Notes under the pieces: model-generated
Seen by the model: only the letters and a program-made list of their open reading frames with translations
Told to the model about the DNA's origin: nothing
Database searches by the model: none
IMG/VR virus record: IMGVR_UViG_3300030202_002850
Coordinates: 1-64,000 of that record
Source: an uncultured virus (IMG/VR IMGVR_UViG_3300030202_002850)
Lineage: Duplodnaviria > Heunggongvirae > Uroviricota > Caudoviricetes
Reading direction: 5' to 3' (one strand)
DNA length: 64,000 bases
Program-made: the position numbers and the translations under genes
Part shown: in pieces, positions 1 through 64,000 of the stretch
How the letters are laid out: each line of letters opens with the position of its first letter
How positions within the stretch are numbered: position 1 is the stretch's first letter

Positions 1-236
1 TAAGGATAAACGAAGTATGTAAAATTATTTCCCCATCCCTCTTCCACACAGGATGCATGCGGAAAGATGAAATAACTGAAGCTCTCGTAAACACCATAAA
101 AACCCTAAAGACTGACGGATTTGTCTTACACAGCAAACCAAGGTTAAGATACGCAGTGACAAGGGTTCACCATGAAATGCAGAGCTACGAAAAAACCTAC
201 AGAAATAAAGATACTGGGATTCCAGTACACCATTAA
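1..236 (+). CDS. partial hypothetical protein (5' truncated)
   Basis: Frame 3 is open from the window edge to TAA at 234-236 (read manually). Confidence 0.3.
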   Translation, partial: RINEVCKIISPSLFHTGCMRKDEITEALVNTIKTLKTDGFVLHSKPRLRYAVTRVHHEMQSYEKTYRNKDTGIPVHH

Positions 237-510
237 ATGGATTGAAGAATGCTCAGCCGGGGAAAACCTCGGATGGTGTGACACTACTGCATTAACTATT
301 TCTATAGTATCCAACCAACCAAGCACTGCACTAGCAAATACATTTCTTCACGAAGTAATCCACGCAATAAATTACTCAATGAACATAGACAGTGGAGACG
401 AAGAAAAGCTAACCAATAGACTAGCTAATGGTCTCTGCTCTGTATGGTCTGAAAATCCCAAGGTATGGTCTTGGTGGAGCGGTTTGTTTAAACCCATCAA
501 GAACAAGTAG
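172..510 (+). CDS. small HExxH zincin-like phage protein
   Basis: 112 aa; NTFLHEVIHAI motif with a downstream EE, typical of small phage metallopeptidase-like proteins. Confidence 0.65.
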   Translation: MKCRATKKPTEIKILGFQYTIKWIEECSAGENLGWCDTTALTISIVSNQPSTALANTFLHEVIHAINYSMNIDSGDEEKLTNRLANGLCSVWSENPKVWSWWSGLFKPIKNK

Positions 511-640
511 TGCCAGACTTCTCATTGCTGAGCCTGTAAGCCTGTCTGAGAGCGTTTCTAAGTATCTTGAGAGCTTCTTCGCTCTTTGTGTATTTATCTT
601 CATTCAGTGCATTCTCAAGGCTTTGGATTAGATCAGACAT
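497..640 (-). CDS. small hypothetical protein (47 aa)
   Basis: Manual translation MSDLIQSLENALNEDKYTKSEEALKILRNALRQAYRLSNEKSGTTCS*. Confidence 0.4.
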   Translation of the reverse strand: MSDLIQSLENALNEDKYTKSEEALKILRNALRQAYRLSNEKSGTTCS

Positions 641-964
641 GGGCGAAACAGCCTACACTATTTCAAGGAAGTAAGGGAGACCTTTTTGGGAAATTTTTCA
701 GAAATCTCGAAAAGGCATATATGTAGTGAGAGGAGACATGGGCTGGTCGCCCCGCTCCTCCCCCCTCCCCTTTTGAACACCCCCACAAATCCCCCAATAA
801 AAAGGCAAACAAACAAAGGAAAAAGCAAAACAACAAGAAACCCCAATGAAAACGCTGTTTATTTAATATATATAAATATTAGGCAAAGCTTTTATTTCAT
901 AAGCTCAATATCTGTGCCAGTTATTAAAAGCGAGGGGGGGATATATAGCGAACGGGTAAAGCTT

Positions 965-1555
965 TTTCCATCGGTGGAAATTTTTCACTTAGTGTAAGTT
1001 CACTACGCTTCGTGATTTGAATGATGATTCAAACAATGAATGCCGAACTTGTTGCAGTCTCTGGGACGAAGTAACCCAGACAGTTTATTTAGTAAGAAAG
1101 TGATGGCTAAATCAAGAGACCGGAATGACCCCCGCTTTTGTTAAGTTCGCGATCGGCCAAGAAGTTGGCGACGATGACCACTGACAAATTAAGACTCGAT
1201 CCAGTAGCGCGGATTTACGATAAGGCGGCACACATGCTAAATCGGAATAATTCTACGGAATATGCCTTTCCTTAAAACTGGACAGCGGACATGTCTTGAA
1301 ACGATCCGCACCGTGACCCACTAAGTTTTGGATCTCTTCAAAGCTTGTCGGGTCGAGATCCCCGCCCTTTGGCGGGGGAACCCCTCGACCTACCAAGTTA
1401 ATCTTTAAACGAGTATTGAGTTCACAATTGCCGCCCTTTGGGTCTGCAAGGTCACAACTGAGATCCCGCCATAAAATGGGCTTTTCAATCTCAGGGCGCA
1501 CAAGAAACTAATTGTCGATACTTCCGAGTAAATCCAGCGGACGCAATTGCGCTTT
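965..1555 (+). ncRNA. candidate large structured non-coding RNA
   Basis: No credible ORF; nested helices such as GGATTTAC 1211-1218/GTAAATCC 1528-1535, GGCGGCA 1224-1230/TGCCGCC 1429-1435, GGTCGAG 1351-1357/CTCGACC 1384-1390. Confidence 0.55.
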
Positions 1556-1587
1556 ATAAATGAAGTAAGAGCCTTTTGGCTCCTTTC

Positions 1588-1608
1588 TAATATCTGGCTC
1601 AGATATTA
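1588..1608. repeat. 21-bp palindromic motif, variant
   Basis: TAATATCTGGCTCAGATATTA upstream of the first early gene. Confidence 0.75.
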
Positions 1609-1676
1609 GACAGGAGATAAAAATCTCCACTTCCCCCCAAATGCGGGAAGTTTAACCAAAAAATAATACACACAAA

Positions 1677-2237
1677 ATGAAAAACAAAATCGAAAAGATC
1701 GCAAGTGAAGCCGCAACTGTAAAAGCTGAAAAGCGTATTTCTTCTGAGGAATTACCTGAGCTTGTTACTTGTGAAAAAGTTAAGTTTGAGAATGAGGATG
1801 ATGGGCATATTTCTGGTGATACAGAAACAGTTGAGATCAAAAAACTTCGCACTACAATTCAAGGCGCTGCAAAGTCAATCGCTAAACAAGGCAAAGTTTT
1901 ACATGATGCAATTGTTGAGGCAATTGAGATACACGAAGTTTCAAGAGAAACAATTATTAAATGGGTTGTAGATTGTGGGTATAGTGAATCACGCGCCCGT
2001 GATTTAGTCGCTCCGACTTGGCAAGAGAATCACGGTAAATCTACAAAGGGAAAGAAAAAGGGATCAACAAAAAATAAGGACAAAGTACAAGCGTTGATGA
2101 AATACGCTCGTAGCCTTTGCTCAGATGATGCAGAAGCTTCTAAGACTCTACGCGCTGCTCAACGTCAAATTGATGCCGCGCGAAAAGCTTCTAAGGAAGC
2201 TCCAGAAAACGTAGTTGAATTGGAAAAAGCCGCTTAA
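1677..2237 (+). CDS. hypothetical early protein
   Basis: 186-aa ORF with A-rich leader; ends in the palindrome. Confidence 0.8.
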   Translation: MKNKIEKIASEAATVKAEKRISSEELPELVTCEKVKFENEDDGHISGDTETVEIKKLRTTIQGAAKSIAKQGKVLHDAIVEAIEIHEVSRETIIKWVVDCGYSESRARDLVAPTWQENHGKSTKGKKKGSTKNKDKVQALMKYARSLCSDDAEASKTLRAAQRQIDAARKASKEAPENVVELEKAA

Positions 2238-2255
2238 TAACTGGGCCAGTTATAA
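2235..2255. repeat. 21-bp palindromic motif
   Basis: TAATAACTGGGCCAGTTATAA, begins at a stop codon. Confidence 0.9.
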
Positions 2256-2282
2256 CGAGATAATAATATCTCAGTACAGGAC

Positions 2283-2310
2283 ATCGCTCTTCGGAGCGAT
2301 TTTCCTTTTT
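2283..2310 (+). terminator. intrinsic terminator-like hairpin (or part of a processing structure)
   Basis: ATCGCTC-TTCG-GAGCGAT (C(UUCG)G tetraloop) followed by TTTCCTTTTT. Confidence 0.55.
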
Positions 2311-2320
2311 AGTATCTACT

Positions 2321-2341
2321 CAATAATTGGGCCAGATATTA
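2321..2341. repeat. 21-bp palindromic motif, variant
   Basis: CAATAATTGGGCCAGATATTA. Confidence 0.8.
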
Positions 2342-2378
2342 AAAAGGAGAATCGTTTCTCCTGTAACCATATATAAAA

Positions 2379-2777
2379 ATGAGTAAATTAGAAACATACA
2401 TGAGTGATAAAGACGCAGATATCTACGGAAAATCTATAGTATTGGGATTGATGCGAACTATAGAAATTGAAGACATCCCTGTTGATGTTTTAGAAAAGGC
2501 TAACAAATCTCTCCCTGAGAAAGTTCTTCCCCATGATGGGTCGGTTGCCTTGTTTGGTTGGTTGAAAAATGGAGCTAAGGCAAATCATCCCTTGAACCGC
2601 GAAAGAAGGATCTCAAAGGAAGTGCATCGGTGCATGAATTTATCAGGGCGCAGATTTGCGCTGGTTGATAATGATTTTGATCCAGATTATAAGCGCAAGC
2701 TCGACATTCAAAGCAAAGAAATAACTAGGCTTAATAAAGTTATAGACAGGATTAGGGGTGCAGTAAGTGAGGATTAA
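2379..2777 (+). CDS. hypothetical protein
   Basis: 132-aa ORF. Confidence 0.75.
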   Translation: MSKLETYMSDKDADIYGKSIVLGLMRTIEIEDIPVDVLEKANKSLPEKVLPHDGSVALFGWLKNGAKANHPLNRERRISKEVHRCMNLSGRRFALVDNDFDPDYKRKLDIQSKEITRLNKVIDRIRGAVSED

Positions 2778-2795
2778 TAACTGGGCCAGATATTA
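2775..2795. repeat. 21-bp palindromic motif
   Basis: TAATAACTGGGCCAGATATTA spanning from stop (2775) to the next ATG (2795). Confidence 0.95.
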
Positions 2796-3013
2796 TGAAC
2801 TATATTAACAAACTACAAGAGGACAATGCCGAGCTTCGGAGTGAATTGAAATCGGCCTACAGCATGGCATTAGAGTTAAAAATCTACGCCATGTCTCCAA
2901 AATTCATGGGCGAATCTGGATACGGCGGTAAAACCTACATGTCAAAAGAAGATGTGATTAGGTTTGCTGAGAACATATTAGGAGAGATGCCTTCTGTTGT
3001 GCTAAATGATTAA
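2795..3013 (+). CDS. hypothetical protein
   Basis: 72-aa ORF bracketed by palindromes. Confidence 0.75.
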   Translation: MNYINKLQEDNAELRSELKSAYSMALELKIYAMSPKFMGESGYGGKTYMSKEDVIRFAENILGEMPSVVLND

Positions 3014-3030
3014 TAACTGGGCCAGATATG
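3011..3030. repeat. 21-bp palindromic motif
   Basis: TAATAACTGGGCCAGATATG, stop to ATG. Confidence 0.9.
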
Positions 3031-3150
3031 AAGATACTAAAAACAATAGGGTGGGCTATGCTCACAATAATAATGTACTCAGCCATTAGCTTTATGCTCA
3101 CTGCTTATCTGTTATCAGATACGATTAGTGGGGTGAAGCTATGGCAATAA
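3028..3150 (+). CDS. small membrane protein (40 aa)
   Basis: Manual translation MKILKTIGWAMLTIIMYSAISFMLTAYLLSDTISGVKLWQ*; one hydrophobic helix. Confidence 0.6.
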   Translation: MKILKTIGWAMLTIIMYSAISFMLTAYLLSDTISGVKLWQ

Positions 3151-3253
3151 CAATAACCGAAAGGGGTGCAGTCTTAGCACTGCACCTTCCCTAGTATGTC
3201 GTCATGTGACGCTGTACTAGGGAGGGTTTCTCCCTCTGTAACCATCAAGCATT

Positions 3254-3433
3254 ATGACAAGTGCAAACACAAACAAGCGGAGTCTACCCGTGAATAACGG
3301 TCGGGCTGTTATAAGCAGAAACGTCAAGGCATGGCAAAATCGCAAGGCTGTGACAAGTTTCAATAGAAAATGGGGATCTTTGGCATTGGCCAAGGGCGGG
3401 GCATCACTGGATGCTTTATTTCCTAACCTTTAA
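3254..3433 (+). CDS. small basic hypothetical protein (59 aa)
   Basis: Manual translation MTSANTNKRSLPVNNGRAVISRNVKAWQNRK...DALFPNL*; stop overlaps the palindrome. Confidence 0.6.
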   Translation: MTSANTNKRSLPVNNGRAVISRNVKAWQNRKAVTSFNRKWGSLALAKGGASLDALFPNL

Positions 3434-3451
3434 TAACTGGGCCAGATATTA
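3431..3451. repeat. 21-bp palindromic motif
   Basis: TAATAACTGGGCCAGATATTA, stop to ATG. Confidence 0.95.
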
Positions 3452-3801
3452 TGAGTCGCTATTACGGTAAACCAGTATCAGCACCAGAGGGTTGGTTGTT
3501 CGTTGCTTGGGCTGGAACCAAGGAAATAAAAGAGGATCTCAAAGCATTGGGGTGCAAGTTCTGTTCCTTAATGCCAGACGGTAGAGAGAAGAAGGGTTAT
3601 TACTCTCCTCCTGAGAACCATGCTAAGGCTATGGCTTTGATGCCTGATCCTACAGACATGAAGAAGTGGACTCCAATTAAGGGAGATACCTTTGATGTCA
3701 GGGATGTACTCAAGGACAAGTACGGAGCTAGGTGCATATGGGTTGTGCCTAAGGATAAGCACAGGGAAGCACAAGAATTTGCTGATGCAGTATCAAGCTA
3801 A
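3451..3801 (+). CDS. hypothetical protein with an internal duplication (DUF5710-like)
   Basis: Two similar segments GTKEIKEDLKALG and GDTFDVRDVLKDKYG, each followed by a PE/KD-H-A-A segment. Confidence 0.7.
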   Translation: MSRYYGKPVSAPEGWLFVAWAGTKEIKEDLKALGCKFCSLMPDGREKKGYYSPPENHAKAMALMPDPTDMKKWTPIKGDTFDVRDVLKDKYGARCIWVVPKDKHREAQEFADAVSS

Positions 3802-3819
3802 TAACTGGGCCAGATAAAT
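3799..3819. repeat. 21-bp palindromic motif
   Basis: TAATAACTGGGCCAGATAAAT at a stop codon. Confidence 0.9.
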
Positions 3820-3833
3820 AGAAAGGAAATAAT

Positions 3834-4061
3834 ATGCCACACGGATACAAAGTAATCATTGAAACAGTAAAACAAAATAAAATGACAGATCAAGAATTCA
3901 TAGACGAGGTGTATGAGTTAGCATTTGGAGACAACGCAAGGCACAGACTTACGGAAGAACAAGGCCCGTATGAACATGAAGAGGTTTTGGAAAAGCTAAA
4001 GCAGCAAGACGAATGGTCATACAAATGGGAAGAACAAGAAGGAGTTGGGAGCTTTGAATAA
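3834..4061 (+). CDS. hypothetical acidic protein
   Basis: 75-aa ORF. Confidence 0.65.
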   Translation: MPHGYKVIIETVKQNKMTDQEFIDEVYELAFGDNARHRLTEEQGPYEHEEVLEKLKQQDEWSYKWEEQEGVGSFE

Positions 4062-4062
4062 T

Positions 4063-4374
4063 ATGAGTAGGTTAGCAATAGTTATTGCACTATCGTTATG
4101 CGGCTACGCTAAAGCAGAACCTGAATTATTGGTCAAGCCTAGCGACAAAGAGATACTAATCACGGTTTCTAATTACCCTACAGGAAGGGCTGTCGCATTA
4201 TTAGTTAGCGATAACCTTAATGAATGGACATTGGCAACTGATAATGGCGGGGATTTTTATATCCATTACGCAAGGGAAACAAATGAACCAGTAAGCTGGG
4301 CTGTGCCAGTGAATAGTGACAAAGCTTTCTTCAAGGCTATTGTCTTAACATACAAAACAGAAAGGAACAAATGA
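4063..4374 (+). CDS. secreted protein resembling a Verrucomicrobia C-terminal beta domain
   Basis: Signal peptide MSRLAIVIALSLCGYAKA; pattern LLVSDNLNEW...KAFFKA. Confidence 0.6.
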   Translation: MSRLAIVIALSLCGYAKAEPELLVKPSDKEILITVSNYPTGRAVALLVSDNLNEWTLATDNGGDFYIHYARETNEPVSWAVPVNSDKAFFKAIVLTYKTERNK

Positions 4375-5039
4375 AACGAAGCGTCCACACAACAGGATAC
4401 CCGCAAGGAGCGGGGAAAACCTACCCAATAACTGGGCCAGATATTGATTACGACAAGTACTGCAAGGTTAACACAAAGAACAAGAACATCCTTAAAAAGA
4501 TTAAGTTACAGTTAAAGTTGGCTGAAGAATTAGCATTCACACTATCAGTAAACTTTGTTTGGCCTGAAGCGCACAATGGCAAGGCGATAGCATACAATGT
4601 TGTTGGTGATAGCCAAACCTTTAACGGTAAGAAAGTGCTAAACCGATACTCAAGAGTAGTGCTCACAAGAATAAACAAGGATGGGACAGAAGATGTCCGA
4701 TCCTTTTGTGTGTCTACCTTGCCAAGAGCAATGATAAATTACATCTGCAAACAGAAAGGTATCAACCAAAGTATGCCGAGATTATTCAGGCTCAATGTTT
4801 GGTTTAAGGATGAGGCTCACAGTGTTCAGTTTGTGTCAGGCAAGAGGTCGCAAGCTAGATCACTCAAGGATGCTTTATTCCATGAAGATATACATAAAAT
4901 ACTCCATGAATTAGGAGGCATACCTAAGCCTGTACCGATGGGCCATCGTATTGAGGTGAAGTTAGATCCAGTGCAAGACCCTGATGTAATCGAGAAGCTC
5001 GATGACTTGCAGCGATTAAAGCTTGGGTGGCACTTATAA
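4371..5039 (+). CDS. hypothetical protein
   Basis: 222-aa ORF. Confidence 0.7.
   Translation: MKRSVHTTGYPQGAGKTYPITGPDIDYDKYCKVNTKNKNILKKIKLQLKLAEELAFTLSVNFVWPEAHNGKAIAYNVVGDSQTFNGKKVLNRYSRVVLTRINKDGTEDVRSFCVSTLPRAMINYICKQKGINQSMPRLFRLNVWFKDEAHSVQFVSGKRSQARSLKDALFHEDIHKILHELGGIPKPVPMGHRIEVKLDPVQDPDVIEKLDDLQRLKLGWHL
4426..4446. repeat. 21-bp palindromic motif (intragenic)
   Basis: CAATAACTGGGCCAGATATTG; the outer pair is changed symmetrically to C/G. Confidence 0.9.
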
Positions 5040-5054
5040 CTGGGCCAGATATAA
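5034..5054. repeat. 21-bp palindromic motif
   Basis: TTATAACTGGGCCAGATATAA at a stop codon; symmetric change. Confidence 0.9.
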
Positions 5055-5238
5055 CCCCATACTAATACAGGGATACAAGCTAGGGCTTCAACTCTAGCTA
5101 TTCCATTCGTATATTAACACATATAAATAGTTATTGACATGTGTTATTCAATATGCAATACTCTTTGTTGATGTACGAATGGAGTAGCTCGTAACCATGC
5201 TACCCCGATAAGTAATAATAAAATACACACAAAATATT

Positions 5239-6357
5239 ATGGCAAAACAAACAGCATTAGAAGCGATGACAGTTGATATCGCTACAGCTAAGAGAGCAGC
5301 AGCAGTTTGCTTTCAGAACAAACGCCCCTTCATTGTATGGGGAAAGTACGGATGCGGTAAGTCTCAGATGATTGCTCAACTCGCAGAGAGTATGAGTGCA
5401 ACTCTGTACGACTTCCGAACATCAGATAAGGAGCCGCCCGACTTGGCTGGACTCCCTGTAGCAGATCAAGTGAACCGATGTGTTCAGTGGCTTATTAATC
5501 ACGACACGATTCCTTGGAAGCGATACGATGACAAAGGCAAGCACATCAAACCTAAGTACAAGAGAGCTATTCTCTTCCTCGATGAGTTCGATAGGAGCAT
5601 GGTCGAGGTGATGAACGTGGCTCTTCAGATACTACTAGACCGTAAGGTTAATGGGCATGAGCTAGAGGATAACGTCCTTATATGTGCCGCTGGTAACGGT
5701 GAGTCTGACTCTGGCACTACACCTATCACTGGTGCAGCAGCTACTAGGATGACTCACATTTACATTGATCCAACATTGGATTCATCCATCAAAGGATTCC
5801 AAGAGTACGCAAATAACAAAGGCATGGCTCCTTGGTTGTCATCTTATGTAGGATTCCGCAAGGAAGAGATACAAGGAGATCAGTTCACATTCGTTGAACG
5901 TGCTGAGCCTACGTTTAGAACATTGGAGTGGGCGCATGACTTGATTGAGTCTTGTTATAAGATTGGCACTGACTGGGCAACTAGCCCGTCTGTTATGAAC
6001 TGTCTTGTGTACGGAACAGTAGGGCAAGTGGTTGGTCGTAGCATGATGGCATATCGCAAGATGTGTACTGAGTGTCCTCAACCTGACGACATCTACGATT
6101 CACCCCTTCAGACAAAATTACCTAAGGACGCTGGTGTTTACTACGCTACTGGTGTGGCGTTAGTGCAAGACATTAAACCTAAAGGCAAGTCTGAAGACAT
6201 GAGCAAAACCAAAGCTGCATGTAGATATGTAGGGCGATGGCCTGAGGAACAGCAAGCTACGTTCTTTCGCAGAGCATCTGAAGCCAAGCTGAAAGTTGCG
6301 GCGACACCTGAGTACAAGGCGTGGGAGAAAGAATATAGGTCACTGCAAAGCAAGTAA
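5239..6357 (+). CDS. MoxR-like AAA+ ATPase
   Basis: Walker A GKYGCGKS, Walker B ILFLDEFDR, sensor CAAGN, DLAGLP motif. Confidence 0.9.
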   Translation: MAKQTALEAMTVDIATAKRAAAVCFQNKRPFIVWGKYGCGKSQMIAQLAESMSATLYDFRTSDKEPPDLAGLPVADQVNRCVQWLINHDTIPWKRYDDKGKHIKPKYKRAILFLDEFDRSMVEVMNVALQILLDRKVNGHELEDNVLICAAGNGESDSGTTPITGAAATRMTHIYIDPTLDSSIKGFQEYANNKGMAPWLSSYVGFRKEEIQGDQFTFVERAEPTFRTLEWAHDLIESCYKIGTDWATSPSVMNCLVYGTVGQVVGRSMMAYRKMCTECPQPDDIYDSPLQTKLPKDAGVYYATGVALVQDIKPKGKSEDMSKTKAACRYVGRWPEEQQATFFRRASEAKLKVAATPEYKAWEKEYRSLQSK

Positions 6358-6375
6358 TAACTGGCCCAGATATAA
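6355..6375. repeat. 21-bp palindromic motif
   Basis: TAATAACTGGCCCAGATATAA at a stop codon. Confidence 0.9.
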
Positions 6376-6395
6376 CCCAATAACAATATACGATT

Positions 6396-7343
6396 ATGAA
6401 ATTAGTAACCAAAGACAATGTAATACTAAAGCGGTTCAATGAGAACTGCATGCTGGTTAAGATCGGCATCAAGCTCCCCGGCTCCAAGCAATTGATTGTA
6501 CGGGCGGCTCAAGAGGCAGCGAACACGTTCAAGGCTGACGCTGAATCAATAGACAGTCACATTCGCAAGTTCACAAAGAAAGACTTGTCAGCCGTGCAAG
6601 AGATTGCAACTCAAGCTAGGCAGAAGATTAAGTTCTTCACAAGTACATGGGATGATCATGGATGGCGCATCTGCAAGACAGAGTTCTACCCTGACCTATC
6701 CCGTGAGCTTGAAGAACTGAAGCTCAAGTTTGATGATGCAGTTAGTACCATAGTTAATGATAGGTATGAAGAGATCAAAGCTGACAGTCAACGCCGTGCT
6801 GGTGACTTGTGGGAAGATGTTAGATTCCCTGAGAAGGAAGAGTTCGCTACTCAATTCGACTTCATCATTGAAGTGGACGAGATAAAAGATCCTAAGGATG
6901 TGAAGATCAGTGGCCCTGCTGGACTAATGAAGGAAGTTCAGGAGCAGATGCAAAAGCGCAATGAGACAAAGCTTAAAGAAGCACAAACAGAAACACTTGA
7001 AAGGGTTAAGAGTGTGCTTGCTGATACTGTATCAAGGCTAAAGCATTACGATGCAGGGAAGGCTAAGTTTAATGACGCTAAAAAGAAAGGTGACAAACCT
7101 ACTAAGGTTAGGATATCTGACAGCGTTATTAATAATGTAGTCGAGGTTGGTAAAGTCATTAAGCAGATCAACCTAACTGATGATGAGTCTCTGAACAAAG
7201 CAGCCGACTCGTTAACAGAAGTATTCTCTCGCTTCCAAGGCGAGGACAACATGAAAGAATTAAAAGAGAATTCTAAGAAAAGAAAGGAAGTAATCAAAGC
7301 ATCAGAAGATGTGACCGAGGTTCTTCAATCAATCGAACTGTAA
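6396..7343 (+). CDS. DUF3150-like helical protein
   Basis: 315 aa, all-alpha, W-D-x-G-W-R and FP motifs; lies between a MoxR ATPase and a vWA-peptidase, the usual context. Confidence 0.6.
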   Translation: MKLVTKDNVILKRFNENCMLVKIGIKLPGSKQLIVRAAQEAANTFKADAESIDSHIRKFTKKDLSAVQEIATQARQKIKFFTSTWDDHGWRICKTEFYPDLSRELEELKLKFDDAVSTIVNDRYEEIKADSQRRAGDLWEDVRFPEKEEFATQFDFIIEVDEIKDPKDVKISGPAGLMKEVQEQMQKRNETKLKEAQTETLERVKSVLADTVSRLKHYDAGKAKFNDAKKKGDKPTKVRISDSVINNVVEVGKVIKQINLTDDESLNKAADSLTEVFSRFQGEDNMKELKENSKKRKEVIKASEDVTEVLQSIEL

Positions 7344-7363
7344 CCATATATCAATAACACACA

Positions 7364-8851
7364 ATGAACAAAGTAACAGAAGCAATCAACAACATAACTG
7401 AAGAGGAGTGGGCGGACTTACTCAAAACAGCTAAGTCTAAAGTTAATATTGGACACGACTATATATACACATCTCATCCAATAGGTGTTCCGTTCGTGGC
7501 CAAGTGGCAAGTCATACCTGACCCTTCAGTAGAAACAATGTGTACTGATGGTAAGACTCTGAGGTATAACCCTGAGTTCGCAAACAATCTGTCAGTCAAC
7601 GCAAACAAGTTTGTCATACTCCATGAAGCTGGGCATCTACTGTTTGCTCATCACCTGAGAAGAGAGGATCGCAATCCAGACTTGTGGAATGTTGCAGCAG
7701 ACTTGGCAATGAACAGCCACTTCGTCCCCTACATTAAACAGCTAGGAGTGTGGCATGAATTAGTAAATGATATTGGGATACTGCTACCCCGTGAAGGGAA
7801 GTTCACAAAGTTACCAGAGAACAAGTCAACTGAGTGGTACTACCATGAGTTAGAGATGGAGCTTCACGAACCTCCGCCTCCTCCGGGTGGTAGGCCATGC
7901 GATGACGGAAAGCCTGACGATGATGAGGGTAAAGGCAAGGGTGATAACAACGGAGATCCGAATGAACCTGAAGACTCCAAAGGTCAAGACCAAGACTCTG
8001 GTAAGGGCGAGAGCGGTAGCTCAAGTTCAAATTCTGGAAGCTCTGGCGGCAATGACTCTCCATCACAACCCAGTACCACTAAGTCATTAAGCGAGCGACT
8101 TAAAGATTACCTTGGCGATGAGGGTAAGATTGTTGGTCGTGTCGAGGACTCTGCGACCATGTGTGAAGAGGGCGCTGATGTTGCGGAGAATGAGTACCAA
8201 GAAACAGTATCCGAAGCAGTGGTTCTTATGAAGTCTCAAGGTCATGGCTTTGGCAACGAGTTGGACTTCCTTGAGGACATGCTTACACGAAAGGCAATCA
8301 ACGATGTGTCATGGTTGAAGAGGTTGTTAGTTCAGTATGCTCCGGGTGGACGCAACCATAAGAGAGTTAACAAGCGTTACTCATCTGGCGGTATCATCTT
8401 CCCTAAGAATGAAACCAAGGGTAGGAGTCACGGCCTTATCATGGTTGATACCTCTGGGTCTATGGGTAATGCAGAGTGTGACGAGGCATTTGTTCAGATG
8501 AACAAGATCATTCAAGAGTTCCCTCACACCAAGATAACAATGGTGCAGTGCGACACTGACATACATGAGGAATCTATACGAGAGTTCAGTCGAAGCGACT
8601 TACCATTACGAGTGCCTCGCAAATGGTACGGACGGGGAGGCACTGACATGGAGCCAGTATTAAAGTACGCTAAGGAAAACAAATACAAGTTTGATTGGGC
8701 GGTGTGCATCACTGACATGGAATGGGATTGGAAGAACTGTACTGATAGCGGAATAGTTACCAAGTTTGTTGCAGTTAATCCATACAAGCCGTTAGATATC
8801 AACATGCCGCAACGAGGGTACAGTTATGAAGAGGTTTATGTGAATGTATAA
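7364..8851 (+). CDS. DUF2201-type metallopeptidase-vWA protein
   Basis: TMCTDG, LHEAGH, WNVAADLAMN; acidic linker; MIDAS VDTSGSM, GRGGTD, ITD. Confidence 0.9.
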   Translation: MNKVTEAINNITEEEWADLLKTAKSKVNIGHDYIYTSHPIGVPFVAKWQVIPDPSVETMCTDGKTLRYNPEFANNLSVNANKFVILHEAGHLLFAHHLRREDRNPDLWNVAADLAMNSHFVPYIKQLGVWHELVNDIGILLPREGKFTKLPENKSTEWYYHELEMELHEPPPPPGGRPCDDGKPDDDEGKGKGDNNGDPNEPEDSKGQDQDSGKGESGSSSSNSGSSGGNDSPSQPSTTKSLSERLKDYLGDEGKIVGRVEDSATMCEEGADVAENEYQETVSEAVVLMKSQGHGFGNELDFLEDMLTRKAINDVSWLKRLLVQYAPGGRNHKRVNKRYSSGGIIFPKNETKGRSHGLIMVDTSGSMGNAECDEAFVQMNKIIQEFPHTKITMVQCDTDIHEESIREFSRSDLPLRVPRKWYGRGGTDMEPVLKYAKENKYKFDWAVCITDMEWDWKNCTDSGIVTKFVAVNPYKPLDINMPQRGYSYEEVYVNV

Positions 8852-8866
8852 CTGGGCCAGATATTA
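8846..8866. repeat. 21-bp palindromic motif
   Basis: GTATAACTGGGCCAGATATTA at a stop codon. Confidence 0.9.
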
Positions 8867-8885
8867 ACTTAAACAAAACAAAAGC

Positions 8886-9707
8886 ATGAACAATTATATA
8901 TCAAAATTCAACGGGACAGCGAACGATAATGCGTTTGCGAAAGTTGCAAGCGAGCTATGCAACGAGCTATCAATGCTCCTTTCTGTTCGCGGTATAGAGC
9001 CTGAGAGGACTGAGGTTTCTTCTAGTGATAGAGCATCTTCAATAGGATTCTATTGGGATGAGTTCGGTGATCCAATCATAGGTAATCACTGCTTGTTTCT
9101 TGACTACGATGAAGAGTCAGAAGAGTTGTCCTTAGGGTATGAATGGCCATCATTCATTGACCACATGGGTGCAACTAGAAGTTTAAGACCAACCGATTGG
9201 TATCAAACTTCACATAAACATGAGATGTCGGATGCTCAGAAGTTATTAAGTTCTGTCACTATTAGGAAATGGATAAGGAACCAAAGACATAAGATACCTT
9301 TAGCTCTTCTAAGTTCTCCTGAGAAATTAATTAAAAGAATAGAAAGGGAGCTTGATATCTATAAGGCATTTATAGATACGCTTATTCCTTATACTAATCA
9401 ACGAATTAAAAGCGTAGATAAGATAAAAGAATCATTAAAGAATAGGGATATGTGGATGCAAGGTTTCAAGCCAGAACACAACCACCACCACACCAGTAGT
9501 TGGTACTACCATGATTCTCTCGGAGAATCTGTGCAAGGATTTGTTGAGGTGGATGATGATTGGGCATCCAGTGAAGGCAAAGGAATAACTGAAGAAGAAA
9601 TGGAAATACGTTTTACATTTAAGGACGGTGCTGTTAGTAGGGAAAAGTATTCCAATATTGTTAGACAAGTAGCCAATATAATTAAGAAAGAAATTAAACA
9701 GGCATGA
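8886..9707 (+). CDS. hypothetical protein
   Basis: 273-aa ORF. Confidence 0.75.
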   Translation: MNNYISKFNGTANDNAFAKVASELCNELSMLLSVRGIEPERTEVSSSDRASSIGFYWDEFGDPIIGNHCLFLDYDEESEELSLGYEWPSFIDHMGATRSLRPTDWYQTSHKHEMSDAQKLLSSVTIRKWIRNQRHKIPLALLSSPEKLIKRIERELDIYKAFIDTLIPYTNQRIKSVDKIKESLKNRDMWMQGFKPEHNHHHTSSWYYHDSLGESVQGFVEVDDDWASSEGKGITEEEMEIRFTFKDGAVSREKYSNIVRQVANIIKKEIKQA

Positions 9708-10159
9708 AAAGAACAGAAGCAGTAACCGCTTTTATCGAGAAGCGTCAGAAAAAAGTAGGAACACTTGAGTCAACTTTATTAAATGATAAAGATTATGGAC
9801 TGAAGCTACATGGTAACACTATCGCAAAGTGGGATGGTGAAAAACTGTATGGCACATTAGCTGGTTGGCCTACTGTTACGACTCGCAAGTGGCTTAACGA
9901 CTTGTGTGATCAAGTATATAGTAGCGTGTCAGAAGATGTTGAGTTGTATGGAAAACCAAGTCTCTGTCCTAGCATGAAGCTAATTAAGAGGTGTTATTTC
10001 TATCAACATAAGCATGAACAGTATATGTCTAGAGTCATATCAACTGTAAGGAAAGCTGAACCAATTGAAATGAAATGCAAAGGGGTAGGCTACATACTTG
10101 AGCCAAAGCACGATGATAAGACCGTGCTGGATTTCAATGAATGGATGAGGATATTGTAA
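9704..10159 (+). CDS. conserved phage hypothetical protein
   Basis: LHGNTIA...AGWPTVTTRKWLN pattern seen in phage early proteins; ATGA coupling. Confidence 0.75.
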   Translation: MKRTEAVTAFIEKRQKKVGTLESTLLNDKDYGLKLHGNTIAKWDGEKLYGTLAGWPTVTTRKWLNDLCDQVYSSVSEDVELYGKPSLCPSMKLIKRCYFYQHKHEQYMSRVISTVRKAEPIEMKCKGVGYILEPKHDDKTVLDFNEWMRIL

Positions 10160-10374
10160 TGCCAGATGAGTATGTTATTAAACTAACACAAAGGGAAAAA
10201 GATTCTCTTAAATGCAAAACGTTTCAAGAGTTTCTGATAAAGGCTGAGAGCAACGGCCATCCTTACTGGACTCATGCAATTAAAAACATAACCGAACAAA
10301 TACATGAACAAAACAATAACAAAAAAGCGAAAGAAAAAAGATATTCTCAGCTTGAACTACAAGATAGTGTCTAA
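10159..10374 (+). CDS. hypothetical protein
   Basis: TAATG coupling at 10157-10161. Confidence 0.6.
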   Translation: MPDEYVIKLTQREKDSLKCKTFQEFLIKAESNGHPYWTHAIKNITEQIHEQNNNKKAKEKRYSQLELQDSV

Positions 10375-10843
10375 GAACTGCCCCTTCTTTCACAGCCTTA
10401 AAGGTTTTATTGAAGTGTGCGCTGACTGTGACGGGTGGAATGACGAGCAGCTAAATGATCTCTTTGGTATTAGCGTTAACGAGGTACATGAATTCTATGA
10501 TAAGTACACCATGCGGTCATGGAATGATGAGGTGCTTATCCCTATTGGGGTTTATCAGTTTGTTCTCTCTGCGATTAAGTCAAACAAGTATATATCTGAC
10601 CACACTGCCAACAAAGAAGACATTGCTATTAGGGTATGTACCGAAAGCATTAAGTCTGGGAGATGGTTTAAGACCGAGCCTGTACTGAAATACTTCTACA
10701 TCAGTAAAAATGCAAATGGCACGTTCACCTACAAGTTCAAGGAGTCTCAGTCAATTGTAATGAAGAGTGAAGTGCCTGAGTTATCAACAAGGTACGGAAC
10801 AGGAAGCATACACAACCAACAAGTATTAGTTAGAAACCCATGA
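10304..10843 (+). CDS. hypothetical protein
   Basis: 179-aa ORF. Confidence 0.65.
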   Translation: MNKTITKKRKKKDILSLNYKIVSKNCPFFHSLKGFIEVCADCDGWNDEQLNDLFGISVNEVHEFYDKYTMRSWNDEVLIPIGVYQFVLSAIKSNKYISDHTANKEDIAIRVCTESIKSGRWFKTEPVLKYFYISKNANGTFTYKFKESQSIVMKSEVPELSTRYGTGSIHNQQVLVRNP

Positions 10844-11067
10844 ATAAACCTAAACATGCAACTCACGTTAAACTGCAAACAGTTTATGAAGGAACCAATC
10901 GCGTTGCGATTGAAGATATAAAAAACATGGACTGCTTCAGGGGTTCTCCCGGTATTATTACATACTTGAGGCAGCTTAGAGGAAACAACTGGGAAGAGCT
11001 TGGCTCTTTTGAGTTCGATGGTAAATGGCCTTTAACTGAAAAAGATAATGAGACAACAACCAAATAA
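10840..11067 (+). CDS. hypothetical protein
   Basis: 75-aa ORF, ATGA coupling. Confidence 0.65.
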   Translation: MNKPKHATHVKLQTVYEGTNRVAIEDIKNMDCFRGSPGIITYLRQLRGNNWEELGSFEFDGKWPLTEKDNETTTK

Positions 11068-11221
11068 CTACGACTACGAAGTGAGTGACGCACTGCCTAT
11101 GAGTGAGCTTGGAGGAATCAAGGAAGAGGTAGAAGAGGGACTCAAACGGTTTGAGACTAAGCAAGCAAACAAAAAGCCCACATGGAAATGGGTTGAAGAT
11201 AAACCAAAAAAAAATGAGTGA
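11048..11221 (+). CDS. small hypothetical protein (57 aa)
   Basis: Manual translation MRQQPNNYDYEVSDALPMSELGG...KPKKNE*. Confidence 0.5.
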   Translation: MRQQPNNYDYEVSDALPMSELGGIKEEVEEGLKRFETKQANKKPTWKWVEDKPKKNE

Positions 11222-11708
11222 TGAAATACCAACAACTTATTGGGTAAAGATACAAGGAACTAATTACAGGCAACCGGGCTACTCTGAAGAGTTAACATAC
11301 AGACATCCGAGATATATTCATACTCTTGACTATCAAGTTGCTAATATTTTTACAGAAATAATTCCATATATTATAGCACCAACACAAGAGTTCATTGTTC
11401 ACCATGAAGCTCACCCTGAAATAATAAGGAAGACTGAAGCTGATCTTATTAAGTGGGGGGAGAGGCATTGTTTTATTACAATATTAATTAACCCGAAAGA
11501 CAATGAGTTTCTTAACTCTCCATTGCTATACAAGGAGAGATTCTGGAACCCTAATGTGTTTAATGGAATCGTTGATCAAGGAGATTACATAACACAAAAA
11601 CAGTGCGTTAAAATATTAAATCATTTGAGCATGCTGTATCCATTTATAGATGAGTACAGGATTAACCAAATGATTTCCGGGCGTAAGCCTATAGTGCAGT
11701 ACCAATAA
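11214..11708 (+). CDS. hypothetical protein
   Basis: Track ORF 11151..11708; likely ATG at 11214 (MSDEIPTT). Confidence 0.65.
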   Translation: MSDEIPTTYWVKIQGTNYRQPGYSEELTYRHPRYIHTLDYQVANIFTEIIPYIIAPTQEFIVHHEAHPEIIRKTEADLIKWGERHCFITILINPKDNEFLNSPLLYKERFWNPNVFNGIVDQGDYITQKQCVKILNHLSMLYPFIDEYRINQMISGRKPIVQYQ

Positions 11709-11720
11709 ATAAATAGACAA

Positions 11721-12539
11721 ATGAAAAACACAAATGAAAATAAAGTTAAACTAAAGTTAACTAAGGACTTGCTTACAGCGAGTTCTAAAATGACAGACAA
11801 CCAAGCTAGGTTCTTGGTAGACACCTATTACCAAATGCAAGACGCGAGGATTCGCTCCGCTGCACAAGTGAGGGGGTTGAAAGAAGGCAATGAGCCTTCA
11901 CATGTGATGAGTTGGATTGAAGATATTAATATCCAGCTTGAGGATAACATTAAAAAGGCGTTACATAAGTACGCTCTTGGTAATCCTGTTGGTCAGTGGT
12001 CTCTAGGAATAACTGGTATTGGCCCAGTGATATCCGCTGGACTTCTTGCTTACATAGACATTAAGCAAGCCCCTACTGTTGGACACATATGGCGCTACGC
12101 TGGACAAGACCCAACATGTAAATGGAATAAAGGAGAGAAGCGACCTTGGAACGCTAACCTCAAGACACTATGCTGGAAGATGGGCGAGTGTTTTGTGAAG
12201 GTTAAGAATAATGATTCCGATTTCTACGGAAAAATATTTGATGAACGTAAGATTTATGAGTCGGCTAACAACGAGAAGCTTATGTATAAATCCCAAGCTG
12301 ATGAGGGAGCTAAGCGCGTAGGAAAAACTACTGAAGCTTACAAGTCTTATAGTGTAGGTAAGTTACCCGCTGGTCATATCCACGCAAGAGCAAAGCGTTA
12401 CGCTGTGAAGTTGTTCCTTTCACATTGGCATGATATTGCTTACAGAAACCACTACAAGTCTGCACCCCCATTCCCGTATCCCATTGCACATATGGGACAC
12501 GCACACCAGATACCAGTACCAAATACAATTGCTGCATAA
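11721..12539 (+). CDS. tasA: TIGR-associated Nop-domain protein, TasA-like (IS110 C-terminal/Nop homolog with no nuclease domain)
   Basis: N-terminal helices (YYQMQDARIRSAAQ), then ITGIGPVISAGLLAYID, IWRYAG, PWNANLKTLCW, FYGKIFDERK, GHIHARAKRYAVKLFLSH; no DEDD RuvC, HNH or IS110 catalytic SG loop; dual-repeat array 290 bp downstream. Confidence 0.88.
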   Translation: MKNTNENKVKLKLTKDLLTASSKMTDNQARFLVDTYYQMQDARIRSAAQVRGLKEGNEPSHVMSWIEDINIQLEDNIKKALHKYALGNPVGQWSLGITGIGPVISAGLLAYIDIKQAPTVGHIWRYAGQDPTCKWNKGEKRPWNANLKTLCWKMGECFVKVKNNDSDFYGKIFDERKIYESANNEKLMYKSQADEGAKRVGKTTEAYKSYSVGKLPAGHIHARAKRYAVKLFLSHWHDIAYRNHYKSAPPFPYPIAHMGHAHQIPVPNTIAA

Positions 12540-12557
12540 TCCCTAATCAGATTACAC

Positions 12558-12830
12558 ATGAGTAGAAAAATATTATATCAAGCAAAGTTTCTTGGACAAA
12601 AAGGGACAGAATCTTATCATACTAAGCATTACTCGACTAAGGAAGAAGCTCAAGACGAGTTAATGAAAATGTGTGGAGACTTCGGGTATCTTGGAACAGT
12701 TACCTTAGATGAAGAGGAAAACTTATATCCGCCTTGGAAATTTCTTGGAGATAAATGCCAATCTGGAGATAGAAATGGCGGCACTGTTTCTGTGCATGAA
12801 ATAACTCTTGGAGTTTGGGAAGGGGTTTAG
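12558..12830 (+). CDS. hypothetical protein between tasA and the array
   Basis: 90-aa ORF; its TAG stop overlaps the first base of the array. Confidence 0.65.
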   Translation: MSRKILYQAKFLGQKGTESYHTKHYSTKEEAQDELMKMCGDFGYLGTVTLDEEENLYPPWKFLGDKCQSGDRNGGTVSVHEITLGVWEGV

Positions 12831-13550
12831 AGTCACGAGAAAAGAGAGAACCAATGATGTAGAACGAGTCACCGTTTTTGTGAGAACCATGAGTGAAGAA
12901 CGAGTCACTCTCAGTGAGAGAGCCAATAAAGAAGAACGAGTCACCACCGTCGTGAGAACCATGTATAAAGAACGAGTCAGTCTAACTGAGAGAACCAAGG
13001 AGATAAAACGAGTCATACTTATTGAGAGAACCACAAATCTAGAACGAGTCACACCCAATGAGAGAACCAAAATCAGAGAACGAGTCACTTTTGCTGAGAG
13101 AACCAATGATGAAGAACGAGTCACTTGATGAGAGAGAACCAAAATGTGAGAACGAGTCAGTCTAGCTGAGAGAACCAAGATACGCGAACGAGTTATGCAT
13201 TAGGAGTGTGCCACTATGAACGAACGAGTCAACAAACAGGAGAGTACCAATAAACCCGAACGAACCACTAACAAGGAGAGAGCCAACGTTTTTGAGTGAG
13301 TCACAACTGCTGAGAGTGCCAAAAATATTGAACGAACCATCAACAAGGAGAGAGCCAACGTTTTTGAGTGAGTCAAATCGCCAGATAAGAAACATCAAAG
13401 CCGAACGAGTCACCCTAGCTGAGAGAACCATGACTGATGAACGAACCACTCAATGCGAGAGAACCAAATTATTAGAGTGAGTCATATTGAGCGAAGGAAA
13501 CAAATATTTAGAACGAGTTATAAAATGTAAGAGAACCAAATAACTAGAAC
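12830..13550 (+). repeat. TIGR-like dual-repeat guide RNA array, 20 x 36 bp
   Basis: Unit GAGTCA-N8-GAGAGAACCA-N8-GAAC; unit starts 12830, 12866, 12902 ... 13370, 13407 (one 37-bp unit) ... 13515; spacers variable, repeats conserved. Confidence 0.92.
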
Positions 13551-13558
13551 GTTAAAAA

Positions 13559-13738
13559 ATGATAAAGAAAAATATAAAAGAATTAAGAATGGATGCTCTG
13601 AAGAATTGTGTTAAAACAGAGCAAAAAATTAACGGGTTAAAGAGGGCAGCAGTTAGAAAGTTACTGAGCGCCCTTAATCGTGAGGCTATTGCTAAGGTTT
13701 ATGCCATAGCAATAGACCGTAACAATCACATCAAGTAA
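13559..13738 (+). CDS. small basic hypothetical protein (59 aa)
   Basis: Manual translation MIKKNIKELRMDALKNCVKTEQK...IDRNNHIK*. Confidence 0.55.
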   Translation: MIKKNIKELRMDALKNCVKTEQKINGLKRAAVRKLLSALNREAIAKVYAIAIDRNNHIK

Positions 13739-13744
13739 GTAATA

Positions 13745-13773
13745 TTGACATGTATAAACTAATGAATTATTTT
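13745..13773 (+). promoter_or_regulatory. putative sigma70 promoter
   Basis: TTGACA (13745-13750), 17 nt, TATTTT. Confidence 0.35.
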
Positions 13774-14184
13774 AAATGTTCTGCTAGTGCTGTTGTGTGT
13801 ATTAAGCAGATGGTTACAGGGGCGGGACTTTTATGTCCCGTCCTTTTACTTTTTGCCACTGGCAATGACACTTCTTTTACCACTAAAGCAAGCTGGTATG
13901 GTAAGCCAGATGGTAAAGGGGGGTACGTTGATTGTGGTACTGTTACCGCATACGGCAAAAGATATGACTCATCGAAATTGGTTTGTGCTAGTTGGGAATT
14001 TCCCGAAGGAACCAAACTAAAAGTAAGCCTTGGCAAGTCAAGGCATGTCATAGTAACAGTTGCCGACAAAGGGCCGGGGCGTAGATTTGCTAAAGAAAGA
14101 AGAATTGATTTAAGCCTTGGCGCTTTCAGTAAGTTGTGCAGCCCTAGCGCTGGGTTAATCACAGTGACTGTTCAAAAAATTTAG
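13750..14184 (+). CDS. rlpA: RlpA-family (DPBB) lytic transglycosylase
   Basis: ASWYG, TAYGKRYD, CAS..FPEGTKLKV, VTVADKGP, RRIDLS.GAF; true start may be downstream (MVTGAG). Confidence 0.85.
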   Translation: MYKLMNYFKCSASAVVCIKQMVTGAGLLCPVLLLFATGNDTSFTTKASWYGKPDGKGGYVDCGTVTAYGKRYDSSKLVCASWEFPEGTKLKVSLGKSRHVIVTVADKGPGRRFAKERRIDLSLGAFSKLCSPSAGLITVTVQKI

Positions 14185-14255
14185 GATATGTACAGCAATA
14201 ATGCTTTACATTCCGCAATGAGAAACTACATTGTTTCTTTTCAGTAAAACAAATT

Positions 14256-15191
14256 ATGTCATTATTCAAACAAGCAAAACGATCAGACCGTAAACTTAGA
14301 ATGGCTATTGCTGGCGTATCAGGCAGTGGCAAAACCTTCACCAGCCTTGGGCTGGCTTCGTTACTGGGTGACAGTACAGCAGTAATAGACACGGAGCGAT
14401 CAAGCTCAGAGATATACAGTACTAAGTGGCCATTCCTTGTGTGCAACTTAGACTCTTATCATCCTCAGAAATACATTGATGCTCTTAATGAGGCTGCTAA
14501 AGCTGGCATTGAAACAGTAGTAATAGACTCACTGAGTCACGCTTGGTCAGGTAAGGATGGGGCGCTCGATCAAGTGTCAAAGGCTGGCAAATCATTCAAC
14601 GCTTGGTCTAAAGTGACACCCCTCCAAGACAAGTTAATGGATACGATATTAAAATATCCGGGCCATGTCATATGTACGATGCGGCGCAAGACTTCTTACG
14701 AGCAGTCAAGAGATGACAACGGCAAACTTTCCATCACTAAGACAGGGATGGCTTCTATTCAGAGAGAAGGAGTGGACTATGAGTTTGATATCTTTGCGAC
14801 AATGGATGGCCAGAACAATATGACCATAGAGAAGTCAAGATGTCCTGAGTTAAGTGGTGAAATATTTGCACACCCCGGAGAGGAAGTGTCTAACATCATT
14901 AAGAAATGGCTTGAAGGCGAGGGCCAAGCTTCACCTAAGCTTGAAAAACCTAAAGATAAAGATGTCCCTATGCCTACATCCCCGCCTAAATCTAATCTAC
15001 CTGAGAAGGCGGTCAGTGAATTAAGCAAGCTCTTTGCTGGCAAGGAGGATATGGTTATGAAGTTTCTAAAAATAAAAGGGCAGATAAAAGAAGGAGAAAC
15101 TTGGCAGCAAATGACTTCAGAGTACGCATCAAAAGTGCTTCAATCTCCGTCTGTCTTCTTGGCTTCTGTTGTGGCGCAATGCGATTCGTAA
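14256..15191 (+). CDS. Sak4-like AAA_24 ATPase (ssDNA annealing/recombination)
   Basis: GVSGSGKT, IDTE, VVIDSLSHAW, YEFD motifs. Confidence 0.85.
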   Translation: MSLFKQAKRSDRKLRMAIAGVSGSGKTFTSLGLASLLGDSTAVIDTERSSSEIYSTKWPFLVCNLDSYHPQKYIDALNEAAKAGIETVVIDSLSHAWSGKDGALDQVSKAGKSFNAWSKVTPLQDKLMDTILKYPGHVICTMRRKTSYEQSRDDNGKLSITKTGMASIQREGVDYEFDIFATMDGQNNMTIEKSRCPELSGEIFAHPGEEVSNIIKKWLEGEGQASPKLEKPKDKDVPMPTSPPKSNLPEKAVSELSKLFAGKEDMVMKFLKIKGQIKEGETWQQMTSEYASKVLQSPSVFLASVVAQCDS

Positions 15192-15198
15192 TTAAAAA

Positions 15199-16299
15199 AT
15201 GTCAAAAGGAGAAATACAAGAGCCTCCTGAGCAAGAGGCCGACGAAAGAGGAGGCAAGCCAAGTGCTTCAGGCATATCGAGAATCGCACTATGCCCCGGC
15301 TCTTTCCAAATGGAAAGCCAAGCGCCGCCGCAACCCAGTAGCCCTATAGCAGAACGGGGAACGCGCATTCATGCGTTCATGGAGGGCGATGATGTAGCTC
15401 TATCTAATGAGGAGCAAGCAGTAGCAGATGAGCTTAAAGAATTTGATTCACTAATACTGCATGACTGTGATGAGCTTATCCGTGAGGTCAGAATGTGGTA
15501 CGTTTGGGAAGATGGTGAAAAACTTTTCTCTGGTAAGCTGGATGTCGGAGGTGTTGATAAGCTTACTGGAGAGTCAGTGGTTGTTAACTATAAGACTGGC
15601 ATGGGTCAGGAGAATGCCAAAGAAAACTGGCAAGCTATGGCTGAGAGTGTACTGTTTCACGATCACTACAATCCGGGCAAGCCTGTCAGATATTGTTTTG
15701 TTCAGCCCGAATCTCCATACGGCAAGATGGTTTGCCATGTGTTCAGTGTTCCTGAGCTTGCTGCTGCTAGAAAAAAACTTCTTAAAGTTATAAGTCTTAG
15801 TAACAGTGATAACGCAAAATTATATCCAAGCGAGAAAGCCTGTAAGTGGTGTGATGCTGTTTCATTTTGTAAAGCTGCAAGCTGGACAGTTGAGAATGCA
15901 TTAGGTGAAGACGCTGGGCCTTTGGCTGATATCAATCCGCCAGACAGGGCCAACATACTTTCCACCCTTAAAGAAGCTAAAGAAAAAGCTGTAGCTGCAT
16001 ACGACTCACGGGCTGAAGAAGCAAGAGTGTTATTAGCAGAAGACTCAACTGCAATAACTGGCTGGAAGATCCGAAGCGGAAGATCAATAAGCAGAGTATC
16101 AAGCACAGAAAAAGCTTTTGCTGTTGCGAGAGAAGCTGGAGTAAGCACTGAAGATTTCCTAAAGTCATGCAGTGTTACAACTGGTAGGTTTAAAAAACTT
16201 GTTGGAGATCGCGGGGCAGTTAGCGATATGTTAATGAACCCCGCTTATGAAGATGTTATTAGTGTCACACAAAGTAAACCTAGTTTATTGAAATCATAA
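15199..16299 (+). CDS. DUF2800/Cas4-like PD-(D/E)XK nuclease
   Basis: SAS...CPGS, AERGTRIH, GKLD...NYKTG, Q, C-KWC...C motifs. Confidence 0.8.
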   Translation: MSKGEIQEPPEQEADERGGKPSASGISRIALCPGSFQMESQAPPQPSSPIAERGTRIHAFMEGDDVALSNEEQAVADELKEFDSLILHDCDELIREVRMWYVWEDGEKLFSGKLDVGGVDKLTGESVVVNYKTGMGQENAKENWQAMAESVLFHDHYNPGKPVRYCFVQPESPYGKMVCHVFSVPELAAARKKLLKVISLSNSDNAKLYPSEKACKWCDAVSFCKAASWTVENALGEDAGPLADINPPDRANILSTLKEAKEKAVAAYDSRAEEARVLLAEDSTAITGWKIRSGRSISRVSSTEKAFAVAREAGVSTEDFLKSCSVTTGRFKKLVGDRGAVSDMLMNPAYEDVISVTQSKPSLLKS

Positions 16300-16877
16300 T
16301 GGTAGAAGACTACCCCACTATATCTCTGGACTCAGGTCAAGTTGACCTTGCGATTAAGAAAGCTGAAGAACTCGTAGATCACTTCATGCCTAAGATTGTT
16401 AAAAGAAATAAAACAGGATCAACAATACCAGAGCAGACAGTTCAAGAACGTGTGAGTAGGTTATACAGAGACCAGCTTACAGGACAGTTATCTCAGTTAG
16501 CTATTACTCTTTACATGACAGGGACAGATCAAATGTACCGAGTGCAAAGGTGGAGTTGCATGCTCCATCCAGATAAAGGAGATGATGGTTATGATATACC
16601 GGGGCTTAGAATGGATGTTAAAGGAACTAGGATAAAGAAGGGCAAAGATCCAAGGGAATATTCCTTAGTCATTAGACCAAGGGAGAGGAAGCCTGAATGG
16701 ACATATGCTTTAGTGCTTGTTGAAGTGCGTGATGACAAAGCCCTATGTCATATTATGGGCTGGGCTACTGATGAAGAGCTAGAGGGTAACGTGCCTAGCT
16801 CTGGTATATTTAAGGGGGCGCATGTTCTTAGCTACAATAAGCTACACTCCCTGCCAAAATTTATTTGGGATTTATGA
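16299..16877 (+). CDS. PD-(D/E)XK-like hypothetical protein
   Basis: GDDGYDI...MDVK pattern and GWAT. Confidence 0.55.
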   Translation: MVEDYPTISLDSGQVDLAIKKAEELVDHFMPKIVKRNKTGSTIPEQTVQERVSRLYRDQLTGQLSQLAITLYMTGTDQMYRVQRWSCMLHPDKGDDGYDIPGLRMDVKGTRIKKGKDPREYSLVIRPRERKPEWTYALVLVEVRDDKALCHIMGWATDEELEGNVPSSGIFKGAHVLSYNKLHSLPKFIWDL

Positions 16878-17254
16878 GTATCAACTCAAGACAGAAGGGG
16901 GCTAGGTCTGAACGTGAATTTGCATCAATGCTAAAGGAAGCTGGATGGGATACATGTACAATGAGAGGTTGCCAGAATGCTGGCCGAGATGCTGGAGGCA
17001 CTGCTGCTCCTGATATTATATGCGAAGACCTGAGCGCTTTTCATTTTGAAGTAAAGAACAGGCAAAAGGGAGCGACAAGAGATGGGTATGAGCAAGCGGC
17101 TAGGGATGCAAAGCCGGGGCAAATGCCAGTGTATGGATTTAAAAAGAACAATGCGCCTTGGTTAGTGTGCTTGAGCTTTGATGACTTTATGAAACTAACC
17201 AGAGAACTAGACGAAAGTATAAGAAAGAATGACGGAAACATTACCGAACAGTGA
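16865..17254 (+). CDS. Hjc-like Holliday junction resolvase
   Basis: INSRQKGARSERE, PDI, HFEVK motifs. Confidence 0.85.
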   Translation: MGFMSINSRQKGARSEREFASMLKEAGWDTCTMRGCQNAGRDAGGTAAPDIICEDLSAFHFEVKNRQKGATRDGYEQAARDAKPGQMPVYGFKKNNAPWLVCLSFDDFMKLTRELDESIRKNDGNITEQ

Positions 17255-18557
17255 AGACATGGAGAAAGCCCTATTGGGCTGCATGATATTGGAACCCGAT
17301 GAGGTTGTTCCAAATATTATTAGTGAACACAAGAACATAGCTGAGTACTTCTTGTCCATTAGGACAAAGGTTGTGTTTAACACTATCATGGAATTGTTAT
17401 CAACGGGTAGGGCGATAGATGAAAACACAATAATCGATTCTCTTAAAAAGAAAGATAAGCTTGATAGTATAGGAGGGATTATATTTGTTTGCTCGTTAGC
17501 AGACCAAAGCCCTTCAGCAAAAAACTATTCTTATTACGCTGATATATTGAGGGATTATTATGTAAGAAGGAGTTTAATACTTATGAGCAAGGACGCTCTG
17601 CATGATGCACAAAAAGCAGACAGCGCTGAGATCGCACTTGAAAACACACAAAAGAAAGTGATGAGTATTGCTCAAGATCAAGCGCAAAAAGGTGAACGTC
17701 CTACTTCGGTGATGGTAACAGACTACCTACAAAAATTACAGGACAGCATAGACAACCCTCAAGAAACTTATGGGCTGATGACAGGCTGGGCTGATATTGA
17801 TAATACGGTTAAAGGATTGCAGCCAGCTAACATAGTAGTCATAGCAGCAAGGCCAAGCGTTGGTAAGACATCACTTGCAATGAACATGGCTAGGCATGTT
17901 GCTGTAGACCAGCGTAAGCCTGTTGGTGTTTTCAGCTTAGAGATGAGCGCTGACGCACTGATACAGCGCATGATTCATACTCAAGCAAGATGCCCAAAAG
18001 ATGACTGGGCTGGAAGGATTGACGACCTCAGTAAAGCCGCCTCTGATATTGCTAATGCCCCACTACATATTGATGATAGATCTGGGCTATCTGTGCAGCA
18101 GATTGCTGCTTCAGCAAGACGCATGATGGCGCAACATTCCATTGAGCTACTGGTAGTGGACTACTTGCAGCTTATAAGAAGCACAAAAACAAAAGGCACA
18201 AGGAACGATGAAGTCACTGAAATTTCTAGTGGCTGCAAAGCATTAGCTAAAGACTTAAACATACCGATACTACTGCTAAGCCAGATCAATAGGTCTGCTG
18301 AGATCGCGGAAAGAAAACCTAGATGTTCTGACCTGAGGGACTCTGGATCTATAGAACAAGATGCAGATCAAATATGGTTTATTTATAAAGACCTCGAACA
18401 CAAGCCAGATGAGAACGCATCAGGAGTTCCAGTGTGGATCTCGATTGATAAGAACAGGGACGGAGTTAGTGGTGTAAGATTTCCTTTCGTCTTCTTAAAG
18501 GACTACACTAGATTTGAGTCAGGGACAATTGCAGAACCATTAAGTGGTAATGCGTAA
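17229..18557 (+). CDS. dnaB: replicative DNA helicase
   Basis: N-terminal DnaB domain; AARPSVGKT, FSLEM, VVDYLQL, LSQINR, DLRDSGSIEQDAD, KNRDG. Confidence 0.96.
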   Translation: MTETLPNSEDMEKALLGCMILEPDEVVPNIISEHKNIAEYFLSIRTKVVFNTIMELLSTGRAIDENTIIDSLKKKDKLDSIGGIIFVCSLADQSPSAKNYSYYADILRDYYVRRSLILMSKDALHDAQKADSAEIALENTQKKVMSIAQDQAQKGERPTSVMVTDYLQKLQDSIDNPQETYGLMTGWADIDNTVKGLQPANIVVIAARPSVGKTSLAMNMARHVAVDQRKPVGVFSLEMSADALIQRMIHTQARCPKDDWAGRIDDLSKAASDIANAPLHIDDRSGLSVQQIAASARRMMAQHSIELLVVDYLQLIRSTKTKGTRNDEVTEISSGCKALAKDLNIPILLLSQINRSAEIAERKPRCSDLRDSGSIEQDADQIWFIYKDLEHKPDENASGVPVWISIDKNRDGVSGVRFPFVFLKDYTRFESGTIAEPLSGNA

Positions 18558-18646
18558 CGTGCTAGGTATATAAACATATCCTTAGGATAGTTAAGAACTA
18601 GCAAGGTTAAGGTGTTTTCATTTACAATGGTTAAGGAATTTTCTTA

Positions 18647-18901
18647 ATGAGCATAGAAGTTACAAAAGAAGAAGGAACAGTGACAGTACCTCTGTTCACT
18701 AACACAAGCAAAGCGGCAAAGATATTAGGGGTAAGCAAAGCTTATGTCTCTGCGTTAAAGAAAGCTGCTGATATAGGGGGAGCCAGAGTGTTTAGGTTCC
18801 AGAGATTAGTAGAATTTCTGGATGAGAACCCTGACTTTAGGGTGAGTAATGTTTACCCTCGTAAACATGTAAAGGATTCTAGTGAATCTGTTGAGGGTTA
18901 G
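18647..18901 (+). CDS. HTH DNA-binding protein (excisionase-like)
   Basis: TSKAAKILGVSKAYVSALKK HTH pattern; near the recombinase. Confidence 0.6.
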   Translation: MSIEVTKEEGTVTVPLFTNTSKAAKILGVSKAYVSALKKAADIGGARVFRFQRLVEFLDENPDFRVSNVYPRKHVKDSSESVEG

Positions 18902-18919
18902 TAATAAAGTATATTTTAT

Positions 18920-19288
18920 ATGATCGGGGAGATTAGGGCTTTGTCTCTGACTCCCCTTTTTATGTCTCAAATTTTAAACATGGTTAAACATTTTGATAAG
19001 TTACCTCCATACTTGTGTCGAGTTCTGGCAAGGAAAGGAAGGAAAGCTTTAACAAATCAAGACATCTCTAATGTTAGCGGGCTAACAGTTAAGAGAGTTG
19101 GTGAGATATCAAGATTGAAAAGCTGGGGGTCTGTGCCTTTAGCTCAGATTAATGCATTCGCAAAAGCATGCGGAGTTGATTTGATTAATCAATCAAACGT
19201 TAGGAAGTATTTAAAACGAGGGCCAAAGATGGCTCACGTTAACAAGGCCAAAAACAAATCATACCTAATAAGGCTTATGGGTTTGTAA
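18920..19288 (+). CDS. HTH (XRE-like) DNA-binding protein
   Basis: LTNQDISNVSGLTVKRVGEISR helix-turn-helix pattern. Confidence 0.55.
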   Translation: MIGEIRALSLTPLFMSQILNMVKHFDKLPPYLCRVLARKGRKALTNQDISNVSGLTVKRVGEISRLKSWGSVPLAQINAFAKACGVDLINQSNVRKYLKRGPKMAHVNKAKNKSYLIRLMGL

Positions 19289-19306
19289 TATCTGGCCCAG
19301 ATAATA
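19286..19306. repeat. 21-bp palindromic motif
   Basis: TAATATCTGGCCCAGATAATA spanning from stop to the recombinase ATG. Confidence 0.9.
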
Positions 19307-20181
19307 TGAGAAAGAAAAAGACAAAAAACCTACCACAATTAATTAACGAGTACCTATCTTTCAAGATGGTAACTAAATCTAAAAACACTATAAACAATAT
19401 GGAGACAACACTTCTTCATTACGCGCAGTTTTGTTTAGACAGGAAGCGTCACCCCCTAAAAGAAGAAACAGTTTTTAAGTGGGTATCCAACCTTAGATTT
19501 GGAAGCAAGAAGAGAAAAGGTAATACAATAAACAACTATATATCTAGGCTTAAAACATTTCTTAGTTATCTAGTTAATGTCGGGTACATTGATTCAAACC
19601 CTGCCAAGATGGTTGACCTACTACCTCCAGAACACAAAGAGATAGTTGGGTTTAACCACAATGATGCTAAAATACTTATTCAGTATGCTGGTAAGCACAG
19701 GCACAGTAACTATTGGGTTCCGATGATACTACTTGGATGGCATTATGGTATGAGAATATCTGATTGCTCTCACATAAAACATGAAGAGGTGGACATGAAC
19801 CATAGACAAATTAAGTTTTTACCAAAGAAGCAAAGAAGAAGATACATAAGACTGCCTCTTCACCCCGACATTTACGATGCATTTAATAACGCTGAGCTAG
19901 GAGAAGGGGAGTATATGTTTCCAGATGCTGTCAGAAAGTACGAAGTTAAGACTTTAAGTTGTGAGTTTAAATCAATTATCAAGTCAGCCAAACTCCCAGA
20001 AAGCTATACATTCCATTGCTTGCGTCATGGAGCAGCTACTAACATGCTAAAGATGGGTATAAGAATGACAACCATTACCGAGATCATTGGTTGGTCTAGC
20101 CCTACAATGCTGTATAAATATATGGATACAGACCAAGAAGAAATGGATAAGGTTTTAGATATGAAATCTATTGCTGTTTAG
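19306..20181 (+). CDS. tyrosine recombinase/integrase (Xer-like size)
   Basis: SAM-like N-domain ending NPA; GMRISD (R), K, FHCLRH (HxxR), IIGWSS (W at the H/W position), YKY. Confidence 0.92.
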   Translation: MRKKKTKNLPQLINEYLSFKMVTKSKNTINNMETTLLHYAQFCLDRKRHPLKEETVFKWVSNLRFGSKKRKGNTINNYISRLKTFLSYLVNVGYIDSNPAKMVDLLPPEHKEIVGFNHNDAKILIQYAGKHRHSNYWVPMILLGWHYGMRISDCSHIKHEEVDMNHRQIKFLPKKQRRRYIRLPLHPDIYDAFNNAELGEGEYMFPDAVRKYEVKTLSCEFKSIIKSAKLPESYTFHCLRHGAATNMLKMGIRMTTITEIIGWSSPTMLYKYMDTDQEEMDKVLDMKSIAV

Positions 20182-23100
20182 CGACTAAGGTTTCTAGATA
20201 AATTTCTACTTAGGTTTCTTCCGGGTCTTCCACTAGAGCTAACTCTCCTAGTTGTTGACTCTCTGAAGACACTTCCTCCCCCTATTTGCCTAAGCCCTTT
20301 ATCCCAATCATCTAACAAATCTTTAACATACCTTAAATCTTCTGGGTTGTTAGTTCTTAACCCTTCGTAAAAAGCCCTCTTGGTTGGTGAGGATTTCCAA
20401 GCTCCACGAATAGGGCTTAACCCTCTAAGGGCAGATCTTATTTGCCTCCTTGCTTCATCCCTGTTCTTGTAAAGCTTTTGCTCTACGGCAATTTCAACCA
20501 TATAGTTAAAGGTTCGTTTAGCTTCTTTGAAGTTTCCATTACCAACATGCCCAGCCCATATCTTCTTAGGAGCAGTTAAAGCATTTGAGTTTCCTGTAGA
20601 AAACGGTGAACGAGTAAATGCTGTTGGTGACTTCATGTTGTCCTCCCTATTTAAAGTAAGTCTTCTGATCAGCCTCACCCCGTTCAAGTTCCTATTCATC
20701 CCTTCAGCATAAGGCATGAACCTAGTTACTGCTCTAGTAATAGGGAGAAAACTGTTTGCAAATTTAACACCATGCACCGACCAAGCATCTCCTTTAAAGT
20801 CTCCCCCTGCTACATCAGAAGCAAAGTGAACTACATCACCTATTTTACCTATTAAAAGATTGCCCGGAGTGTTAATGGCTCTACCCGGCAACCCAGTGAA
20901 GTAAGCATTCAAAGCCCCTCCAACGAATGGTACTGGCGTTGAAGCTAGCCCTAGATAAGACAATGCTTTTTCTTCCGTTGAGCTAGTCTCATTTGGCAGA
21001 ACAGTTATTCTCTGCCTACCAAATGCTACTTGCTCTACCTCTCGCATCAACATTTCAAACACCCAGTTCTCTGGGACAGCGGAACCTAATGCCATCCCTA
21101 TCCAAATCATTGAATTGAAAAACTCTCTAAGCCTACCAGCTTGACCTGACCTACCAAATGCTGCCTTAGCCCATACTGTTGCTGCATTAGCTGGCCAACC
21201 CATCAAAGGAAAGAACCATCTGGCTGCTGAGCTTGTCCTGAATTGAAGCGGTCTGTTACTTGGCGTTGCCATGTTAATGGTTGTCACCATAACTGAGGCC
21301 ATGCTGTCTCTTTGTGGAGCGGTAAAAAGATTTATATGGCGTGTGCTTTCGCCTGTTCTTTCAGCAGCTTCAAGCTTAGCCCAAAATTCTTTAACTGTTT
21401 CGTCGATGTTTGAAACCCCAGCCTTCGACGCAAAGTTTCTCATTTCAGAAAATGAAGCTTTGTTCCCATTTGTTAATTCTTCTGGTGTTATAAACTCATC
21501 AAGACTAACCCCTTCTTCTTTCCTAGCATAGTAAGCTTCTCTTGCTCTCTTTTCTAAATGATGAGCAACGTTATATCCTAGCTTAGCTAAGATGTTATTG
21601 CCGTATAAATCACCTAACCTTGGGAAGATTGGTTTACCAACAAGAGCTAAGCCAGACTCATACTGCCCCATTATTCCACCAAGTGTTCTAGCTAACAAGT
21701 TGTCGCTAGATTCTACTAGCCTTCCTCCTGTCTCCACAAACCTATCAAAGTTCCCAGCAGTTTCTGATGGATCAACGGGCATAGACAGCCCCCGCTGCGC
21801 CAACATCTCATACTCCCTGTTGCGTTGAGGTATAACATTTGCAATCTCTTCTGTTATAGGGTGCAGAAACCCTCTCAATATAGCGTCAGGTCTCCCTTTA
21901 GTTTCAATTCCTTTCTTAATTGCGCTGGGTAAACTCTTTGTAACGACACCTACAGTTGCGGCTTTGCCTCCGTAGTATCCAGTTTTAAGCGCAAGGGTCA
22001 GTGCTTGTTGTAATGTGTAAACCATTCCAATCGCAAAACCCTTAGGGGTTAAGACTGCACCATTACCAAGTAAATTATTGTAAGTTACACCACCGTGTAT
22101 AGGAGCTTCTGCTAAGTTTCTAGACAGTGTTAAGATAGACATCAAAACACCACCAATTGTAGATCTATAAAATCTTTCCCCGCCTCCCGGCGCTAGATCA
22201 GCGCTATACTCTGAGCTTCCTACCTGAGTAAAAGCTTTCTTGTAGCCATCAGAATACTTTTCAAGTAAGGCTATTTTAGATCTAATAAACTTCCTTACAT
22301 CTGGATATACCCCGCCAACTTTTATATCCATACCAAGCTCTTTTGCTATAGCTTCTTGAACCTTTCTGTTTTTCTTTCTTAAACCAAGTCTCTTAGCGTA
22401 CTTTTCTTCAAGCTTACCAATAAGATTTCCAGTGCTTAAATTATTTAACTCTTGAACAGCAGAGTCGATTGCCCGAACAACGTTAGCTGCTGGGCCAGTA
22501 GCTCCTTTAAATCCAAATCCACCAAACTCGTAATCATTATTAAACCCATAGTCGTAAAAGAAGTAAGGAGCTAATACATCTTTCCTTTGAGTTTCAAAAG
22601 GACTTGCACTCCTATAGTTCTGCACAGTTACAGAGCTTTCCCCCTCTGGTTCCTTAACCTCCTTGCCCATAACTTTCTCAAGATTATCAAGCACTGGGGC
22701 AATGTCTTCCATTAACATTTCTTTAGCTTTACTAACGCTTTCAAGTGATCCGATATCAGCTATCCTTTGAGCAACATAATCAGGGACTGACATATCAACA
22801 TCTTCGTGGCGTTTCTCCCTGACCTCTGCTGCTATAGTGTTATAAACAGATTCGCTTATCCCGTCTTCTTTAGTAGAGCGAACCCATTGCGGATTTCTAT
22901 CTCCTATAAAAGCTATTAAAGCATTTGATGTTTCTTCTGATTCATTAAATAATATATCGTACAGACTTGATTTAGGGCTATCCTTAAACTGTGCATACTC
23001 TTCTATTAAATTTATTCCTGTATCACTAAACCTTCTAGGCAACATCATCTTACCACGCTTAACTGGTAATCGCATAGTGCCAAGTATGCCTTTAATTTTT

Positions 23101-26100
23101 TGAGGCTGAATATCCTCGTTGTACTCAGTTACTTCCTTATTAAATTGAAATGCTTCCTCTGTGATCTGAGCTTCATACTGAAGTAACTCTATATCCTCAT
23201 TGGTAACAACATGTCCATTGCTAAGAGCTTGTCCAGCTTCGTAGTTATTACCGTCTTCTTGGTAACTTGCCCTTAATTCTCGGCCAACATCTTCGTTCCA
23301 TTGCCTTACAGCTTCAATTGCTGTAGTCCTTTCCCCGAACCATTGCTTTTCATAGCCGTGACTTTTAGCTGCATCATAAACAAGATTCCTCCACTTAGGC
23401 TGAGTCCTTTCTTGCCATGCTGAGAACCAAGAGTAGTAAAGGTTATGCGCTTCAACATATTTCTTGGCGATAGCCGCAGACTTAGTTGGTAAATCAGACA
23501 GCATAGCATCCATTACACCAAGAAAGATAGTCTGCCCGTATTTAGTTGGAGTGGCCCGTTGATTTGTCGTGTGGTGCATAACCATCTCCGACAAGTACAT
23601 ACTATTAATTCGTTTAAGAGTGTTATTGTAAAACCCAAAGTAAGGACTGTCAGGGTTCTCGCTTAACCAGTTTTGTATATCCGAAGCCGCCTCTTTTAAT
23701 TTAGCTAGGTTTTCTAAAGCTGAAACATCTCCGTTTTTACCTCCACTAAGCAGCTTAACTTTAACGACATTTTCTTGCTTATCTTGGGAATCAATTTTAT
23801 TTGGAGGCTTAGGTATAGTAATGTAACCCTCTGCAAACTCTTCAAAAATATCAGGCAATCCAGAAGGCTTATCTTCTGAGAGGCCAGCCGCTTCACCAGT
23901 TACCCTTCTGTACTCCACGAACTCTGGGTCACTAAGAACTCGGTCTAATGTGGCAATAGCTTCCTTTGTGTTAGAAAGACTTCTTAGTTTAGCTTTTATA
24001 TTACCGAGTGATTGCTGCATTAAAAGCTGCGCTCTGGCTTTCTTTGTTGTTAGGTCTCGCACATCTTTCATTGCGTCTTTGATAGCCTTAGCTCTTGTAG
24101 ACGGGTCTTTGATTGCACCTATTAAAGCTTTAGCGCTTGACTCAACATCAAGCATATTAATGTCAGGATCTTCTGATAAAGCAACAGCGAGCATGTTCTT
24201 TTTAATGTTCGCATTACTTGAGATAAGTGTGGATGCGACACGATACATATCTCTATCCTTGCTTGTTATCTTTTCACCTAAACCTTTCTTAACTTCTTTT
24301 AACCAATTAAATATTTCGTTACCAAACTCGGCTGTATTTGGAATAGTCGATGGGTCTTTAAGTAAAATCTCTTGTCCAGTAGGAGTAGAGTACAACAAGG
24401 ACACAACCTCCTTAACTTTGTTATTTAAGTCTGGAGTGTTTCTTTGCATTTGCTGTAGCACAGCAAGATCAGATACGGCTTGGACTACTGAAGAATTCCT
24501 AGCCATCTCGCTAGTGATTTCCCCTGTTGAAAGAATCTTAATTGCTGTATCAAGAGCCTTGCTTGCATCAGCTTCAGCTTCTCTATACCAATCAGCAGCA
24601 GTCTTCTTACCAACTACATCACGCATCCTTTTAGCAAACTGCTCCCCTTTTATTTCCTCTTCAAGTTTGGTTAATCTTTTGTTAAGTACCTCTCTTCGCC
24701 TCTCAATTATTTTGAGGAACTCAAAAGCATAAAGAGAAGTAGCATTTGCTAACTCAGGATGCCCATCGTCTATAAACTTTTGAATAATTGTTTCAAACTC
24801 TGCCTTCTCTGGAAGTTGGTTAGTGAGTGCATTAATCCTGTCTCCTTTAGACAAGTTCAACATTTTTCTGACAGACTCATTAGCGTCCGCTGGTATATGT
24901 TTTCTTATTAAAGTGTCTACTTTGCTAGTAGCAGCAGCAGACTGACGAACAAGATTGGCAGCTTTATCATCTTTGCCTTGTTCTTGTAAGAGCCTGACAC
25001 CAGATTCAACCCTGCTTGGATTTGTTACTGCACTAACACTAGCTGACTCCACATTATTCCTAAACAACATTCCTCCGGGCATAGCTGCTCTGACTATGCT
25101 GGCTTGTTTAGGGACATTAAATATAGCGGCAACCTCAGAATAAAACTGTCTCTCACGATTTCTTAATCTAGCTCCTTTTAAGGAAGCTGCACTTAGTATC
25201 GCATCTACAATCGACTTAACATACTCAACACCTTTCCTGAATGCGCTTTGATTGTTCCTGTTTACTAAGCCATTAGCATAGTACTCATCAGTGTTTGATA
25301 AGTAATATGTGTCTTGAATTATTTCATTAAGAGCTTCCTCGTTAAGATCTGGTAGTAGCTCCGGGTATTGCTGAGATGTTACTTCCCCTCTGCTTTGAAT
25401 CTGCTTTAGCACTTGATAGGATCGCTTACCTCTCTCATCTTTACGCTTACTTAGCTGTGCAACCTTCTTGGAAAGTTCGCTGTTCCTGAGAGACCTTGCC
25501 TCGCTTCTTAAATTTTGAGGTAAAAGCTTTGCTGTGAAGTGGGCTATTTCTTCCGCAACAACATCGGGGCTAGTGTTACCATTAGAAGCAATGCGAGCTA
25601 AGTTTAAAACAGAATTAAAAGTGCCTTCGTAAGTTATGTTAGTGTTGCCATCAGAATCAATCTTAGGAACAACTTCCATTGTTAACGATTGAAGCAAGTC
25701 GGGATGTATTGATTGTAAAAGCCTTAAACCTTGGCTTCTTTGTTCTTGTGATAACCCTATATCATCTCTGGATAATAAATCTTCAAGCTGCTGTTTGCCT
25801 TGGGCTGTTTGAGTTTCATTAGCTACGCCCGTAGTGTTTTCAGCTTGAGGTTTTTTTGCTTTTATCTTGGCTTGTGATCCATGAATCCTCTGGTAAAGCT
25901 CATAAGCAACATCAGCTATTGCATTTGCTGTTCTAGGATCAACAGCTTTTGCCCACTCAAGAACTTTTTCTGGGTTATTTATAAAGCCTTGTTCATCTAT
26001 ATGACCCTCTTCCCTTAGCGCTTCAAGCCTACCAGCTAATACTTTGCTGTTTGATATTACATCAATATATTTTTGAATAACATCAGCCTGTCTTCCCCCT

Positions 26101-29100
26101 AGTGACTCTCTTTCTATAGCAGCTTCATTTGTCTCAGGAGCCGCATCAACTTCACTGGACGGAACATCAGCTAACCTATTTGAAACTTCCCCATCTTCAA
26201 CCTTAGACTCATCAATAGATTCTAAAGTTCTTGATTGGGTTTCTTCCATTCCTTTCTGCTCTTTACTCCTAGCAACTATATTAGATATAGCTACCAAGTT
26301 CATACCCTCAAAATCTTCTTGAACAATTTTAACCAACTCCTTCTTTGCTTGGGTTTGGTTTTTAGAATTAAGTTTAGAGTCTTCACTTACCTTAGAGTAG
26401 TCAGGGCTTTCTTCTTTTACACTCTTCTTATCGTATGCAAAAGCAAACCCTTGCTTGTACTGCCTAAGGTACATTGTCCTACCAGAAACCTTTAACTTTA
26501 TAATCCCATCTTTATCTTTATTTTCAGTAACGGTTACTTCACCAGAAAGTTTTTTTAATGAGTCTTGCTCTAGGTTTTCAGTGTCAGTTATTTGCCTCCC
26601 TTGAGTATTCCTACCCATTATCTCATTATACCTACTGCCTTCAGTTAGTAACTGAAATGAGTTCTCTAATAACTGGCCCAGTTTTTGAGCGCTTAACTCT
26701 GCTCTAGGGTAAACACCTTCTTTCCTGTATCTGTTGGTAGCAAGTATGATTGAGTTAATACCCTCCTCGCTTAGCATTCCAGACTCTAACATCAAACCTA
26801 AAGCGGTTTTAGTTTTCTCATCTTTTACATTAGAAATAATTTCTTCGGCAAATGTCTTATCGCTACCTTTTCTCTTTAACTTTGTTTTAGCTTCGCTGAC
26901 TTTTTTAGAAATTTTATTACTTGAATTAAATTCCCATATTGGATTCTCTAATGGATTACCCTCTTCATCTAAATTAGCTAAAGCGTTTTTAGTAAGCATG
27001 CTATCAGGGATGATTGCCCCGTTTATAACTTGCTTTCCTTTCTTGCCATCTCTTGAGTCAACTGTAACTTGATTCAACCCTTCTTCAGTTAGCCTGTAAA
27101 CCCACTGTCTTTTGCCTTGTCGAATATACCCAACATCAATTTTACCAGTAGTTCTGTTTATCTTAATAGATAATGGATTTTGATTCGGGCCAAGAGTTAA
27201 ATTAATGTCGTATTCTTCTGAAGCTTTCTTGCCCTGTATTGCTTCTGGGTAATAACGTTTATTCCCAGCGCCTCTTTGACTAGCAAGAACAATAGTGCCG
27301 GGATCTGGATCAGTATAAGATTCACGCTCTTGCTTTATCTCTGTTTCTAATTCTTTTTGATCTTCAGATTTTTTTCTAGATACAGGTTTTGCTGCCTTAT
27401 CTTGTTTGGTTTCTGGGAGCTTAGCACTCGGCCCTTTTTTCTTAGCAACTTTTTTCTTAGTAGCTTTTTTCTTTTCGTCTGGCTTTGATACTTCAAGATA
27501 CCTTTGCGTCTTGTTTAAGTCTTTGAATACAGATTCTGGGAGAGGTTCGCTTGTGGATTTTTTAGGTGTAGGTTTTTTTCTAACCTTCCTGTTAGCTACA
27601 TCTTTAATATTATTAAGAAGACCTTTAGCTTTATTTCTAAAATTATTTAACCCTCCACCGCTTTCGTTCTCTCGGCTAAGCTTATTATAACCATCTTTTA
27701 TCTTGTTTCTGGCTTCACTCAACCCCGGCTCAAGTTCTTCCTCTTCTGTAACTCTTTCTTCCCTATTAAAACCAAATCTATCTGTAGGATTAACACCTTC
27801 CATTGCGCTGCGAGGAGTTCCGTCATCTTCTGGGATAGTGTTTGTAGCTACAGATTCTCTGGCTTGATCTAAACTTCCAGCATCCTCGTCCTTCTCAGCT
27901 TTCTTTTGGTTTAAATTTTGATATCTAGTTGAATCCATTGGGGTGGATTCGTCTTTAACCTCTTGCCTTAAAGTAGTTGGCTGGCCTATTGGGGCAGTAT
28001 CATCTTCAAGTTGTTTTTCTAGCTGTGTTTGATCTACACTAGAGAACCCTTCCATATAAGCTGAAGCAACCTCTTCACCAAACTCCTTTTTAAGCCTGTT
28101 GTATTTAGTTATTGATGAGCTAGTAAACCCTGACTCAGCATCAGCCTTGCCTTCAGCGAAAGATTGATTAAGCATATCTTCACCTACAACTGGCTCTGAC
28201 AATCCATCATCAGGAGTAACAACATCTTCTTCAGTCTGCTCTGGAGTAACGCCTTCAGCTTCCTTGCTGTACTGGTCGTACTGCTTGAGCATCGCTTCCT
28301 CAATTTTCTTTGCAGCATTTGGTATGTCTTCTTCAGCGATGTCAAACTCTTCAGCATGCTTTCTTATGAAAGCCTCAATATCTGGAGCAAAGTCATCTAC
28401 TTCCCTTCCTTCTATACCTCGCTTTCCAGTTTTAGTATTAACCCAGCTTTCAAAGTTCTGAGCAAATGCTGTCGTGCCTCCAATCTTAGCCCCAGATAAT
28501 CCACCTAGAAATCCATCATGCAAACCACGGGTAAAGATATCTATGTTTGACCTTTTAGGGTCGAAAGTTTTTTGAGCTAAAATTCCCTGAAGGGTAGAAT
28601 CCAACCCTTCCTCTACAAACTCAGCGCCGAACTGCTTAGAAGCATCTGATCCTGTTCTGGTAAATATACCATAGAAATCTTTAATAACTTCCCTACCTTT
28701 AGTCGGGTTAGCGAACACTCTTTCAATACCAGTAGCGCCAAACAAACTAACCAATGAGGCAGTGATAGCGCCAGAAGCTATAGCTGGCTTGAGTGCGCCG
28801 TACTGAGCTTGTAAATATGCTTGATCCCTAGCTTCTAACGGGTCAATTCCCGGTTCTGCTGATAAAATCTTCTTGTAGTTGTCGGCTGCAATTTGCTCAG
28901 CCGCTTCAGTGAAAGTTCCACTCGCTGAACGAACACCATGAACACTGGCTAAGCTACCCATTGTAGCTCTCCTTCCTATTGTGTTTACAGTGTCATCAAA
29001 TTTCTCAACTATTTGACGCTCTACAAGACTAGCCCCTAAGTCGCCACCTCTTTTTGCTGCTGTTGCTTTAGCAAGATTTTTAGTAGCCGCCTTCTTTAGT

Positions 29101-29660
29101 AATTGCTTAGCCCCAGCTTTAGCTACAGTACCAACTCCGCCAGTACCAATTAAAAAAGGAAGCTCTTGTGTTAGAGCTTCAGTCGCTTGGTAAGATAAGT
29201 TTGTAAGCTCACCGCCGCCAACAGCATCAAGCTCATCAACAACGTCATCTTGATACAACTGGCGAGCCATCTCGCTTTCTTTCCTAGCTGCAAGGACATC
29301 TTGATCGTCTCCAAAGATTGAAGCTCCTAATGCTTTTGCATCGGTAAGTGATTTATAAAGTGTTGGGGCCGCTCCAATACTTGGGAGCGTAAACATTTCT
29401 GGCTCTGACTTTATTCCTAAACCCTCAAGAGCTACGCTTGCTCCACCAGCAATTGTAGTTGGAGTGTCTTTCTCTCTCTCGAAAGCTATATCACTGTACT
29501 CCCCTATCAGTGATGCATAATCGCTATCAGTTGCGAGCCTGTTTCTTATCTTATCAAATTCGTCCTCTTCTTTTTTTTTACGTTGAGCTATAAGATCAGC
29601 CTCGTAATCTTCATAACTAAGAAAAGGAGTGAATTGATTAGGTGTTAAAAAGCTAGACAT
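20178..29660 (-). CDS. giant internal virion/DNA ejection protein (3160 aa)
   Basis: Last gene of the structural operon; Gly/Ala-rich N-terminal region, degenerate AEEIAH, hydrophobic C-terminal helices. Confidence 0.7.
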   Translation of the reverse strand: MSSFLTPNQFTPFLSYEDYEADLIAQRKKKEEDEFDKIRNRLATDSDYASLIGEYSDIAFEREKDTPTTIAGGASVALEGLGIKSEPEMFTLPSIGAAPTLYKSLTDAKALGASIFGDDQDVLAARKESEMARQLYQDDVVDELDAVGGGELTNLSYQATEALTQELPFLIGTGGVGTVAKAGAKQLLKKAATKNLAKATAAKRGGDLGASLVERQIVEKFDDTVNTIGRRATMGSLASVHGVRSASGTFTEAAEQIAADNYKKILSAEPGIDPLEARDQAYLQAQYGALKPAIASGAITASLVSLFGATGIERVFANPTKGREVIKDFYGIFTRTGSDASKQFGAEFVEEGLDSTLQGILAQKTFDPKRSNIDIFTRGLHDGFLGGLSGAKIGGTTAFAQNFESWVNTKTGKRGIEGREVDDFAPDIEAFIRKHAEEFDIAEEDIPNAAKKIEEAMLKQYDQYSKEAEGVTPEQTEEDVVTPDDGLSEPVVGEDMLNQSFAEGKADAESGFTSSSITKYNRLKKEFGEEVASAYMEGFSSVDQTQLEKQLEDDTAPIGQPTTLRQEVKDESTPMDSTRYQNLNQKKAEKDEDAGSLDQARESVATNTIPEDDGTPRSAMEGVNPTDRFGFNREERVTEEEELEPGLSEARNKIKDGYNKLSRENESGGGLNNFRNKAKGLLNNIKDVANRKVRKKPTPKKSTSEPLPESVFKDLNKTQRYLEVSKPDEKKKATKKKVAKKKGPSAKLPETKQDKAAKPVSRKKSEDQKELETEIKQERESYTDPDPGTIVLASQRGAGNKRYYPEAIQGKKASEEYDINLTLGPNQNPLSIKINRTTGKIDVGYIRQGKRQWVYRLTEEGLNQVTVDSRDGKKGKQVINGAIIPDSMLTKNALANLDEEGNPLENPIWEFNSSNKISKKVSEAKTKLKRKGSDKTFAEEIISNVKDEKTKTALGLMLESGMLSEEGINSIILATNRYRKEGVYPRAELSAQKLGQLLENSFQLLTEGSRYNEIMGRNTQGRQITDTENLEQDSLKKLSGEVTVTENKDKDGIIKLKVSGRTMYLRQYKQGFAFAYDKKSVKEESPDYSKVSEDSKLNSKNQTQAKKELVKIVQEDFEGMNLVAISNIVARSKEQKGMEETQSRTLESIDESKVEDGEVSNRLADVPSSEVDAAPETNEAAIERESLGGRQADVIQKYIDVISNSKVLAGRLEALREEGHIDEQGFINNPEKVLEWAKAVDPRTANAIADVAYELYQRIHGSQAKIKAKKPQAENTTGVANETQTAQGKQQLEDLLSRDDIGLSQEQRSQGLRLLQSIHPDLLQSLTMEVVPKIDSDGNTNITYEGTFNSVLNLARIASNGNTSPDVVAEEIAHFTAKLLPQNLRSEARSLRNSELSKKVAQLSKRKDERGKRSYQVLKQIQSRGEVTSQQYPELLPDLNEEALNEIIQDTYYLSNTDEYYANGLVNRNNQSAFRKGVEYVKSIVDAILSAASLKGARLRNRERQFYSEVAAIFNVPKQASIVRAAMPGGMLFRNNVESASVSAVTNPSRVESGVRLLQEQGKDDKAANLVRQSAAATSKVDTLIRKHIPADANESVRKMLNLSKGDRINALTNQLPEKAEFETIIQKFIDDGHPELANATSLYAFEFLKIIERRREVLNKRLTKLEEEIKGEQFAKRMRDVVGKKTAADWYREAEADASKALDTAIKILSTGEITSEMARNSSVVQAVSDLAVLQQMQRNTPDLNNKVKEVVSLLYSTPTGQEILLKDPSTIPNTAEFGNEIFNWLKEVKKGLGEKITSKDRDMYRVASTLISSNANIKKNMLAVALSEDPDINMLDVESSAKALIGAIKDPSTRAKAIKDAMKDVRDLTTKKARAQLLMQQSLGNIKAKLRSLSNTKEAIATLDRVLSDPEFVEYRRVTGEAAGLSEDKPSGLPDIFEEFAEGYITIPKPPNKIDSQDKQENVVKVKLLSGGKNGDVSALENLAKLKEAASDIQNWLSENPDSPYFGFYNNTLKRINSMYLSEMVMHHTTNQRATPTKYGQTIFLGVMDAMLSDLPTKSAAIAKKYVEAHNLYYSWFSAWQERTQPKWRNLVYDAAKSHGYEKQWFGERTTAIEAVRQWNEDVGRELRASYQEDGNNYEAGQALSNGHVVTNEDIELLQYEAQITEEAFQFNKEVTEYNEDIQPQKIKGILGTMRLPVKRGKMMLPRRFSDTGINLIEEYAQFKDSPKSSLYDILFNESEETSNALIAFIGDRNPQWVRSTKEDGISESVYNTIAAEVREKRHEDVDMSVPDYVAQRIADIGSLESVSKAKEMLMEDIAPVLDNLEKVMGKEVKEPEGESSVTVQNYRSASPFETQRKDVLAPYFFYDYGFNNDYEFGGFGFKGATGPAANVVRAIDSAVQELNNLSTGNLIGKLEEKYAKRLGLRKKNRKVQEAIAKELGMDIKVGGVYPDVRKFIRSKIALLEKYSDGYKKAFTQVGSSEYSADLAPGGGERFYRSTIGGVLMSILTLSRNLAEAPIHGGVTYNNLLGNGAVLTPKGFAIGMVYTLQQALTLALKTGYYGGKAATVGVVTKSLPSAIKKGIETKGRPDAILRGFLHPITEEIANVIPQRNREYEMLAQRGLSMPVDPSETAGNFDRFVETGGRLVESSDNLLARTLGGIMGQYESGLALVGKPIFPRLGDLYGNNILAKLGYNVAHHLEKRAREAYYARKEEGVSLDEFITPEELTNGNKASFSEMRNFASKAGVSNIDETVKEFWAKLEAAERTGESTRHINLFTAPQRDSMASVMVTTINMATPSNRPLQFRTSSAARWFFPLMGWPANAATVWAKAAFGRSGQAGRLREFFNSMIWIGMALGSAVPENWVFEMLMREVEQVAFGRQRITVLPNETSSTEEKALSYLGLASTPVPFVGGALNAYFTGLPGRAINTPGNLLIGKIGDVVHFASDVAGGDFKGDAWSVHGVKFANSFLPITRAVTRFMPYAEGMNRNLNGVRLIRRLTLNREDNMKSPTAFTRSPFSTGNSNALTAPKKIWAGHVGNGNFKEAKRTFNYMVEIAVEQKLYKNRDEARRQIRSALRGLSPIRGAWKSSPTKRAFYEGLRTNNPEDLRYVKDLLDDWDKGLRQIGGGSVFRESTTRRVSSSGRPGRNLSRNLSRNLSR
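26667..26687. repeat. 21-bp palindromic motif (intragenic, partial)
   Basis: TAATAACTGGCCCAGTTTTTG. Confidence 0.65.
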
Positions 29661-31663
29661 TAAATTAAATCCTCAATAATTAAATAATTCTTAGAAAGCC
29701 TATCTGTTGCTATAGCCATTGCCTGTTCTCCTGAGATTTCTGGAGATTCGACTTGTTTAAGATAAGCTGGTAGCAAAACATTCATTGCATATTCTTTTGT
29801 TACAGGAGCTTTATTTGCTCCAAACTTGCCATACTCATAAGGATCAAGCATTGGAATGCTTTTTGAATCAGTGCTAAGAAGGGGCTTCCCAGTAAAAACT
29901 GTCCCGTAAGCTCCTTGTATAGCCTGAATAGGAAGCTTTCCTATGCCAGCAGCCATGCCTCCTAAATTAGTCCAAGCTTTACTTCCTTGATGTAGATTAC
30001 TTCCAGATATAGTAGTTCCCCCTCTTTGGAACCAGTTTCCAGATGGATCAAACATACCTTCATCTCCCTGAATTGTTGGTGGAGTACCCATTATCTCTTC
30101 TGGTGTTTGGCCTTGGGCTAAACGCTCTTGAACCTCAGAAGTTATTTTATTATCTCCTGTTTGGAATCCAACCATTTCATCTGGCAGTGGTGGTGGCTCG
30201 CTAGAATCTGGTGTTGGCTCTGGTGTTGGCTCTGGTGTTGGAGTCATAGGAGACACAAGATCAGCCGCTCCTTGCCCTATGTTATATAAACTGTTCGGTA
30301 TTCCGCCCTCGCTTACATTCTGAACTTGATCTCCGTAATAATAGTTAGGGTCGTCTGAAAAATCACCCGGCTCTAATGGGAAAACTTGTCCTGTTTTTTC
30401 GTCAACCACACCAGTAAATCGATCACCAACCATTCCTTTAGTTGGGAACAAAAACTTACTTGGCTCTTTGAGTGATTTTGCGAATCTTGGGTTACGAAGA
30501 TCTCCCATTATAAACTTGCCGTACTGTTTATCTCCCAACAATTTACCAATGCTTTCAGAATCTTCAGCGGCATCGTTTATCCACTGATCAGTGGTATCAA
30601 CTTCTAATATAGCTTCATCACGACTTTTACCACCCTCTATAAGTTCTTCTATTTTATCTGCTCTTGCTTGACCTAGCAGCCTCCCGTATTCACGTTCAAC
30701 ATATGCAGAATCTTGATTCATTCGCTCAGCTTCTAAGTTCTGATTTCTCATAAGCTCATTAAGCCTGTACTTATCTTGCATTGTAAGCTGAGAAATGTTT
30801 TCAGGTTCTTTTGAATAAGTATATAGCGAGCGAGGGTTGTTCTTTATAATGTCTTCAACCGCCTTGATTTGATCATCTCTTAGAGATTGATCTACTTTCG
30901 CTTGTTCTTCTTCTGTTGTTTTATTAAAAGCATCAAAACCTCCAACTGCTTGAGTTATATCTAATGGATTTTTAACACCAGACTTATCAAGCATATTAAC
31001 AAACTGATCTCTAGACATATCAGAATAGTAACCCTTGGAAGCATTATCCATTAATTGCTTCATTCGATTAGACTGGGCTGTTCTACTAGCTGATCTGCTT
31101 GCTGTTGCTTGCCTCTTTAAAGCAGCATCTCTTTTTTGTGCAATTGAAGCAGCCCTATAAGCATTAAGTTGCCTTTGCTGCGCCATGCTTTGTTGGCGAG
31201 CTAAGGCTTTATCTCTTTCAGAGATGCGAAGCGCTCTTTCTTTTTCAAAGATCTGCCTAGCTACAGCGGCATTCTTTTGTGACTGAGCTTGCTCTTGCTG
31301 CCTTTCTGCTCCTTTTTCTTTTCGATAAGAATCAAACCCTTCTGCGCTAGGAGTTATTCCAAATGAATTCGCATATGAATTATAATCCTCTAAATCTTGT
31401 GTGTCCCTTGCCTCCTTGCCTACCGCTAAAGCTTCCTCGAAAGAGTCATAAGCTATACCCGGAGTGAATGCTGAAAAAAACTTTTGGTTAGTATTAAACC
31501 CTTGCTCACTAGGAGTATTGGAGTAGCCTAAATTAGATGAAGCAAAGTTACTCCCTCCAAATCTGCCAGTGCCTCCAGTACTTGTGCCAAACATAGGCTT
31601 ATAGTCTTTCATGTACGGACGCTTATAAGCAGTCCTTCTTAGGATTTCATCAAAAGTTGCCAT
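29660..31663 (-). CDS. putative internal virion/ejection protein
   Basis: 667 aa, Q/A/R-rich coiled coil, PEPT linker; position. Confidence 0.6.
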   Translation of the reverse strand: MATFDEILRRTAYKRPYMKDYKPMFGTSTGGTGRFGGSNFASSNLGYSNTPSEQGFNTNQKFFSAFTPGIAYDSFEEALAVGKEARDTQDLEDYNSYANSFGITPSAEGFDSYRKEKGAERQQEQAQSQKNAAVARQIFEKERALRISERDKALARQQSMAQQRQLNAYRAASIAQKRDAALKRQATASRSASRTAQSNRMKQLMDNASKGYYSDMSRDQFVNMLDKSGVKNPLDITQAVGGFDAFNKTTEEEQAKVDQSLRDDQIKAVEDIIKNNPRSLYTYSKEPENISQLTMQDKYRLNELMRNQNLEAERMNQDSAYVEREYGRLLGQARADKIEELIEGGKSRDEAILEVDTTDQWINDAAEDSESIGKLLGDKQYGKFIMGDLRNPRFAKSLKEPSKFLFPTKGMVGDRFTGVVDEKTGQVFPLEPGDFSDDPNYYYGDQVQNVSEGGIPNSLYNIGQGAADLVSPMTPTPEPTPEPTPDSSEPPPLPDEMVGFQTGDNKITSEVQERLAQGQTPEEIMGTPPTIQGDEGMFDPSGNWFQRGGTTISGSNLHQGSKAWTNLGGMAAGIGKLPIQAIQGAYGTVFTGKPLLSTDSKSIPMLDPYEYGKFGANKAPVTKEYAMNVLLPAYLKQVESPEISGEQAMAIATDRLSKNYLIIEDLI

Positions 31664-32589
31664 TATACTTGCCTTAAAACTTTAGGGTATGTGTTGACTG
31701 GCTCTGCATATTGATAGCCATAAAGGTTATTTACAGGGTTAACTCCGTACCCTAAAAAGGGCCGACTAGGAAACCTTGCAAAAGGTTCAGATTGATTCAT
31801 GTCATATGCATAACCATCACCCGGAACAACCATAGGCTCCATACCTTGAGCCTGAAGTGCTGCTTGATATTCTTGTTGTTGTGTAAATTCTGGTGTTTCT
31901 GCTAATTGGTAAACAGTGTTAGCCCTATCTGCTGCGCCTAACTGACCTAATAAACCAGCTTGTTGACCTAGAAGCCCAAGCCTAGCTTGTTCCCCCATTA
32001 GCTCTCTACCAGCCAGCCTGTCGTATATCCCCTGCCTTTGACCAACTGCTCCACTCCTAAGCCTATTGAGGTAATCAAAGTCCGCCCTCCTCTGGTCGGC
32101 CATACGATTAGCAATATCAGTTTCTATTGCTAGGTTTCGATCCAAGGCCATTCTGTCCAACCTACTTGAAGCGCCGCCCCTGCTTCTAAAGCCTGAAAGT
32201 TTTAAATCTCTTCGGGCATTTTGTCTTGCTAAGTCACCAGCACGACGAAGCGCGTCAGCAGAATCATTGCGAATATCAGATAAGTTAGACTCTGCTGTGC
32301 CATCAAAATAACTTGATAAGTAATCGGACTCTTGACCAGCAAACTGCTTTGCTTTGCCTTGGTTTAAAGCGTTATCGTAATTTCGTAGAGTTCTGTCAGT
32401 AGATTTTTGATCCCCAACATTACCCATTATCCCCCTTATCTTGTCAGATAAATCGCCTGACTTTTTATTTTCTATGATTTGGTAAGGATTTTGAGTCTGA
32501 CTAGGCTGGTCAGATTGGATTCCACTTACAGGCTGGGCAATCATATTGCCTCCGCGCTGGTTCTTTTTAAGCCTGTCAAATACAGCCAT
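31663..32589 (-). CDS. putative internal virion/ejection protein
   Basis: 308 aa, Q/G/A-rich helical; position. Confidence 0.6.
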   Translation of the reverse strand: MAVFDRLKKNQRGGNMIAQPVSGIQSDQPSQTQNPYQIIENKKSGDLSDKIRGIMGNVGDQKSTDRTLRNYDNALNQGKAKQFAGQESDYLSSYFDGTAESNLSDIRNDSADALRRAGDLARQNARRDLKLSGFRSRGGASSRLDRMALDRNLAIETDIANRMADQRRADFDYLNRLRSGAVGQRQGIYDRLAGRELMGEQARLGLLGQQAGLLGQLGAADRANTVYQLAETPEFTQQQEYQAALQAQGMEPMVVPGDGYAYDMNQSEPFARFPSRPFLGYGVNPVNNLYGYQYAEPVNTYPKVLRQV

Positions 32590-32598
32590 AACAGCCGA

Positions 32599-32607
32599 AT
32601 TTTATCA
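32599..32607 (-). promoter_or_regulatory. extended -10 element (TGA-TAAAAT), 9 nt before ATG
   Basis: Minus strand TGATAAAATTCGGCTGTTATG. Confidence 0.4.
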
Positions 32608-32625
32608 CAAGCACATATGAACTAG

Positions 32626-33390
32626 CTAATTACCTTTAAGTATATTTTCAACAGAAACAACCCAGTCATCTAAAGCCTTACTGTACTCTTGTATTTCTGG
32701 GTCAGTAGATCGATGGAATTTATCTATAATATCGTCACTCCACTTCGGCATAAACGGAACAACTGGTATGGCAATATCAGCAGAAATATTTTGAGAGTCT
32801 TGCGATTGAGATCCTGTAGATGAACCAGAAAAATCCTCATACTTGTATGCAGCTATAGCATAATAATTTGTTGGAGCTTGAGGGTATTCAAATGCTGTTC
32901 CTTCGAGACCGTTTATGTCACTTAACAAAGATGTGTAAACAGAAATTCTTGGCCTCTCTTCTTTATACTCCTTAATGTAAAAACTCCCACCATTGGTTAT
33001 AAAGGTATCAAGCCAATATTTAAGAAACAGATATTCGTATTCATTTAGTTTTCTTCTTGCTGCAAATGTTAGAATAACTATGACATGTCCTCCCCAGTTT
33101 ACAGGGCCACCCCAAACTCCGCTTTTACTTTGCCCGGTGCTTCTTGGTCTTCTTTGATTCCAAGGACTGCTTAGCTTTATGTTGAATCCATTCCTCGACC
33201 TTCTCCACTCATCATATGAATTATTAGGCTCAACACTAGAAGCGTAATCTGCATATTCATTAAGCAAATCTAACTCCTCATTAGTCCACGCATTGCTATT
33301 AACCATCCTGTCCCAAGATTCTACAAGGTTTTTTGTTTGGTTATCGGTAAGGGCATCAGCCCACATGCTATAAATTAACTCATCTGGCAT
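32626..33390 (-). CDS. hypothetical structural-region protein
   Basis: 254-aa ORF. Confidence 0.7.
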   Translation of the reverse strand: MPDELIYSMWADALTDNQTKNLVESWDRMVNSNAWTNEELDLLNEYADYASSVEPNNSYDEWRRSRNGFNIKLSSPWNQRRPRSTGQSKSGVWGGPVNWGGHVIVILTFAARRKLNEYEYLFLKYWLDTFITNGGSFYIKEYKEERPRISVYTSLLSDINGLEGTAFEYPQAPTNYYAIAAYKYEDFSGSSTGSQSQDSQNISADIAIPVVPFMPKWSDDIIDKFHRSTDPEIQEYSKALDDWVVSVENILKGN

Positions 33391-33881
33391 TAGCTTAAAT
33401 TGTCTTGAACAGATTTAACCCATTCTTGCAACTCTTCCTCATATTTATTCCAGTCTTTTAATAATTCTGGGAACTTCACCTTCACTCCGTGAGGCACTCT
33501 AGGGAATTCTGGCAAGGGGTTTTTCAAAGCTTTAGATTTTACAGGGGCAAACCTAGCAAAAACTCCACCACCTCTATTTGATCCACCACCTCCAGAAGAG
33601 ACATTTAAAAAATCAGAAAGCTTTTCATCAATAAAATGAACATATGATCTTGTTATACCATCTTCAAGAAGTTCATAGATTTGCCCATTATATAAATCTA
33701 AATACAATGGAGGCGCTTCTGTTCCTCTACCCGGAAAGTCTATCTTATAATCGTTATCTGGATTAGATAAAAACCAAAGCCGCCTTATCTCGTCAGACGT
33801 TAGCGGCCTTGCCCTTGCTTGATCAATAAGGGAATCAATAGTTCCCCTGTCTTCAGCATTAAGATTTCTTAGTCTCGGCAT
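33390..33881 (-). CDS. hypothetical structural-region protein
   Basis: 163-aa ORF. Confidence 0.7.
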   Translation of the reverse strand: MPRLRNLNAEDRGTIDSLIDQARARPLTSDEIRRLWFLSNPDNDYKIDFPGRGTEAPPLYLDLYNGQIYELLEDGITRSYVHFIDEKLSDFLNVSSGGGGSNRGGGVFARFAPVKSKALKNPLPEFPRVPHGVKVKFPELLKDWNKYEEELQEWVKSVQDNLS

Positions 33882-35853
33882 ATAACCTAATTGCGCTTAA
33901 CTCAAACTGACCATCAGTACCATACACTGATATCTGGTAATAAATGTTTCTACCCCTTGTGTAACACGGCCAATTCAATTCTTCATTAGCCCTAGTTCCA
34001 TCTTCTTTGTGGGCTTTACTTCCTTTATCGGTAACGCACTTAATATTCTTACTAACAGGGTCAGTCCAGACAAGACCACACCCTAAAGTTTTCGTATTAG
34101 AATCCACAGCTTGTGCTGATTGACCAACAATTAAATCAATTCCACCGCCGTTAGACGCATGTTCAAATTCAAGAATAAACGTCCTTAAAAGTTTTTCATG
34201 TTGAGGGCTATTGAGCCTTAAAGCTGGGCTTCTTAGTAAAGACCTGAAATCAGTTTCTTCATATGTTCCGCATCCAGATTTTGATATGCATTTAGTTCTT
34301 GTAAAGCTACCTCCATCAGCCTTTAAACAATTGTCTGTAGCATAAGACATAACAAAAACCGCTTCTTCATCACAAGTATCAGAACAAAGATCAGCAAATT
34401 TTTGATTTGCTAATTTAGTAAACAAGCTTCCAGAGGCTGCGGCTCCAAATAAATCTTCTGATGTCGTAGTGTCTGAGTCGTATTCAGTATTATATACCTT
34501 TGCTGTTGTTGAATAAATACTATCAATAGCAGGGGAACATAATGTAGTGCTAAAATTATCAGAACCATCACAATTACTTGGGCCTTCAGGGGTTTCCCTA
34601 AAGCTTGCAATTTTAGCCTCAGTACACACGCAATTGTTTATTAAAAATTCACCAAGGCTTGTGTAAGATTTAGATGTATGAGTAACAAAATCATGGAAAC
34701 CAGCATCCATGTAAGAAACGTGCTGATGTTTAATATTAATAATAATTGTTTTTGAATTTTTTGTTGATCCTTTTTCTGGCCAACTAATCCAAACTTCATC
34801 TGTAAGAGAATTGAAAGACGCTACAGGAAGATCACATAAGTCAGAATTAATATCATTCACAATAATACTACTAGCAACATGCAACCAGTCTGGCTTATCT
34901 GGTTTTGCTCTATACGCATTATAAAAGTACACACCATCTCTCCCTAAGTAAAAATGATTATCACCCGCTGCAATCAATGTGTTCTTATAAAAGGGAAGAG
35001 AGTTTCCATTGTCTTCATCTGTATATCTTTTACGAAAAGAAAGAACATCTGTGCCTGTTCCTCCAGCAATATCGAACTGCCATATTCCTCTTTCAGTGTA
35101 AACAAGAAGTGAATTTGCTATAGGCTCCATGCCCACAATGTTCTCACCATGTCCAAGGTCTTGATACCCAGCAAGAGAATCGTCCACTTCAGCTTCAACT
35201 CTTAAAGGGTTTTTAAAGTCACTCCAAACAAGTCTATCGGGTATCCATTCATTGTGTTCATGCACATTTCCGTAGAACATTAACCCTCTCCATTCTTTAA
35301 TATGCTTGATTCTATTTAAACCAACAGCCGAGAATCCTTCTATTTCTTTTACAGAGTTAACATTGCTTGAGCTTGTTCCTTCTACTGGTTGATCTATATT
35401 CCAGTAATAAGGTTTAGAGGATTCATTTACAAAGACACAATGATTACCAAGATAAGCAACTTTCCATCTTCCAGAGCCACCTAGTTCATCACCAATTATT
35501 TTCCAATTTTTTGTTTTAGGGTTGTACGAGTAAAGGCGAGATTTAGTTCCAGCTATCAACTTCCCAAAGCCTTCTGTAGTTTTTACTTGCTCAACCAGTG
35601 TAATATCTTCTTCGACTGCATTAGAGTTTGATGACTTGGAAAGAAGCTGATCCCTCAAATCAGAGTTAACCCCGGCAGTAGGGAACAACTTAGTCCAACC
35701 CTTTGATCTTTCAAGAGTCCCTGCTGCGTTCACCCTAAAGTTTTGAACCCATCTATGCGCCCCAGCAACTACACTATCTGGTGATGTTTGAGGGTCTAAA
35801 GGCCCAGTTAAAGGTCTAATCTCGTATAATTTAGCTCTTGGTGAAACTTGCAT
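33859..35853 (-). CDS. tail nozzle/DNA stabilisation protein (tubular protein B/gp10-like)
   Basis: 664 aa, beta-propeller-like (RLVWSD...P, FYLGRDGVY, EVWISWP); position. Confidence 0.7.
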   Translation of the reverse strand: MQVSPRAKLYEIRPLTGPLDPQTSPDSVVAGAHRWVQNFRVNAAGTLERSKGWTKLFPTAGVNSDLRDQLLSKSSNSNAVEEDITLVEQVKTTEGFGKLIAGTKSRLYSYNPKTKNWKIIGDELGGSGRWKVAYLGNHCVFVNESSKPYYWNIDQPVEGTSSSNVNSVKEIEGFSAVGLNRIKHIKEWRGLMFYGNVHEHNEWIPDRLVWSDFKNPLRVEAEVDDSLAGYQDLGHGENIVGMEPIANSLLVYTERGIWQFDIAGGTGTDVLSFRKRYTDEDNGNSLPFYKNTLIAAGDNHFYLGRDGVYFYNAYRAKPDKPDWLHVASSIIVNDINSDLCDLPVASFNSLTDEVWISWPEKGSTKNSKTIIINIKHQHVSYMDAGFHDFVTHTSKSYTSLGEFLINNCVCTEAKIASFRETPEGPSNCDGSDNFSTTLCSPAIDSIYSTTAKVYNTEYDSDTTTSEDLFGAAASGSLFTKLANQKFADLCSDTCDEEAVFVMSYATDNCLKADGGSFTRTKCISKSGCGTYEETDFRSLLRSPALRLNSPQHEKLLRTFILEFEHASNGGGIDLIVGQSAQAVDSNTKTLGCGLVWTDPVSKNIKCVTDKGSKAHKEDGTRANEELNWPCYTRGRNIYYQISVYGTDGQFELSAIRLYAETKKS

Positions 35854-35873
35854 AATATCTGGCCCAGTTATTT
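35853..35873. repeat. 21-bp palindromic motif
   Basis: Minus strand TAA-ATAACTGGGCCAGATATT-ATG, stop to start. Confidence 0.92.
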
Positions 35874-37893
35874 AATAATCATTTTGAGCAGTAGAAGAAT
35901 AAGTAATCCAAGCTGCGCCCCCAAATGCATGCCCCCCCTTAGCATATGGAGCAATATTTTCTTTTGTTGACCCAATTGATCCAGAACCCCCGGAACCCGG
36001 AGCGCCTAAATCAAATCCATTAGATGGCCTACCGAATTTATTTGCATCAGCACTGCCCGGACTATTGAACGAAGGCTTAGCTGAATCCCAAATGTAACCA
36101 CCAACTCCAGCATCTCCGCCTAGTGATGTCCCTTTTTGACCAGAAGTACTATCAGTTCCAGACGTACCAGCATATTCAAGTTTTCCTACTGCTGATGCAG
36201 TCCCAAGTTTTGCGCCTGTATTTAAAGTGCAAACCCCTGTTGCTCCAACTGATCTATTTGTTGTTGATGCAGCCCCAAGCTTCGCTCCTCCGTCACCGCC
36301 TCGACCAGTAAAGTCGCTAGTTACATCTTTGTAGCCGCCACCTTTACCATGAGAAACTCTTGCAACTTCTTGCCAGTTGTTACTGCTTGTAAATATCTCT
36401 AAAACTGTCACATAACCACTACCGCTTCCGTTGTTTGTAGCGTTTGAATCACTTGCATGAGGCTCTCCAGCTTTAGGCTCAGTAGCAGCATTTGCTCTGC
36501 CCTCTCCTCCTCTGTTAAACGGAAGCACCTGAGATAAGTGATCCGCTCCAGACATTGAGTTTGTAGTTTGGTTTCTTGCTGCGTAATCAACTAATGCGCC
36601 AGCACTGTCTAATGTTCTGCACCTTACTTTAGATACGCCGTTTGTTCCATCAACACTTGAATTCAAAATATTGAAAGAAGCAATAAGCAATGCTCCACCT
36701 CCTCCGCCAGCACCCGGAATGTTTAATGCAACCTCATCAGAAGTTTTATTAAGTTTACCGTAGGAAGCAACAGACTGCCCTGTTGGGGTAAATGTAGTCC
36801 TTGCCGCCGAAACAGAATGAGCAACATAATCCGTACCTTTAATCTTAACAGTTTTGGAATTCACATATTCACTTACAACATAAAGACCATCCCAAGAAGT
36901 GCCTCCGTTTGAATCGATTGATTCTGTTAACCTTAATTGATCTCCTCTAGAAAAACCATGATCAGTGTAAGTTTCAAAAGTTGTTTCTGTTCCAGTGTCA
37001 TTTAAGTTTTTAATAAACGGTGAGTCATAAGTCTGAACTACATAATCTCCTCCACCAGCGCCACCACCTCCACCACCTCTAAGAACAACTCGCATAAAGC
37101 TTTTACCAGAGGGAACGGTTTGCTCATTCCCAGACCATAAAAGCTCATCGGAGTTGCCAGAAGATGAATAGCTAGTTGGATACTTAGCAAAAGCTTTTAC
37201 ATAATTGCTTAATGCCCCAGTTATGGTTTGATCAGTATCAAGATTCCTCCCTACAACCCAATAATGGTATAGAGTTTGGCTATCAACCTGACTCCCTGTG
37301 AAGTCAATACCGCCTTTACCGTCATAAATAGGGCCACCATTTATATCAACATACAAACAAGTGTTATCTTGCTTTCTGTGATACAAATAACCATCACTTG
37401 TTGTTCCTGTACCTTCAATTAATTGTTGGCCTTTCTGTATTCCTCCCCCACTCGGAGATATATCTTTTCTTAGCCTAGTTGCAAGCGTAGGAACTTCAGC
37501 ATCTGTTAATGTTGGCTTTGAATCTGTTGGTTTATATCTATATATATCGTAATGAGTTGCATTGCCAACATTATTCCATATTAAAGGTATGCCCCCGTCA
37601 TGCCTAAGCCCAGCAATTGTTTTAAGTATTGGCTTCTTTATTCTTCCTCCACCACTAGAGCCTGAACCCGGATTTGGGTCTACAGTTTCATCTACAGATT
37701 CACAATCAATAGCGCATACATCGTCCTTGAAGCTCTCTGTTAGATTTCCATCTTCATCCCAAATGTAAGCAACAAATTCATATACTTGTTTTGGGAAGTC
37801 AACCAGCACCCTTTTTAACCTATCACACACGGTTGGTGCATCCATGTTAGGTAACTTGTCTTTTAGATTGTTTGGTGTAATCGGACTAGGCAT
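35872..37893 (-). CDS. glycine-rich tail fibre/appendage protein
   Basis: 673 aa; Fn3-like segment, GGGGGGAGG repeats, DHGFSRGD motif. Confidence 0.7.
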   Translation of the reverse strand: MPSPITPNNLKDKLPNMDAPTVCDRLKRVLVDFPKQVYEFVAYIWDEDGNLTESFKDDVCAIDCESVDETVDPNPGSGSSGGGRIKKPILKTIAGLRHDGGIPLIWNNVGNATHYDIYRYKPTDSKPTLTDAEVPTLATRLRKDISPSGGGIQKGQQLIEGTGTTSDGYLYHRKQDNTCLYVDINGGPIYDGKGGIDFTGSQVDSQTLYHYWVVGRNLDTDQTITGALSNYVKAFAKYPTSYSSSGNSDELLWSGNEQTVPSGKSFMRVVLRGGGGGGAGGGDYVVQTYDSPFIKNLNDTGTETTFETYTDHGFSRGDQLRLTESIDSNGGTSWDGLYVVSEYVNSKTVKIKGTDYVAHSVSAARTTFTPTGQSVASYGKLNKTSDEVALNIPGAGGGGGALLIASFNILNSSVDGTNGVSKVRCRTLDSAGALVDYAARNQTTNSMSGADHLSQVLPFNRGGEGRANAATEPKAGEPHASDSNATNNGSGSGYVTVLEIFTSSNNWQEVARVSHGKGGGYKDVTSDFTGRGGDGGAKLGAASTTNRSVGATGVCTLNTGAKLGTASAVGKLEYAGTSGTDSTSGQKGTSLGGDAGVGGYIWDSAKPSFNSPGSADANKFGRPSNGFDLGAPGSGGSGSIGSTKENIAPYAKGGHAFGGAAWITYSSTAQNDY

Positions 37894-37895
37894 TT

Positions 37896-39233
37896 TTATT
37901 TCTTTCCTTGGTAGTTATCAAAAAATATTCTTCCTCTATCTATAACCCAATTTTTAAGGTAATTAGGAAAAAAAGGTCTTTGGTTTGTGTTTCTATTTGT
38001 CCACAAAAATTGCAACGAATCCATACCAGAAAAACTACCTGAATCTATGGCATTGTAATAACAACCTTCAGGGTCTTCATCTAACCATCTCTCTTCAAAG
38101 ATAGTTAAAACAGTATTCCAGCCATATGAGTTAGCGTAACCCAAGCCATAGGGCAATGGTGTCTCGTTTCCTTCAAGGTAATCTCCAGTAAAAAGTCTTG
38201 ATGATTCCGCTAACCCTTTATTGAAAACAGAAACTCTTATTCCGCCAATTTTTGTTAAAACAGATTGATGTATATTTCTCTCACCTTGCTTGATGTGGGT
38301 AGGAAAGTGCCTGTTTTCGTTTTTGTTTATTTGGTCTGCTGAATTTTCTTCACGAACAATTAAACCGCCTTCATTAGTAATTTTTAAATTCAAAGAAAAA
38401 TTAGAAAAGAAATAATCAGTATCAAAAGTGCTTGATTCTTTTCTTAAAGCACCCCTCAAGTCTGTAACAATAAGTCTAGCCATCCAGAAATCATTGTTCT
38501 TCATCAAGAAATCAACTTTCTTTACATTACATAATTCAACCTGACCGACTAAATGGTGATTACTTTTCCCTTTGTTGTCTATCAGCTTAGGTGTTTGCCC
38601 CCAAATTAAAACTTCAACATGTGGCCAAACATTCCACATTATCCCTGTCTCAACCCCTCCCCCCATATGTTCAGGGTATATAATTTTGTTACCATTTAGG
38701 TCTACTTGAAAGTTGCCAGTACTGTCTTCATCATGTGGACTCTCACTTAATATAATAGGAAGACCATCAAGGACATCAGTAAACTCTTGATTTGATGTTA
38801 AATTAACATCATGCCCAAGGTTTTTAACAACAGCATATCTGGTGTTATTAATACACTTTAAATCAATGTAGTTTTCATTTGTGAGCGCACCGCTAACATT
38901 AAAGTAAGTGAAAGAATTATTATCTTTATCTAATACTTCGTTACAGCATCCAACCTCACCACTCGGAGGGGGAGTACTTGGGGGCGTGTCGTTGGTTCCG
39001 GGGTCTGGGCCTACTTCACCTTCATTTGGGTTTATATTTTTGCCAGCGCAACCAAGACCGCAAAGTTGTTGCTTGAAGTCATCAGTAAAATTTCCATCAG
39101 ATTTGACTATTCCTTTAAACCAACGCCAGAATGTAATAGTAAACTTTAAATACTTTAATAAAGCTTTTGCGACTGTATCTGTTTCCTCTGGGAGATTCTT
39201 CTCAAGTTGAGATGGTTTAATTAGATTAGGCAT
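37896..39233 (-). CDS. structural protein with an N-terminus paralogous to the neighbouring fibre
   Basis: 445 aa; shared MP..I.P..L...LP and DGN.T..FK...C motifs. Confidence 0.65.
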   Translation of the reverse strand: MPNLIKPSQLEKNLPEETDTVAKALLKYLKFTITFWRWFKGIVKSDGNFTDDFKQQLCGLGCAGKNINPNEGEVGPDPGTNDTPPSTPPPSGEVGCCNEVLDKDNNSFTYFNVSGALTNENYIDLKCINNTRYAVVKNLGHDVNLTSNQEFTDVLDGLPIILSESPHDEDSTGNFQVDLNGNKIIYPEHMGGGVETGIMWNVWPHVEVLIWGQTPKLIDNKGKSNHHLVGQVELCNVKKVDFLMKNNDFWMARLIVTDLRGALRKESSTFDTDYFFSNFSLNLKITNEGGLIVREENSADQINKNENRHFPTHIKQGERNIHQSVLTKIGGIRVSVFNKGLAESSRLFTGDYLEGNETPLPYGLGYANSYGWNTVLTIFEERWLDEDPEGCYYNAIDSGSFSGMDSLQFLWTNRNTNQRPFFPNYLKNWVIDRGRIFFDNYQGKK

Positions 39234-40245
39234 TAACAGCTATCCTTTCTTCTACAGGGTCTGGTTTAATGTGCCGCCTAATATTATTGGCATAAAATTC
39301 AATCATATTCTGGTGTTTGTCATTGTCAGATTTACTAAGCATGGTAAGAAATATTCTTCCTAATATTTTTGCGCTGTAATCAATTGTCTGCCCACGCGCA
39401 GCTACACCGCCAAGGTCTAAGTGGAAGTGAAAAGAAGTAATCTCTCCATGCTGTGTGTGAAGTCCATTGTCAATTTTCCATCCTGTGTGATCCAGCACAT
39501 CTTCACATGGTCTATCTAAAAATGGGGTCATGTCACCGTAACCTTGAAAGTGGTAAGATTGTATTTGTTCCGTGCTTGGAAAGTGTTTCACATTATATGA
39601 ATCACTAGCGCGAGATAAACATTCTTGCTCGTAGTAAACACTAGATTCGATTGTTTCTTTTCTCCACCAATCAGAAAAATCTTTAGCTGAAGTGTAAACC
39701 ATTGACCCAGTGTAGACTCCATACTTCTCTTCCATCTTCTCCCTCCATTCATCGTTTGTGTTTAAGAAGTAATTTGCACACTGAGGGTAAAGCGCTACAT
39801 CTGAATCTATCTTAACGTCTATTGGTTTAACGTAGTAAATGTCACCATCAACCATTAATGTGCTATCATTATCGGATAACGCAAAATCAACAGCATCTGG
39901 CTTTCGGAACATAAGTTCAATAGGATGGAAATAATGCCACTCTTTTTTGTAATTATTAGAGCCGCCATTAAATAGCCCTTTTGTTATCTTGCTGTTTGAT
40001 TCACTGTTTACTTGTGGCTTACAGTAAACATTTTTAAAACCAAAATGTTTTATCATGCTTTCTGTTTCCTTGTCACAGATAACATAAATTGGCTGATCAT
40101 GGAAAAGCCTTATAGAGTAAAGAGAGAACATTCCCTCCCATAAACCGTTTACATCAATGATAGTACAAAAACTGTCTGGGCCAGATGGTGTTCCCTTACT
40201 TAACTCAAGGTTTCTTATTTCTTCCAGCGTAAGCATCAGGCACAA
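39226..40245 (-). CDS. GT-A fold glycosyltransferase
   Basis: FCTI, LYSIRLFH, RKPDAV, DxD (VDGD), YEQ motifs. Confidence 0.75.
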   Translation of the reverse strand: MCLMLTLEEIRNLELSKGTPSGPDSFCTIIDVNGLWEGMFSLYSIRLFHDQPIYVICDKETESMIKHFGFKNVYCKPQVNSESNSKITKGLFNGGSNNYKKEWHYFHPIELMFRKPDAVDFALSDNDSTLMVDGDIYYVKPIDVKIDSDVALYPQCANYFLNTNDEWREKMEEKYGVYTGSMVYTSAKDFSDWWRKETIESSVYYEQECLSRASDSYNVKHFPSTEQIQSYHFQGYGDMTPFLDRPCEDVLDHTGWKIDNGLHTQHGEITSFHFHLDLGGVAARGQTIDYSAKILGRIFLTMLSKSDNDKHQNMIEFYANNIRRHIKPDPVEERIAVNA

Positions 40246-42590
40246 ACATTTTCATTATTAAAGTTTTCAGTAAAGATTGTAACCTTAGTTGAAGCACTTT
40301 CAATTCTCTCAAGTGTTACTTCACCAACTAAAACACCAAACGTTTTAGGGCCAATAAACTCATCGCCCCCACTTGTTTCAAACCTTCTGTCTTCAAGGTA
40401 TTCTAAAGGAACCATAGTGCCTCTAGTTGTTGTAAACCCGGAGAAGTCCCTTACTGATATGGGGTTAATCACTGTAGAACATCCATGACCTTCAAACACC
40501 TTAGGGTCTACATTGTATTCATATCCGTTTGTATCCCATCCCTTAGGATACTGCTCTACTCTTATCACAACATCTTCACCGTCAGAATTGAAATCCATAA
40601 AGTAAGTAGCAAAACCGCTGGTTGGGTCAACTGTGAATACTTTAGAATATCCTCCAACAATTTCTCTTGTAATTAATCTCGGCTTACCTTCCTTGAAGCC
40701 CCACGACACGGTTCCATTGGAACTAACATCTTCCACAAACCCGCCACTAGCACTTGAATCTTTTAAGTATCCACCAACAGAAACCCTAACAGAGCTATTT
40801 AGATCGTTGCCTAAATCTGGAAATGTAACCTCAAGATTACCAGCCAACTTAACTGTTAATCGATACTTACCTTTTGCTAATTGATAAGCATCTTTAGTTG
40901 ATATCCCGCCAAAAAGTTCATCAAACGGAGCATAAAACCTCTGACAGTTTCTTTTCTTTGAACTCACACCTTTAGCTGCCCCTCTTGATACTGCAAGCTC
41001 ACCCCTGTTACCAATAAGCCCAACGTATTGCCCATTGCCCGGTTGAAGGGAATTCCATATGTCGTTCCCCATGAGGTCAACCCTCCCCCTAAACACATCC
41101 CAATTGTTAAACCCTATATAATTATATCTATCCTGTAAGCAAGGGTTCACTGTTGGTGTTGCAGCCGGGGCGGGGATGTATTCACATGGAGAACCAGATC
41201 CATTATTATCACATATTAATTTATTAATTTTAGTGAACACATTAACAAGTTCACCGATTTCGTCTGCTTTATAATAAAGGTTACAACTTGCAATATCAGT
41301 TCCAAGGTAGGCATCTATTGTTTTAGTGACACCAGAAGCACATGTTGGAACCACTTTTGACCCATCAACACCGAAACCCACTACTACTATCATAGTACCA
41401 GCGGCTTTGTTTTCGGCTTTGATAGTGCCAGCAGCATTACCAGTCCCAGAAGTAACAGTAAAAGTAAATGTAGTTGCTCCCGTTACTACTACAGTGTGAA
41501 AGGTATTATAAACGGAAGCGTTACTTCCTGTTGCTCCGCTAATTGTAATTGTGTCACCCGTAGTAAATCCATGACTAGCAGATGTAGTTGCAGTTGCTGT
41601 TCCACTTGATTCAACAATTCCACTAACAGTCTTTGAAACGTTAGCTTTTATAGTTGCAGCTATTGTTTCTGGGGCTGGGTCACAAACATTTTCGACCCCA
41701 TCCGTCATAACAACTATGACTCTACGCTTTCCACCGCGAGCCTGACTTTTAAGAAGTTCATATGCAGAGTGTATCCCGCCGCCTATTCCCGTGGCACATG
41801 TGCTAAGACTCGTACTCTTGCCGCCACACTCTTCAGAAACCTCTATGCCGTTTACTCCGCTGATAGCCGCTTCCTCTGTAGGAGTTAAGCCAACATGAGT
41901 GTAGACATTAGATCCATGATTTTTATCCCCTGCATATGAAATTACCCCGACACGATCAAACTCAAAAGGAAACAAAGTAGTATCCCCTTCTTGTTGTGTG
42001 TCTGGCATATTAGCTGATCGAACTAATGATTTTGCTGCTTCTTTAGAGGCATCAATCCTTATCGCCCCAGAAGCATCTTCACGAAGCATTGACCCACTTC
42101 GATCCATTACCAAAACAATATCACTACCAACTCGCTTACACTCATCTACAATAGTAATAGGAGCGCTTGCGTTATACGTTCCACCAGAGTTTTTGTACTC
42201 CGCGAATACTGCCTCAGTAGAATTTGCGTCTACATAAGCAGACTTAAAAAGACCATTACCCTTAGAAGTTAATACTGCCTCGTCAGATGAAGACCACTTT
42301 ACTGAGCTAGTAACATCTTTTTCTTTTGTTGTTCCCCCAAATTTAAAAACAAGCCTAGCAGTAAAACGAATAGATTTCCCTTCTTCAACTTGTGCGCCAG
42401 TTTCTGGTTTAATTAACAACTTTTCTATTGCTGGAACTACACTGCAAATAGTCGGATTAAGTGCTGCAAACTCTGGGTCTGAACACCTAGAGTCATCAGT
42501 TGTAGCTGGCTTGTAATCATCTGAAATTACTGAATCAGATTCAGACTTTTTATTTAAACATTCTTCGGTTTTTACTTTACTGAAATCCAT
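40236..42590 (-). CDS. vWA + Ig-like virion-associated protein
   Basis: Big_2-like DVTSSVKWSSSD; MIDAS VMDRSGSM, TG, MTDG; inserted SHGFTTGDTITISGA module. Confidence 0.8.
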   Translation of the reverse strand: MDFSKVKTEECLNKKSESDSVISDDYKPATTDDSRCSDPEFAALNPTICSVVPAIEKLLIKPETGAQVEEGKSIRFTARLVFKFGGTTKEKDVTSSVKWSSSDEAVLTSKGNGLFKSAYVDANSTEAVFAEYKNSGGTYNASAPITIVDECKRVGSDIVLVMDRSGSMLREDASGAIRIDASKEAAKSLVRSANMPDTQQEGDTTLFPFEFDRVGVISYAGDKNHGSNVYTHVGLTPTEEAAISGVNGIEVSEECGGKSTSLSTCATGIGGGIHSAYELLKSQARGGKRRVIVVMTDGVENVCDPAPETIAATIKANVSKTVSGIVESSGTATATTSASHGFTTGDTITISGATGSNASVYNTFHTVVVTGATTFTFTVTSGTGNAAGTIKAENKAAGTMIVVVGFGVDGSKVVPTCASGVTKTIDAYLGTDIASCNLYYKADEIGELVNVFTKINKLICDNNGSGSPCEYIPAPAATPTVNPCLQDRYNYIGFNNWDVFRGRVDLMGNDIWNSLQPGNGQYVGLIGNRGELAVSRGAAKGVSSKKRNCQRFYAPFDELFGGISTKDAYQLAKGKYRLTVKLAGNLEVTFPDLGNDLNSSVRVSVGGYLKDSSASGGFVEDVSSNGTVSWGFKEGKPRLITREIVGGYSKVFTVDPTSGFATYFMDFNSDGEDVVIRVEQYPKGWDTNGYEYNVDPKVFEGHGCSTVINPISVRDFSGFTTTRGTMVPLEYLEDRRFETSGGDEFIGPKTFGVLVGEVTLERIESASTKVTIFTENFNNENVCA

Positions 42591-44335
42591 TATGAGTAAG
42601 TTACTTCTGCTGCGTTAGCTGCTTTTGTTAATGTAAGTGTGTCTTGTACGGTTCCATCTGTTGAGATGAATTCAAACTTTAAAGTATCGCCAGACATGGT
42701 TCCTTTTAAAGCGCCGTGAAGAGCGTTGTATTTCGTTACACTGGTTATTCCTGTAGCGAGGTTAGGACTACCACTAAATGCCCTCAAAGGAGAACCTCCA
42801 GCGCCATTAACAATGTAAGGAAAATCATTTGCATCTTTTAATCTTTCATAGTTATGGGCGTGTCCCGATATAACAATATCAGCACCTAAGGCTTTGTAAT
42901 CCCATCTCATCTCAGTAGAACCGGGAGCCTTTGTTGTTTCTGACGTATGGGGACTGTGATGGAAGTACACAATTTTCCAGTGAGAGTCAGAATTATTAAG
43001 CCCACTAGCCAGCCAATCACCTAAGGATGACTCTTCCGCTCTGTGTTGAGTCGAAGCACCAGCTAAAACTTCTGGCTCTTTAGCAGCGCCACTTGTGTTT
43101 ATCCCGCTGTTTACACAAAAGAAATGTATGCCGCCTTTCTTAAAGTCATAAAACCTTTCGTTACCCGGAAGCGTAAAATAGGACAAGTATGCACTTAAAT
43201 TAGTCCCTTCAACGTAATCATGGTTTCCTATAGCTGGGAAAAATTTATTCTCTTTTGCGGTTGATGTATATGTAGAAGACTGGTTCTCCCCAAAAGGAAA
43301 AATAAAATCACTGTAATGTTTCCCAACATCACTATCATAATAATTTTCTCCAGCCTCCATATCAGTCCCATCCACATCTGCCGAATTATCTCCAGTAGTA
43401 ATAATAAAAGACGGACTCCAACCTTTAAGGAGAGTGGACACTTCAGCCGCTTTTGTTCCATCGTAATCACCAGATCCAGAAGATGCTCCATAGTCTCCTA
43501 TCTGAGCAAACACAAGCTCAGTAACAGCTTCAGCTTCAGCGGTTGTTTGTTCACTAGCTTTTTCGTTGCGTCTTTCAGCAAGAACATCAAACGCCTCTTG
43601 GCAATGAGGATATGATTTAAGTTCACTTTGCTTAGTGCATTCAAATATTAAATCACCAATAGCATCATTAAATTCAAGAGTAAGGAATCTGTACTTTTCG
43701 TAATCGTTATCAAAATCTCTTGCGTATTCTTTGTGGACATACAGCTTCAATGCACGAAGGAAGTCTGAATCGTCAGGAACAATATCGTCGTCACCATAAG
43801 ATTGCTGCAATCCTTCCCACTCCACTACAAGTATCTCGTTAGAGTTAAGCCAAGGAGAAACCCAAAGCTTGCCTTTATCCAAAGCCCACCTACCAGTTAC
43901 AGCGCGGTAATGTTTGCTGGTTCCATTTACTTCGTAATCACTTGATCCTTCCGGGTATTTAAACCCTAAAGGTAATGCTTCGTAGTCTTTGTTTTCTGGA
44001 GAAAATACAGTTTTTAAATAACCTAAAGAATGGCAGTCTACATCCGTCTTAGTTGTTTGTTTGAAAAGCGCTGGATAGTCTTCGTCACCAGACTGTATTG
44101 TATAAACCTTTCCTATTCTCCCTTTAGGAGCGTCAATTACAGTTTTGCCAGCTTGGAAATAAGTTGAACACTGAGGATACCGACTAATGTTTTTGGTCTG
44201 AAAACATGGAACATACCTCTGTATGTGAACTAATCCAGAGGTAACGTTCTTTAACGCAGGGCCAGATACATTCTCTGGCAAGCCTTCAGGCCAGATGTCG
44301 GCTTTCAGTTCTTCAACTAATTTCCTATACTTCAT
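42590..44335 (-). CDS. putative head-tail adaptor fused to a calcineurin-like metallophosphoesterase
   Basis: C-terminal GDYG, TGDN, GNHDY, FHH, SGHAHNYER; N-terminal ~260 aa unrelated to the phosphoesterase, in the adaptor position. Confidence 0.8.
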   Translation of the reverse strand: MKYRKLVEELKADIWPEGLPENVSGPALKNVTSGLVHIQRYVPCFQTKNISRYPQCSTYFQAGKTVIDAPKGRIGKVYTIQSGDEDYPALFKQTTKTDVDCHSLGYLKTVFSPENKDYEALPLGFKYPEGSSDYEVNGTSKHYRAVTGRWALDKGKLWVSPWLNSNEILVVEWEGLQQSYGDDDIVPDDSDFLRALKLYVHKEYARDFDNDYEKYRFLTLEFNDAIGDLIFECTKQSELKSYPHCQEAFDVLAERRNEKASEQTTAEAEAVTELVFAQIGDYGASSGSGDYDGTKAAEVSTLLKGWSPSFIITTGDNSADVDGTDMEAGENYYDSDVGKHYSDFIFPFGENQSSTYTSTAKENKFFPAIGNHDYVEGTNLSAYLSYFTLPGNERFYDFKKGGIHFFCVNSGINTSGAAKEPEVLAGASTQHRAEESSLGDWLASGLNNSDSHWKIVYFHHSPHTSETTKAPGSTEMRWDYKALGADIVISGHAHNYERLKDANDFPYIVNGAGGSPLRAFSGSPNLATGITSVTKYNALHGALKGTMSGDTLKFEFISTDGTVQDTLTLTKAANAAEVTYS

Positions 44336-44760
44336 TTACTCTGCCTTTTTCCAGCCTTGGGCTTATAGTTTTCTGGTAAACTTCCCTCTTTCTCTGTTTT
44401 AGAGAAAACAGTTTCTTTTGGATTAGCCGCAGTTACAGCTTTTTGTTCTGATGAGAGGGGAGCGGGTTGTGCTACTGTGTCTGGCGCTGGGTGACTCCCC
44501 CCAAATTCCTCCCGCCATTTTTGCTTTGATCCTGAGGAGAGCGTCTTTTTTTTTGACTCCTCATACTCCCCTTTACTTAAAGACCTTAAACCGTAAGAAC
44601 CAAGATTAGACTCTAAGAATTCATTTAACTCTTTTTCTTCAGTAGCAAGATATCCTATCCCTGTATCAACTAACTCTTCAAAATTAACAAACTCCCCCTT
44701 GTAGGGAATAGCATTTGATATGTTTGACTTACTCCAATATTTTACAGACTTAGCAGCCAT
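44332..44760 (-). CDS. hypothetical protein
   Basis: 142-aa ORF downstream of the capsid gene. Confidence 0.7.
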   Translation of the reverse strand: MAAKSVKYWSKSNISNAIPYKGEFVNFEELVDTGIGYLATEEKELNEFLESNLGSYGLRSLSKGEYEESKKKTLSSGSKQKWREEFGGSHPAPDTVAQPAPLSSEQKAVTAANPKETVFSKTEKEGSLPENYKPKAGKRQSK

Positions 44761-44769
44761 AGCAAATAT

Positions 44770-44800
44770 AGTATAGCAAAAAAGGGGGCAGTCTTGACAA
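44770..44800 (-). promoter_or_regulatory. putative promoter TTGTCA-N19-TATACT (extended -10), 9 nt before ATG
   Basis: Minus strand TGCTATACTATATTTGCTATG. Confidence 0.45.
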
Positions 44801-44811
44801 CTGCCCCCTTT
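44778..44811 (-). terminator. intrinsic terminator after the major capsid gene
   Basis: Minus strand AAAGGGGGCAGT-TGTCAAG-ACTGCCCCCTTTTTT. Confidence 0.85.
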
Positions 44812-44812
44812 G

Positions 44813-44833
44813 TAATATCTGGCCCAGTTATTC
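44813..44833. repeat. 21-bp palindromic motif
   Basis: TAATATCTGGCCCAGTTATTC between the capsid stop and the terminator. Confidence 0.9.
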
Positions 44834-44847
44834 TGGGTGATTAATTA

Positions 44848-46797
44848 TTAGTTACCGTGTAGCGGTGTCTGGTTGTCAAAGTTCTCAATAACCAAGTTAT
44901 CGCTAGGACACTCCACAATGGCAGTCCAAGTTTGAGAGTTAAGTGTAATCTCTCTAGTTGGGTTTTCCATTACACATGCGTAGTCACTGTTTACTTTAGA
45001 TAAGTCATCTAAGTTTCCAGTGGTATGCACCTTACGGTTTGAACCAAGAATACCCGGATAAACACCACCACCCAAGTCAAGAATCATCAAGAATCGGCCA
45101 TTAGATCCCTTCTTAGTAGCAACTCCACTATGAACACCATCGACATTTTCTGCCGTAGTGAGCATATCATCAAAGAACTCATTGGTAATGATGTTCATTT
45201 GAACGCCAGCAGGGTTGTGCAGCATATAAGACTGGGTGTAGAACCCACCAAACAGATTAGCTGAGCCAATGTCAGCATTTACAGCATCAAGACCCTCTGC
45301 CTTATAGTAGGCAATCATCGCTTTGAAGATTGAACGAGCGGTTTTAGTGTCAGTAAACACATCAACACTATCGGCTGGTTTGCCTTGGTCTTTTCGAGAA
45401 CGAACAAGATCAAAGATTTTGTTAAACAAGTGTGTTTCGAGGTTTAGCTGTCCACCTTGTAAATCATTCACTCGTCCGCAATCTTGTAGCTGGCGATAAA
45501 CACCAACTGAGTTTGCTCGATAACCAATAAACGACTGCTCAAGTCCAGATGTAACATTAGTTAAGTTTGTTCCACCAAGACCCGGATAACTCTTAATTTG
45601 CTCTAGGTTCTTGTACCCAGAAAGAGTCTGGCTAGTTGAGATTGGCTGACCCCAGAAGAATGCATTAACCCATTCTTTTTGGAATTGCAAACCAAGCTGT
45701 CGGTTTCTTTCTGCTAAAGGAACGTCACCGAACTTCTGGAAGAATTGGTTTGTGGCCATCATCTTCTCTAACCACTCCTTGTAGAATTGGTCAACACATG
45801 TTGTGTAACGGCTTGTTTGATACCAAAACGGAACATGTTTCAATGTATTGAGGGCTGGGCGATTTTCACACCATCTCTCAAAGTCATTAACATTGTTTAC
45901 GCCTTGGACAACCAATGCTGTATTTGCCTTAGATATCTCTTTTGAAGTACCTGAAGCCATATCAGCGTCCCATGTTACAGCAGCGCCAGCGCCATAGCCG
46001 CCAATAAGCTTAACCTCAACATCAACGAATTCAGTATCAGCAGAAATATAAGCAAGGTTGGCATGCGCACACTTACCACCAACAGACTGAATAACCTCAA
46101 ACTCTAAACGGAAAGAATCACCGCTAGTGTCTTTAGCAAACATGAATATATGAGCGCCCTTAGGGAAATACTGCGCCGTAATTGGCTGATTGCCGTTGGT
46201 TGGAGCTTTGAGCTTTAAGATGTTGTAGTTAGCCGCATCACCGCCGGGTGTAGCAATTAACTGCCCATCAGCATGTTCCGCAACTAAGTTGTTGCTAGAA
46301 TTAACTGATTTGTATTTATTCCCAGAAGCACCAGAAGTGTAGACGCGCTCTACCCTCCAGTAGTTGTCCTTAATAATGTCTTTTTGAGAAGCAAGAATAA
46401 ATGGGTCAATTTCACTAGATCCTCCTTGGACTGTCTTAGTGTTCACTAAGTTCCCAACAGATTTAGCTGAACTCATTAGCCAATCATACATTCCGTATTG
46501 ACGCTGCCCACAAGTCTTTAGCTCCATCTGAGCAGTAAGCAAGTGGTTCATATCACGATAGTTCCCGGCAGTGTCCTTGAAGATATCGTCAAGGTCTGCT
46601 GGGGTTGCGAGGCCAATGTTAGACCTAGTTATCGTTCCGCAAGTGTTATAGCTATTCCAGATAGCGGCGTTAGCATTACACTTTGAGTCCGACATGATGT
46701 TGGCTTGGTCAGTCCCAAAGCCACCATGCGGATTAGCTGGGGTCACGTTAGTTGCAGTGATCGCAGCGTTAGTTCCAGTATATTTTACAGTTGCCAT
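44848..46797 (-). CDS. major capsid protein (putative)
   Basis: 649 aa, follows the scaffold-like gene, strong GGAGG RBS, strong downstream terminator. Confidence 0.72.
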   Translation of the reverse strand: MATVKYTGTNAAITATNVTPANPHGGFGTDQANIMSDSKCNANAAIWNSYNTCGTITRSNIGLATPADLDDIFKDTAGNYRDMNHLLTAQMELKTCGQRQYGMYDWLMSSAKSVGNLVNTKTVQGGSSEIDPFILASQKDIIKDNYWRVERVYTSGASGNKYKSVNSSNNLVAEHADGQLIATPGGDAANYNILKLKAPTNGNQPITAQYFPKGAHIFMFAKDTSGDSFRLEFEVIQSVGGKCAHANLAYISADTEFVDVEVKLIGGYGAGAAVTWDADMASGTSKEISKANTALVVQGVNNVNDFERWCENRPALNTLKHVPFWYQTSRYTTCVDQFYKEWLEKMMATNQFFQKFGDVPLAERNRQLGLQFQKEWVNAFFWGQPISTSQTLSGYKNLEQIKSYPGLGGTNLTNVTSGLEQSFIGYRANSVGVYRQLQDCGRVNDLQGGQLNLETHLFNKIFDLVRSRKDQGKPADSVDVFTDTKTARSIFKAMIAYYKAEGLDAVNADIGSANLFGGFYTQSYMLHNPAGVQMNIITNEFFDDMLTTAENVDGVHSGVATKKGSNGRFLMILDLGGGVYPGILGSNRKVHTTGNLDDLSKVNSDYACVMENPTREITLNSQTWTAIVECPSDNLVIENFDNQTPLHGN

Positions 46798-46834
46798 AGT
46801 ATTTTCCTCCCGTAAAAAGAGTTAATCTATTATA

Positions 46835-48394
46835 TCACCCCCAAAGAAACTTTTTTAAACTTTTTTGGTTATCAACATTTACATCCCCTGTTTCACCAGA
46901 TGGAGATACGTTATGGGTTCCTCCAGATAAACTAGGACTTGATGGTTTATTACTGGTATTACTTACTGAAGCTTGAGTTTGAGATTTCTTCTTAGGGGAA
47001 CTTTTTTTCCCATTCACAAACTTTGAATAACGATCCAATTTTTCTTTTTCAGTTTTAATTATATTGTTAACTGTTTGGCCAAGATCGTTTACATACATTG
47101 ATTTAATGTGGCTTGGCTCTAGCCTCCAATGCTGCTCTCTTTGTTGAGGACTCATAGACATCCACCTTTCAGTAGTAGCAAACTGTTTTCCGTTATGATT
47201 CTTTTGAGATGAGGGTAATGATGCAATCTCTTGTTCTTTCCCAAGGGCATAATCCACTATCTCTTTGTGAATAGGATTATTTATATCAATACCAAACCTA
47301 CGTTCTTTGTGTGAAAGCTTTTCAAGTTCATAGAGATGCTTTTCGCTATTTCCGATAACGTTATTAATAGCATCGTGAGCAATAGGATCAGTATCTTTAA
47401 GAGCGTCTCCTCCTTGCTCTTGAACTACCTTGAGATATTCATCTCCTACTGACTTAACTACAGCAGCAATACTTTCAGTAGTACCCGCATTCAACTCATC
47501 TTTTATTTGAGTCTCAGTAACTTGAGATTTAATTGATTCTAACTCAGACTTATAGCGCTGCTCAGATTCGGCAACAATCTTCTTAGCTCTCGCTTGTATT
47601 CTTGCATCATCAAAATCAGAATCGTCAAACTCTGGCATTGAACTATCAATAAAATCTGAGTGTTCTTCATCTGTGGCATCAAACCTAACACCCGGATTAT
47701 CAGAAGACCACTGACGTTTATAATTGTTTAATTCTACAAGATACTCTTTATATTTAGACCTAATACCCTTGTACTTAGGGTTAGATTCCATCTCAGAAAA
47801 AACCTCAAGATCAGCACTATTAAGAACTTCGATCTCATCTGCTTTAGGCTTTTCTACTTTATCCTCAACGCGAGGAGAATCTTGAGCGGCATTAGCTACA
47901 GATGAAGCTGTCTCTCTGATAATGTCCTTAATATCTTCTGTGTCGAAATCCTTCTTAGCCCTCTTCTTTCTAGGCTTCTTAGGTTTATCTTCAGATTTTT
48001 CTTCAGATTTTTCTTCTGGCTCTGTCTCATTATCCGATACGACTTCCTCATTAGAAGCTTCAGGTTCTTCGGTTTGCCCCTCTTCTTGAGTTGGCTCTTT
48101 AAACCCAAGCCTTTCCATCATCTTAGAAGCTGCTTCCTCAGAAGGGGTTCTGCTTTCTTCTATTTCTGAAGCCTCCTGTATTGGTTCTTCTGGTGAATCT
48201 TCTTGGACTTGCTCTGGCGGAGACTCTTCTCTTTGAAAAGCAGGGACAGTATTGTTGGCATACTCTCCTGATATTGCACCCAGTGGATCTCCATCTGGAT
48301 TGACTTGTTTTTTCTCTTCCATTGCTGAAACAACGGACATGAATTTAGGTGGGGATTGTAGCCCCACTTGCCGATCTATTATTTCTGATGCCAT
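46835..48394 (-). CDS. scaffolding protein (putative)
   Basis: 519 aa; acidic disordered N-terminus, helical core, short conserved C-terminal helix; between portal and capsid. Confidence 0.65.
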   Translation of the reverse strand: MASEIIDRQVGLQSPPKFMSVVSAMEEKKQVNPDGDPLGAISGEYANNTVPAFQREESPPEQVQEDSPEEPIQEASEIEESRTPSEEAASKMMERLGFKEPTQEEGQTEEPEASNEEVVSDNETEPEEKSEEKSEDKPKKPRKKRAKKDFDTEDIKDIIRETASSVANAAQDSPRVEDKVEKPKADEIEVLNSADLEVFSEMESNPKYKGIRSKYKEYLVELNNYKRQWSSDNPGVRFDATDEEHSDFIDSSMPEFDDSDFDDARIQARAKKIVAESEQRYKSELESIKSQVTETQIKDELNAGTTESIAAVVKSVGDEYLKVVQEQGGDALKDTDPIAHDAINNVIGNSEKHLYELEKLSHKERRFGIDINNPIHKEIVDYALGKEQEIASLPSSQKNHNGKQFATTERWMSMSPQQREQHWRLEPSHIKSMYVNDLGQTVNNIIKTEKEKLDRYSKFVNGKKSSPKKKSQTQASVSNTSNKPSSPSLSGGTHNVSPSGETGDVNVDNQKSLKKFLWG

Positions 48395-48732
48395 AACAGT
48401 TCTTCCGTTACACTTATTTCAGTGTACAAAAAATTATAGTCACCCTTTTTAACCGCCTCTATAAGCTCTAACATTTTTTTTAAATCCCATGCTTGATGAG
48501 ATAAGCTTCTAGCTTCTCCTAATTTTCTATCATCCTCATTTGCTTCAATAAGCAAACGAGAAGACTCTTCTTGTAGTGAGGCAATCTTTTGATGTATTAG
48601 TTTTTTAAATAAAGAAGCCTCATCTTGTCTCAGCCAACTCTGGAGTCGGATTATCTTGCTGTCCTCCACCGGGGAGTTGGACACTTGAATCATACTGTTC
48701 TTGTTGTGGCGGCTGCGGAGGTTGCAGCGCAT
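48379..48732 (-). CDS. hypothetical protein
   Basis: Small helical ORF between portal and scaffold; start probably MIQVS. Confidence 0.6.
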   Translation of the reverse strand: MRCNLRSRHNKNSMIQVSNSPVEDSKIIRLQSWLRQDEASLFKKLIHQKIASLQEESSRLLIEANEDDRKLGEARSLSHQAWDLKKMLELIEAVKKGDYNFLYTEISVTEELLWHQK

Positions 48733-50820
48733 CTAATATTTGATTAATTGCTTGTGTGTTCTGCTGGGTATTTTCTGACAAAGGCTGAATAACTCCACCA
48801 ACTTCCTCCATAATGGATGCTTTTATTTGCTCAGCAATCTGAACCATTTGTTCTTGCTGTTGCTCGCCTCCTTCAGAAACTTTTTGTAGTTTAAAATCTT
48901 TAGGAAGCCCCATCATATTCCCCATCTGATTGATAACATCAAGCACTTGATCAATACCAATCGTTTGCCGAACTTCTGGATCTCCTATTATTACTTGATA
49001 AAGCTGAGATAAAGCATTAGCCATAGCACTGTCAGAAACCCTATCTAAAGCATCTCGGTAAGAACCAATAGATTCAAGATCAAGGGCAGTTTTCTGTCCT
49101 TTAACACGAACAGATNNNNNNNNNNNNNNNNNNNNNNNNNNNNAGCCATCAACCCTTTATAAAGCTGCTCTTTCCAAGCATTCATAGCGTCATCAACTCC
49201 AGTAGCAGTAAAAGCCAACCTAGTTGTTGTTGTTGAAGCTATTGTCCTAACTTCTTCTGCGGTTTGCTCATGGCTTGCAACTTGAGCTATCTCTTGTGCC
49301 GAGATAACAAGCAATCTTTCAAGCATATCAATTACCTGACGCATTGCTCCAACGATTCCGTTAGTATCAAGCGATGTAAACCTAACACTATTGAAAGCTT
49401 CACGAACATCCGTCTGTGCAAACTTTTGCTGCCTAGAACTAAAAGGCAAAAAGTTTAAAGTTCTAAATAATTTTTCACCCCAGTTTTGAAGTTTTGATAT
49501 TACATCACCACTTACTTGGTCTGTATCTACAAACGTAATGTTTGCTAGGTTCTGTTTAACTGACAAGAGGTATTGGGTTAAGAGGTTTCCGATCTGGTCT
49601 TGAAACGGAACAATCTCCATGCTTAATGAAGCATTAATTGAACGGCCTTCATCCGGGTCATAAGCATAGTAAACAACTGGGCAATAAGGAATCGGAGCAG
49701 CGTGTAAGACAGTATCATCATTAGCAAGACAGAAACGAAACCATACAGGATGATCATAATCACCAAGGCCATACTCAGATGGAATGATCTTTTCAAAATA
49801 TTCAGTAATGAGTACAGCTTTGTCATCTTCAGCTTTGCTATAATATCTATCTAATTCTTTCTCTCTATCTAAAAGACCAACTCCTCTAGAGCTAGATGGA
49901 AACTCCATAGTGCATGGAGACACTAATTCAAGATAGGTTTTTGCGCTTTGAAGCAAGTCAGAGGTTTTTCCGTAGTTAATCTTATCAGTGTTCCAAAACA
50001 TTTTGTTTGTCCTGATATCACCGTAACGCATAATCCTCCAGTAACCAGCAAAGGAACAACCAGAATCAGTATTAAAAGTTGTCGGCCTGTGAGCTTGGTC
50101 AAAGAACGTTCTGCTTGGGTGAGGCATGTGGTATCTTATGCCTTCACGAACATACCTTTCCTCTTCTTGTCCATCCGAATTAATAGATACTTGCTTTTCT
50201 GAATGCCACTCTTCTTGAGGGAATTGCATGCACCACCCATAATGCAGCATCTGAAAAATACTTTGCTTCAAGACTTCGTTGTAACCATAGCTATTTGTAA
50301 TAGCTTGAACCCTGTCTGTAATTATCTCCTCTCTTAGTTTGTTTACAGTAGTATGTTTCCCCATTTCATACTTAAACAAAGGGTACTGTCTGCGATCATT
50401 GTACATTCTTGCCCAGCGAATAGTAACGTAGCTTCGGACAATAGGAACAAACACATTAAAAAATACTGGTATATTTAAAGCCTTCTTAGTCCCTTTTGAA
50501 TCCTCAACCTCCTCAAGCATTGAGGTCAAACCCCAATCATTTACTGCATTAGTTACAGTTTCATCATCTAAATCTTTATTTAGAATTGAGTTAGCAAGTG
50601 TCGGGCTTACTTGTTTAAAGGGAGCATCCCAAGCTAAGTCTAAAGCGTGATAGATCTTATGATTCTTTATGCACCACTGTAACCCATCATCCACTCTATC
50701 TCTAATCTTATCCAGAAGAGGCATAGCATCATCTGGGACATCTCGGTCTTCTCCTCCGAAGATGTTTTTGAGACTGTCTGTGGTTACACCACGCTTATTT
50801 AAAACATTTAAATCAATCAT
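48620..50820 (-). CDS. portal protein (interrupted by an assembly gap at 49116-49143)
   Basis: Track ORFs 49045..50820 and 48620..49024; the 3' frame is open up to the gap (SVRVKGQKTALDLES...); TAEEV motif and Q-rich tail of podoviral portals. Confidence 0.75.
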
Positions 50821-51068
50821 TAGACTATTTTAGGGCTATTTTCCATTAGCCGTTGCTTGTTATATTCTAACACAACTCTATCTCTGACTGCTCGCGGGAC
50901 TTTTTTCCAGACCTTAACATAAACAAAAGAGTCTCCGACTCTAGTAACTTTATCAAAATAGGTTAAGCTGCGAAGGCCATTCCCTTTAGACGGAGAACAG
51001 CCATTCAAACTAAAATCCAAATTCAAAGTACAGTCAGGATTATCAGTTATTGTTATCTCAGGCTTCAC
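50820..51068 (-). CDS. hypothetical protein
   Basis: 82-aa ORF, coupled to the portal. Confidence 0.6.
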   Translation of the reverse strand: MKPEITITDNPDCTLNLDFSLNGCSPSKGNGLRSLTYFDKVTRVGDSFVYVKVWKKVPRAVRDRVVLEYNKQRLMENSPKIV

Positions 51069-51324
51069 CCTTGTTCAGCAGAATAGCAATTGCCTTAGGT
51101 GTTTCACTGTCATCCCCCTCAACATCTTCTGAAGTTTCTTCCTCTTCTTCGTAATCTTCTCCATATTTTTCAATACTCTGAGGATTAACTACTCCAATTA
51201 AAGAGCCGTTCTTTTCTTCAACGGTAATCTCCATAGTTAAGGAATGAGTTTCGCCGGGATCACACTCAGCTAAGGCTTCCCTCATTTCTGGTGTACTTAG
51301 GTCTATAGTAACTTGATTTGCCAT
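51058..51324 (-). CDS. acidic hypothetical protein
   Basis: 88-aa ORF. Confidence 0.65.
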   Translation of the reverse strand: MANQVTIDLSTPEMREALAECDPGETHSLTMEITVEEKNGSLIGVVNPQSIEKYGEDYEEEEETSEDVEGDDSETPKAIAILLNKGEA

Positions 51325-51347
51325 AATGCCCTCTATTCGTTTACATT
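51318..51347 (+). promoter_or_regulatory. putative terL promoter TTGCCA-N18-TACATT, 9 nt before ATG
   Basis: TTGCCA 51318-51323, TACATT 51342-51347, ATG 51357. Confidence 0.45.
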
Positions 51348-51356
51348 AGCACACAT

Positions 51357-52829
51357 ATGCCGTTAGACGCTAGTGGCTACTGGTATCCATCAATAAGCCC
51401 TAAACAGTTAGAAATATTCAACTGCAACAAAAGATACCTACTTGTGAGTGGCCCTCGCTACTCCAGTAAGACTATAGGAGTATTACATAGATTGATGAGA
51501 CACTGCTGGGAAACCAAAAGTGGTCGAGTTGGAATCTTTTGCAAGACAATTAGAAACGCAAAGTCTGGAGTATGGAGTGACTTAATAGATATTATCATTC
51601 CAGAATGGGTAGAAAACCTTGAGGGTTTTGAGCTTACAGTACCCCCCAAAGTAGACGGTGTTACTAAAATGCACTACATGAGGATATCAAACATCCACGG
51701 CAACGAAACAGAAATACAACTGCATTCACTAGACAACGACCATGATATCGAGGAAAAAATTAAAGGTACTCGGTTCTCTATGATATTCTTTTCAGAGCTT
51801 TCAAACTTTAAAGACAACTGTGTGTTCACAATTAGTAAAGGACAGTTGCGATTGCCCGGATTAGATTACGGTAGACATCAGTGGATAGGGGATACAAACC
51901 CGGCAGAAGAGGGAACAAGTTCATGGATATACAAATTATGGTATGACGAGCCAAATAAAGAAGACCACCCAGACCCTGAATACGCTAGTCAATTTGCAAT
52001 CATAGAATCAATGATACATGACAATCCTTACCTCTCTGAATGGGATAAAAAAGATTTAATAGCAACATTTAGAGGAGACCCAGAAATGTACGACAGATAT
52101 GTTTTGGGAAAGTGGACTGCAAGTAGCACTGATTCTCACTTCGGGAAAGTGTTTAAACCAGATATCCATGTTATCGGGGATGTGGAAAGCCCAATAGAAG
52201 ATGAATGGGAAGTTATTCTTCCATCAGATGGATGCACTGAACTTATAGGAGGCTGGGATTTAGGAGACAGGAATCATGCTTTTCATATTATGGAAAAGAT
52301 AGAAACAGTCAACGGTGTAAGGTGGTCAGTTTTAGATGAGCTAGTAGTGCTACACGCAGACGTAAGTTTAGAAGACTTTGCGGGGGAGGCACTTGATAAG
52401 ATAGAAAAGCTAGAAGAGTATATTGGAAATCAAGTCAGATGGACTCATTGGTCAGACAACTCATCAATGATTAGGTACAGGGCATCTGCAAACACATACG
52501 ACCATAGGGTTATAGCGGCTGCAAGTGACGGTAAGATAAACCTAATAGGAGCGCCTAAATTCAGTGGATCAGTAAGGCAGAGAGTAAAACTAATAAAAGA
52601 TTTATTAATGCAAAATCGATTACATGTTAGCGCTCACTGCCAACGAACAATCGACATGTTAAAGTTTTTAAGAAAAGGAAAGTCTGCTGGTCAGTACGTC
52701 ACATCTGACGACAATAAGCACAGCTTTGACTCTTTAAGTTACGCTTTGATTGGTGAAATGAGTTCCGACCTGATAATATCCAACGCTCCGACAAGCGGAA
52801 AAATTGGCTTAACTTCCCTCCCACTTTAA
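51357..52829 (+). CDS. terL: terminase large subunit
   Basis: Q motif SPKQ, Walker A variant SGPRYSSKT, Walker B variant IFFSE, coupling motif DTNP, DNPYL, nuclease GWDLG and HSFDSLSY. Confidence 0.9.
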   Translation: MPLDASGYWYPSISPKQLEIFNCNKRYLLVSGPRYSSKTIGVLHRLMRHCWETKSGRVGIFCKTIRNAKSGVWSDLIDIIIPEWVENLEGFELTVPPKVDGVTKMHYMRISNIHGNETEIQLHSLDNDHDIEEKIKGTRFSMIFFSELSNFKDNCVFTISKGQLRLPGLDYGRHQWIGDTNPAEEGTSSWIYKLWYDEPNKEDHPDPEYASQFAIIESMIHDNPYLSEWDKKDLIATFRGDPEMYDRYVLGKWTASSTDSHFGKVFKPDIHVIGDVESPIEDEWEVILPSDGCTELIGGWDLGDRNHAFHIMEKIETVNGVRWSVLDELVVLHADVSLEDFAGEALDKIEKLEEYIGNQVRWTHWSDNSSMIRYRASANTYDHRVIAAASDGKINLIGAPKFSGSVRQRVKLIKDLLMQNRLHVSAHCQRTIDMLKFLRKGKSAGQYVTSDDNKHSFDSLSYALIGEMSSDLIISNAPTSGKIGLTSLPL

Positions 52830-52884
52830 TCTTAGGAGCTTTAAACGGACTTTTTCTTGCCACTTTTTTTCTTACATAAGCTCA

Positions 52885-53172
52885 TCACCATTTAACTTTG
52901 TGCGACCAATAGCGAGCGGATAATTTTGAAGGGCTGCTATCTTGAGCATTGTGCCTAGCATAATAACTGGCTTTCCTTGCTTTGTCTTTAGCACTCGTAG
53001 GGTTTTTACCCGCACCTTTCACTCCTTGCTGCCCAAATCTTATTGTCTTTATCTTGTCGCCATCTTTTGCAACAACAACGTGAGACTTTGTTTTATGATT
53101 CGGAGTTCTTTTTGGTTTGTTGAACCCGCTTACTCCCGCTCTTGCGAGTCTTGGGTCTTTTTTCTTTGGCAT
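52885..53172 (-). CDS. conserved basic phage protein
   Basis: KTIRFGQQG...YYARH...SARYWS family common in aquatic phages. Confidence 0.75.
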   Translation of the reverse strand: MPKKKDPRLARAGVSGFNKPKRTPNHKTKSHVVVAKDGDKIKTIRFGQQGVKGAGKNPTSAKDKARKASYYARHNAQDSSPSKLSARYWSHKVKW

Positions 53173-53512
53173 TAGTTACTTTCTTTTTAGGTGTTTTCTT
53201 TTTAGCTACTTTCTTTCTAGCTCGTACTCTAGGCTTGCTAATCTTTTGAGTACTGCCTTTGTCCAGTCTGGTGCGGCTTTTGCAGCATCCTGAAACTGGG
53301 GGTGTTCGACCATCTCTTCGACATTGTTCAGCTTCGTCGTCGCACAGCCCTGAACCATTAACCCTGTCAACAGCATCATTAATAAAATCAATTTTTTCTT
53401 CATACCTTTTTTGAGCTTTTGTTTCTTTTCGGAATTCATCTATCTTTAGAAAAAGCCGCCCCAATATAGGAACGGCTTTGATTAAAGAGGCTATCAGTTT
53501 AAGGATGCCCAT
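53093..53512 (-). CDS. putative i-spanin-like protein
   Basis: N-terminal hydrophobic/amphipathic helix, coiled coil, Cys residues; contains an embedded lipoprotein gene. Confidence 0.5.
   Translation of the reverse strand: MGILKLIASLIKAVPILGRLFLKIDEFRKETKAQKRYEEKIDFINDAVDRVNGSGLCDDEAEQCRRDGRTPPVSGCCKSRTRLDKGSTQKISKPRVRARKKVAKKKTPKKKVTNAKEKRPKTRKSGSKRVQQTKKNSES
53206..53403 (-). CDS. lipoprotein, putative o-spanin
   Basis: MKKKLILLMMLLTGLMVQG-C signal peptide with lipobox; nested in another frame. Confidence 0.6.
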   Translation of the reverse strand: MKKKLILLMMLLTGLMVQGCATTKLNNVEEMVEHPQFQDAAKAAPDWTKAVLKRLASLEYELERK

Positions 53513-53527
53513 TACACTTTAACAGTA

Positions 53528-53707
53528 TTAAGCTTCCCCGTTTGCAGCCTTCTCTGCTTTCTTTACGCCGTGGCGCAAGAATAAGGCTAACAGACTTGTG
53601 ATTACTACGTTTGTGGCAGCACCTAGCTCAAGCTCACCAGTAAAATAACCAGCGACTCCAGCAATTGCTCCAGTAATAGCAGTCCAAAATGTTTTTGATT
53701 TAATCAT
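53528..53707 (-). CDS. holin-like protein (59 aa)
   Basis: Manual translation MIKSKTFWTAITGAIAGVAGYFTGELELGAATNVVITSLLALFLRHGVKKAEKAANGEA*; 2 TM helices, charged tail. Confidence 0.7.
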   Translation of the reverse strand: MIKSKTFWTAITGAIAGVAGYFTGELELGAATNVVITSLLALFLRHGVKKAEKAANGEA

Positions 53708-54051
53708 TTCTTCTTACGATTTTTTGGTTTCGGTTTGTTAACTTCAACTGCTCCCAACTTTACAACAGTAGACCCTACCTTATTGGTAATGGTTAATGTT
53801 GGAAATGGAACGTCAATAGCTAGGTAAGGAACTTTAAAGAAAAGCCCTTCAGGAGAAACCTTAGCATCTGGAACAGTTCCAGCTTTTGCACCTAAGCAAA
53901 GAGATGGAATTGGCCAGCTAAGTTTTTGCCCGAACAGTTTAACATTAGGTGAAGGTTTTAAACCCGCACCAAACAAACTGCTTGCACTGGCGTTAGACGT
54001 TAATCCGAATAACACCCCAATTAGTAATACACAACTTAATCTTTTCTTCAT
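53704..54051 (-). CDS. secreted hypothetical protein
   Basis: Signal peptide ending ASA; 115 aa. Confidence 0.65.
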   Translation of the reverse strand: MKKRLSCVLLIGVLFGLTSNASASSLFGAGLKPSPNVKLFGQKLSWPIPSLCLGAKAGTVPDAKVSPEGLFFKVPYLAIDVPFPTLTITNKVGSTVVKLGAVEVNKPKPKNRKKK

Positions 54052-54203
54052 CTTGATTTCAGTAGGTTTAATATCTTGAGTATGATATAGACGAGGGTAG
54101 CAACACTAATAGCTACTTTTAGTAAAATATCTATTTGAAGCATCCAGTTTCCTATCCCAAGCCCCGCAGATGCGAAGACTTTTATATCGTCTATAACCCT
54201 CAT
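54048..54203 (-). CDS. small membrane protein (51 aa), holin-like
   Basis: Manual translation MRVIDDIKVFASAGLGIGNWMLQIDILLKVAISVATLVYIILKILNLLKSR*. Confidence 0.6.
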   Translation of the reverse strand: MRVIDDIKVFASAGLGIGNWMLQIDILLKVAISVATLVYIILKILNLLKSR

Positions 54204-54206
54204 TCA

Positions 54207-54404
54207 TTACCCTTCAGACTCACTTGAGTCAGGCATTTCTATTTCTGGAGCAGGGCTTTCTGCAAGCCCACACTTAGAAGCAACTATTTGAGCTGCTTGC
54301 TTAACTTGATCATGTTCCGCCGCAGTTAATCTTGCTTGGGCTGCGGCATTAAACAGAATCTGCACAGCAGTCTGTACTTGTTGGTCTTTATTATCATCTG
54401 CCAT
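54207..54404 (-). CDS. hypothetical protein
   Basis: MADDNKDQ...; likely start at 54404. Confidence 0.65.
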   Translation of the reverse strand: MADDNKDQQVQTAVQILFNAAAQARLTAAEHDQVKQAAQIVASKCGLAESPAPEIEMPDSSESEG

Positions 54405-54414
54405 AGGCGGGATC

Positions 54415-54444
54415 ATTGTAGCACCTTCTTTAAATATGTGGCAA
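54415..54444 (-). promoter_or_regulatory. putative promoter TTGCCA-N18-TACAAT (extended -10)
   Basis: Minus strand TTGCCACATATTTAAAGAAGGTGCTACAAT, 10 nt before ATG. Confidence 0.55.
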
Positions 54445-54457
54445 TATTCATAAACAA

Positions 54458-54478
54458 CAATATCTGGGCCAGTTATTT
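54458..54478. repeat. 21-bp palindromic motif
   Basis: CAATATCTGGGCCAGTTATTT. Confidence 0.9.
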
Positions 54479-54534
54479 ACTCTTACTGCATTCACCCTTG
54501 CAAGTATCCTCAAAGCAGTCTTTGTTGGTACACA

Positions 54535-54798
54535 TTAGGTCTTCTTTCTTTTAGTGTTCGTGACTCTCCTCGGCTTCCCTGCTGGTTGACCAAGACGTTT
54601 CTTCTCTCCTATCTTCTTTTTCTTCTCAGTAGCCGACATCTCCCCGCTAGTCTTTGGGGTAGAAGCATTCACACGCTTAGACGGTCGGCAGTATGGTGTT
54701 CCACGCTTCTCGCCCTTAGAGCGCCCACACTCCTTGCCCGTCTTAACGTCCTTCCACTTCTCCTTGTGCCAGCGGCGCAGACCACCAGAGTAAGCCAT
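54535..54798 (-). CDS. conserved basic phage protein (DUF5872-like)
   Basis: GGLRRWHKEKWKDV...CGRS...PYCRPSKRV...TPKT. Confidence 0.7.
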   Translation of the reverse strand: MAYSGGLRRWHKEKWKDVKTGKECGRSKGEKRGTPYCRPSKRVNASTPKTSGEMSATEKKKKIGEKKRLGQPAGKPRRVTNTKRKKT

Positions 54799-54962
54799 TA
54801 CGACCACCTACCTCCCTTTTCCTTATACCACTTAGCGGCATAAGAGTTAGAGTAAGCTGAAGGGTGTACCTTGTACTTTTTCTTGGCCTCGGACTGCGCC
54901 CTTGACCAAAGAGAAGGATTACTCGGCTTCGGCTTCTTCTGAGCTTTCTTCTTCGTTGCCAT
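54798..54962 (-). CDS. conserved basic phage protein
   Basis: P.NPSLWSR...AKKKYKVHPSAY...YKEKGGRW. Confidence 0.7.
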   Translation of the reverse strand: MATKKKAQKKPKPSNPSLWSRAQSEAKKKYKVHPSAYSNSYAAKWYKEKGGRWS

Positions 54963-55356
54963 CAGTGTCACCTTCCGCTTCTGAAGTGTCTTCCTCAACA
55001 GGCTCAGGCTCAGGTGTAGGCTCAGGTGTAGGCTCAACAGTAGTATCAACCGTTATCTCTGGAGCTTCAAACTCCTCAACACGTTTAGGCTGTGCTTTCT
55101 GTGCCTCTATCTGAGAATCCAAACTAGCTATCCAATTGTTATCAGCAGCAAACTGTGACACTAGAGTGTTAGCCTGTTCTTTGAACTCATTGAGCATCGG
55201 CATACTATCCATTGGATATTTGTATATCCCGTCAATGTATGAACTGTTCCCGTCTGGGTCTGTTGCTTGGAGTCCTATGACAACCTCGCAAACACAGTTG
55301 GGATCATCTGATTTATGGAGAGGCTCTAGCCTCACGCATCGGTATGTATTAGCCAT
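54919..55356 (-). CDS. tail-fibre-associated hypothetical protein
   Basis: Likely start MANTYRC at 55356; acidic PEPT C-terminal tail. Confidence 0.6.
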   Translation of the reverse strand: MANTYRCVRLEPLHKSDDPNCVCEVVIGLQATDPDGNSSYIDGIYKYPMDSMPMLNEFKEQANTLVSQFAADNNWIASLDSQIEAQKAQPKRVEEFEAPEITVDTTVEPTPEPTPEPEPVEEDTSEAEGDTDGNEEESSEEAEAE

Positions 55357-55357
55357 A

Positions 55358-55474
55358 TCAATATCCTTTCTTAGGTTTTCTTCCTTTAGGTTTAGCGCTT
55401 CCTTTAGGTTTGGCACTTCCTTTTTTCGGTGGTCTTCCCACTTTACTTCCATAAGTTCCGGGGCCGTGTGGCAT
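55358..55474 (-). CDS. small basic protein (38 aa)
   Basis: Manual translation MPHGPGTYGSKVGRPPKKGSAKPKGSAKPKGRKPKKGY*; AAGGA RBS. Confidence 0.65.
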   Translation of the reverse strand: MPHGPGTYGSKVGRPPKKGSAKPKGSAKPKGRKPKKGY

Positions 55475-55491
55475 ATCTCTATTTCCTTTCT

Positions 55492-56115
55492 TTATTTTGC
55501 TTGTGTGTCTACTGGTTCCAATGTAGATGCCAGCATCTGTGTAAATCTTGCAAGTCCTTCGGCTGGTGGATTCTGCGTTGCTTCAACGTCTATTGAATAA
55601 CGTGCTGAGAAGTCTGTTTCCCTAGTGTTTTCACTCTTAGTAGTAACGCTACCAGTGTGTGAGTTAGAATGACTGCCCCCAGCTTCAAATCCTACCCCCC
55701 AAAAATGTCCACTAACAGAAGCGTGACCTTCAGTTTTAGATTCATCTTTCTGAGTATTCTCTGATGACTCGGTGTTAGATGAATGACTCTTAACCTCCAT
55801 ATCAAAATGCACCTTCACATCTGATATAGATAAGTTAGGTATCGTTACCATCGTTAATAACGGCATCTTCACCATCTGTTTTTGAGGAGTAGTTCTCCCC
55901 TTGATAAGCCGTTCAACTTCTACGTCAACGGTACGGGTTCTAGTTTTCTTTGGATCGTCTGGATCANNNNNNNNNNCGATAGAGGATACGAAATCCAAAG
56001 TTACGCCAGCTAATTTCTTCTGGCCTTTAGCCGCTGAAACTAGCGGATCTACTATGAGTTCCGAGATCGGTAGACCTTGGAAATCCTTTAATTGTGCGTC
56101 ATCTGCTCCGGGCAT
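55492..56115 (-). CDS. DUF2589-like protein (gap at 55967-55976)
   Basis: FQGLPISELIVDPLVSAAKGQ...LA, PLLTMVTIPNLSI...FDMEV, PAEGL motifs. Confidence 0.75.
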   Translation of the reverse strand: MPGADDAQLKDFQGLPISELIVDPLVSAAKGQKKLAGVTLDFVSSIXXXXDPDDPKKTRTRTVDVEVERLIKGRTTPQKQMVKMPLLTMVTIPNLSISDVKVHFDMEVKSHSSNTESSENTQKDESKTEGHASVSGHFWGVGFEAGGSHSNSHTGSVTTKSENTRETDFSARYSIDVEATQNPPAEGLARFTQMLASTLEPVDTQAK

Positions 56116-56119
56116 AATA

Positions 56120-56509
56120 TTATATTGTAGGTATTAATTTTACCAAGTTATCCCCAACCCTTGCCATGCCTTCAGCTTGACTTGTGCTGGAAAATTTTAT
56201 CTTAACATTAGCCATTTTAGATTTTCTTAATTTACCTAAACAGCCAATTGCTTTCTCTCCATCGTGATCTAGGTTTACCTCTAGGTCTACCTCGCATGTA
56301 TCTATCTTTAATGTGTTGTGAGGGACTAACGTAAACAATGGAACCTCAACTTCCTTATCGTTTAATGTCATCTTCACAGTTTTTGCCGTTCCGTCTTCGT
56401 TGAAATAACCATCTCTAACACTGTTAGATAGATTCTCTTCAACTGATTTTTGCGCGTGTACTACTGCTGAGTAGATTCCGTCGAATATGTTTTGTAGTTC
56501 CCCTGCCAT
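56120..56509 (-). CDS. DUF2589-like protein (partner)
   Basis: GIYSAVVHAQ, VPLFTLVP...LKID, EGMAR motifs. Confidence 0.7.
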   Translation of the reverse strand: MAGELQNIFDGIYSAVVHAQKSVEENLSNSVRDGYFNEDGTAKTVKMTLNDKEVEVPLFTLVPHNTLKIDTCEVDLEVNLDHDGEKAIGCLGKLRKSKMANVKIKFSSTSQAEGMARVGDNLVKLIPTI

Positions 56510-56847
56510 TATTCAATAATTTCCGAAGTTCCGTAAGCTGCCGTGTATTTCAACCTCAAAGAGTCCACATGCTTTTCAATCTCGTCAATATCTTTCTCTA
56601 AATATCGCAACCTCATATTCTGCTCAGCATCATCAGGAAGAGCGCCAAGCTCTCCTCTTGGCCACTTTATCCTAAACTCAGAATTAGCTCCAACATTCTG
56701 CTCCATTCTCATTATTTGAATTTCGATTTGTTGGATTCTGCTAGTCAGCCCAAAGTAACCCCAAACCGCCATTGCACTCACAACTACAATTTGTATAAGC
56801 CATTTAAGGTTTATACCCAAGTTAGTATTATCATCTAAGTCTGCCAT
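56509..56847 (-). CDS. membrane-anchored coiled-coil phage protein
   Basis: TM helix, then EFRIKWPRGELGALPDDAEQ. Confidence 0.7.
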   Translation of the reverse strand: MADLDDNTNLGINLKWLIQIVVVSAMAVWGYFGLTSRIQQIEIQIMRMEQNVGANSEFRIKWPRGELGALPDDAEQNMRLRYLEKDIDEIEKHVDSLRLKYTAAYGTSEIIE

Positions 56848-57115
56848 AATTCATTTCCATTAATGCGGGCATTGCCCTAAATTTATTAGTCGTAACACCC
56901 CAGTCAAAAATACTTTTTTCCTCTTGTGCTGGATGTGTCGGGTAATACTCTATATCTAATCCACCAAAATCCGCTTCAAGGCTTTTAATGTTTTTGCAAC
57001 CAGAGCCGAATAAAATACAAATAATAGATAGTAAAAAAATAATTACCCACCTATGAACCTCCTCTTTATATCTGGCCCAGATATTATCCCTGTAAACTAT
57101 TTCTTCTTTTATCAT
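56831..57115 (-). CDS. putative lipoprotein
   Basis: Hydrophobic stretch ending LFGSG-C. Confidence 0.5.
   Translation of the reverse strand: MIKEEIVYRDNIWARYKEEVHRWVIIFLLSIICILFGSGCKNIKSLEADFGGLDIEYYPTHPAQEEKSIFDWGVTTNKFRAMPALMEMNYGRLR
57066..57086. repeat. 21-bp palindromic motif (intragenic)
   Basis: TTATATCTGGCCCAGATATTA. Confidence 0.9.
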
Positions 57116-57528
57116 CTTTTCCTTCCTGTTGGCTTTTCAACCAACTCGACTTTCATAGGCTCCTTCTCGCTCCCTTTCGGAAGATACTCAGGAGCATGGT
57201 TGGTTAATACTTTTTCACACGTTAATGTTGATAATACCGTGTTTCTAACTCTCATAGCCGTTTGCCTATCTTCCATATAAAACACTGTCTCCCTAGCTCC
57301 TATCCTTGCTATACGGGCTTGTCTTCCATTCAGGAAAACTATCTCATCCACCGCCCATTGTTTAGAAAAATAAACCCCAAGCCCTGCGGCAAACTCTTGA
57401 ATTAATTCTCTGAATAACAGTAATGCTACTCCAGCAGCAAACACCCAGATCCATTCAGTCATAAGACCCTTAGCTGCTCCTTCAATTATATTTGGATTAC
57501 TTAATTGCTCTATTAAATTAGTATTCAT
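57112..57528 (-). CDS. MscS-like membrane protein (TM + beta domain)
   Basis: LLFRELIQEFAAGL..., VDEIVFLNGRQARIARIG..ETVF pattern. Confidence 0.6.
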   Translation of the reverse strand: MNTNLIEQLSNPNIIEGAAKGLMTEWIWVFAAGVALLLFRELIQEFAAGLGVYFSKQWAVDEIVFLNGRQARIARIGARETVFYMEDRQTAMRVRNTVLSTLTCEKVLTNHAPEYLPKGSEKEPMKVELVEKPTGRKR

Positions 57529-57619
57529 GGATTATTTATTCTCCAAATCTTCTATTCTCTACACCCCGCCCCTACCCATATTACAAAAACGGATAGTGCT
57601 ATAATTATTATCCATCGCT

Positions 57620-57844
57620 TCATGGTTCTGTTGCGTGGCAGTTATAACACCGATCTACCACTTCTATTGTTTTGTGAAAATCATCTAACTCTAACATCGT
57701 TTTAAACTCATGCTGATAATGGTGACACACAGCTATGTCTGATGATCTCTTAGCCTTACTAATTGCTCCCACATACATAGAATACAAGATACCTAACATG
57801 ACTATTACTATTAGTAGCTCAAGTATTGTGTGGGAGTTTTCCAT
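57620..57844 (-). CDS. prepilin-type N-terminal domain protein
   Basis: HTILELLIVIVMLGILYSM...AISKAK...AVC. Confidence 0.65.
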   Translation of the reverse strand: MENSHTILELLIVIVMLGILYSMYVGAISKAKRSSDIAVCHHYQHEFKTMLELDDFHKTIEVVDRCYNCHATEP

Positions 57845-60800
57845 TAGATCTGCCCCTCATACTCAACGTCATACCGTTCAACATCTGCACGTTCTCCGTA
57901 AATAGTGTAGTAGCAATCAATGTCTGCTCCATTAGCCTCACCAATCTTCACCTCTACGTTAGATGCACTAATCACATACAACTGCTGAAATGATCCTTTA
58001 GGTGTTAGCTGGACAGTAACCGTGCCGTCTCTAACCAACCCTGCCCAGTAATCTGGTAGATCAATCGTGTCACCTTGAACTTCCCCACGTTGATAAACCC
58101 CAATCTCTGGCCCTTCCAAACTTGAGTGACGAAGTTTGTGACCAGTTTTAGTTGGGTGATTAATTTTAAATGATTTACTAATGCCACCAACGTCACCGTT
58201 TATATACATATTACCACTAGCAAAAATGGCGTAACTGCTATTAGGACTAGTACCAACTCCGAGTCTTGTAGTGATCTGGGCATCTCCCACAACGTGTAGG
58301 TTTTCATCACCGGGGGATGTCTTGTTAACAGTTAGTGAATGGTCGGAGCCATTGTAAAATAAACGTGGTGCTTGTTTGACTGTTGTGCTTGCTGTGTAAA
58401 CCGCTATGTTTCCATTAGTTGTGCTAGTCGTAACTGAGCTTGATGAAACTGTACCACTGCCACTGCCGCTAGACGCACTATTCCAAAGGACAGACCCAGA
58501 AGATGATTTAAGTGCAATTGCGTCAGTGCCAATTTCTAAGTACTGGTTACTGCCTCCACTGAATGTGATTCTAGAGTTAAGGGTTAGGTTTCCACTAAGG
58601 GATAGATGCCCATCCTCATCCAAAGTCATGCGGTCATAACCAGTTCCACCTTTGGTTGTAGAAAAAATTAAATCAGCATCACCATCCCCCGCAAATTCGG
58701 TACGAATAGTTCCTTCAGCAGCAGCAGAACTACTGTTGATTTTCATTTGGATAGCACAGAAACGACCAGTGTTAATTGATCCACTGTCGCTATTACGCAG
58801 CACCAAAATAGAGTCAGACTGATCGTTTAAATTAAATGAAGTATCTGCACTTGGGAAAGCAACCTCCAAGCCCTCAGTGAACGGTGCAGATGTCCCAATT
58901 CCTACCTGACCTCCAGTAAACCAAGAGGAACCATCAGTATGAATCTGAACCTTTTGTGTTCCTCCATCCTTGTAAGCACGGATTAAACAGTCGTTACCAG
59001 ACTGACGAACATTGAACATCGCATCGCCAGCGGAATCTTTCATGTTCAGTACATTGGTTCCATCGCCAGTACTTTTAATTAAGAAAGCATCAGATGCATC
59101 TGCGGCAACATTAACGCCTAAGTTAGTTAAATGAGTTCTACCCTCAACCTTTAAGCCTAAATCTCCTGAGTCAGCATTTGTAATGTGCAGCGGATAATTC
59201 CCAGTGTTAGCCTCAATAGTACACGCACCACTAGCACCTACAGCAAAACGAGTGTTACCGCTATCGCCCTTACACCTAAAAATATTTCCACTGCCTTGCT
59301 GAACATCAAGGGCTGTATTGGATGGTACGATTCCAATTCCAACGCCCCCTGAACTAATTTTTAATCTACCAATCGCACTAGTACCAAATGTCAGCAGTTC
59401 ATTATCATGGTTGTACTCTATGTACCCTCTATACTTCTGATTACCATTTACACCATCACCAAAATAAATTGAACCCGTATGAGAAGTCCCAGAGCGAATA
59501 GTCATTCCAGCGTGACCGCCAGTATGCCCTAGAACAAAATCGTCAGCAGTTGATTCTGCATAAGTGTCAGGAGGCAGGGCGTTTAAAAATAATCTTTTAC
59601 TATTATCAACTGCTAAACATTCAGTGTCATGTAAAAATACTGCAAACCCATCAACCTCATCTGATCCATCGTGAAGTGATTTTAATTCAAGCTCGTTTGA
59701 CGTAGCTCCACCCCTACGCCCAACTCTCAAGAATGTTGACCAAGAAATTCCTCCGTCTGTTGGGTCTAAAATATCAAGGACAGTAGCTCGGTTCGTACTA
59801 GGGTTTCTGTTAAAAGATAATTTACCGTGTAATGTGGAATGCCCGTCCTTGTCCCAGTATTGAACCGCAGTTGTTCCCGTCCCTTCTGTACCAGCATCAC
59901 CCAAAGTTGGAACCCGTGTGTTGTTATCTCCTCTCAGTAGTGCGAAGTAACCTTTTCCAGCAGAAATTTTGTAAGCATTTGTAAACGCCCACATTCTTTC
60001 ATTGCCCGTCCAACTTGCTCCAGTATTCCAAACCAAAAATCCTTGACTGCTTAACCTAGCTCCTGATCCTCCTGAGTCGTATTGAACCGAATAACCACGG
60101 AGAGTGTGAGTCATTGGATCGCTAAACGAAGTGCCGGGTCTACCAATTTTAACCCCACCAACCTCCATGCGAAGCACACCAGAAGTTCCTAAAACATCAG
60201 CTTGAATATAACCACCGCCATGTGTGCCAATGATCCTTGTGTTAGCGTTGTTCCAGTATAAACCATAACCATTGTCCAACTGTATATTACCATTCCCGAC
60301 TGTGAATTTTTCAGCGATCTGGCTTGGGCTTTTTCCTAACCCTGTTTTACCAGCACCCGTTACGATTAATGCAGATGCGTCACCTCCAGTGTTAACCCTT
60401 AGTCCCATCGCAGACGTTCCAGAAGAAGCTATTTGAACATTAAGTCCGTTGTCCTCCGACTGAGTTCCGCTATTGTATAAATATGCAAGAAAAGCACTGT
60501 TCCCTAAATCACCAGTTACATGGAGGAGGCTTGTGGGCGATACAGTTCCTACCCCTAGCGACCCCGTAATTGTAGCTCCAGCGGAAGTCGTCTCAAACTT
60601 CTTTGACCCATCGTAAAAAAGCTCAACTGCACCGTTATTGCCAGTACCATCCTTTTTAAAAATAGCAGAGAACTTTTGTCCACCCTTGTATGAGAAATTT
60701 AAATTACCAGCATTAGTGCCTTGCTGCATATATGTGTTAGACCCGTCATGGAATATTTGAAGATCGTCACCACTGCCCCAAACAGATTTAACATTATCGT

Positions 60801-63800
60801 TGGCACGGGTGAGTTCCATGCTCTCATCCCACTCCCAGAATTTTCCGTTATCTGCCCAAAACCTTACATCATGCCCACTACCGTTTGCTCCAACTGTTAA
60901 CGGTTTGTAGACATTAAAGGATGACGAGTTAAACTCTACTACGCTAGTTGACCCAGCGTTAAGCCTACGCATCCCAGAATCGTCTACATATAACCTAAAT
61001 GAGTTAGTGCCGTTGACAACAGCAATACCATCCGTGTTGGTTCCCGCTGGTTGGGCCACACCAAAATGTCCGTAACCTGAGAGGTCTGTTGAATTAACTG
61101 AAACGTGTTGGGATTCGTTAATCCGCATCGCCTCAACTAGATTAGGCCCACCAGATGCGTTAGATGTCCAAAACCCTATAGATCCAGTGTGAGTTGCTCC
61201 CGGCTCAAGCACTTGGATTCTTGCAGTAGCATTTGAGTTTCCAGTTGCATTGCGAGTAAAATCAATATTGCGAACATGACCTGACGAATTATCAATTTGT
61301 AATTTAGTTAAGTCGGTTGCTCCATCAACAAACAAATATCCGTAGACCTCAGTATTGCTTGCGATAGAAGTCGTAGATGACGATATGGTCATTCTAGTTG
61401 TCCCAGCACGTTGGATTAAAAAATTGTGGCTAGAATTTGTTCCAACGACAGCATCACCGCCTGCACGGTTAGCAGTTAGGCGAGCTATGACTGTCCCACT
61501 TTTTACTATGTTCTGAAATAAAGGAGCGTTATTTGCGGTGCTACCAGTTGTTAAGTCACCAGTAGGTATTTCAACATTTCCTCCCGGCAGAATTGTAAGA
61601 CGATCTACTAAAGTATCATCTGCCGTTCCCGGTGTTGCGAAAGCTATTTTAGCGGGAGCAGAAACAGTGTTCGCCGCTCCATGACGAGTAACAGTTATAG
61701 CCGCTGAATTTCTGTAGCTAGAACCAGAAGGAGCGTATGCTACATAAGAAGTTGTACCGATAATGTCTCCATCACTTGTTCCTGTCGGGCTTGCTTCTGT
61801 TCCAGTTGATCGTTGGAAGAATTGCCTCACCGCCCCCGAACTGTGTCCAGAGCCACTGTAATGCAACATCAGGTGATTCCCGTCTGCTGCTGAAATATGT
61901 AATGATTTAGCTGGGGCTGAATTTCCTATGCTGCAATTTCCATTGTTCCTCACGAAGAATCCCGTCCCTGCTCCAGTGTAGGTTGCAAGTGCATAAACAG
62001 TCGTTCCCGAATTAGCAGAACAATCAATGCTTAGACCGTAACCATTTGTGTGTGTATTTTTAATACGAGCAGCCCAATCAGCTTCATTCTCTAAAACATC
62101 AAGGCGTACAGCGGGTACGCAGTTAATTCCAAAATCCCCACTTGTATCTAGGATCATTTTTACGGAATTGTTATTTAGGAAATATAAGTTCTGATTATTC
62201 GCAGCATTTAAATAAGTTGACCCAGCAGAACTTTGAATTAATGCGTAGTTCCCCGTTCCACCAGCATCAATGTGAGAAAATCCAGCGTAATCACTATGTC
62301 CGATGTATCCAACTTTAGCTCGGCCTAAAACATGGTAACTGTCGGTGTCGTTTAAGGCTTCTAACCTACCGCTTTCATGTATGCTGAGTTTGCCAGCAGA
62401 TGTACCAATGTCTAAATAGTCATTCGGATCGGAACCTGACCGTCCAGAAATTGTCCACGTTTCATTACCCGTGGCGGTCATGGTTATAAAATTATTGTTG
62501 TCTGCTCGCTCAGTAATAAATCCACCATCAGCAGTTACCGACCCAGAAAAATCTCCAGCCGTTCCATAAATTAACCAACGCTTGTTACTCAGACCCAAAC
62601 CGTAACCGGGGTCATTAGGATAGAGTGCCGAACTAGAAATTATCGCTCGTTTAGTTCCAGAAGCACTTCCCGATACACCGCCAGCAGTGTGTTCACTGGT
62701 AGCAGCAGTCCTAAACTGCATAGCACCAGACTCGTTCATTATGGAAACGCCTTGGCCGCTGGTTCCAGTTTCTAAAAATAATCTAGGACTTAGGTTATCA
62801 TTTTCGCCACCCTTAATAACCACCCCATCAGCACCATCTGTGCCTTGCAGAACTATTCGGTTTGAAAACTCATTAACGTCACCCAACTTTGCCAACTGTT
62901 CATAGCAAGAGATTTTGTCTAAGTTGAAACTACTACCGCTGTCACTTGCCCAAAATGCTAGGCTAGTGTCGGTAACAACAATTTCTACAGTATATGTTCC
63001 GGGGTTGTGATCGGTATAACCTGAGTAAACATAGCCAGAACTTCCAGCCATGTTGCCAATCCATATTTTAGCAACCCCCGAACCCCCTACAGTAAAAGTA
63101 AGTTTGAATGTTTTGCCCTTGTCAGCAGCAGTGAATATAGATTGCTGAGTTAGTTGGTTGCTTCCAGAAGTTGTATTGAATGTTGCAACACCTGACCCTA
63201 GCACCCAACCTGATCCTAATGTCCAATTGCTTGTGCTGCTAAAATCGCCATTAGAGATTCTGTTAGTTGTGCTGTAAGTTTTAACAACACCTCGCACGGA
63301 AGGAATATTTACACCCAATGAACTGATACGCATCCTTTCCGTCAACGCACTCATCGCACCTTTTCCAGTAGAAAAAATTAATTCTCCGTGGTAAGGGTCT
63401 GCTCCTGTTAGGCAAGTGATTGAAGCCCGATGATAAGAGTTACCAAAAGAGGCAAATGTAATTGCTGAAGAATCTGTCGTTCCACCAGCGGTATTATCCA
63501 ACATTAATACTGGGCCTAAACCATTTGAATTTGACTTAGCTAAATGAAGGAGTTGTGACGGGGCAGTTGTACCTAACGCTGCGAAGCCACTACTAAGAAT
63601 ATTAAAATTATTTGCCGAAGCCTGTGCTGCTGCACCAAAACCTAAAACACTATTCTCAGCGACGATATATGCACTTGTGTCGTTGTCTGCGACTCTAAGT
63701 TTAGCCCTGTTGGTTCTAGATTTTACCGTTAGCCCAACTTCAGCCCCACCTTCAGAATTAAACGTGACTAATTTTGTTTCGCCATTAACAGAGTTGCCAA

Positions 63801-64000
63801 CTTGAAGGTTGTTAGAAAGAACAATATCTGTTGCATCAAAACTAATTTTCTCTGTTCCACCATACTGGAATATCGCCCTGCCAGATCCCGGTGGAATAAT
63901 GTTAATACGAGCATTAGCGTTAGTTCCTGTTGGTGTAATTGTTAACTGTGCCGCTGCATCAGTGGAGGTAATGGAAAGATGTCCAGCAGACGATATGGCT
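57844..64000 (-). CDS. long tail fibre protein (5' truncated, >2000 aa)
   Basis: Frame open to the window edge (checked manually); repeated RM.I.SSG.VGIG...P...LHV units; C-terminal KSF.I.HP...LRHSSLEGPE domain. Confidence 0.85.
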   Translation of the reverse strand, partial: AISSAGHLSITSTDAAAQLTITPTGTNANARINIIPPGSGRAIFQYGGTEKISFDATDIVLSNNLQVGNSVNGETKLVTFNSEGGAEVGLTVKSRTNRAKLRVADNDTSAYIVAENSVLGFGAAAQASANNFNILSSGFAALGTTAPSQLLHLAKSNSNGLGPVLMLDNTAGGTTDSSAITFASFGNSYHRASITCLTGADPYHGELIFSTGKGAMSALTERMRISSLGVNIPSVRGVVKTYSTTNRISNGDFSSTSNWTLGSGWVLGSGVATFNTTSGSNQLTQQSIFTAADKGKTFKLTFTVGGSGVAKIWIGNMAGSSGYVYSGYTDHNPGTYTVEIVVTDTSLAFWASDSGSSFNLDKISCYEQLAKLGDVNEFSNRIVLQGTDGADGVVIKGGENDNLSPRLFLETGTSGQGVSIMNESGAMQFRTAATSEHTAGGVSGSASGTKRAIISSSALYPNDPGYGLGLSNKRWLIYGTAGDFSGSVTADGGFITERADNNNFITMTATGNETWTISGRSGSDPNDYLDIGTSAGKLSIHESGRLEALNDTDSYHVLGRAKVGYIGHSDYAGFSHIDAGGTGNYALIQSSAGSTYLNAANNQNLYFLNNNSVKMILDTSGDFGINCVPAVRLDVLENEADWAARIKNTHTNGYGLSIDCSANSGTTVYALATYTGAGTGFFVRNNGNCSIGNSAPAKSLHISAADGNHLMLHYSGSGHSSGAVRQFFQRSTGTEASPTGTSDGDIIGTTSYVAYAPSGSSYRNSAAITVTRHGAANTVSAPAKIAFATPGTADDTLVDRLTILPGGNVEIPTGDLTTGSTANNAPLFQNIVKSGTVIARLTANRAGGDAVVGTNSSHNFLIQRAGTTRMTISSSTTSIASNTEVYGYLFVDGATDLTKLQIDNSSGHVRNIDFTRNATGNSNATARIQVLEPGATHTGSIGFWTSNASGGPNLVEAMRINESQHVSVNSTDLSGYGHFGVAQPAGTNTDGIAVVNGTNSFRLYVDDSGMRRLNAGSTSVVEFNSSSFNVYKPLTVGANGSGHDVRFWADNGKFWEWDESMELTRANDNVKSVWGSGDDLQIFHDGSNTYMQQGTNAGNLNFSYKGGQKFSAIFKKDGTGNNGAVELFYDGSKKFETTSAGATITGSLGVGTVSPTSLLHVTGDLGNSAFLAYLYNSGTQSEDNGLNVQIASSGTSAMGLRVNTGGDASALIVTGAGKTGLGKSPSQIAEKFTVGNGNIQLDNGYGLYWNNANTRIIGTHGGGYIQADVLGTSGVLRMEVGGVKIGRPGTSFSDPMTHTLRGYSVQYDSGGSGARLSSQGFLVWNTGASWTGNERMWAFTNAYKISAGKGYFALLRGDNNTRVPTLGDAGTEGTGTTAVQYWDKDGHSTLHGKLSFNRNPSTNRATVLDILDPTDGGISWSTFLRVGRRGGATSNELELKSLHDGSDEVDGFAVFLHDTECLAVDNSKRLFLNALPPDTYAESTADDFVLGHTGGHAGMTIRSGTSHTGSIYFGDGVNGNQKYRGYIEYNHDNELLTFGTSAIGRLKISSGGVGIGIVPSNTALDVQQGSGNIFRCKGDSGNTRFAVGASGACTIEANTGNYPLHITNADSGDLGLKVEGRTHLTNLGVNVAADASDAFLIKSTGDGTNVLNMKDSAGDAMFNVRQSGNDCLIRAYKDGGTQKVQIHTDGSSWFTGGQVGIGTSAPFTEGLEVAFPSADTSFNLNDQSDSILVLRNSDSGSINTGRFCAIQMKINSSSAAAEGTIRTEFAGDGDADLIFSTTKGGTGYDRMTLDEDGHLSLSGNLTLNSRITFSGGSNQYLEIGTDAIALKSSSGSVLWNSASSGSGSGTVSSSSVTTSTTNGNIAVYTASTTVKQAPRLFYNGSDHSLTVNKTSPGDENLHVVGDAQITTRLGVGTSPNSSYAIFASGNMYINGDVGGISKSFKINHPTKTGHKLRHSSLEGPEIGVYQRGEVQGDTIDLPDYWAGLVRDGTVTVQLTPKGSFQQLYVISASNVEVKIGEANGADIDCYYTIYGERADVERYDVEYEGQI

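What the first reader, a model, noticed from the sequence alone, without database searches (positions are those of the whole stretch)
965..1555. About 590-nt ORF-free region with extensive nested base pairing: candidate novel large phage ncRNA
Seen helices: TTTCCA/TGGAAA (~965-980); CGAACTTG 1044-1051/TAAGTTCG 1142-1149 enclosing CTGGG/CCCAG and ATTTAGT/GCTAAAT; GCCAA-GAAG-TTGGC 1156-1169; AGCGC 1206-1210/GCGCT 1549-1553; GGATTTAC 1211-1218/GTAAATCC 1528-1535; GGCGGCA 1224-1230/TGCCGCC 1429-1435; GGTCGAG/CTCGACC enclosing CCCCGCC/GGCGGGG; CTGAGAT/ATCTCAG. The long-range pairs are properly nested and G-U pairs favour the + strand. I recognised no tmRNA, RNase P or intron hallmarks. Inference: a multi-domain RNA at the head of the early transcript.
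Basis: partly seen in the sequence, partly recalled or inferred. Interest (0 to 1): 0.7.

Follow-up and report, generated by a model that had tools for sequence, protein, structure and literature searches.

The report
Large folded noncoding phage RNA
A gene-free stretch of about 660 bases in an uncultured marine phage is preserved by evolution as a many-hairpin RNA that matches no catalogued RNA family; what it does (control of the early genes or help in starting DNA copying) is still an inference.

Summary
The ORF-free stretch is real. Comparison with 4 other full-length phage lineages, plus one partial contig, shows a conserved structured element of about 665 nt (window ~926-1590, + strand). 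It is bounded by two copies of a 21-nt motif that punctuates the phage's genes, and it ends in an invariant hairpin with a U-rich tail.

Three covariance models were built on window sequence and aligned to relatives. Paired cells were 95.6-98.3%, against 25-56% when partners are slid. Both sides had changed in 14 of 29, 11 of 24 and 8 of 32 pairs.

His three long-range pairs are not: one has a different, local partner, one is broken in a relative, and one is untestable.

No Rfam family, tRNA, tmRNA or conserved ORF was found. Folding z-scores are modest (-1.8 to -4.2) and similar on both strands.

A central strand can pair with either of two direct repeats, giving near-isoenergetic conformers in all lineages.

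Transcription, strand and function are not shown. My best reading is a self-terminated early leader or riboregulator with a conformational switch. Rivals are an origin-type transcript (Ceduovirus PE1-T-like) and a trans-acting ncRNA. I class it as a new RNA family of a known general kind.

The parts
640..905 (.). Conserved non-coding region upstream of the unit. It holds a nearly invariant block at about 675-735, a GC hairpin plus C-run at about 741-775, and an A/T-rich stretch at about 790-905 (GC 0.27 in 801-900).
   Evidence: Alignment of 8 sequences. blastn aligns window 92-995 to the most distant lineage at 69% identity. Composition.
906..926 (+). First copy in the genome array of the 21-nt gene-punctuation motif (variant of TAATAACTGGGCCAGATATTA). 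Candidate promoter or operator.
   Evidence: 19 sites in G000, 12 of them in 906-8866. Conserved at this place in all lineages.
926..1590 (+). The whole proposed non-coding RNA unit, about 665 nt. The ends are inferred, not mapped.
   Evidence: Bounded by motif copies and a terminal hairpin. No conserved ORF. Covariation. GC 0.45-0.57 in 1101-1500 against a genome value of 0.41.
934..1005 (+). G7 run (934-940) followed by a sequence-conserved 5' part with little supported pairing.
   Evidence: alignment: conserved letters, non-compensatory changes in the hairpin.
995..1051 (+). Helix a:b (995-1001 with 1045-1051) enclosing hairpin B. B has an outer stem 1009-1013/1036-1040, an inner stem 1016-1022/1027-1033 and loop GAUG.
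   Evidence: Model R3. In the L009 group the inner stem of B has 5 of 7 pairs changed on both sides with the loop kept (by my reading of the alignment), and a:b becomes AACC/GGUU by my reading of the L009 fold.
1044..1149 (+).
   Evidence: a:b -42.4 against b:c -46.0 kcal/mol in the window. L003 has lost part of strand a and gained a 47-nt insert carrying a new partner.
1060..1080 (+). Hairpin C (1060-1065/1075-1080) with a conserved 9-nt purine-rich loop.
   Evidence: 6 pairs, 5 changed on both sides, 100% of cells paired in 4 sequences.
1087..1112 (+). Hairpin D (1087-1093/1106-1112).
   Evidence: 7 pairs, 2 changed on both sides, 95.8% paired.
1156..1169 (+). Hairpin J (GCCAA-GAAG-TTGGC).
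   Evidence: Compensatory GTCAA/TTGAC in L003. Other lineages have a hairpin of different sequence at the same place.
1170..1275 (+). Lineage-variable middle part, largely absent in the L009 group.
   Evidence: alignment. RNA lengths are 663 nt (window), 702 nt (L003), 597 nt (L010) and 569 nt (L009).
1280..1309 (+). Two interleaved helices: S1 (1280-1284/1292-1296) and E2 (1285-1289/1305-1309). They form a small pseudoknot or mutually exclusive hairpins.
   Evidence: E2: 3 of 5 pairs changed on both sides. (S1: 92% paired, A-U/U-A swap). The L005 fold pairs GGCCA with UGGCU at the same place, which I read as a C-G at the swapped position.
1315..1354 (+). Conformer A: a long hairpin in which strand 1 plus the 5' half of hairpin M (1315-1332) pairs with strand 2 (1337-1354).
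   Evidence: The core GACCC/GGGUC never varies, so it is uninformative. The stem of M changes compensatorily between window and L003.
1344..1397 (+). Conformer B: strand 2 (1344-1357) pairs with strand 3 (1384-1397) and encloses hairpin F (1360-1366/1371-1377). Strands 1 and 3 are direct repeats.
   Evidence: 12 pairs, 6 changed on both sides, 98.2% paired; F has 7 pairs, 2 changed. A and B lie within 0.2-4.3 kcal/mol in 5 sequences.
1458..1553 (+). 3' domain: hairpin G (1458-1467/1478-1494) and a three-helix stack, H1 1495-1499/1549-1553, H2 1510-1514/1544-1548 and H3 1523-1526/1538-1541.
   Evidence: Model R1: 96.5% of cells paired and 14 of 29 pairs changed on both sides. G has 6 of 7 and H2 has 4 of 5 pairs changed.
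1569..1588 (+). Invariant terminal hairpin (1569-1573/1578-1582) with a U-rich tail, terminator-like.
   Evidence: flagged on both strands. Invariant in all lineages.
1588..1608 (+). Second copy of the punctuation motif. It is followed by a 5' hairpin and the 186-aa gene (1677-2237).

Best explanation
Window ~926-1590 (+) is a non-coding gene-sized unit of an uncultured, integrase-carrying marine phage.

Shown: natural selection keeps base pairing, not sequence and not a reading frame, in at least a dozen local helices. These form a 5' hairpin domain, a central domain and a 3' domain. The unit is bounded by the first two copies of the phage's 21-nt gene-punctuation motif and ends in an invariant hairpin with a U-rich tail.

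Inferred: it is transcribed rightward with the neighbouring genes as an RNA of about 665 nt, and most transcripts stop at their own terminal hairpin.

Mechanism I think most likely (inference): it acts in cis as a folded leader or riboregulator at the head of the motif-punctuated early array. At two places a central strand can pair with either of two direct-repeat strands (1315-1332 / 1337-1357 / 1384-1399, and 995-1001 / 1044-1051 / 1142-1149). This gives alternative conformers of nearly equal energy. Which conformer forms during transcription would decide whether the RNA ends as a terminated non-coding product or lets polymerase read on into the early genes. A partner bound to the conserved, unpaired 5' part or to the purine-rich loops could help set that choice. 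The logic is that of the untranslated P4 leader (CI RNA with seqA/seqC) or the lambda PR' leader.
For: Structure conserved where sequence is not:
- blastn aligns only islands of 996-1550 to the L009 lineage.
- Structure models built on window sequence still find one + strand hit at the syntenic place in every full-length relative. R1 scores 56.9-70.9 bits and R2 scores 37.2-59.3 bits.
- R1 and R3 gave 0 hits in 30,240 bases of 10 unrelated loci.

Pair counts:
- 96.5% of cells paired, 14 of 29 pairs changed on both sides.
- 98.3% paired, 11 of 24 changed.
- 95.6% paired, 8 of 32 changed.
- 0 of 500 shuffles reach the observed percentage paired, and slid controls give 25-56%.

Other support:
- No conserved ORF. 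No Rfam, tRNA or tmRNA match.
- GC is raised to 0.45-0.57 against a genome value of 0.41.
- Motif copies sit at both ends in all lineages. The terminal hairpin is invariant and was flagged as terminator-like.
- Toggle: conformers A and B differ by 0.2-4.3 kcal/mol in 5 sequences. Helix B, including its outer extension, covaries. That extension uses the same nucleotides as hairpin M of conformer A, which also changes compensatorily between window and L003.
- The phage has an integrase (19306-20181), and Pfam finds no repressor.
- P4 logic is cited from a passage in PMC4825925.
Against: - No transcription data; no RNA holder was listed.
- The strand is not settled. z-scores are similar on both strands, and G-U against A-C is only 9 to 4 cells.
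- Only 4 distinct full-length lineages besides the window, plus one partial contig, were available.
- The alignments used for counting were fitted to the model structure, so they lean towards it.
- The core of conformer A never varies, so it is untested.
- Near-equal energies of alternative folds are common in RNAs of this size, and I ran no control for that.
- No physical link between the toggles (1315-1399) and the terminal hairpin 170 nt downstream is shown.
- The U tail is weak (CTTTCT).
- If the second motif copy is a promoter, read-through control of the next gene would be unnecessary.
- 665 nt is far larger than known leader switches.
- No complementarity of 11 nt or more to the rest of the genome beyond chance: 30 matches against 25.2 +/- 6.9 in shuffles.
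Confidence: 0.4

Rival explanations
1. Origin-type transcript. The unit is the phage's replication origin region, and its folded RNA starts or activates DNA replication. The model is the non-coding PE1-T transcript of lactococcal Ceduovirus (c2) origins. ColE1 RNA II, recalled, also has pre-primer folding that chooses between alternative pairings.
For: [quoted passage not shown]
- Here the unit lies between the first two motif copies. It has no conserved ORF and a lineage-variable middle.
- A conserved 270-bp non-coding region lies just upstream, with a stretch at 27% GC and a C-run.
- Pfam and PHROGs find a DnaB-type helicase, an SSB-like protein and recombination genes, but no initiator, primase or DNA polymerase.
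- The three-strand toggle resembles the alternative pairings of RNA II (recalled).
Against: - The RNA ends in an invariant terminator-like hairpin, which releases a transcript rather than leaving a primer.
- The A/T-rich stretch is upstream of the transcript, not downstream.
- No DnaA-box-like sites occur in 600-1700: 13 in the window against 17.9 expected, none of them in the region.
- The unit is not at the divergence point of early and late modules, which lies about 3.4 kb away.
- Cumulative skew shows nothing at the region.
Confidence: 0.25
2. Stand-alone trans-acting non-coding RNA. It has its own promoter (motif copy 1) and terminator and acts on host or phage factors as a decoy, sponge or scaffold. 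In the broad sense it would be like other large phage-associated RNAs of unknown function.
For: - The cassette layout of motif, unit, terminal hairpin and next motif is the same punctuation that the protein genes have.
- Loops are conserved and purine-rich, and the 5' part is conserved and unpaired.
- Many hairpins are under selection.
- Large ornate phage-associated RNAs exist (GOLLD, ROOL; abstract of PMC12286853 in the listing).
Against: - No similarity to any Rfam family, including the large ones.
- No repeated binding motif was shown to be enriched.
- No target was found in the phage genome.
- The host is unknown, so host targets cannot be tested.
- Promoter activity of the motif is not shown, and no phage RNA polymerase was found.
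Confidence: 0.2
3. DNA-level element. The hairpins matter in single-stranded or cruciform DNA (replication, packaging or recombination), or the functional strand is the minus strand.
For: - Compensatory change is equally expected for DNA hairpins.
- Minus-strand folds are as far from shuffles as plus-strand folds.
- The neighbouring motif is itself a near-palindrome.
Against: - G-U cells outnumber A-C cells 9 to 4, and S1 adds 3 more G-U cells.
- Interleaved and alternative pairings and conserved loops are typical of RNA.
- All neighbouring genes are on the + strand.
- No direct-repeat iterons beyond short two-copy families.
Confidence: 0.08
4. Unrecognised or decayed protein-coding sequence, or helices that arise by chance.
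For: An 82-aa ORF exists on the minus strand (1253-1501). The folding z-score of the window alone is only -2.12.
Against: - No frame is conserved, and indels are not in multiples of three.
- Covariation statistics are far above the shuffled and slid controls.
Confidence: 0.02

Closest known systems
Origin region of Lactococcus Ceduovirus phages (c2, bIL67, 923 types) with the non-coding PE1-T transcript (PMC7150918, passages read)
   Same: An ORF-free, RBS-free stretch lies between the first two early-array control signals. It is made as a non-coding transcript whose length and structure matter. Its sequence varies between lineages while its position is kept.
   Different: No sequence or structure homology was tested or seen. 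Here the flanking motif is not shown to be a promoter. The unit is not between divergent early and late modules. It ends in a terminator-like hairpin. Replication function is untested.
Satellite phage P4 immunity leader: CI RNA with seqA and seqC (PMC4825925, one passage read)
   Same: An untranslated early leader of a temperate element in which a central segment is complementary to two flanking repeated segments. Pairing choices control premature termination.
   Different: CI is a small processed RNA and the P4 leader is shorter. No Rfam hit to related families. Processing, trans action and termination control are not shown here.
ColE1 RNA II pre-primer (recalled, no call)
   Same: A structured transcript about 550 nt long whose function depends on a choice between alternative pairings of three segments.
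   Different: RNA II ends by RNase H cleavage at the origin, not at a terminator hairpin. It is a plasmid system, and no antisense RNA I equivalent was seen.
Large ornate phage-associated RNAs GOLLD and ROOL (Rfam; PMC12286853 abstract in the search listing)
   Same: Length of 600-800 nt, many covarying helices, association with phages, unknown biochemical role.
   Different: No match to their Rfam models at E up to 10 in the region or to any family at gathering score in the window. This RNA is a chain of local hairpins with toggles, and is known from only five lineages of one phage clade.
Candidate structured RNAs of IMG/VR phages (PMC10690425; passages read)
   Same: Found by covariation in intergenic regions of uncultured phages, including the collection that holds this contig.
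   Different: Those candidates are 29-151 nt long. My search of the supplements that could be searched found none of four sequence strings or two sample numbers. The large alignment files could not be searched, so single hairpins of this RNA may be listed there.
For the flanking 21-nt motif: mycobacteriophage L5 stoperators (PMC9283540, passages read) and T7-type phage promoters (recalled)
   Same: About 20 near-identical copies in short intergenic spaces, touching stop and start codons. By my reading, orientation mostly follows the direction of transcription. The phage carries an integrase.
   Different: The L5 sites are 13-bp asymmetric monomer sites, while this is a 21-bp near-palindrome. 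No repressor and no phage RNA polymerase was identified.

Membership tests
Any Rfam 15 family (including GOLLD, ROOL, HEARO, tmRNA, RNase P, group I/II introns, 6S) | Match to the family covariance model at its gathering score | tested here: not met
   0 matches in the 64-kb window. In 600-1750 there were only 5 chance-level matches, with best E 0.11 at 20.2 bits against a gathering score of 34. Nothing in the RNA region of relatives L003, L009 or L010.
tRNA / tmRNA | ARAGORN-detectable cloverleaf or tRNA-like domain with a tag ORF | tested here: not met
   0 genes in the window and in 6 related loci.
Structured non-coding RNA (generic) | Base pairs kept by compensatory substitutions across homologues, above controls | tested here: met
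   95.6-98.3% of cells paired, and 14 of 29, 11 of 24 and 8 of 32 pairs changed on both sides. 0 of 500 shuffles reach the observed percentage paired or the covariation score. Slid controls give 25-56%. Caveat: the alignments were fitted to the model, and there are only 4-5 distinct rows.
Structured non-coding RNA (generic) | No conserved reading frame | tested here: met
   (36 frames tested against 3 relatives). Indels of 8, 47 and about 95 nt.
Structured non-coding RNA (generic) | Transcribed, on the stated strand | not testable with these tools
   No RNA holder was listed. Strand clues are weak.
Ceduovirus-type origin with PE1-T transcript | Non-coding stretch flanked by the first two early promoters | tested here: inconclusive
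   It is flanked by the first two copies of the array motif, but promoter activity of the motif is not shown.
Ceduovirus-type origin with PE1-T transcript | Lies between divergent early and late modules | tested here: not met
   The strand switch is at about G000 69,040-69,176. Plus-strand genes lie between it and the unit.
Ceduovirus-type origin with PE1-T transcript | Supports plasmid replication without phage proteins | not testable with these tools
   Bench test only.
P4-type RNA immunity leader | Central segment complementary to two flanking repeated segments in one untranslated leader | tested here: met
   Strands 1315-1332, 1337-1357 and 1384-1399. A second triad lies at 995-1001, 1044-1051 and 1142-1149.
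P4-type RNA immunity leader | Processing to a small stable antisense RNA that causes premature termination in lysogens | not testable with these tools
   Needs RNA data from a lysogen.
Intrinsic terminator (3' end of the unit) | GC-rich hairpin followed directly by a U tract | tested here: inconclusive
   The scan flags 1569-1582 (5 pairs, 4 GC, tail CTTTCTAATA) and also a minus-strand reading. The tail is only moderately U-rich.
L5-type stoperator / operator array (flanking motif) | Many near-identical sites in short intergenic spaces of a temperate phage, oriented with transcription | tested here: inconclusive
   19 sites, mostly intergenic, and an integrase is present. No repressor was identified, and the site is a near-palindrome.
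T7-type phage promoter (flanking motif) | Phage-encoded single-subunit RNA polymerase | tested here: not met
   No RNA polymerase family was found in the ORFs scanned with Pfam and PHROGs (39 and 10 proteins; 16 and 15 proteins). Not every small ORF was scanned. The two giant ORFs have no PDB sequence match, so a hidden polymerase is not excluded.

The most novel reading that the evidence does not exclude
This is a new class of large (about 0.66 kb) bistable phage RNA. It is the first cassette of a promoter-punctuated early array, and its two three-strand toggles let RNA alone make the early decision of an integrase-carrying marine phage that has no recognisable protein repressor, initiator or primase. 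That decision would be either RNA-only immunity/attenuation or RNA-triggered start of replication.
Probability: 0.15. Interest if true: 0.85.

Novelty: new variant of a known kind. Interest (0 to 1): 0.62.

Why it matters
Large structured RNAs with strong comparative support are rare, and few are known from phages. This one sits at the control point of an otherwise almost unannotated marine phage lineage. That lineage's terminase is only about 27% identical to any phage record held here, and it has two giant orphan proteins. The RNA appears to contain conserved alternative folds. If its role were shown, whether leader switch, origin transcript or trans-acting RNA, it would add a new RNA family. 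It would also give a handle on how such phages time early expression or start replication without recognisable protein regulators. If it proves to be a plain leader, it is still a well-supported annotation for a gap of about 1 kb.

Tried and rejected
- **Known RNA families.** Rfam at gathering score and at E up to 10 on the window, and at E up to 1 on the relatives, gave nothing. ARAGORN gave nothing.
- **Coding.** Rejected.
Not supported.
- **A hairpin at 966-979.** Present, but changes in relatives are not compensatory.
- **Pairing of the RNA 5' end with 1129-1139 or with the upstream C-run, and the perfect 10-nt inverted match 711-720/1260-1269.** Not conserved in L009 or L010 by inspection, so treated as chance.
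- **Antisense targets in the phage genome.** 30 matches of 11 nt against 25.2 +/- 6.9 in shuffles.
- **DnaA boxes.** None in the region.
- **Skew.** Follows transcription only.
- **More homologues.**
  - The phage GenBank collection gave no match.
  - Four DNA-pattern scans of viral contigs returned the same contigs, plus one chance hit, L029.
  - Species genomes gave no relative of the neighbouring protein. Nine pattern hits there appear to be chance: no model hit in any, and blastn checked only on L038.
  - The DNA of five further protein homologues at 63-68% identity (P0002-P0006) could not be fetched.
- **Expression.** No RNA holder was listed.
- **Model R3.** It did not reach the L009 group at E 0.5. 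With filters off on the 651-nt region only, it gave 7.5 bits, E 0.05.
- **R3 alignment of L003.** It is distorted by the 47-nt insert, so helices 1 and 2 are undercounted for that row.
- **Supplements of PMC10690425.** No hit in the files that could be searched. The alignment files were too large.
- **Earlier notes of this scan.** None on this genome or on look-alike sequence.
Full report
**Setting.** The window is bases 1-64000 of a 71,220-bp IMG/VR virus record. Its two ends share 9 nt, so the contig is probably a circular permutation.

The phage has:
- a DnaB-type helicase (17229-18557);
- an AAA_24 ATPase and PD-(D/E)XK nucleases;
- a tyrosine integrase (19306-20181);
- a large terminase (51357-52829);
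- two giant ORFs of 3160 aa and about 2600 aa with no Pfam or PDB-sequence match. The first has no PHROG match either. The second matches only two unknown-function PHROGs at its C-terminal end.

Pfam and PHROGs find no RNA polymerase, DNA polymerase, primase or repressor. The terminase is at most about 27-29% identical to anything in the phage collection. The region itself has no DNA match there. Related contigs come from marine metagenomes.

**Observation.** Between the 112-aa gene (172-510) and the 186-aa gene (1677-2237) there is about 1.1 kb without a credible gene. A 47-aa minus-strand ORF at 497-640 overlaps a terminator-like hairpin and is doubtful.

In 926-1590 the longest frame is 82 aa on the minus strand. 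No frame is conserved: tblastn of 36 frames against three relatives hits all frames alike, and only where the DNA is conserved.

The folding energy of 965-1555 is -171.8 kcal/mol against -156.6 +/- 7.2 for shuffles (z -2.12). The minus strand gives z -1.42. The homologous stretches give -4.18/-3.44 (L010) and -1.76/-2.31 (L009). So thermodynamics alone is modest and does not tell the strand.

**Homologues.** The downstream protein has 7 homologues at 60-94% identity. Scans with it and with DNA patterns gave DNA for five lineages:

| Lineage | Identity to the window over the non-coding region |
|---|---|
| Window | reference |
| L003 (= L008 = L012) | 92% |
| L010 | 67% |
| L005 (partial, contig ends near window 1300) | 82% to L010 |
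| L009 / L014 / L015 | 60% |

Synteny is kept. blastn aligns window 92-995 to the most distant lineage at 69% identity. Within 996-1550 it aligns only islands (1350-1390 and 1522-1624). Indels of 8, 47 and about 95 nt occur. Further scans found no more relatives.

**Covariation.** I built three covariance models, two from window plus L003 and one from the window alone, with structures I specified. I let Infernal align the relatives.

| Model | Region | Bits in relatives | Cells paired | Pairs changed on both sides | Slid controls |
|---|---|---|---|---|---|
| R1 | 1455-1590 | 56.9-70.9 | 96.5% | 14 of 29 | 31-41% |
| R2 | 1276-1402 | 37.2-59.3 | 98.3% | 11 of 24 | 32-56% |
| R3 | 990-1115 | 72-104 (L010, L005, L003) | 95.6% | 8 of 32 | 25-51% |

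- R1 found one + strand hit in each of the 5 other sources, and 0 of 500 shuffles were as good.
- Hairpin C alone has 5 of 6 pairs changed.
- R3 reaches the L009 group only weakly (7.5 bits, E 0.05 in 651 nt, filters off). The aligned hairpin B there keeps its GAUG loop while 5 of 7 inner pairs differ on both sides.
- R1 and R3 gave no hit in 10 unrelated loci.

Caveats: there are 4-5 distinct rows, the alignments are fitted to the model, and the L003 row of R3 is distorted by its insert.

**Anatomy (window coordinates).**
- G7 run at 934-940.
- A sequence-conserved 5' part, mostly unpaired, to about 1005.
- Hairpin B: 1009-1040.
- Hairpin C: 1060-1080.
- Hairpin D: 1087-1112.
- Hairpin J: 1156-1169.
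- A variable middle: 1170-1275.
- Interleaved helices S1 and E2: 1280-1309.
- The three-strand region: 1315-1399, with hairpin F at 1360-1377.
- Hairpin G: 1458-1494.
- A three-helix stack, H1-H3: 1495-1553.
- An invariant hairpin with a U-rich tail: 1569-1588.

The local ones (CTGGG/CCCAG, GCCAA/TTGGC, GGTCGAG/CTCGACC, CCCCGCC/GGCGGGG, CTGAGAT/ATCTCAG and, partly, ATTTAGT/GCTAAAT) are supported. The long-range ones are not:
- GCGCT 1549-1553 pairs with 1495-1499.
- GTAAATCC is in the loop of H3 and carries an uncompensated change in L003.
- GGCGGCA/TGCCGCC never varies where it can be compared.

**Alternative folds.** Strand 2 (1337-1357) can pair with strand 1 (1315-1332, conformer A) or with strand 3 (1384-1399, conformer B). 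Strands 1 and 3 are direct repeats in each lineage.

Helix B, including its outer extension, covaries: 6 of 12 pairs. That extension uses the nucleotides that form hairpin M in conformer A, and M also changes compensatorily between window and L003.

Constrained folding puts A and B close in energy:

| Sequence | Conformer A (kcal/mol) | Conformer B (kcal/mol) |
|---|---|---|
| Window | -36.3 | -37.1 |
| L003 | -39.7 | -39.5 |
| L014 | -37.3 | -38.1 |
| L009 | -36.9 | -39.8 |
| L010 | -29.5 | -33.8 |

The invariant core of A is uninformative. A second triad (995-1001, 1044-1051, 1142-1149) behaves alike. In L003, loss of part of the first strand coincides with a 47-nt insert that brings a new partner. 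I ran no null model for how often such near-degeneracy arises, so the switch is an inference.

**Context.** A 21-nt near-palindrome, exact at 2775-2795, occurs at 19 sites in the genome. The degenerate 15-mer gives 37 strand-matches in the window against 0.9 expected; the site list is.

- Twelve sites lie in 906-8866, between small + strand genes, often touching the stop codon of one gene and the ATG of the next.
- The first two copies (906-926, 1588-1608) bracket the ORF-free unit in every lineage.
- The upstream + strand genes (G000 69176 to window 510) have none.
- Most copies form only a weak, mismatched hairpin, so recognition as DNA, as a promoter or an operator, is more likely than recognition as an RNA hairpin.
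- The closest parallels are L5 stoperators (PMC9283540, passages) and T7-type promoters (recalled). I cannot decide between them.

**Strand.** The + strand is favoured by the neighbouring genes, by 9 G-U against 4 A-C cells in the modelled helices, and by 3 more G-U cells in S1. This is weak.

**Function.**
- What is shown is selection for RNA-type pairing in a gene-sized, motif-bounded, non-coding unit.
- My preferred mechanism is a self-terminated leader or riboregulator whose conformers gate read-through (0.4).
The passage in PMC7150918 describes a non-coding stretch between the first two early promoters, with a PE1-T transcript needed for replication.
- Against the origin reading stand the terminal hairpin, the absence of DnaA boxes and the location.
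- A trans-acting RNA (0.2) and a DNA-level element (0.08) remain open.
- The P4 logic is cited from a passage in PMC4825925. ColE1 RNA II, the lambda PR' leader and HK022 put are recalled.

**Novelty.** There is no Rfam match. A survey of IMG/VR intergenic regions reported candidates of only 29-151 nt (PMC10690425, passages). The supplements I could search held none of my query strings, but the alignment files could not be searched. My literature check was limited to the searches. I class this as a new RNA family of a known general kind: a phage early non-coding structured transcript.

Noticed in passing
window 2775-2795 (exact copy); 19 sites in G000, e.g. 906-926, 1588-1608, 2235-2255, 2321-2341, 3431-3451, 19286-19306, 35853-35873, 44813-44833: A 21-nt near-palindrome (TAATAACTGGGCCAGATATTA) punctuates the genome. 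It usually lies between genes, touching the stop codon of one and the ATG of the next, and by my reading it is mostly oriented with transcription. It is either a promoter for an unidentified polymerase or a stoperator-like operator array.
   Followed up: partly
window 2256-2320: Between two adjacent motif copies lies a mini-unit. It has a hairpin and a canonical terminator (2283-2300 plus a T-rich tail) and no ORF. It may be a small RNA of about 55-60 nt.
   Followed up: no
window 20178-29660 (-) and 57844 to G000 65652 (-): Two giant ORFs (3160 aa and about 2600 aa) have no Pfam or PDB-sequence match. The first has no PHROG match. The second hits only two unknown-function PHROGs at its C-terminal end.
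   Followed up: partly
G000 69176-69841 (+) = L025 6177-6842: A 221-aa protein combines a sigma-70 region-4 helix-turn-helix (Pfam E 3e-8) with an SSB OB-fold (E 3e-13). It is a candidate DNA-binding regulator for the motif.
   Followed up: no
window 640-905: The non-coding DNA upstream of the unit is as conserved as the coding flanks. It has a nearly invariant block of about 55 nt (675-735), a GC hairpin with a C-run (741-775), and a 27%-GC A-rich stretch (801-900). Its function is unknown; it could be a promoter region, an origin or a genome end.
   Followed up: partly
L003 3275-3439 against window 990-1115: Relative L003 has lost 8 nt of the upstream partner strand (window 998-1005). It has gained a 47-nt insert after window 1049 that carries a new copy of the same partner sequence. 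This looks like a structural compensation by rearrangement.
   Followed up: partly
window 44775-44808 (-): A strong canonical terminator (13-bp GC-rich stem plus a U6 tract) lies directly after a motif copy and before the next minus-strand gene.
   Followed up: no
window 1-9 and G000 71212-71220: The contig ends share 9 nt (TAAGGATAA). The record is classed linear but is probably circularly permuted.
   Followed up: no
window 11721-12539 (+): A 272-aa protein matches a PHROG annotated as transposase (E 9e-48) inside the replication and recombination module.
   Followed up: no

Follow-up and report, generated by a model that had tools for sequence, protein, structure and literature searches.

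The closest described systems are the dual-repeat TIGR-TasA systems, represented by FpTasA (Faure et al. 2025, PMC12045711) and MbTasA (Xu et al. 2026, 10.64898/2026.09.09.750476). As passages of these sources present them, a solo Tas protein with a Nop (IS110-like RNA-binding) domain is encoded beside an array in which edge and loop repeats alternate and each 36-nt unit carries two short spacers. Box C (CCA/UCA) precedes each spacer, the edge repeats at both array ends are truncated, and the edge repeat has an additional covarying pair, which a passage of PMC12045711 describes as joining two separate edge repeats within a single tigRNA. SpTIGR-TasH, from Salicola phage CGphi29, is phage-borne and has 16 variable nt per tigRNA (8 + 8), according to a passage of PMC12045711; its TasH protein has an HNH nuclease and cuts DNA.

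The locus described here lies in the 71-kb (71,220-nt) genome of a marine phage, of which the window, the whole stretch of DNA that was analysed, comprises 64,000 nt. A TIGR array is found downstream of a nuclease-free tas gene (Table 1), with all of the TIGR-TasA features listed above. Its Tas matches and dual-repeat 36-nt anatomy identify it as a dual-repeat TIGR-Tas locus, an already known kind, as a sequence-only reading of the window had recognised. It differs from TIGR-TasA in a Tas protein that is ~20–25% identical to solved Tas structures, in spacers whose variable part is 8 nt, not 9, with a near-invariant G after it, in having no terminator right after the array, and in a 90-aa open reading frame (ORF) between tas and the array. 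The 8-nt variable segment, which the sequence-only reading had stressed, is present here but not new, since SpTIGR also has 16 variable nt per tigRNA; SpTIGR-TasH is moreover the best sequence and fold match of the Tas protein, which differs from it in having no nuclease domain.

With CRISPR arrays the locus shares a hypervariable array beside a conserved effector gene, loss of units via repeat recombination, degenerate repeats in older units, and near-total turnover at ~84% flank identity. Unlike in CRISPR-Cas, which has a single repeat of 25–36 nt, spacers of about that size and a Cas1/Cas2 adaptation module, two 10-nt repeats alternate here, the 8-nt spacers are split, Cas1 and Cas2 are absent (0/14 neighbour ORFs between 5239 and 16877 had a Cas family match), differences do not cluster at one end, and unit order is not kept between relatives. 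In box C/D sRNAs, too, a Nop-domain protein binds two guides that lie between C and D boxes. An Rfam search returned nothing at gathering score, with a sub-threshold match to sR3 within the array (18.7 bits against a gathering score of 41). In contrast to box C/D sRNAs, the locus has no K-turn/L7Ae module and no methyltransferase, its units run head to tail, and its guides would target DNA.

Table 1. Features of the TIGR-Tas locus, in window coordinates.
Feature	Position	Strand	Basis or remark
tas, 272 aa, TasA type (Nop-domain, without nuclease domain)	11721..12539	+	phmmer, profile, fold
90-aa ORF between tas and array	12558..12830	+	not in conserved system
Dual-repeat TIGR array, 20 tigRNA units	12830..13550	+	sequence parse of repeats and spacers
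Unit 1, cgagaaaa / atgatgta, chimera-like	12830..12865	+	A 1 mismatch from L001 unit 15 A; B 1 mismatch from unit 8 B
Unit 10, gtctagct / agatacgc, chimera-like	13154..13189	+	A 1 mismatch from unit 5 A; B 2 mismatches from L001 unit 19 B
Unit 11, GAGTTA tgcattag GAGTGTGCCA ctatgaac GAAC	13190..13225	+	4 repeat deviations
Units 13–15; 13 and 15 a whole-unit duplicate of variant type GAACCA...GAGT	13262..13369	+	34-nt exact repeat
Unit 18, second case of variant termini GAACCA...GAGT	13443..13478	+	repeat parse
59-aa ORF, start 8 nt past array	13559..13738	+	same start right after L001, L013 and L014 arrays

A phmmer search of the PDB with the Tas protein matched TasH (21kl, 3.3e-12) and TasR (9mty, 4e-12), and a profile made from 12 relatives reached 5.1e-21 for 9mty and 2.5e-13 for TasH. 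The AF2 model (mean pLDDT 84) is nearly all helical, with only two 3-residue strands, both C-terminal, and the top 10 Foldseek matches were all TasH or TasR chains (E ~1e-6), followed by IS110-family recombinases; TasR 9mty and TasH 21kl, 9w03 and 9w04 are among the fold and sequence matches. No Pfam family, nuclease families included, matched at E ≤ 0.01, and for this reason we describe Tas as having no HNH or RuvC domain; only ~70 residues lie upstream of the Nop-aligned part. The protein matches PHROG 4285 at 9e-48. A blastn search against cultured phages gave no match, and tblastn of Tas gave distant matches only (27.6% for Salicola phage CGphi29). A C-terminal PYPIAHxGHxH stretch is conserved, with G259, H260 and H262 invariant. 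Its Tyr and His are seven residues apart, as are Y289 and H296, the SpTasH processing dyad described in a passage of PMC13421893, a likeness by spacing alone, as neither sequence nor profile search aligned the stretch to TasH.

The nuclease-free TasA, as a dimer, would receive 36-nt dual-spacer guide RNAs from the array, and by homology with tested TasA systems the complex would most likely bind 16-bp DNA sites and block transcription, not cut. Guide-dependent DNA binding and repression are known only for MbTasA, from a passage of the preprint by Xu et al. 2026 (10.64898/2026.09.09.750476), and by homology we infer a similar repressor activity for this TasA.

Each 36-nt unit consists of an edge repeat, GAACGAGTCA, an 8-nt spacer A, a loop repeat, GAGAGAACCA, and an 8-nt spacer B; both repeats are 10 nt long, within the 8–12 nt of dual-repeat TIGR arrays, and the alternation runs 20 times. 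Unit i starts at 12830 + 36(i − 1) through unit 16, which is 37 nt long owing to one additional base. The array opens with a truncated repeat, GAGTCA, and closes with GAAC, and these ends and the cassette boundaries both fall at p4|p5 of the edge repeat, which indirectly supports a mid-repeat cut that would release 36-nt tigRNAs. A G directly follows the 8-nt variable segment in 37 of 40 cases. Perfect internal repeats account for 15/19 in units 1–10 and 4/20 in later units (Spearman rho 0.50, p 0.0012), the variants being GAGTTA, GAGTGTGCCA, (G)ATAAGAAACA, GAAGGAAACA, GAACGAACCA and GAGTGAGTCA. Related spacers form the families gtctaact/gtctagct/ccctagct in units 5, 10 and 17 and atgatgta/atgatgaa in units 1 and 8, while unit 13 (ctaacaag/acgttttt) and unit 15 (tcaacaag/acgttttt) nearly duplicate each other. 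Every feature listed in the sequence-only reading was found. A purine asymmetry between A and B spacers in the window array (0.43 vs 0.60) is not general: the values for 219 units together are 0.50 vs 0.55, and L019 and L020 show the opposite bias.

The 90-aa ORF has no match in Pfam, PHROG or the phage database. It is present in the window, in L009 and L025 and in contigs of runs X4, X6, X7 and X11, and missing from L001, L012 and L013, where the truncated edge repeat begins 6 nt past the tas stop. Downstream, where a Rho-independent terminator would be typical of dual-repeat TIGR-Tas loci, the nearest terminator-like hairpin lies at 13818–13845, with none directly after the array. Because the start of the 59-aa ORF recurs right after the relatives' arrays, we regard the array as embedded in a string of genes with no immediate terminator.

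All array comparisons use assembled metagenome contigs, parsed with spacers of 7–10 nt and repeats near consensus, by which part of L004 was dropped. The array cannot be put down to a single faulty assembly. As far as they were covered by the parse (39 and 22 half-units, respectively), the L009 and L025 arrays equal the window array half-unit by half-unit, and two further studies contribute contigs (runs X6 and X7) that extend from unit 14 into the second member of the 13/15 duplicate pair, bearing out the duplication that the sequence-only reading had reported. In a contig of run X4, 72 nt are missing where the 34-nt exact repeat lies, through either genuine variation or a collapse during assembly. 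Window spacer pairs at a Hamming distance ≤1 number five against 0.55–0.63 expected (reached by 0–4 of 5000 shuffles), mainly because of the 13/15 duplication and a cross match of A2 to B13/B15. The X4 skip and the wholly metagenomic data are what would favour artefactual or chance relatedness and duplication, or a dead relic of an array. With the same array in independent contigs, spacer and unit shuffle tests that exceed chance, an intact, conserved tas gene, and compensatory covariation and conserved units that argue for selection on function, we consider this extremely improbable.

The main evolving module is the whole A + loop + B unit and not the half-unit. In token alignments of close relatives, all 21 clean gap runs (nine for the window array and L001, two for L001 and L013, eight for L019 and L008, two for L005 and L023) comprise whole units, with spacer A first and spacer B last. 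The window–L013 pair was excluded, as it would count these three arrays again; it shows runs of EL type except for one LELEL/L run, where the orthologous unit 1 differs by more than two mismatches. Across 14 arrays, with comparisons internal to the window clade left out, about half of the spacers matched at ≤1 mismatch had a matched partner across the loop repeat (45/87 + 49/91 = 94/178), against ~6% with a matched neighbour across the edge repeat (5/85 + 5/89 = 10/174), in a count where the window array, L001 and L013 are entered separately and families are repeated (pseudo-replication). Among 11 non-redundant arrays there were 33 whole-unit matches against 0.76 expected (0/2000), order scrambled, and inside arrays three whole-unit duplicates against 0.13 expected (0/2000).

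The two ends of a unit also belong together. Unit termini occur in the combinations GAGTCA+GAAC (198 units), GAGTCA+GAGC (23), GAACCA+GAGT (9), GAGCCA+GAGC (8) and GAATTA+GAAT (1). Pairs p3–p8 and p4–p7 are formed in 449/452 cells, compared with a shuffle mean of 431.6 (0/5000), and informative units are paired in 81/84 cases, compared with 100/126 when the partner is taken within the same edge repeat. At the edge, p3–p8 is paired in 223/226 units (A-U 186, G-C 14, G-U 23) and p4–p7 in all 226 (C-G 219, U-A 6, U-G 1); in the loop repeat p3–p8 is G-C in 207/226 units and p4–p7 is mostly unpaired. This edge-repeat covariation fits the box C/box D pairing of dual-repeat TIGR-Tas systems and agrees with the extra covarying pair published in a passage of PMC12045711. 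The variant type with a 5' GAACCA and a 3' GAGT keeps two base pairs through compensatory change, and the junctions GAAC|GAACCA and GAGT|GAGTCA are those of normal units with this unit type. They had been taken for drifting or hybrid repeats; they are instead compensated termini of variant units, neither decay nor A–B recombinants, and such units are conserved in relatives at 70–92% Tas identity. The B spacer 'atagaatt', which L001 has in common with L019/L020, is not accompanied by its loop variant.

Of the window units, only the deviant units 11, 13 and 15 are kept in L014, a relative with 92% Tas identity, where the orthologue of units 13/15 reads GAACGAACCA tcaacaag CAGAGGGCCA acgccttt GAGTGAGTCA; L001 and L013 have a single copy of units 13/15. 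Unit 11 is the most conserved unit of the clade and is also kept in 70–80% relatives and four other clades, occurring at ≤2 + 0 spacer mismatches in L001, L013, L014, L018, L003 and L020, and in L002 by a 9-nt parse. Mean repeat deviation was 1.98 in units conserved in another clade and 1.02 in others (one-sided MWU p 7e-4), in a test where conserved families are repeated across arrays (pseudo-replication). Deviant repeats thus do not signal decay: the units that bear them are conserved guides of old age whose structure is compensated.

Between relatives, units differ in gain, loss and order, and recombination at repeats, which the sequence-only reading had invoked for such differences, is the best explanation. 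The rate is a different matter. At tas nucleotide identities of 97.7% between the window and L001 and 83.6% between the window and L014, orthologous spacers of the window array and L001 differ at 5/224 positions. From point mutation 14–15 of the 20 window units should be recognisable in L014, but three are. Point mutation thus cannot explain the turnover, and the proposal that recombination together with point mutation generates the diversity does not hold; since most units are replaced at a rate well beyond that of point mutation, there must be a separate source from which new cassettes enter. Taken as a natural series, the 98–100%, 92% and 70–80% relatives of the locus indicate that TIGR arrays are highly dynamic, that the processed guide is the module, that deviant repeats mark old, structurally sound guides, and that new spacers are supplied by something other than mutation. 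Faure et al. 2025 speculate, in a passage of PMC12045711, that small repeats minimise recombination; our literature search, TIGR papers included, found no published analysis of array turnover.

The sequence-only reading had favoured duplication and reassortment of half-units with point mutation as the main diversifier, the tas-proximal end staying intact and the distal end decaying. Several observations are in its favour. The chimera-like units 1 and 10 exceed expectation (2 vs 0.09; 47/3000 permutations), unit 10 being restricted to the window-type array and exactly its 36 nt being skipped in the X7 contig. Half-only sharing is raised inside 11 arrays (8 vs 3.22; 37/2000, p ~0.02), marginally so between arrays (32 vs 23.4; 113/2000, p ~0.06), and in the pooled window clade of 25 units (5 related pairs vs 0.89; 6/3000; ~3 independent). 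In L014 an identical 10-nt spacer A occurs twice with different B partners, and the window array has the gradient in repeat quality given above. Because of this modest excess and the L014 case, exchange at the loop repeat may be a regular process. Against the proposal, the whole-unit signals are far stronger and the gap runs are without exception in unit register; half-only same-type matches in the window array alone are not significant (2 vs 0.66; 262/2000), A~B matches across spacer types show no excess (16 vs 21.5 between arrays, 4 vs 1.89 within), the 'hybrid' repeats are compensated termini and the deviant units are those conserved. Reshuffled halves and spacer mutation at the rate seen for L001 could not replace 17/20 units at 84% flank identity. 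Half-unit reassortment is therefore weakly supported, with units 1 and 10 as its plausible products, and as the main diversifier it is distinctly unlikely.

A CRISPR-like, polarised acquisition would, through some adaptation activity, add cassettes with newly copied perfect repeats tas-proximally, leave old units with mutated repeats distal and produce interior differences by deletion. It would account for the proximal perfect and distal deviant repeats of six arrays (the window array, L001, L013, L002, L019 and L003), for the one extra unit that L001, L012 and L013 have at the very first position relative to the window array, for the deviant repeats of conserved units, and for the fast turnover. 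The gradient is significantly positive in 6/14 arrays and significantly negative in 1/14, being absent or reversed in 8/14, so that the tas-proximal end is best maintained in the window array, as had been claimed, but not generally, which counts against the half-unit proposal. Against polarised acquisition, conserved units are no more distal than others (relative position 0.43 vs 0.47, n.s.), differences among 98–100% relatives are spread along the array (L001 units 1, 3, 9, 15, 17 and 19; window units 10, 14 and 15), and in L014 many unshared units flank the conserved ones on either side. Unit order is not conserved. A near-identical phage from the independent run X7 (flanks with 4 differences in 454 nt) carries, in L001 numbering, unit 1, one unit in a 44-letter stretch, unit 6, a 'ttcattgg' unit, 7, 2–5, 8, 9 and 11–13; the length of the stretch would be accounted for by the latter half of unit 1 together with one further unit, L001 unit 3 being the simplest choice. 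This order comes from one Logan contig in which each new adjacency needs real 31-mers, and its long-range order could be a strain mosaic. According to a passage of PMC12045711 TIGR systems have no known adaptation gene, and the scanned neighbour ORFs included no recognisable one. We judge polarised acquisition unlikely. Very unlikely, in our estimate, is a Tas-dependent or RNA-templated insertion of cassettes at edge repeats anywhere in the array, in place of ordinary homologous recombination and selection, which the coincidence of the cassette ends with the processing site in mid-edge repeat could point to; if true, it would be an adaptation route without Cas1.

The reading we prefer, and hold to be probably correct, is that of a dual-repeat TIGR array for a nuclease-free TasA, the array evolving cassette by cassette. 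Each cassette would coincide exactly with the processed tigRNA: the 3' part of an edge repeat, A, the loop repeat, B and the 5' part of the next edge repeat. Recombination between edge repeats, the mechanism we infer, would delete, duplicate and move cassettes and probably exchange them, while each A would stay linked to its B partner, and the two termini of a unit to each other, by either mechanism or selection; selection alone could account for the strict unit register. Recombination at loop repeats would contribute A/B chimeras rarely, and retained spacers would mutate at the background rate. New cassettes may come from de novo acquisition or from a large shared pool.

For target searches we assumed that spacer A pairs with one target strand and spacer B with the other, so that the top strand would read [B][reverse complement of A], a geometry derived from the passages of PMC12045711 on the 'C-5 rule' and on an 8-nt 3' overhang. 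The phage's own genome contains no [B][rcA] or [rcA][B] site at ≤1 mismatch for any of the 20 units, and 3 + 4 sites at two mismatches. Searching 219 distinct units against the genome and the relatives' flanks (190 kb) with gaps of 0–2 gave no exact site and nine one-mismatch sites, against 8.25 for re-paired controls. A reading of the unit 13/15 target as the codons 'R-F/L-S-C-stop' was rejected after a viral scan, in which the frame was open in only seven of 118 loci (70 flank clusters).

The corresponding scan with unit 11, in which 14 bases were specified, yielded at least 119 loci in 68 clusters; among the matches listed, the window variant of the unit did not lie in a ribonucleotide reductase gene. 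On the five contigs of one cluster, other units had 15 matches at ≤2 mismatches against 18.0 in controls, showing no enrichment, and the unit 13/15 pattern occurred with two mismatches on 2/5 contigs, not at the gene end. In this cluster of five the gene encodes a class I ribonucleotide reductase alpha chain, and the site falls at ...SSMNLLHY.... The L014 variant of unit 11 matches it at 16/16 positions, which chance alone would be expected to produce with a 16-mer in a collection of this kind; the gene is only a lead for the unit 11 target.

Comparison with relatives adds a cassette picture to the known family of TIGR arrays, in which they are fast-evolving strings of tigRNA-sized cassettes, each a 36-nt unit. 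This bears on a question that both primary papers leave open. The description of the window's array made in the sequence-only reading held up, while its mechanism was half right. Coordinates are collected in the table below.

Features of the window and of related loci (L-numbers denote loci of Tas relatives)
Feature	Sequence	Position	Remarks
tas gene	window	11721-12539	272 aa, upstream of the array
90-aa ORF	window	12558-12830	on a ~281-nt insertion between tas stop codon and array; stop codon overlapping the bases just ahead of the array
Tandem array	window	12830-13550	period 36 nt (TRF)
Rfam sR3 match	window	13102-13171	inside the array
Unit 11	window	13190-13225	most conserved guide
Unit 14	window	13298-13333	same slot as L001/L013 unit 17
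Listed ORF	window	13750-14184	DPBB/lytic transglycosylase domain
Terminator-like hairpin	window	13818-13845	strong; 11 pairs, 7 G-C, T-rich tail; ~270 nt past the array
Very long ORF	window, minus strand	20178-29660	3160 aa
Very long ORF	window, minus strand	57844-63504	1886 aa
Unit 17	L001	5406-5441	
Two units with identical 10-nt spacer A	L014	5111-5148; 5618-5655	
Ribonucleotide reductase site matched by the L014 variant of unit 11	L152 (record G001)	near 9120	also in L150 and L151

The Tas protein has no Pfam match, and its sequence matches the solved relatives TasH and TasR at 3e-12 and 4e-12, respectively, with a 12-sequence profile reaching TasR at 5e-21. An AF2 model (pLDDT 84) is nearly all helical, and its top ten Foldseek matches are all TasH or TasR, with IS110-family recombinases next. 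The Nop-domain match leaves only ~70 residues in front of it, and no nuclease family was detected in the protein, so it is of the TasA type. The conserved C-terminal stretch PYPIAHxGHxH places a Tyr and a His seven residues apart, like the SpTasH processing dyad Y289/H296 (PMC13421893), of which they may be a counterpart; the likeness is one of spacing, and the two stretches did not align. RNA-guided repression is reported as demonstrated for TasA proteins in a preprint (10.64898/2026.09.09.750476), and by homology we assume that the window's TasA would act likewise. The source genome is a virus record of 71,220 nt, found in runs labelled marine or seawater metagenomes, and the locus itself is an unremarkable representative of a known family.

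The window's array comprises 20 units in register, each made up of an edge repeat GAACGAGTCA, spacer A (8 variable nt), a loop repeat GAGAGAACCA and spacer B (8 variable nt), with unit 16 one base longer than the others. The array starts with the 3′ six bases of the edge repeat (GAGTCA), directly after the stop codon of the 90-aa ORF, and finishes with its 5′ four bases (GAAC), 8 nt ahead of an ATG at 13559; truncated ends of this kind are described for TIGR arrays by Faure et al. (2025; PMC12045711). As first described, the repeats are near-perfect in units 1–10 and then drift (15 of 19 perfect, falling to 4 of 20 beyond unit 10; rho 0.50, p 0.0012), the named repeat variants and related spacer families are all present, units 13 and 15 nearly duplicate each other, and an 8-nt variable segment is followed by G in 37 of 40 cases. 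That the tas-proximal end is best maintained is true of this array and not a general rule, the gradient being significantly positive in six of 14 arrays, significantly negative in one and absent in seven. The 8-nt spacers, taken for a departure from the TIGR norm, were already known, since the TIGR-defining paper states a variable sequence of 16 nt for SpTIGR (PMC12045711).

The first spacer base is biased in all arrays, and differently between spacers: spacer A tends to open with T or C (C in 11 of 20 in the window), spacer B with A (14 of 20). The functional repeat may thus reach one base into the nominal spacer. The sR3 match (archaeal C/D-box sRNA family) is sub-threshold, at 18.7 bits against a gathering score of 41 (E 0.047); it agrees with the published kinship of tigRNAs and box C/D RNAs and is by itself no evidence.

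A search of viral and metagenome collections with the Tas protein gave 28 loci, and arrays of the same two repeats lie downstream of Tas in 18 of 18 parsed loci. As far as they were parsed (39 and 22 half-units), L009 and L025 have the same array as the window, L001 and L013 (98% Tas and 97.7% tas nucleotide identity) have arrays that are related but not the same, L014/L015 (92% and 83.6%) have a 37-unit array, and relatives at 68–80% Tas identity have other arrays. Close arrays were aligned as half-unit strings, giving clean gap runs between the window and L001 (nine; the last two units are ambiguous owing to 7- and 9-nt spacers), L001 and L013 (two), L019 and L008 (eight), and L005 and L023 (two); the window–L013 pair was omitted because it would count the same arrays again. 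Unit gain and loss, which the sequence-only reading had proposed looking for, proved to involve whole units: all 21 runs open with spacer A and close with spacer B, and none has the B-to-A register expected of a loop-to-loop event. These differences are spread along the whole array with no concentration at one end, and retained spacers mutate at the background rate (5 differences in 224 nt between the window and L001).

Between distant arrays the unit also moves as a whole. Where a spacer matches at one mismatch or fewer, its partner on the other side of the loop matches as well in 45/87 and 49/91 cases, and its neighbour beyond the edge in only 5/85 and 5/89 (W-clade arrays, those of the window's clade, counted separately). 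Shared units occur in scrambled order; units 1, 6, 9, 10, 14 and 17 of L019, for instance, correspond to units 7, 23, 10, 2, 19 and 4 of L020. Among 11 non-redundant arrays, a column-permutation null was exceeded most strongly by whole-unit matches, as tabulated here.

Observed and expected matches under the permutation null
Match	Observed	Expected	Permutations or outcome
Whole unit, between arrays	33	0.76	0/2000
Half only, between arrays	32	23.4	113/2000
A-to-B cross, between arrays	16	21.5	not enriched
Swapped unit, between arrays	0	0.65	not enriched
Whole-unit duplicate, within arrays	3	0.13	0/2000
Half only, within arrays	8	3.22	37/2000

Reuse of half-units, proposed from related spacers with different partners, is nevertheless above zero. 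Spacer relatedness in the window's array exceeds chance overall (5 pairs at one mismatch or fewer vs ~0.6 expected), mostly through the whole-unit duplicate 13/15 and the likeness between unit 2's spacer A and the B spacers of that duplicate; the same half with another partner (units 1/8 and 5/10) is not significant alone (2 vs 0.66 expected, 262/2000). Pooling the 25 distinct units of the window, L001 and L013 gives five half-only pairs, about three of them independent, vs 0.89 expected (6/3000). Two units resemble chimeras (0.09 expected, 47/3000): unit 1, whose A resembles that of L001 unit 15 and whose B resembles that of unit 8, and unit 10, which is confined to the window-type array and whose A and B resemble those of unit 5 and of L001 unit 19, respectively. 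In L014, one 10-nt spacer A occurs twice, each time with its own different B; spacer length therefore varies inside one array. Unit 14 and L001/L013 unit 17 have in common a deviant edge repeat (GAGTGAGTCA) and a deviant loop repeat (GAGAGTGCCA), with 5/8 and 3/8 mismatches in the spacers and 0–1 differences in flanking units, which is either spacer replacement in a kept frame or coincidence.

The 'hybrid' repeats GAACGAACCA and GAGTGAGTCA had been noted among the drifting units 11–20. A unit's 5′ end was taken as the final six bases of the edge repeat before it, and its 3′ end as the first four of the edge repeat after it; tabulated against each other, the ends were strictly associated: GAGTCA with GAAC (198 units) or GAGC (23), GAACCA with GAGT (9), GAGCCA with GAGC (8) and GAATTA with GAAT (1). 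Positions 3–8 and 4–7 thus stay paired through two-sided changes, A-U to G-C and C-G to U-A. Among 226 non-redundant units, 449 of 452 cells pair (shuffle mean 431.6, 0/5000); in the 42 informative units 81 of 84 cells pair within the unit, and 100 of 126 when both partners come from one edge repeat, where the second belongs to the neighbouring guide. Given this compensated pairing, GAACGAACCA and GAGTGAGTCA are junctions where normal units meet units 13, 15 and 18, which are of a variant type; they are neither recombinants of the two repeats nor decayed copies. The deviant units are the conserved ones: repeat deviations average 1.98 in units conserved in another clade vs 1.02 in the rest (208 units, p 7e-4), and 13 of 28 units with at least three deviations are so conserved vs 10 of 68 with none, in counts where the same families recur across arrays. 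The array position of conserved units is not different (0.43 vs 0.47).

Guides were proposed to diversify by recombination between repeats and point mutation, but turnover shows that recombining existing halves and mutating them cannot account for everything. The flanks of the window's array and L014 are 82–84% identical, so that 14–15 of the 20 units should be recognisable at the flank mutation rate; only units 11, 13 and 15 are (P about 1e-7 to 1e-8), and the repeats are conserved while spacers get replaced. New cassettes would be either acquired de novo or drawn from a large shared pool. Order can also change between near-identical phages, although long-range order comes from one contig: in X7, an independent sequencing run from a different study, a 12-kb contig (flanks differing at 4 of 454 nt) reads, in window and L001 units, 1, then a 44-letter stretch, 6, the 'ttcattgg' unit, 7, 2–5, 8, 9 and 11–13, skipping unit 10. 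By its length, that stretch would hold the latter half of unit 1 and one more unit, for which L001 unit 3 is the simplest candidate. Since 31 nt spans two spacers, the new adjacencies need real 31-mers.

The 8-nt 3′ overhang and the C-5 rule, both published, would together give a target top strand of [B][rcA]. Such sites were not above control levels in the phage's own genome or the flanks of relatives. Unit 11 recurs in four other clades, and read as [B][rcA] its relatives differ at would-be synonymous Leu codons (CTA/CTG, CTG/TTG). The L014 variant matches 16/16 at a ...SSMNLLHY... site in a phage gene for class I ribonucleotide reductase alpha, a gene that the window's genome lacks; by the controls run, the match is not separable from chance. 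A comparable coding-site target for units 13/15 failed.

The 90-aa ORF has no match in Pfam, PHROG or cultured phages, and in L001, L012 and L013, which lack it, 6 nt separate the tas stop codon from the truncated edge repeat. Downstream of the array, the hairpin lies within the first 100 nt of the listed DPBB/lytic transglycosylase ORF, so the true start of this gene may be further downstream. The two very long ORFs stand out in a 71-kb phage.
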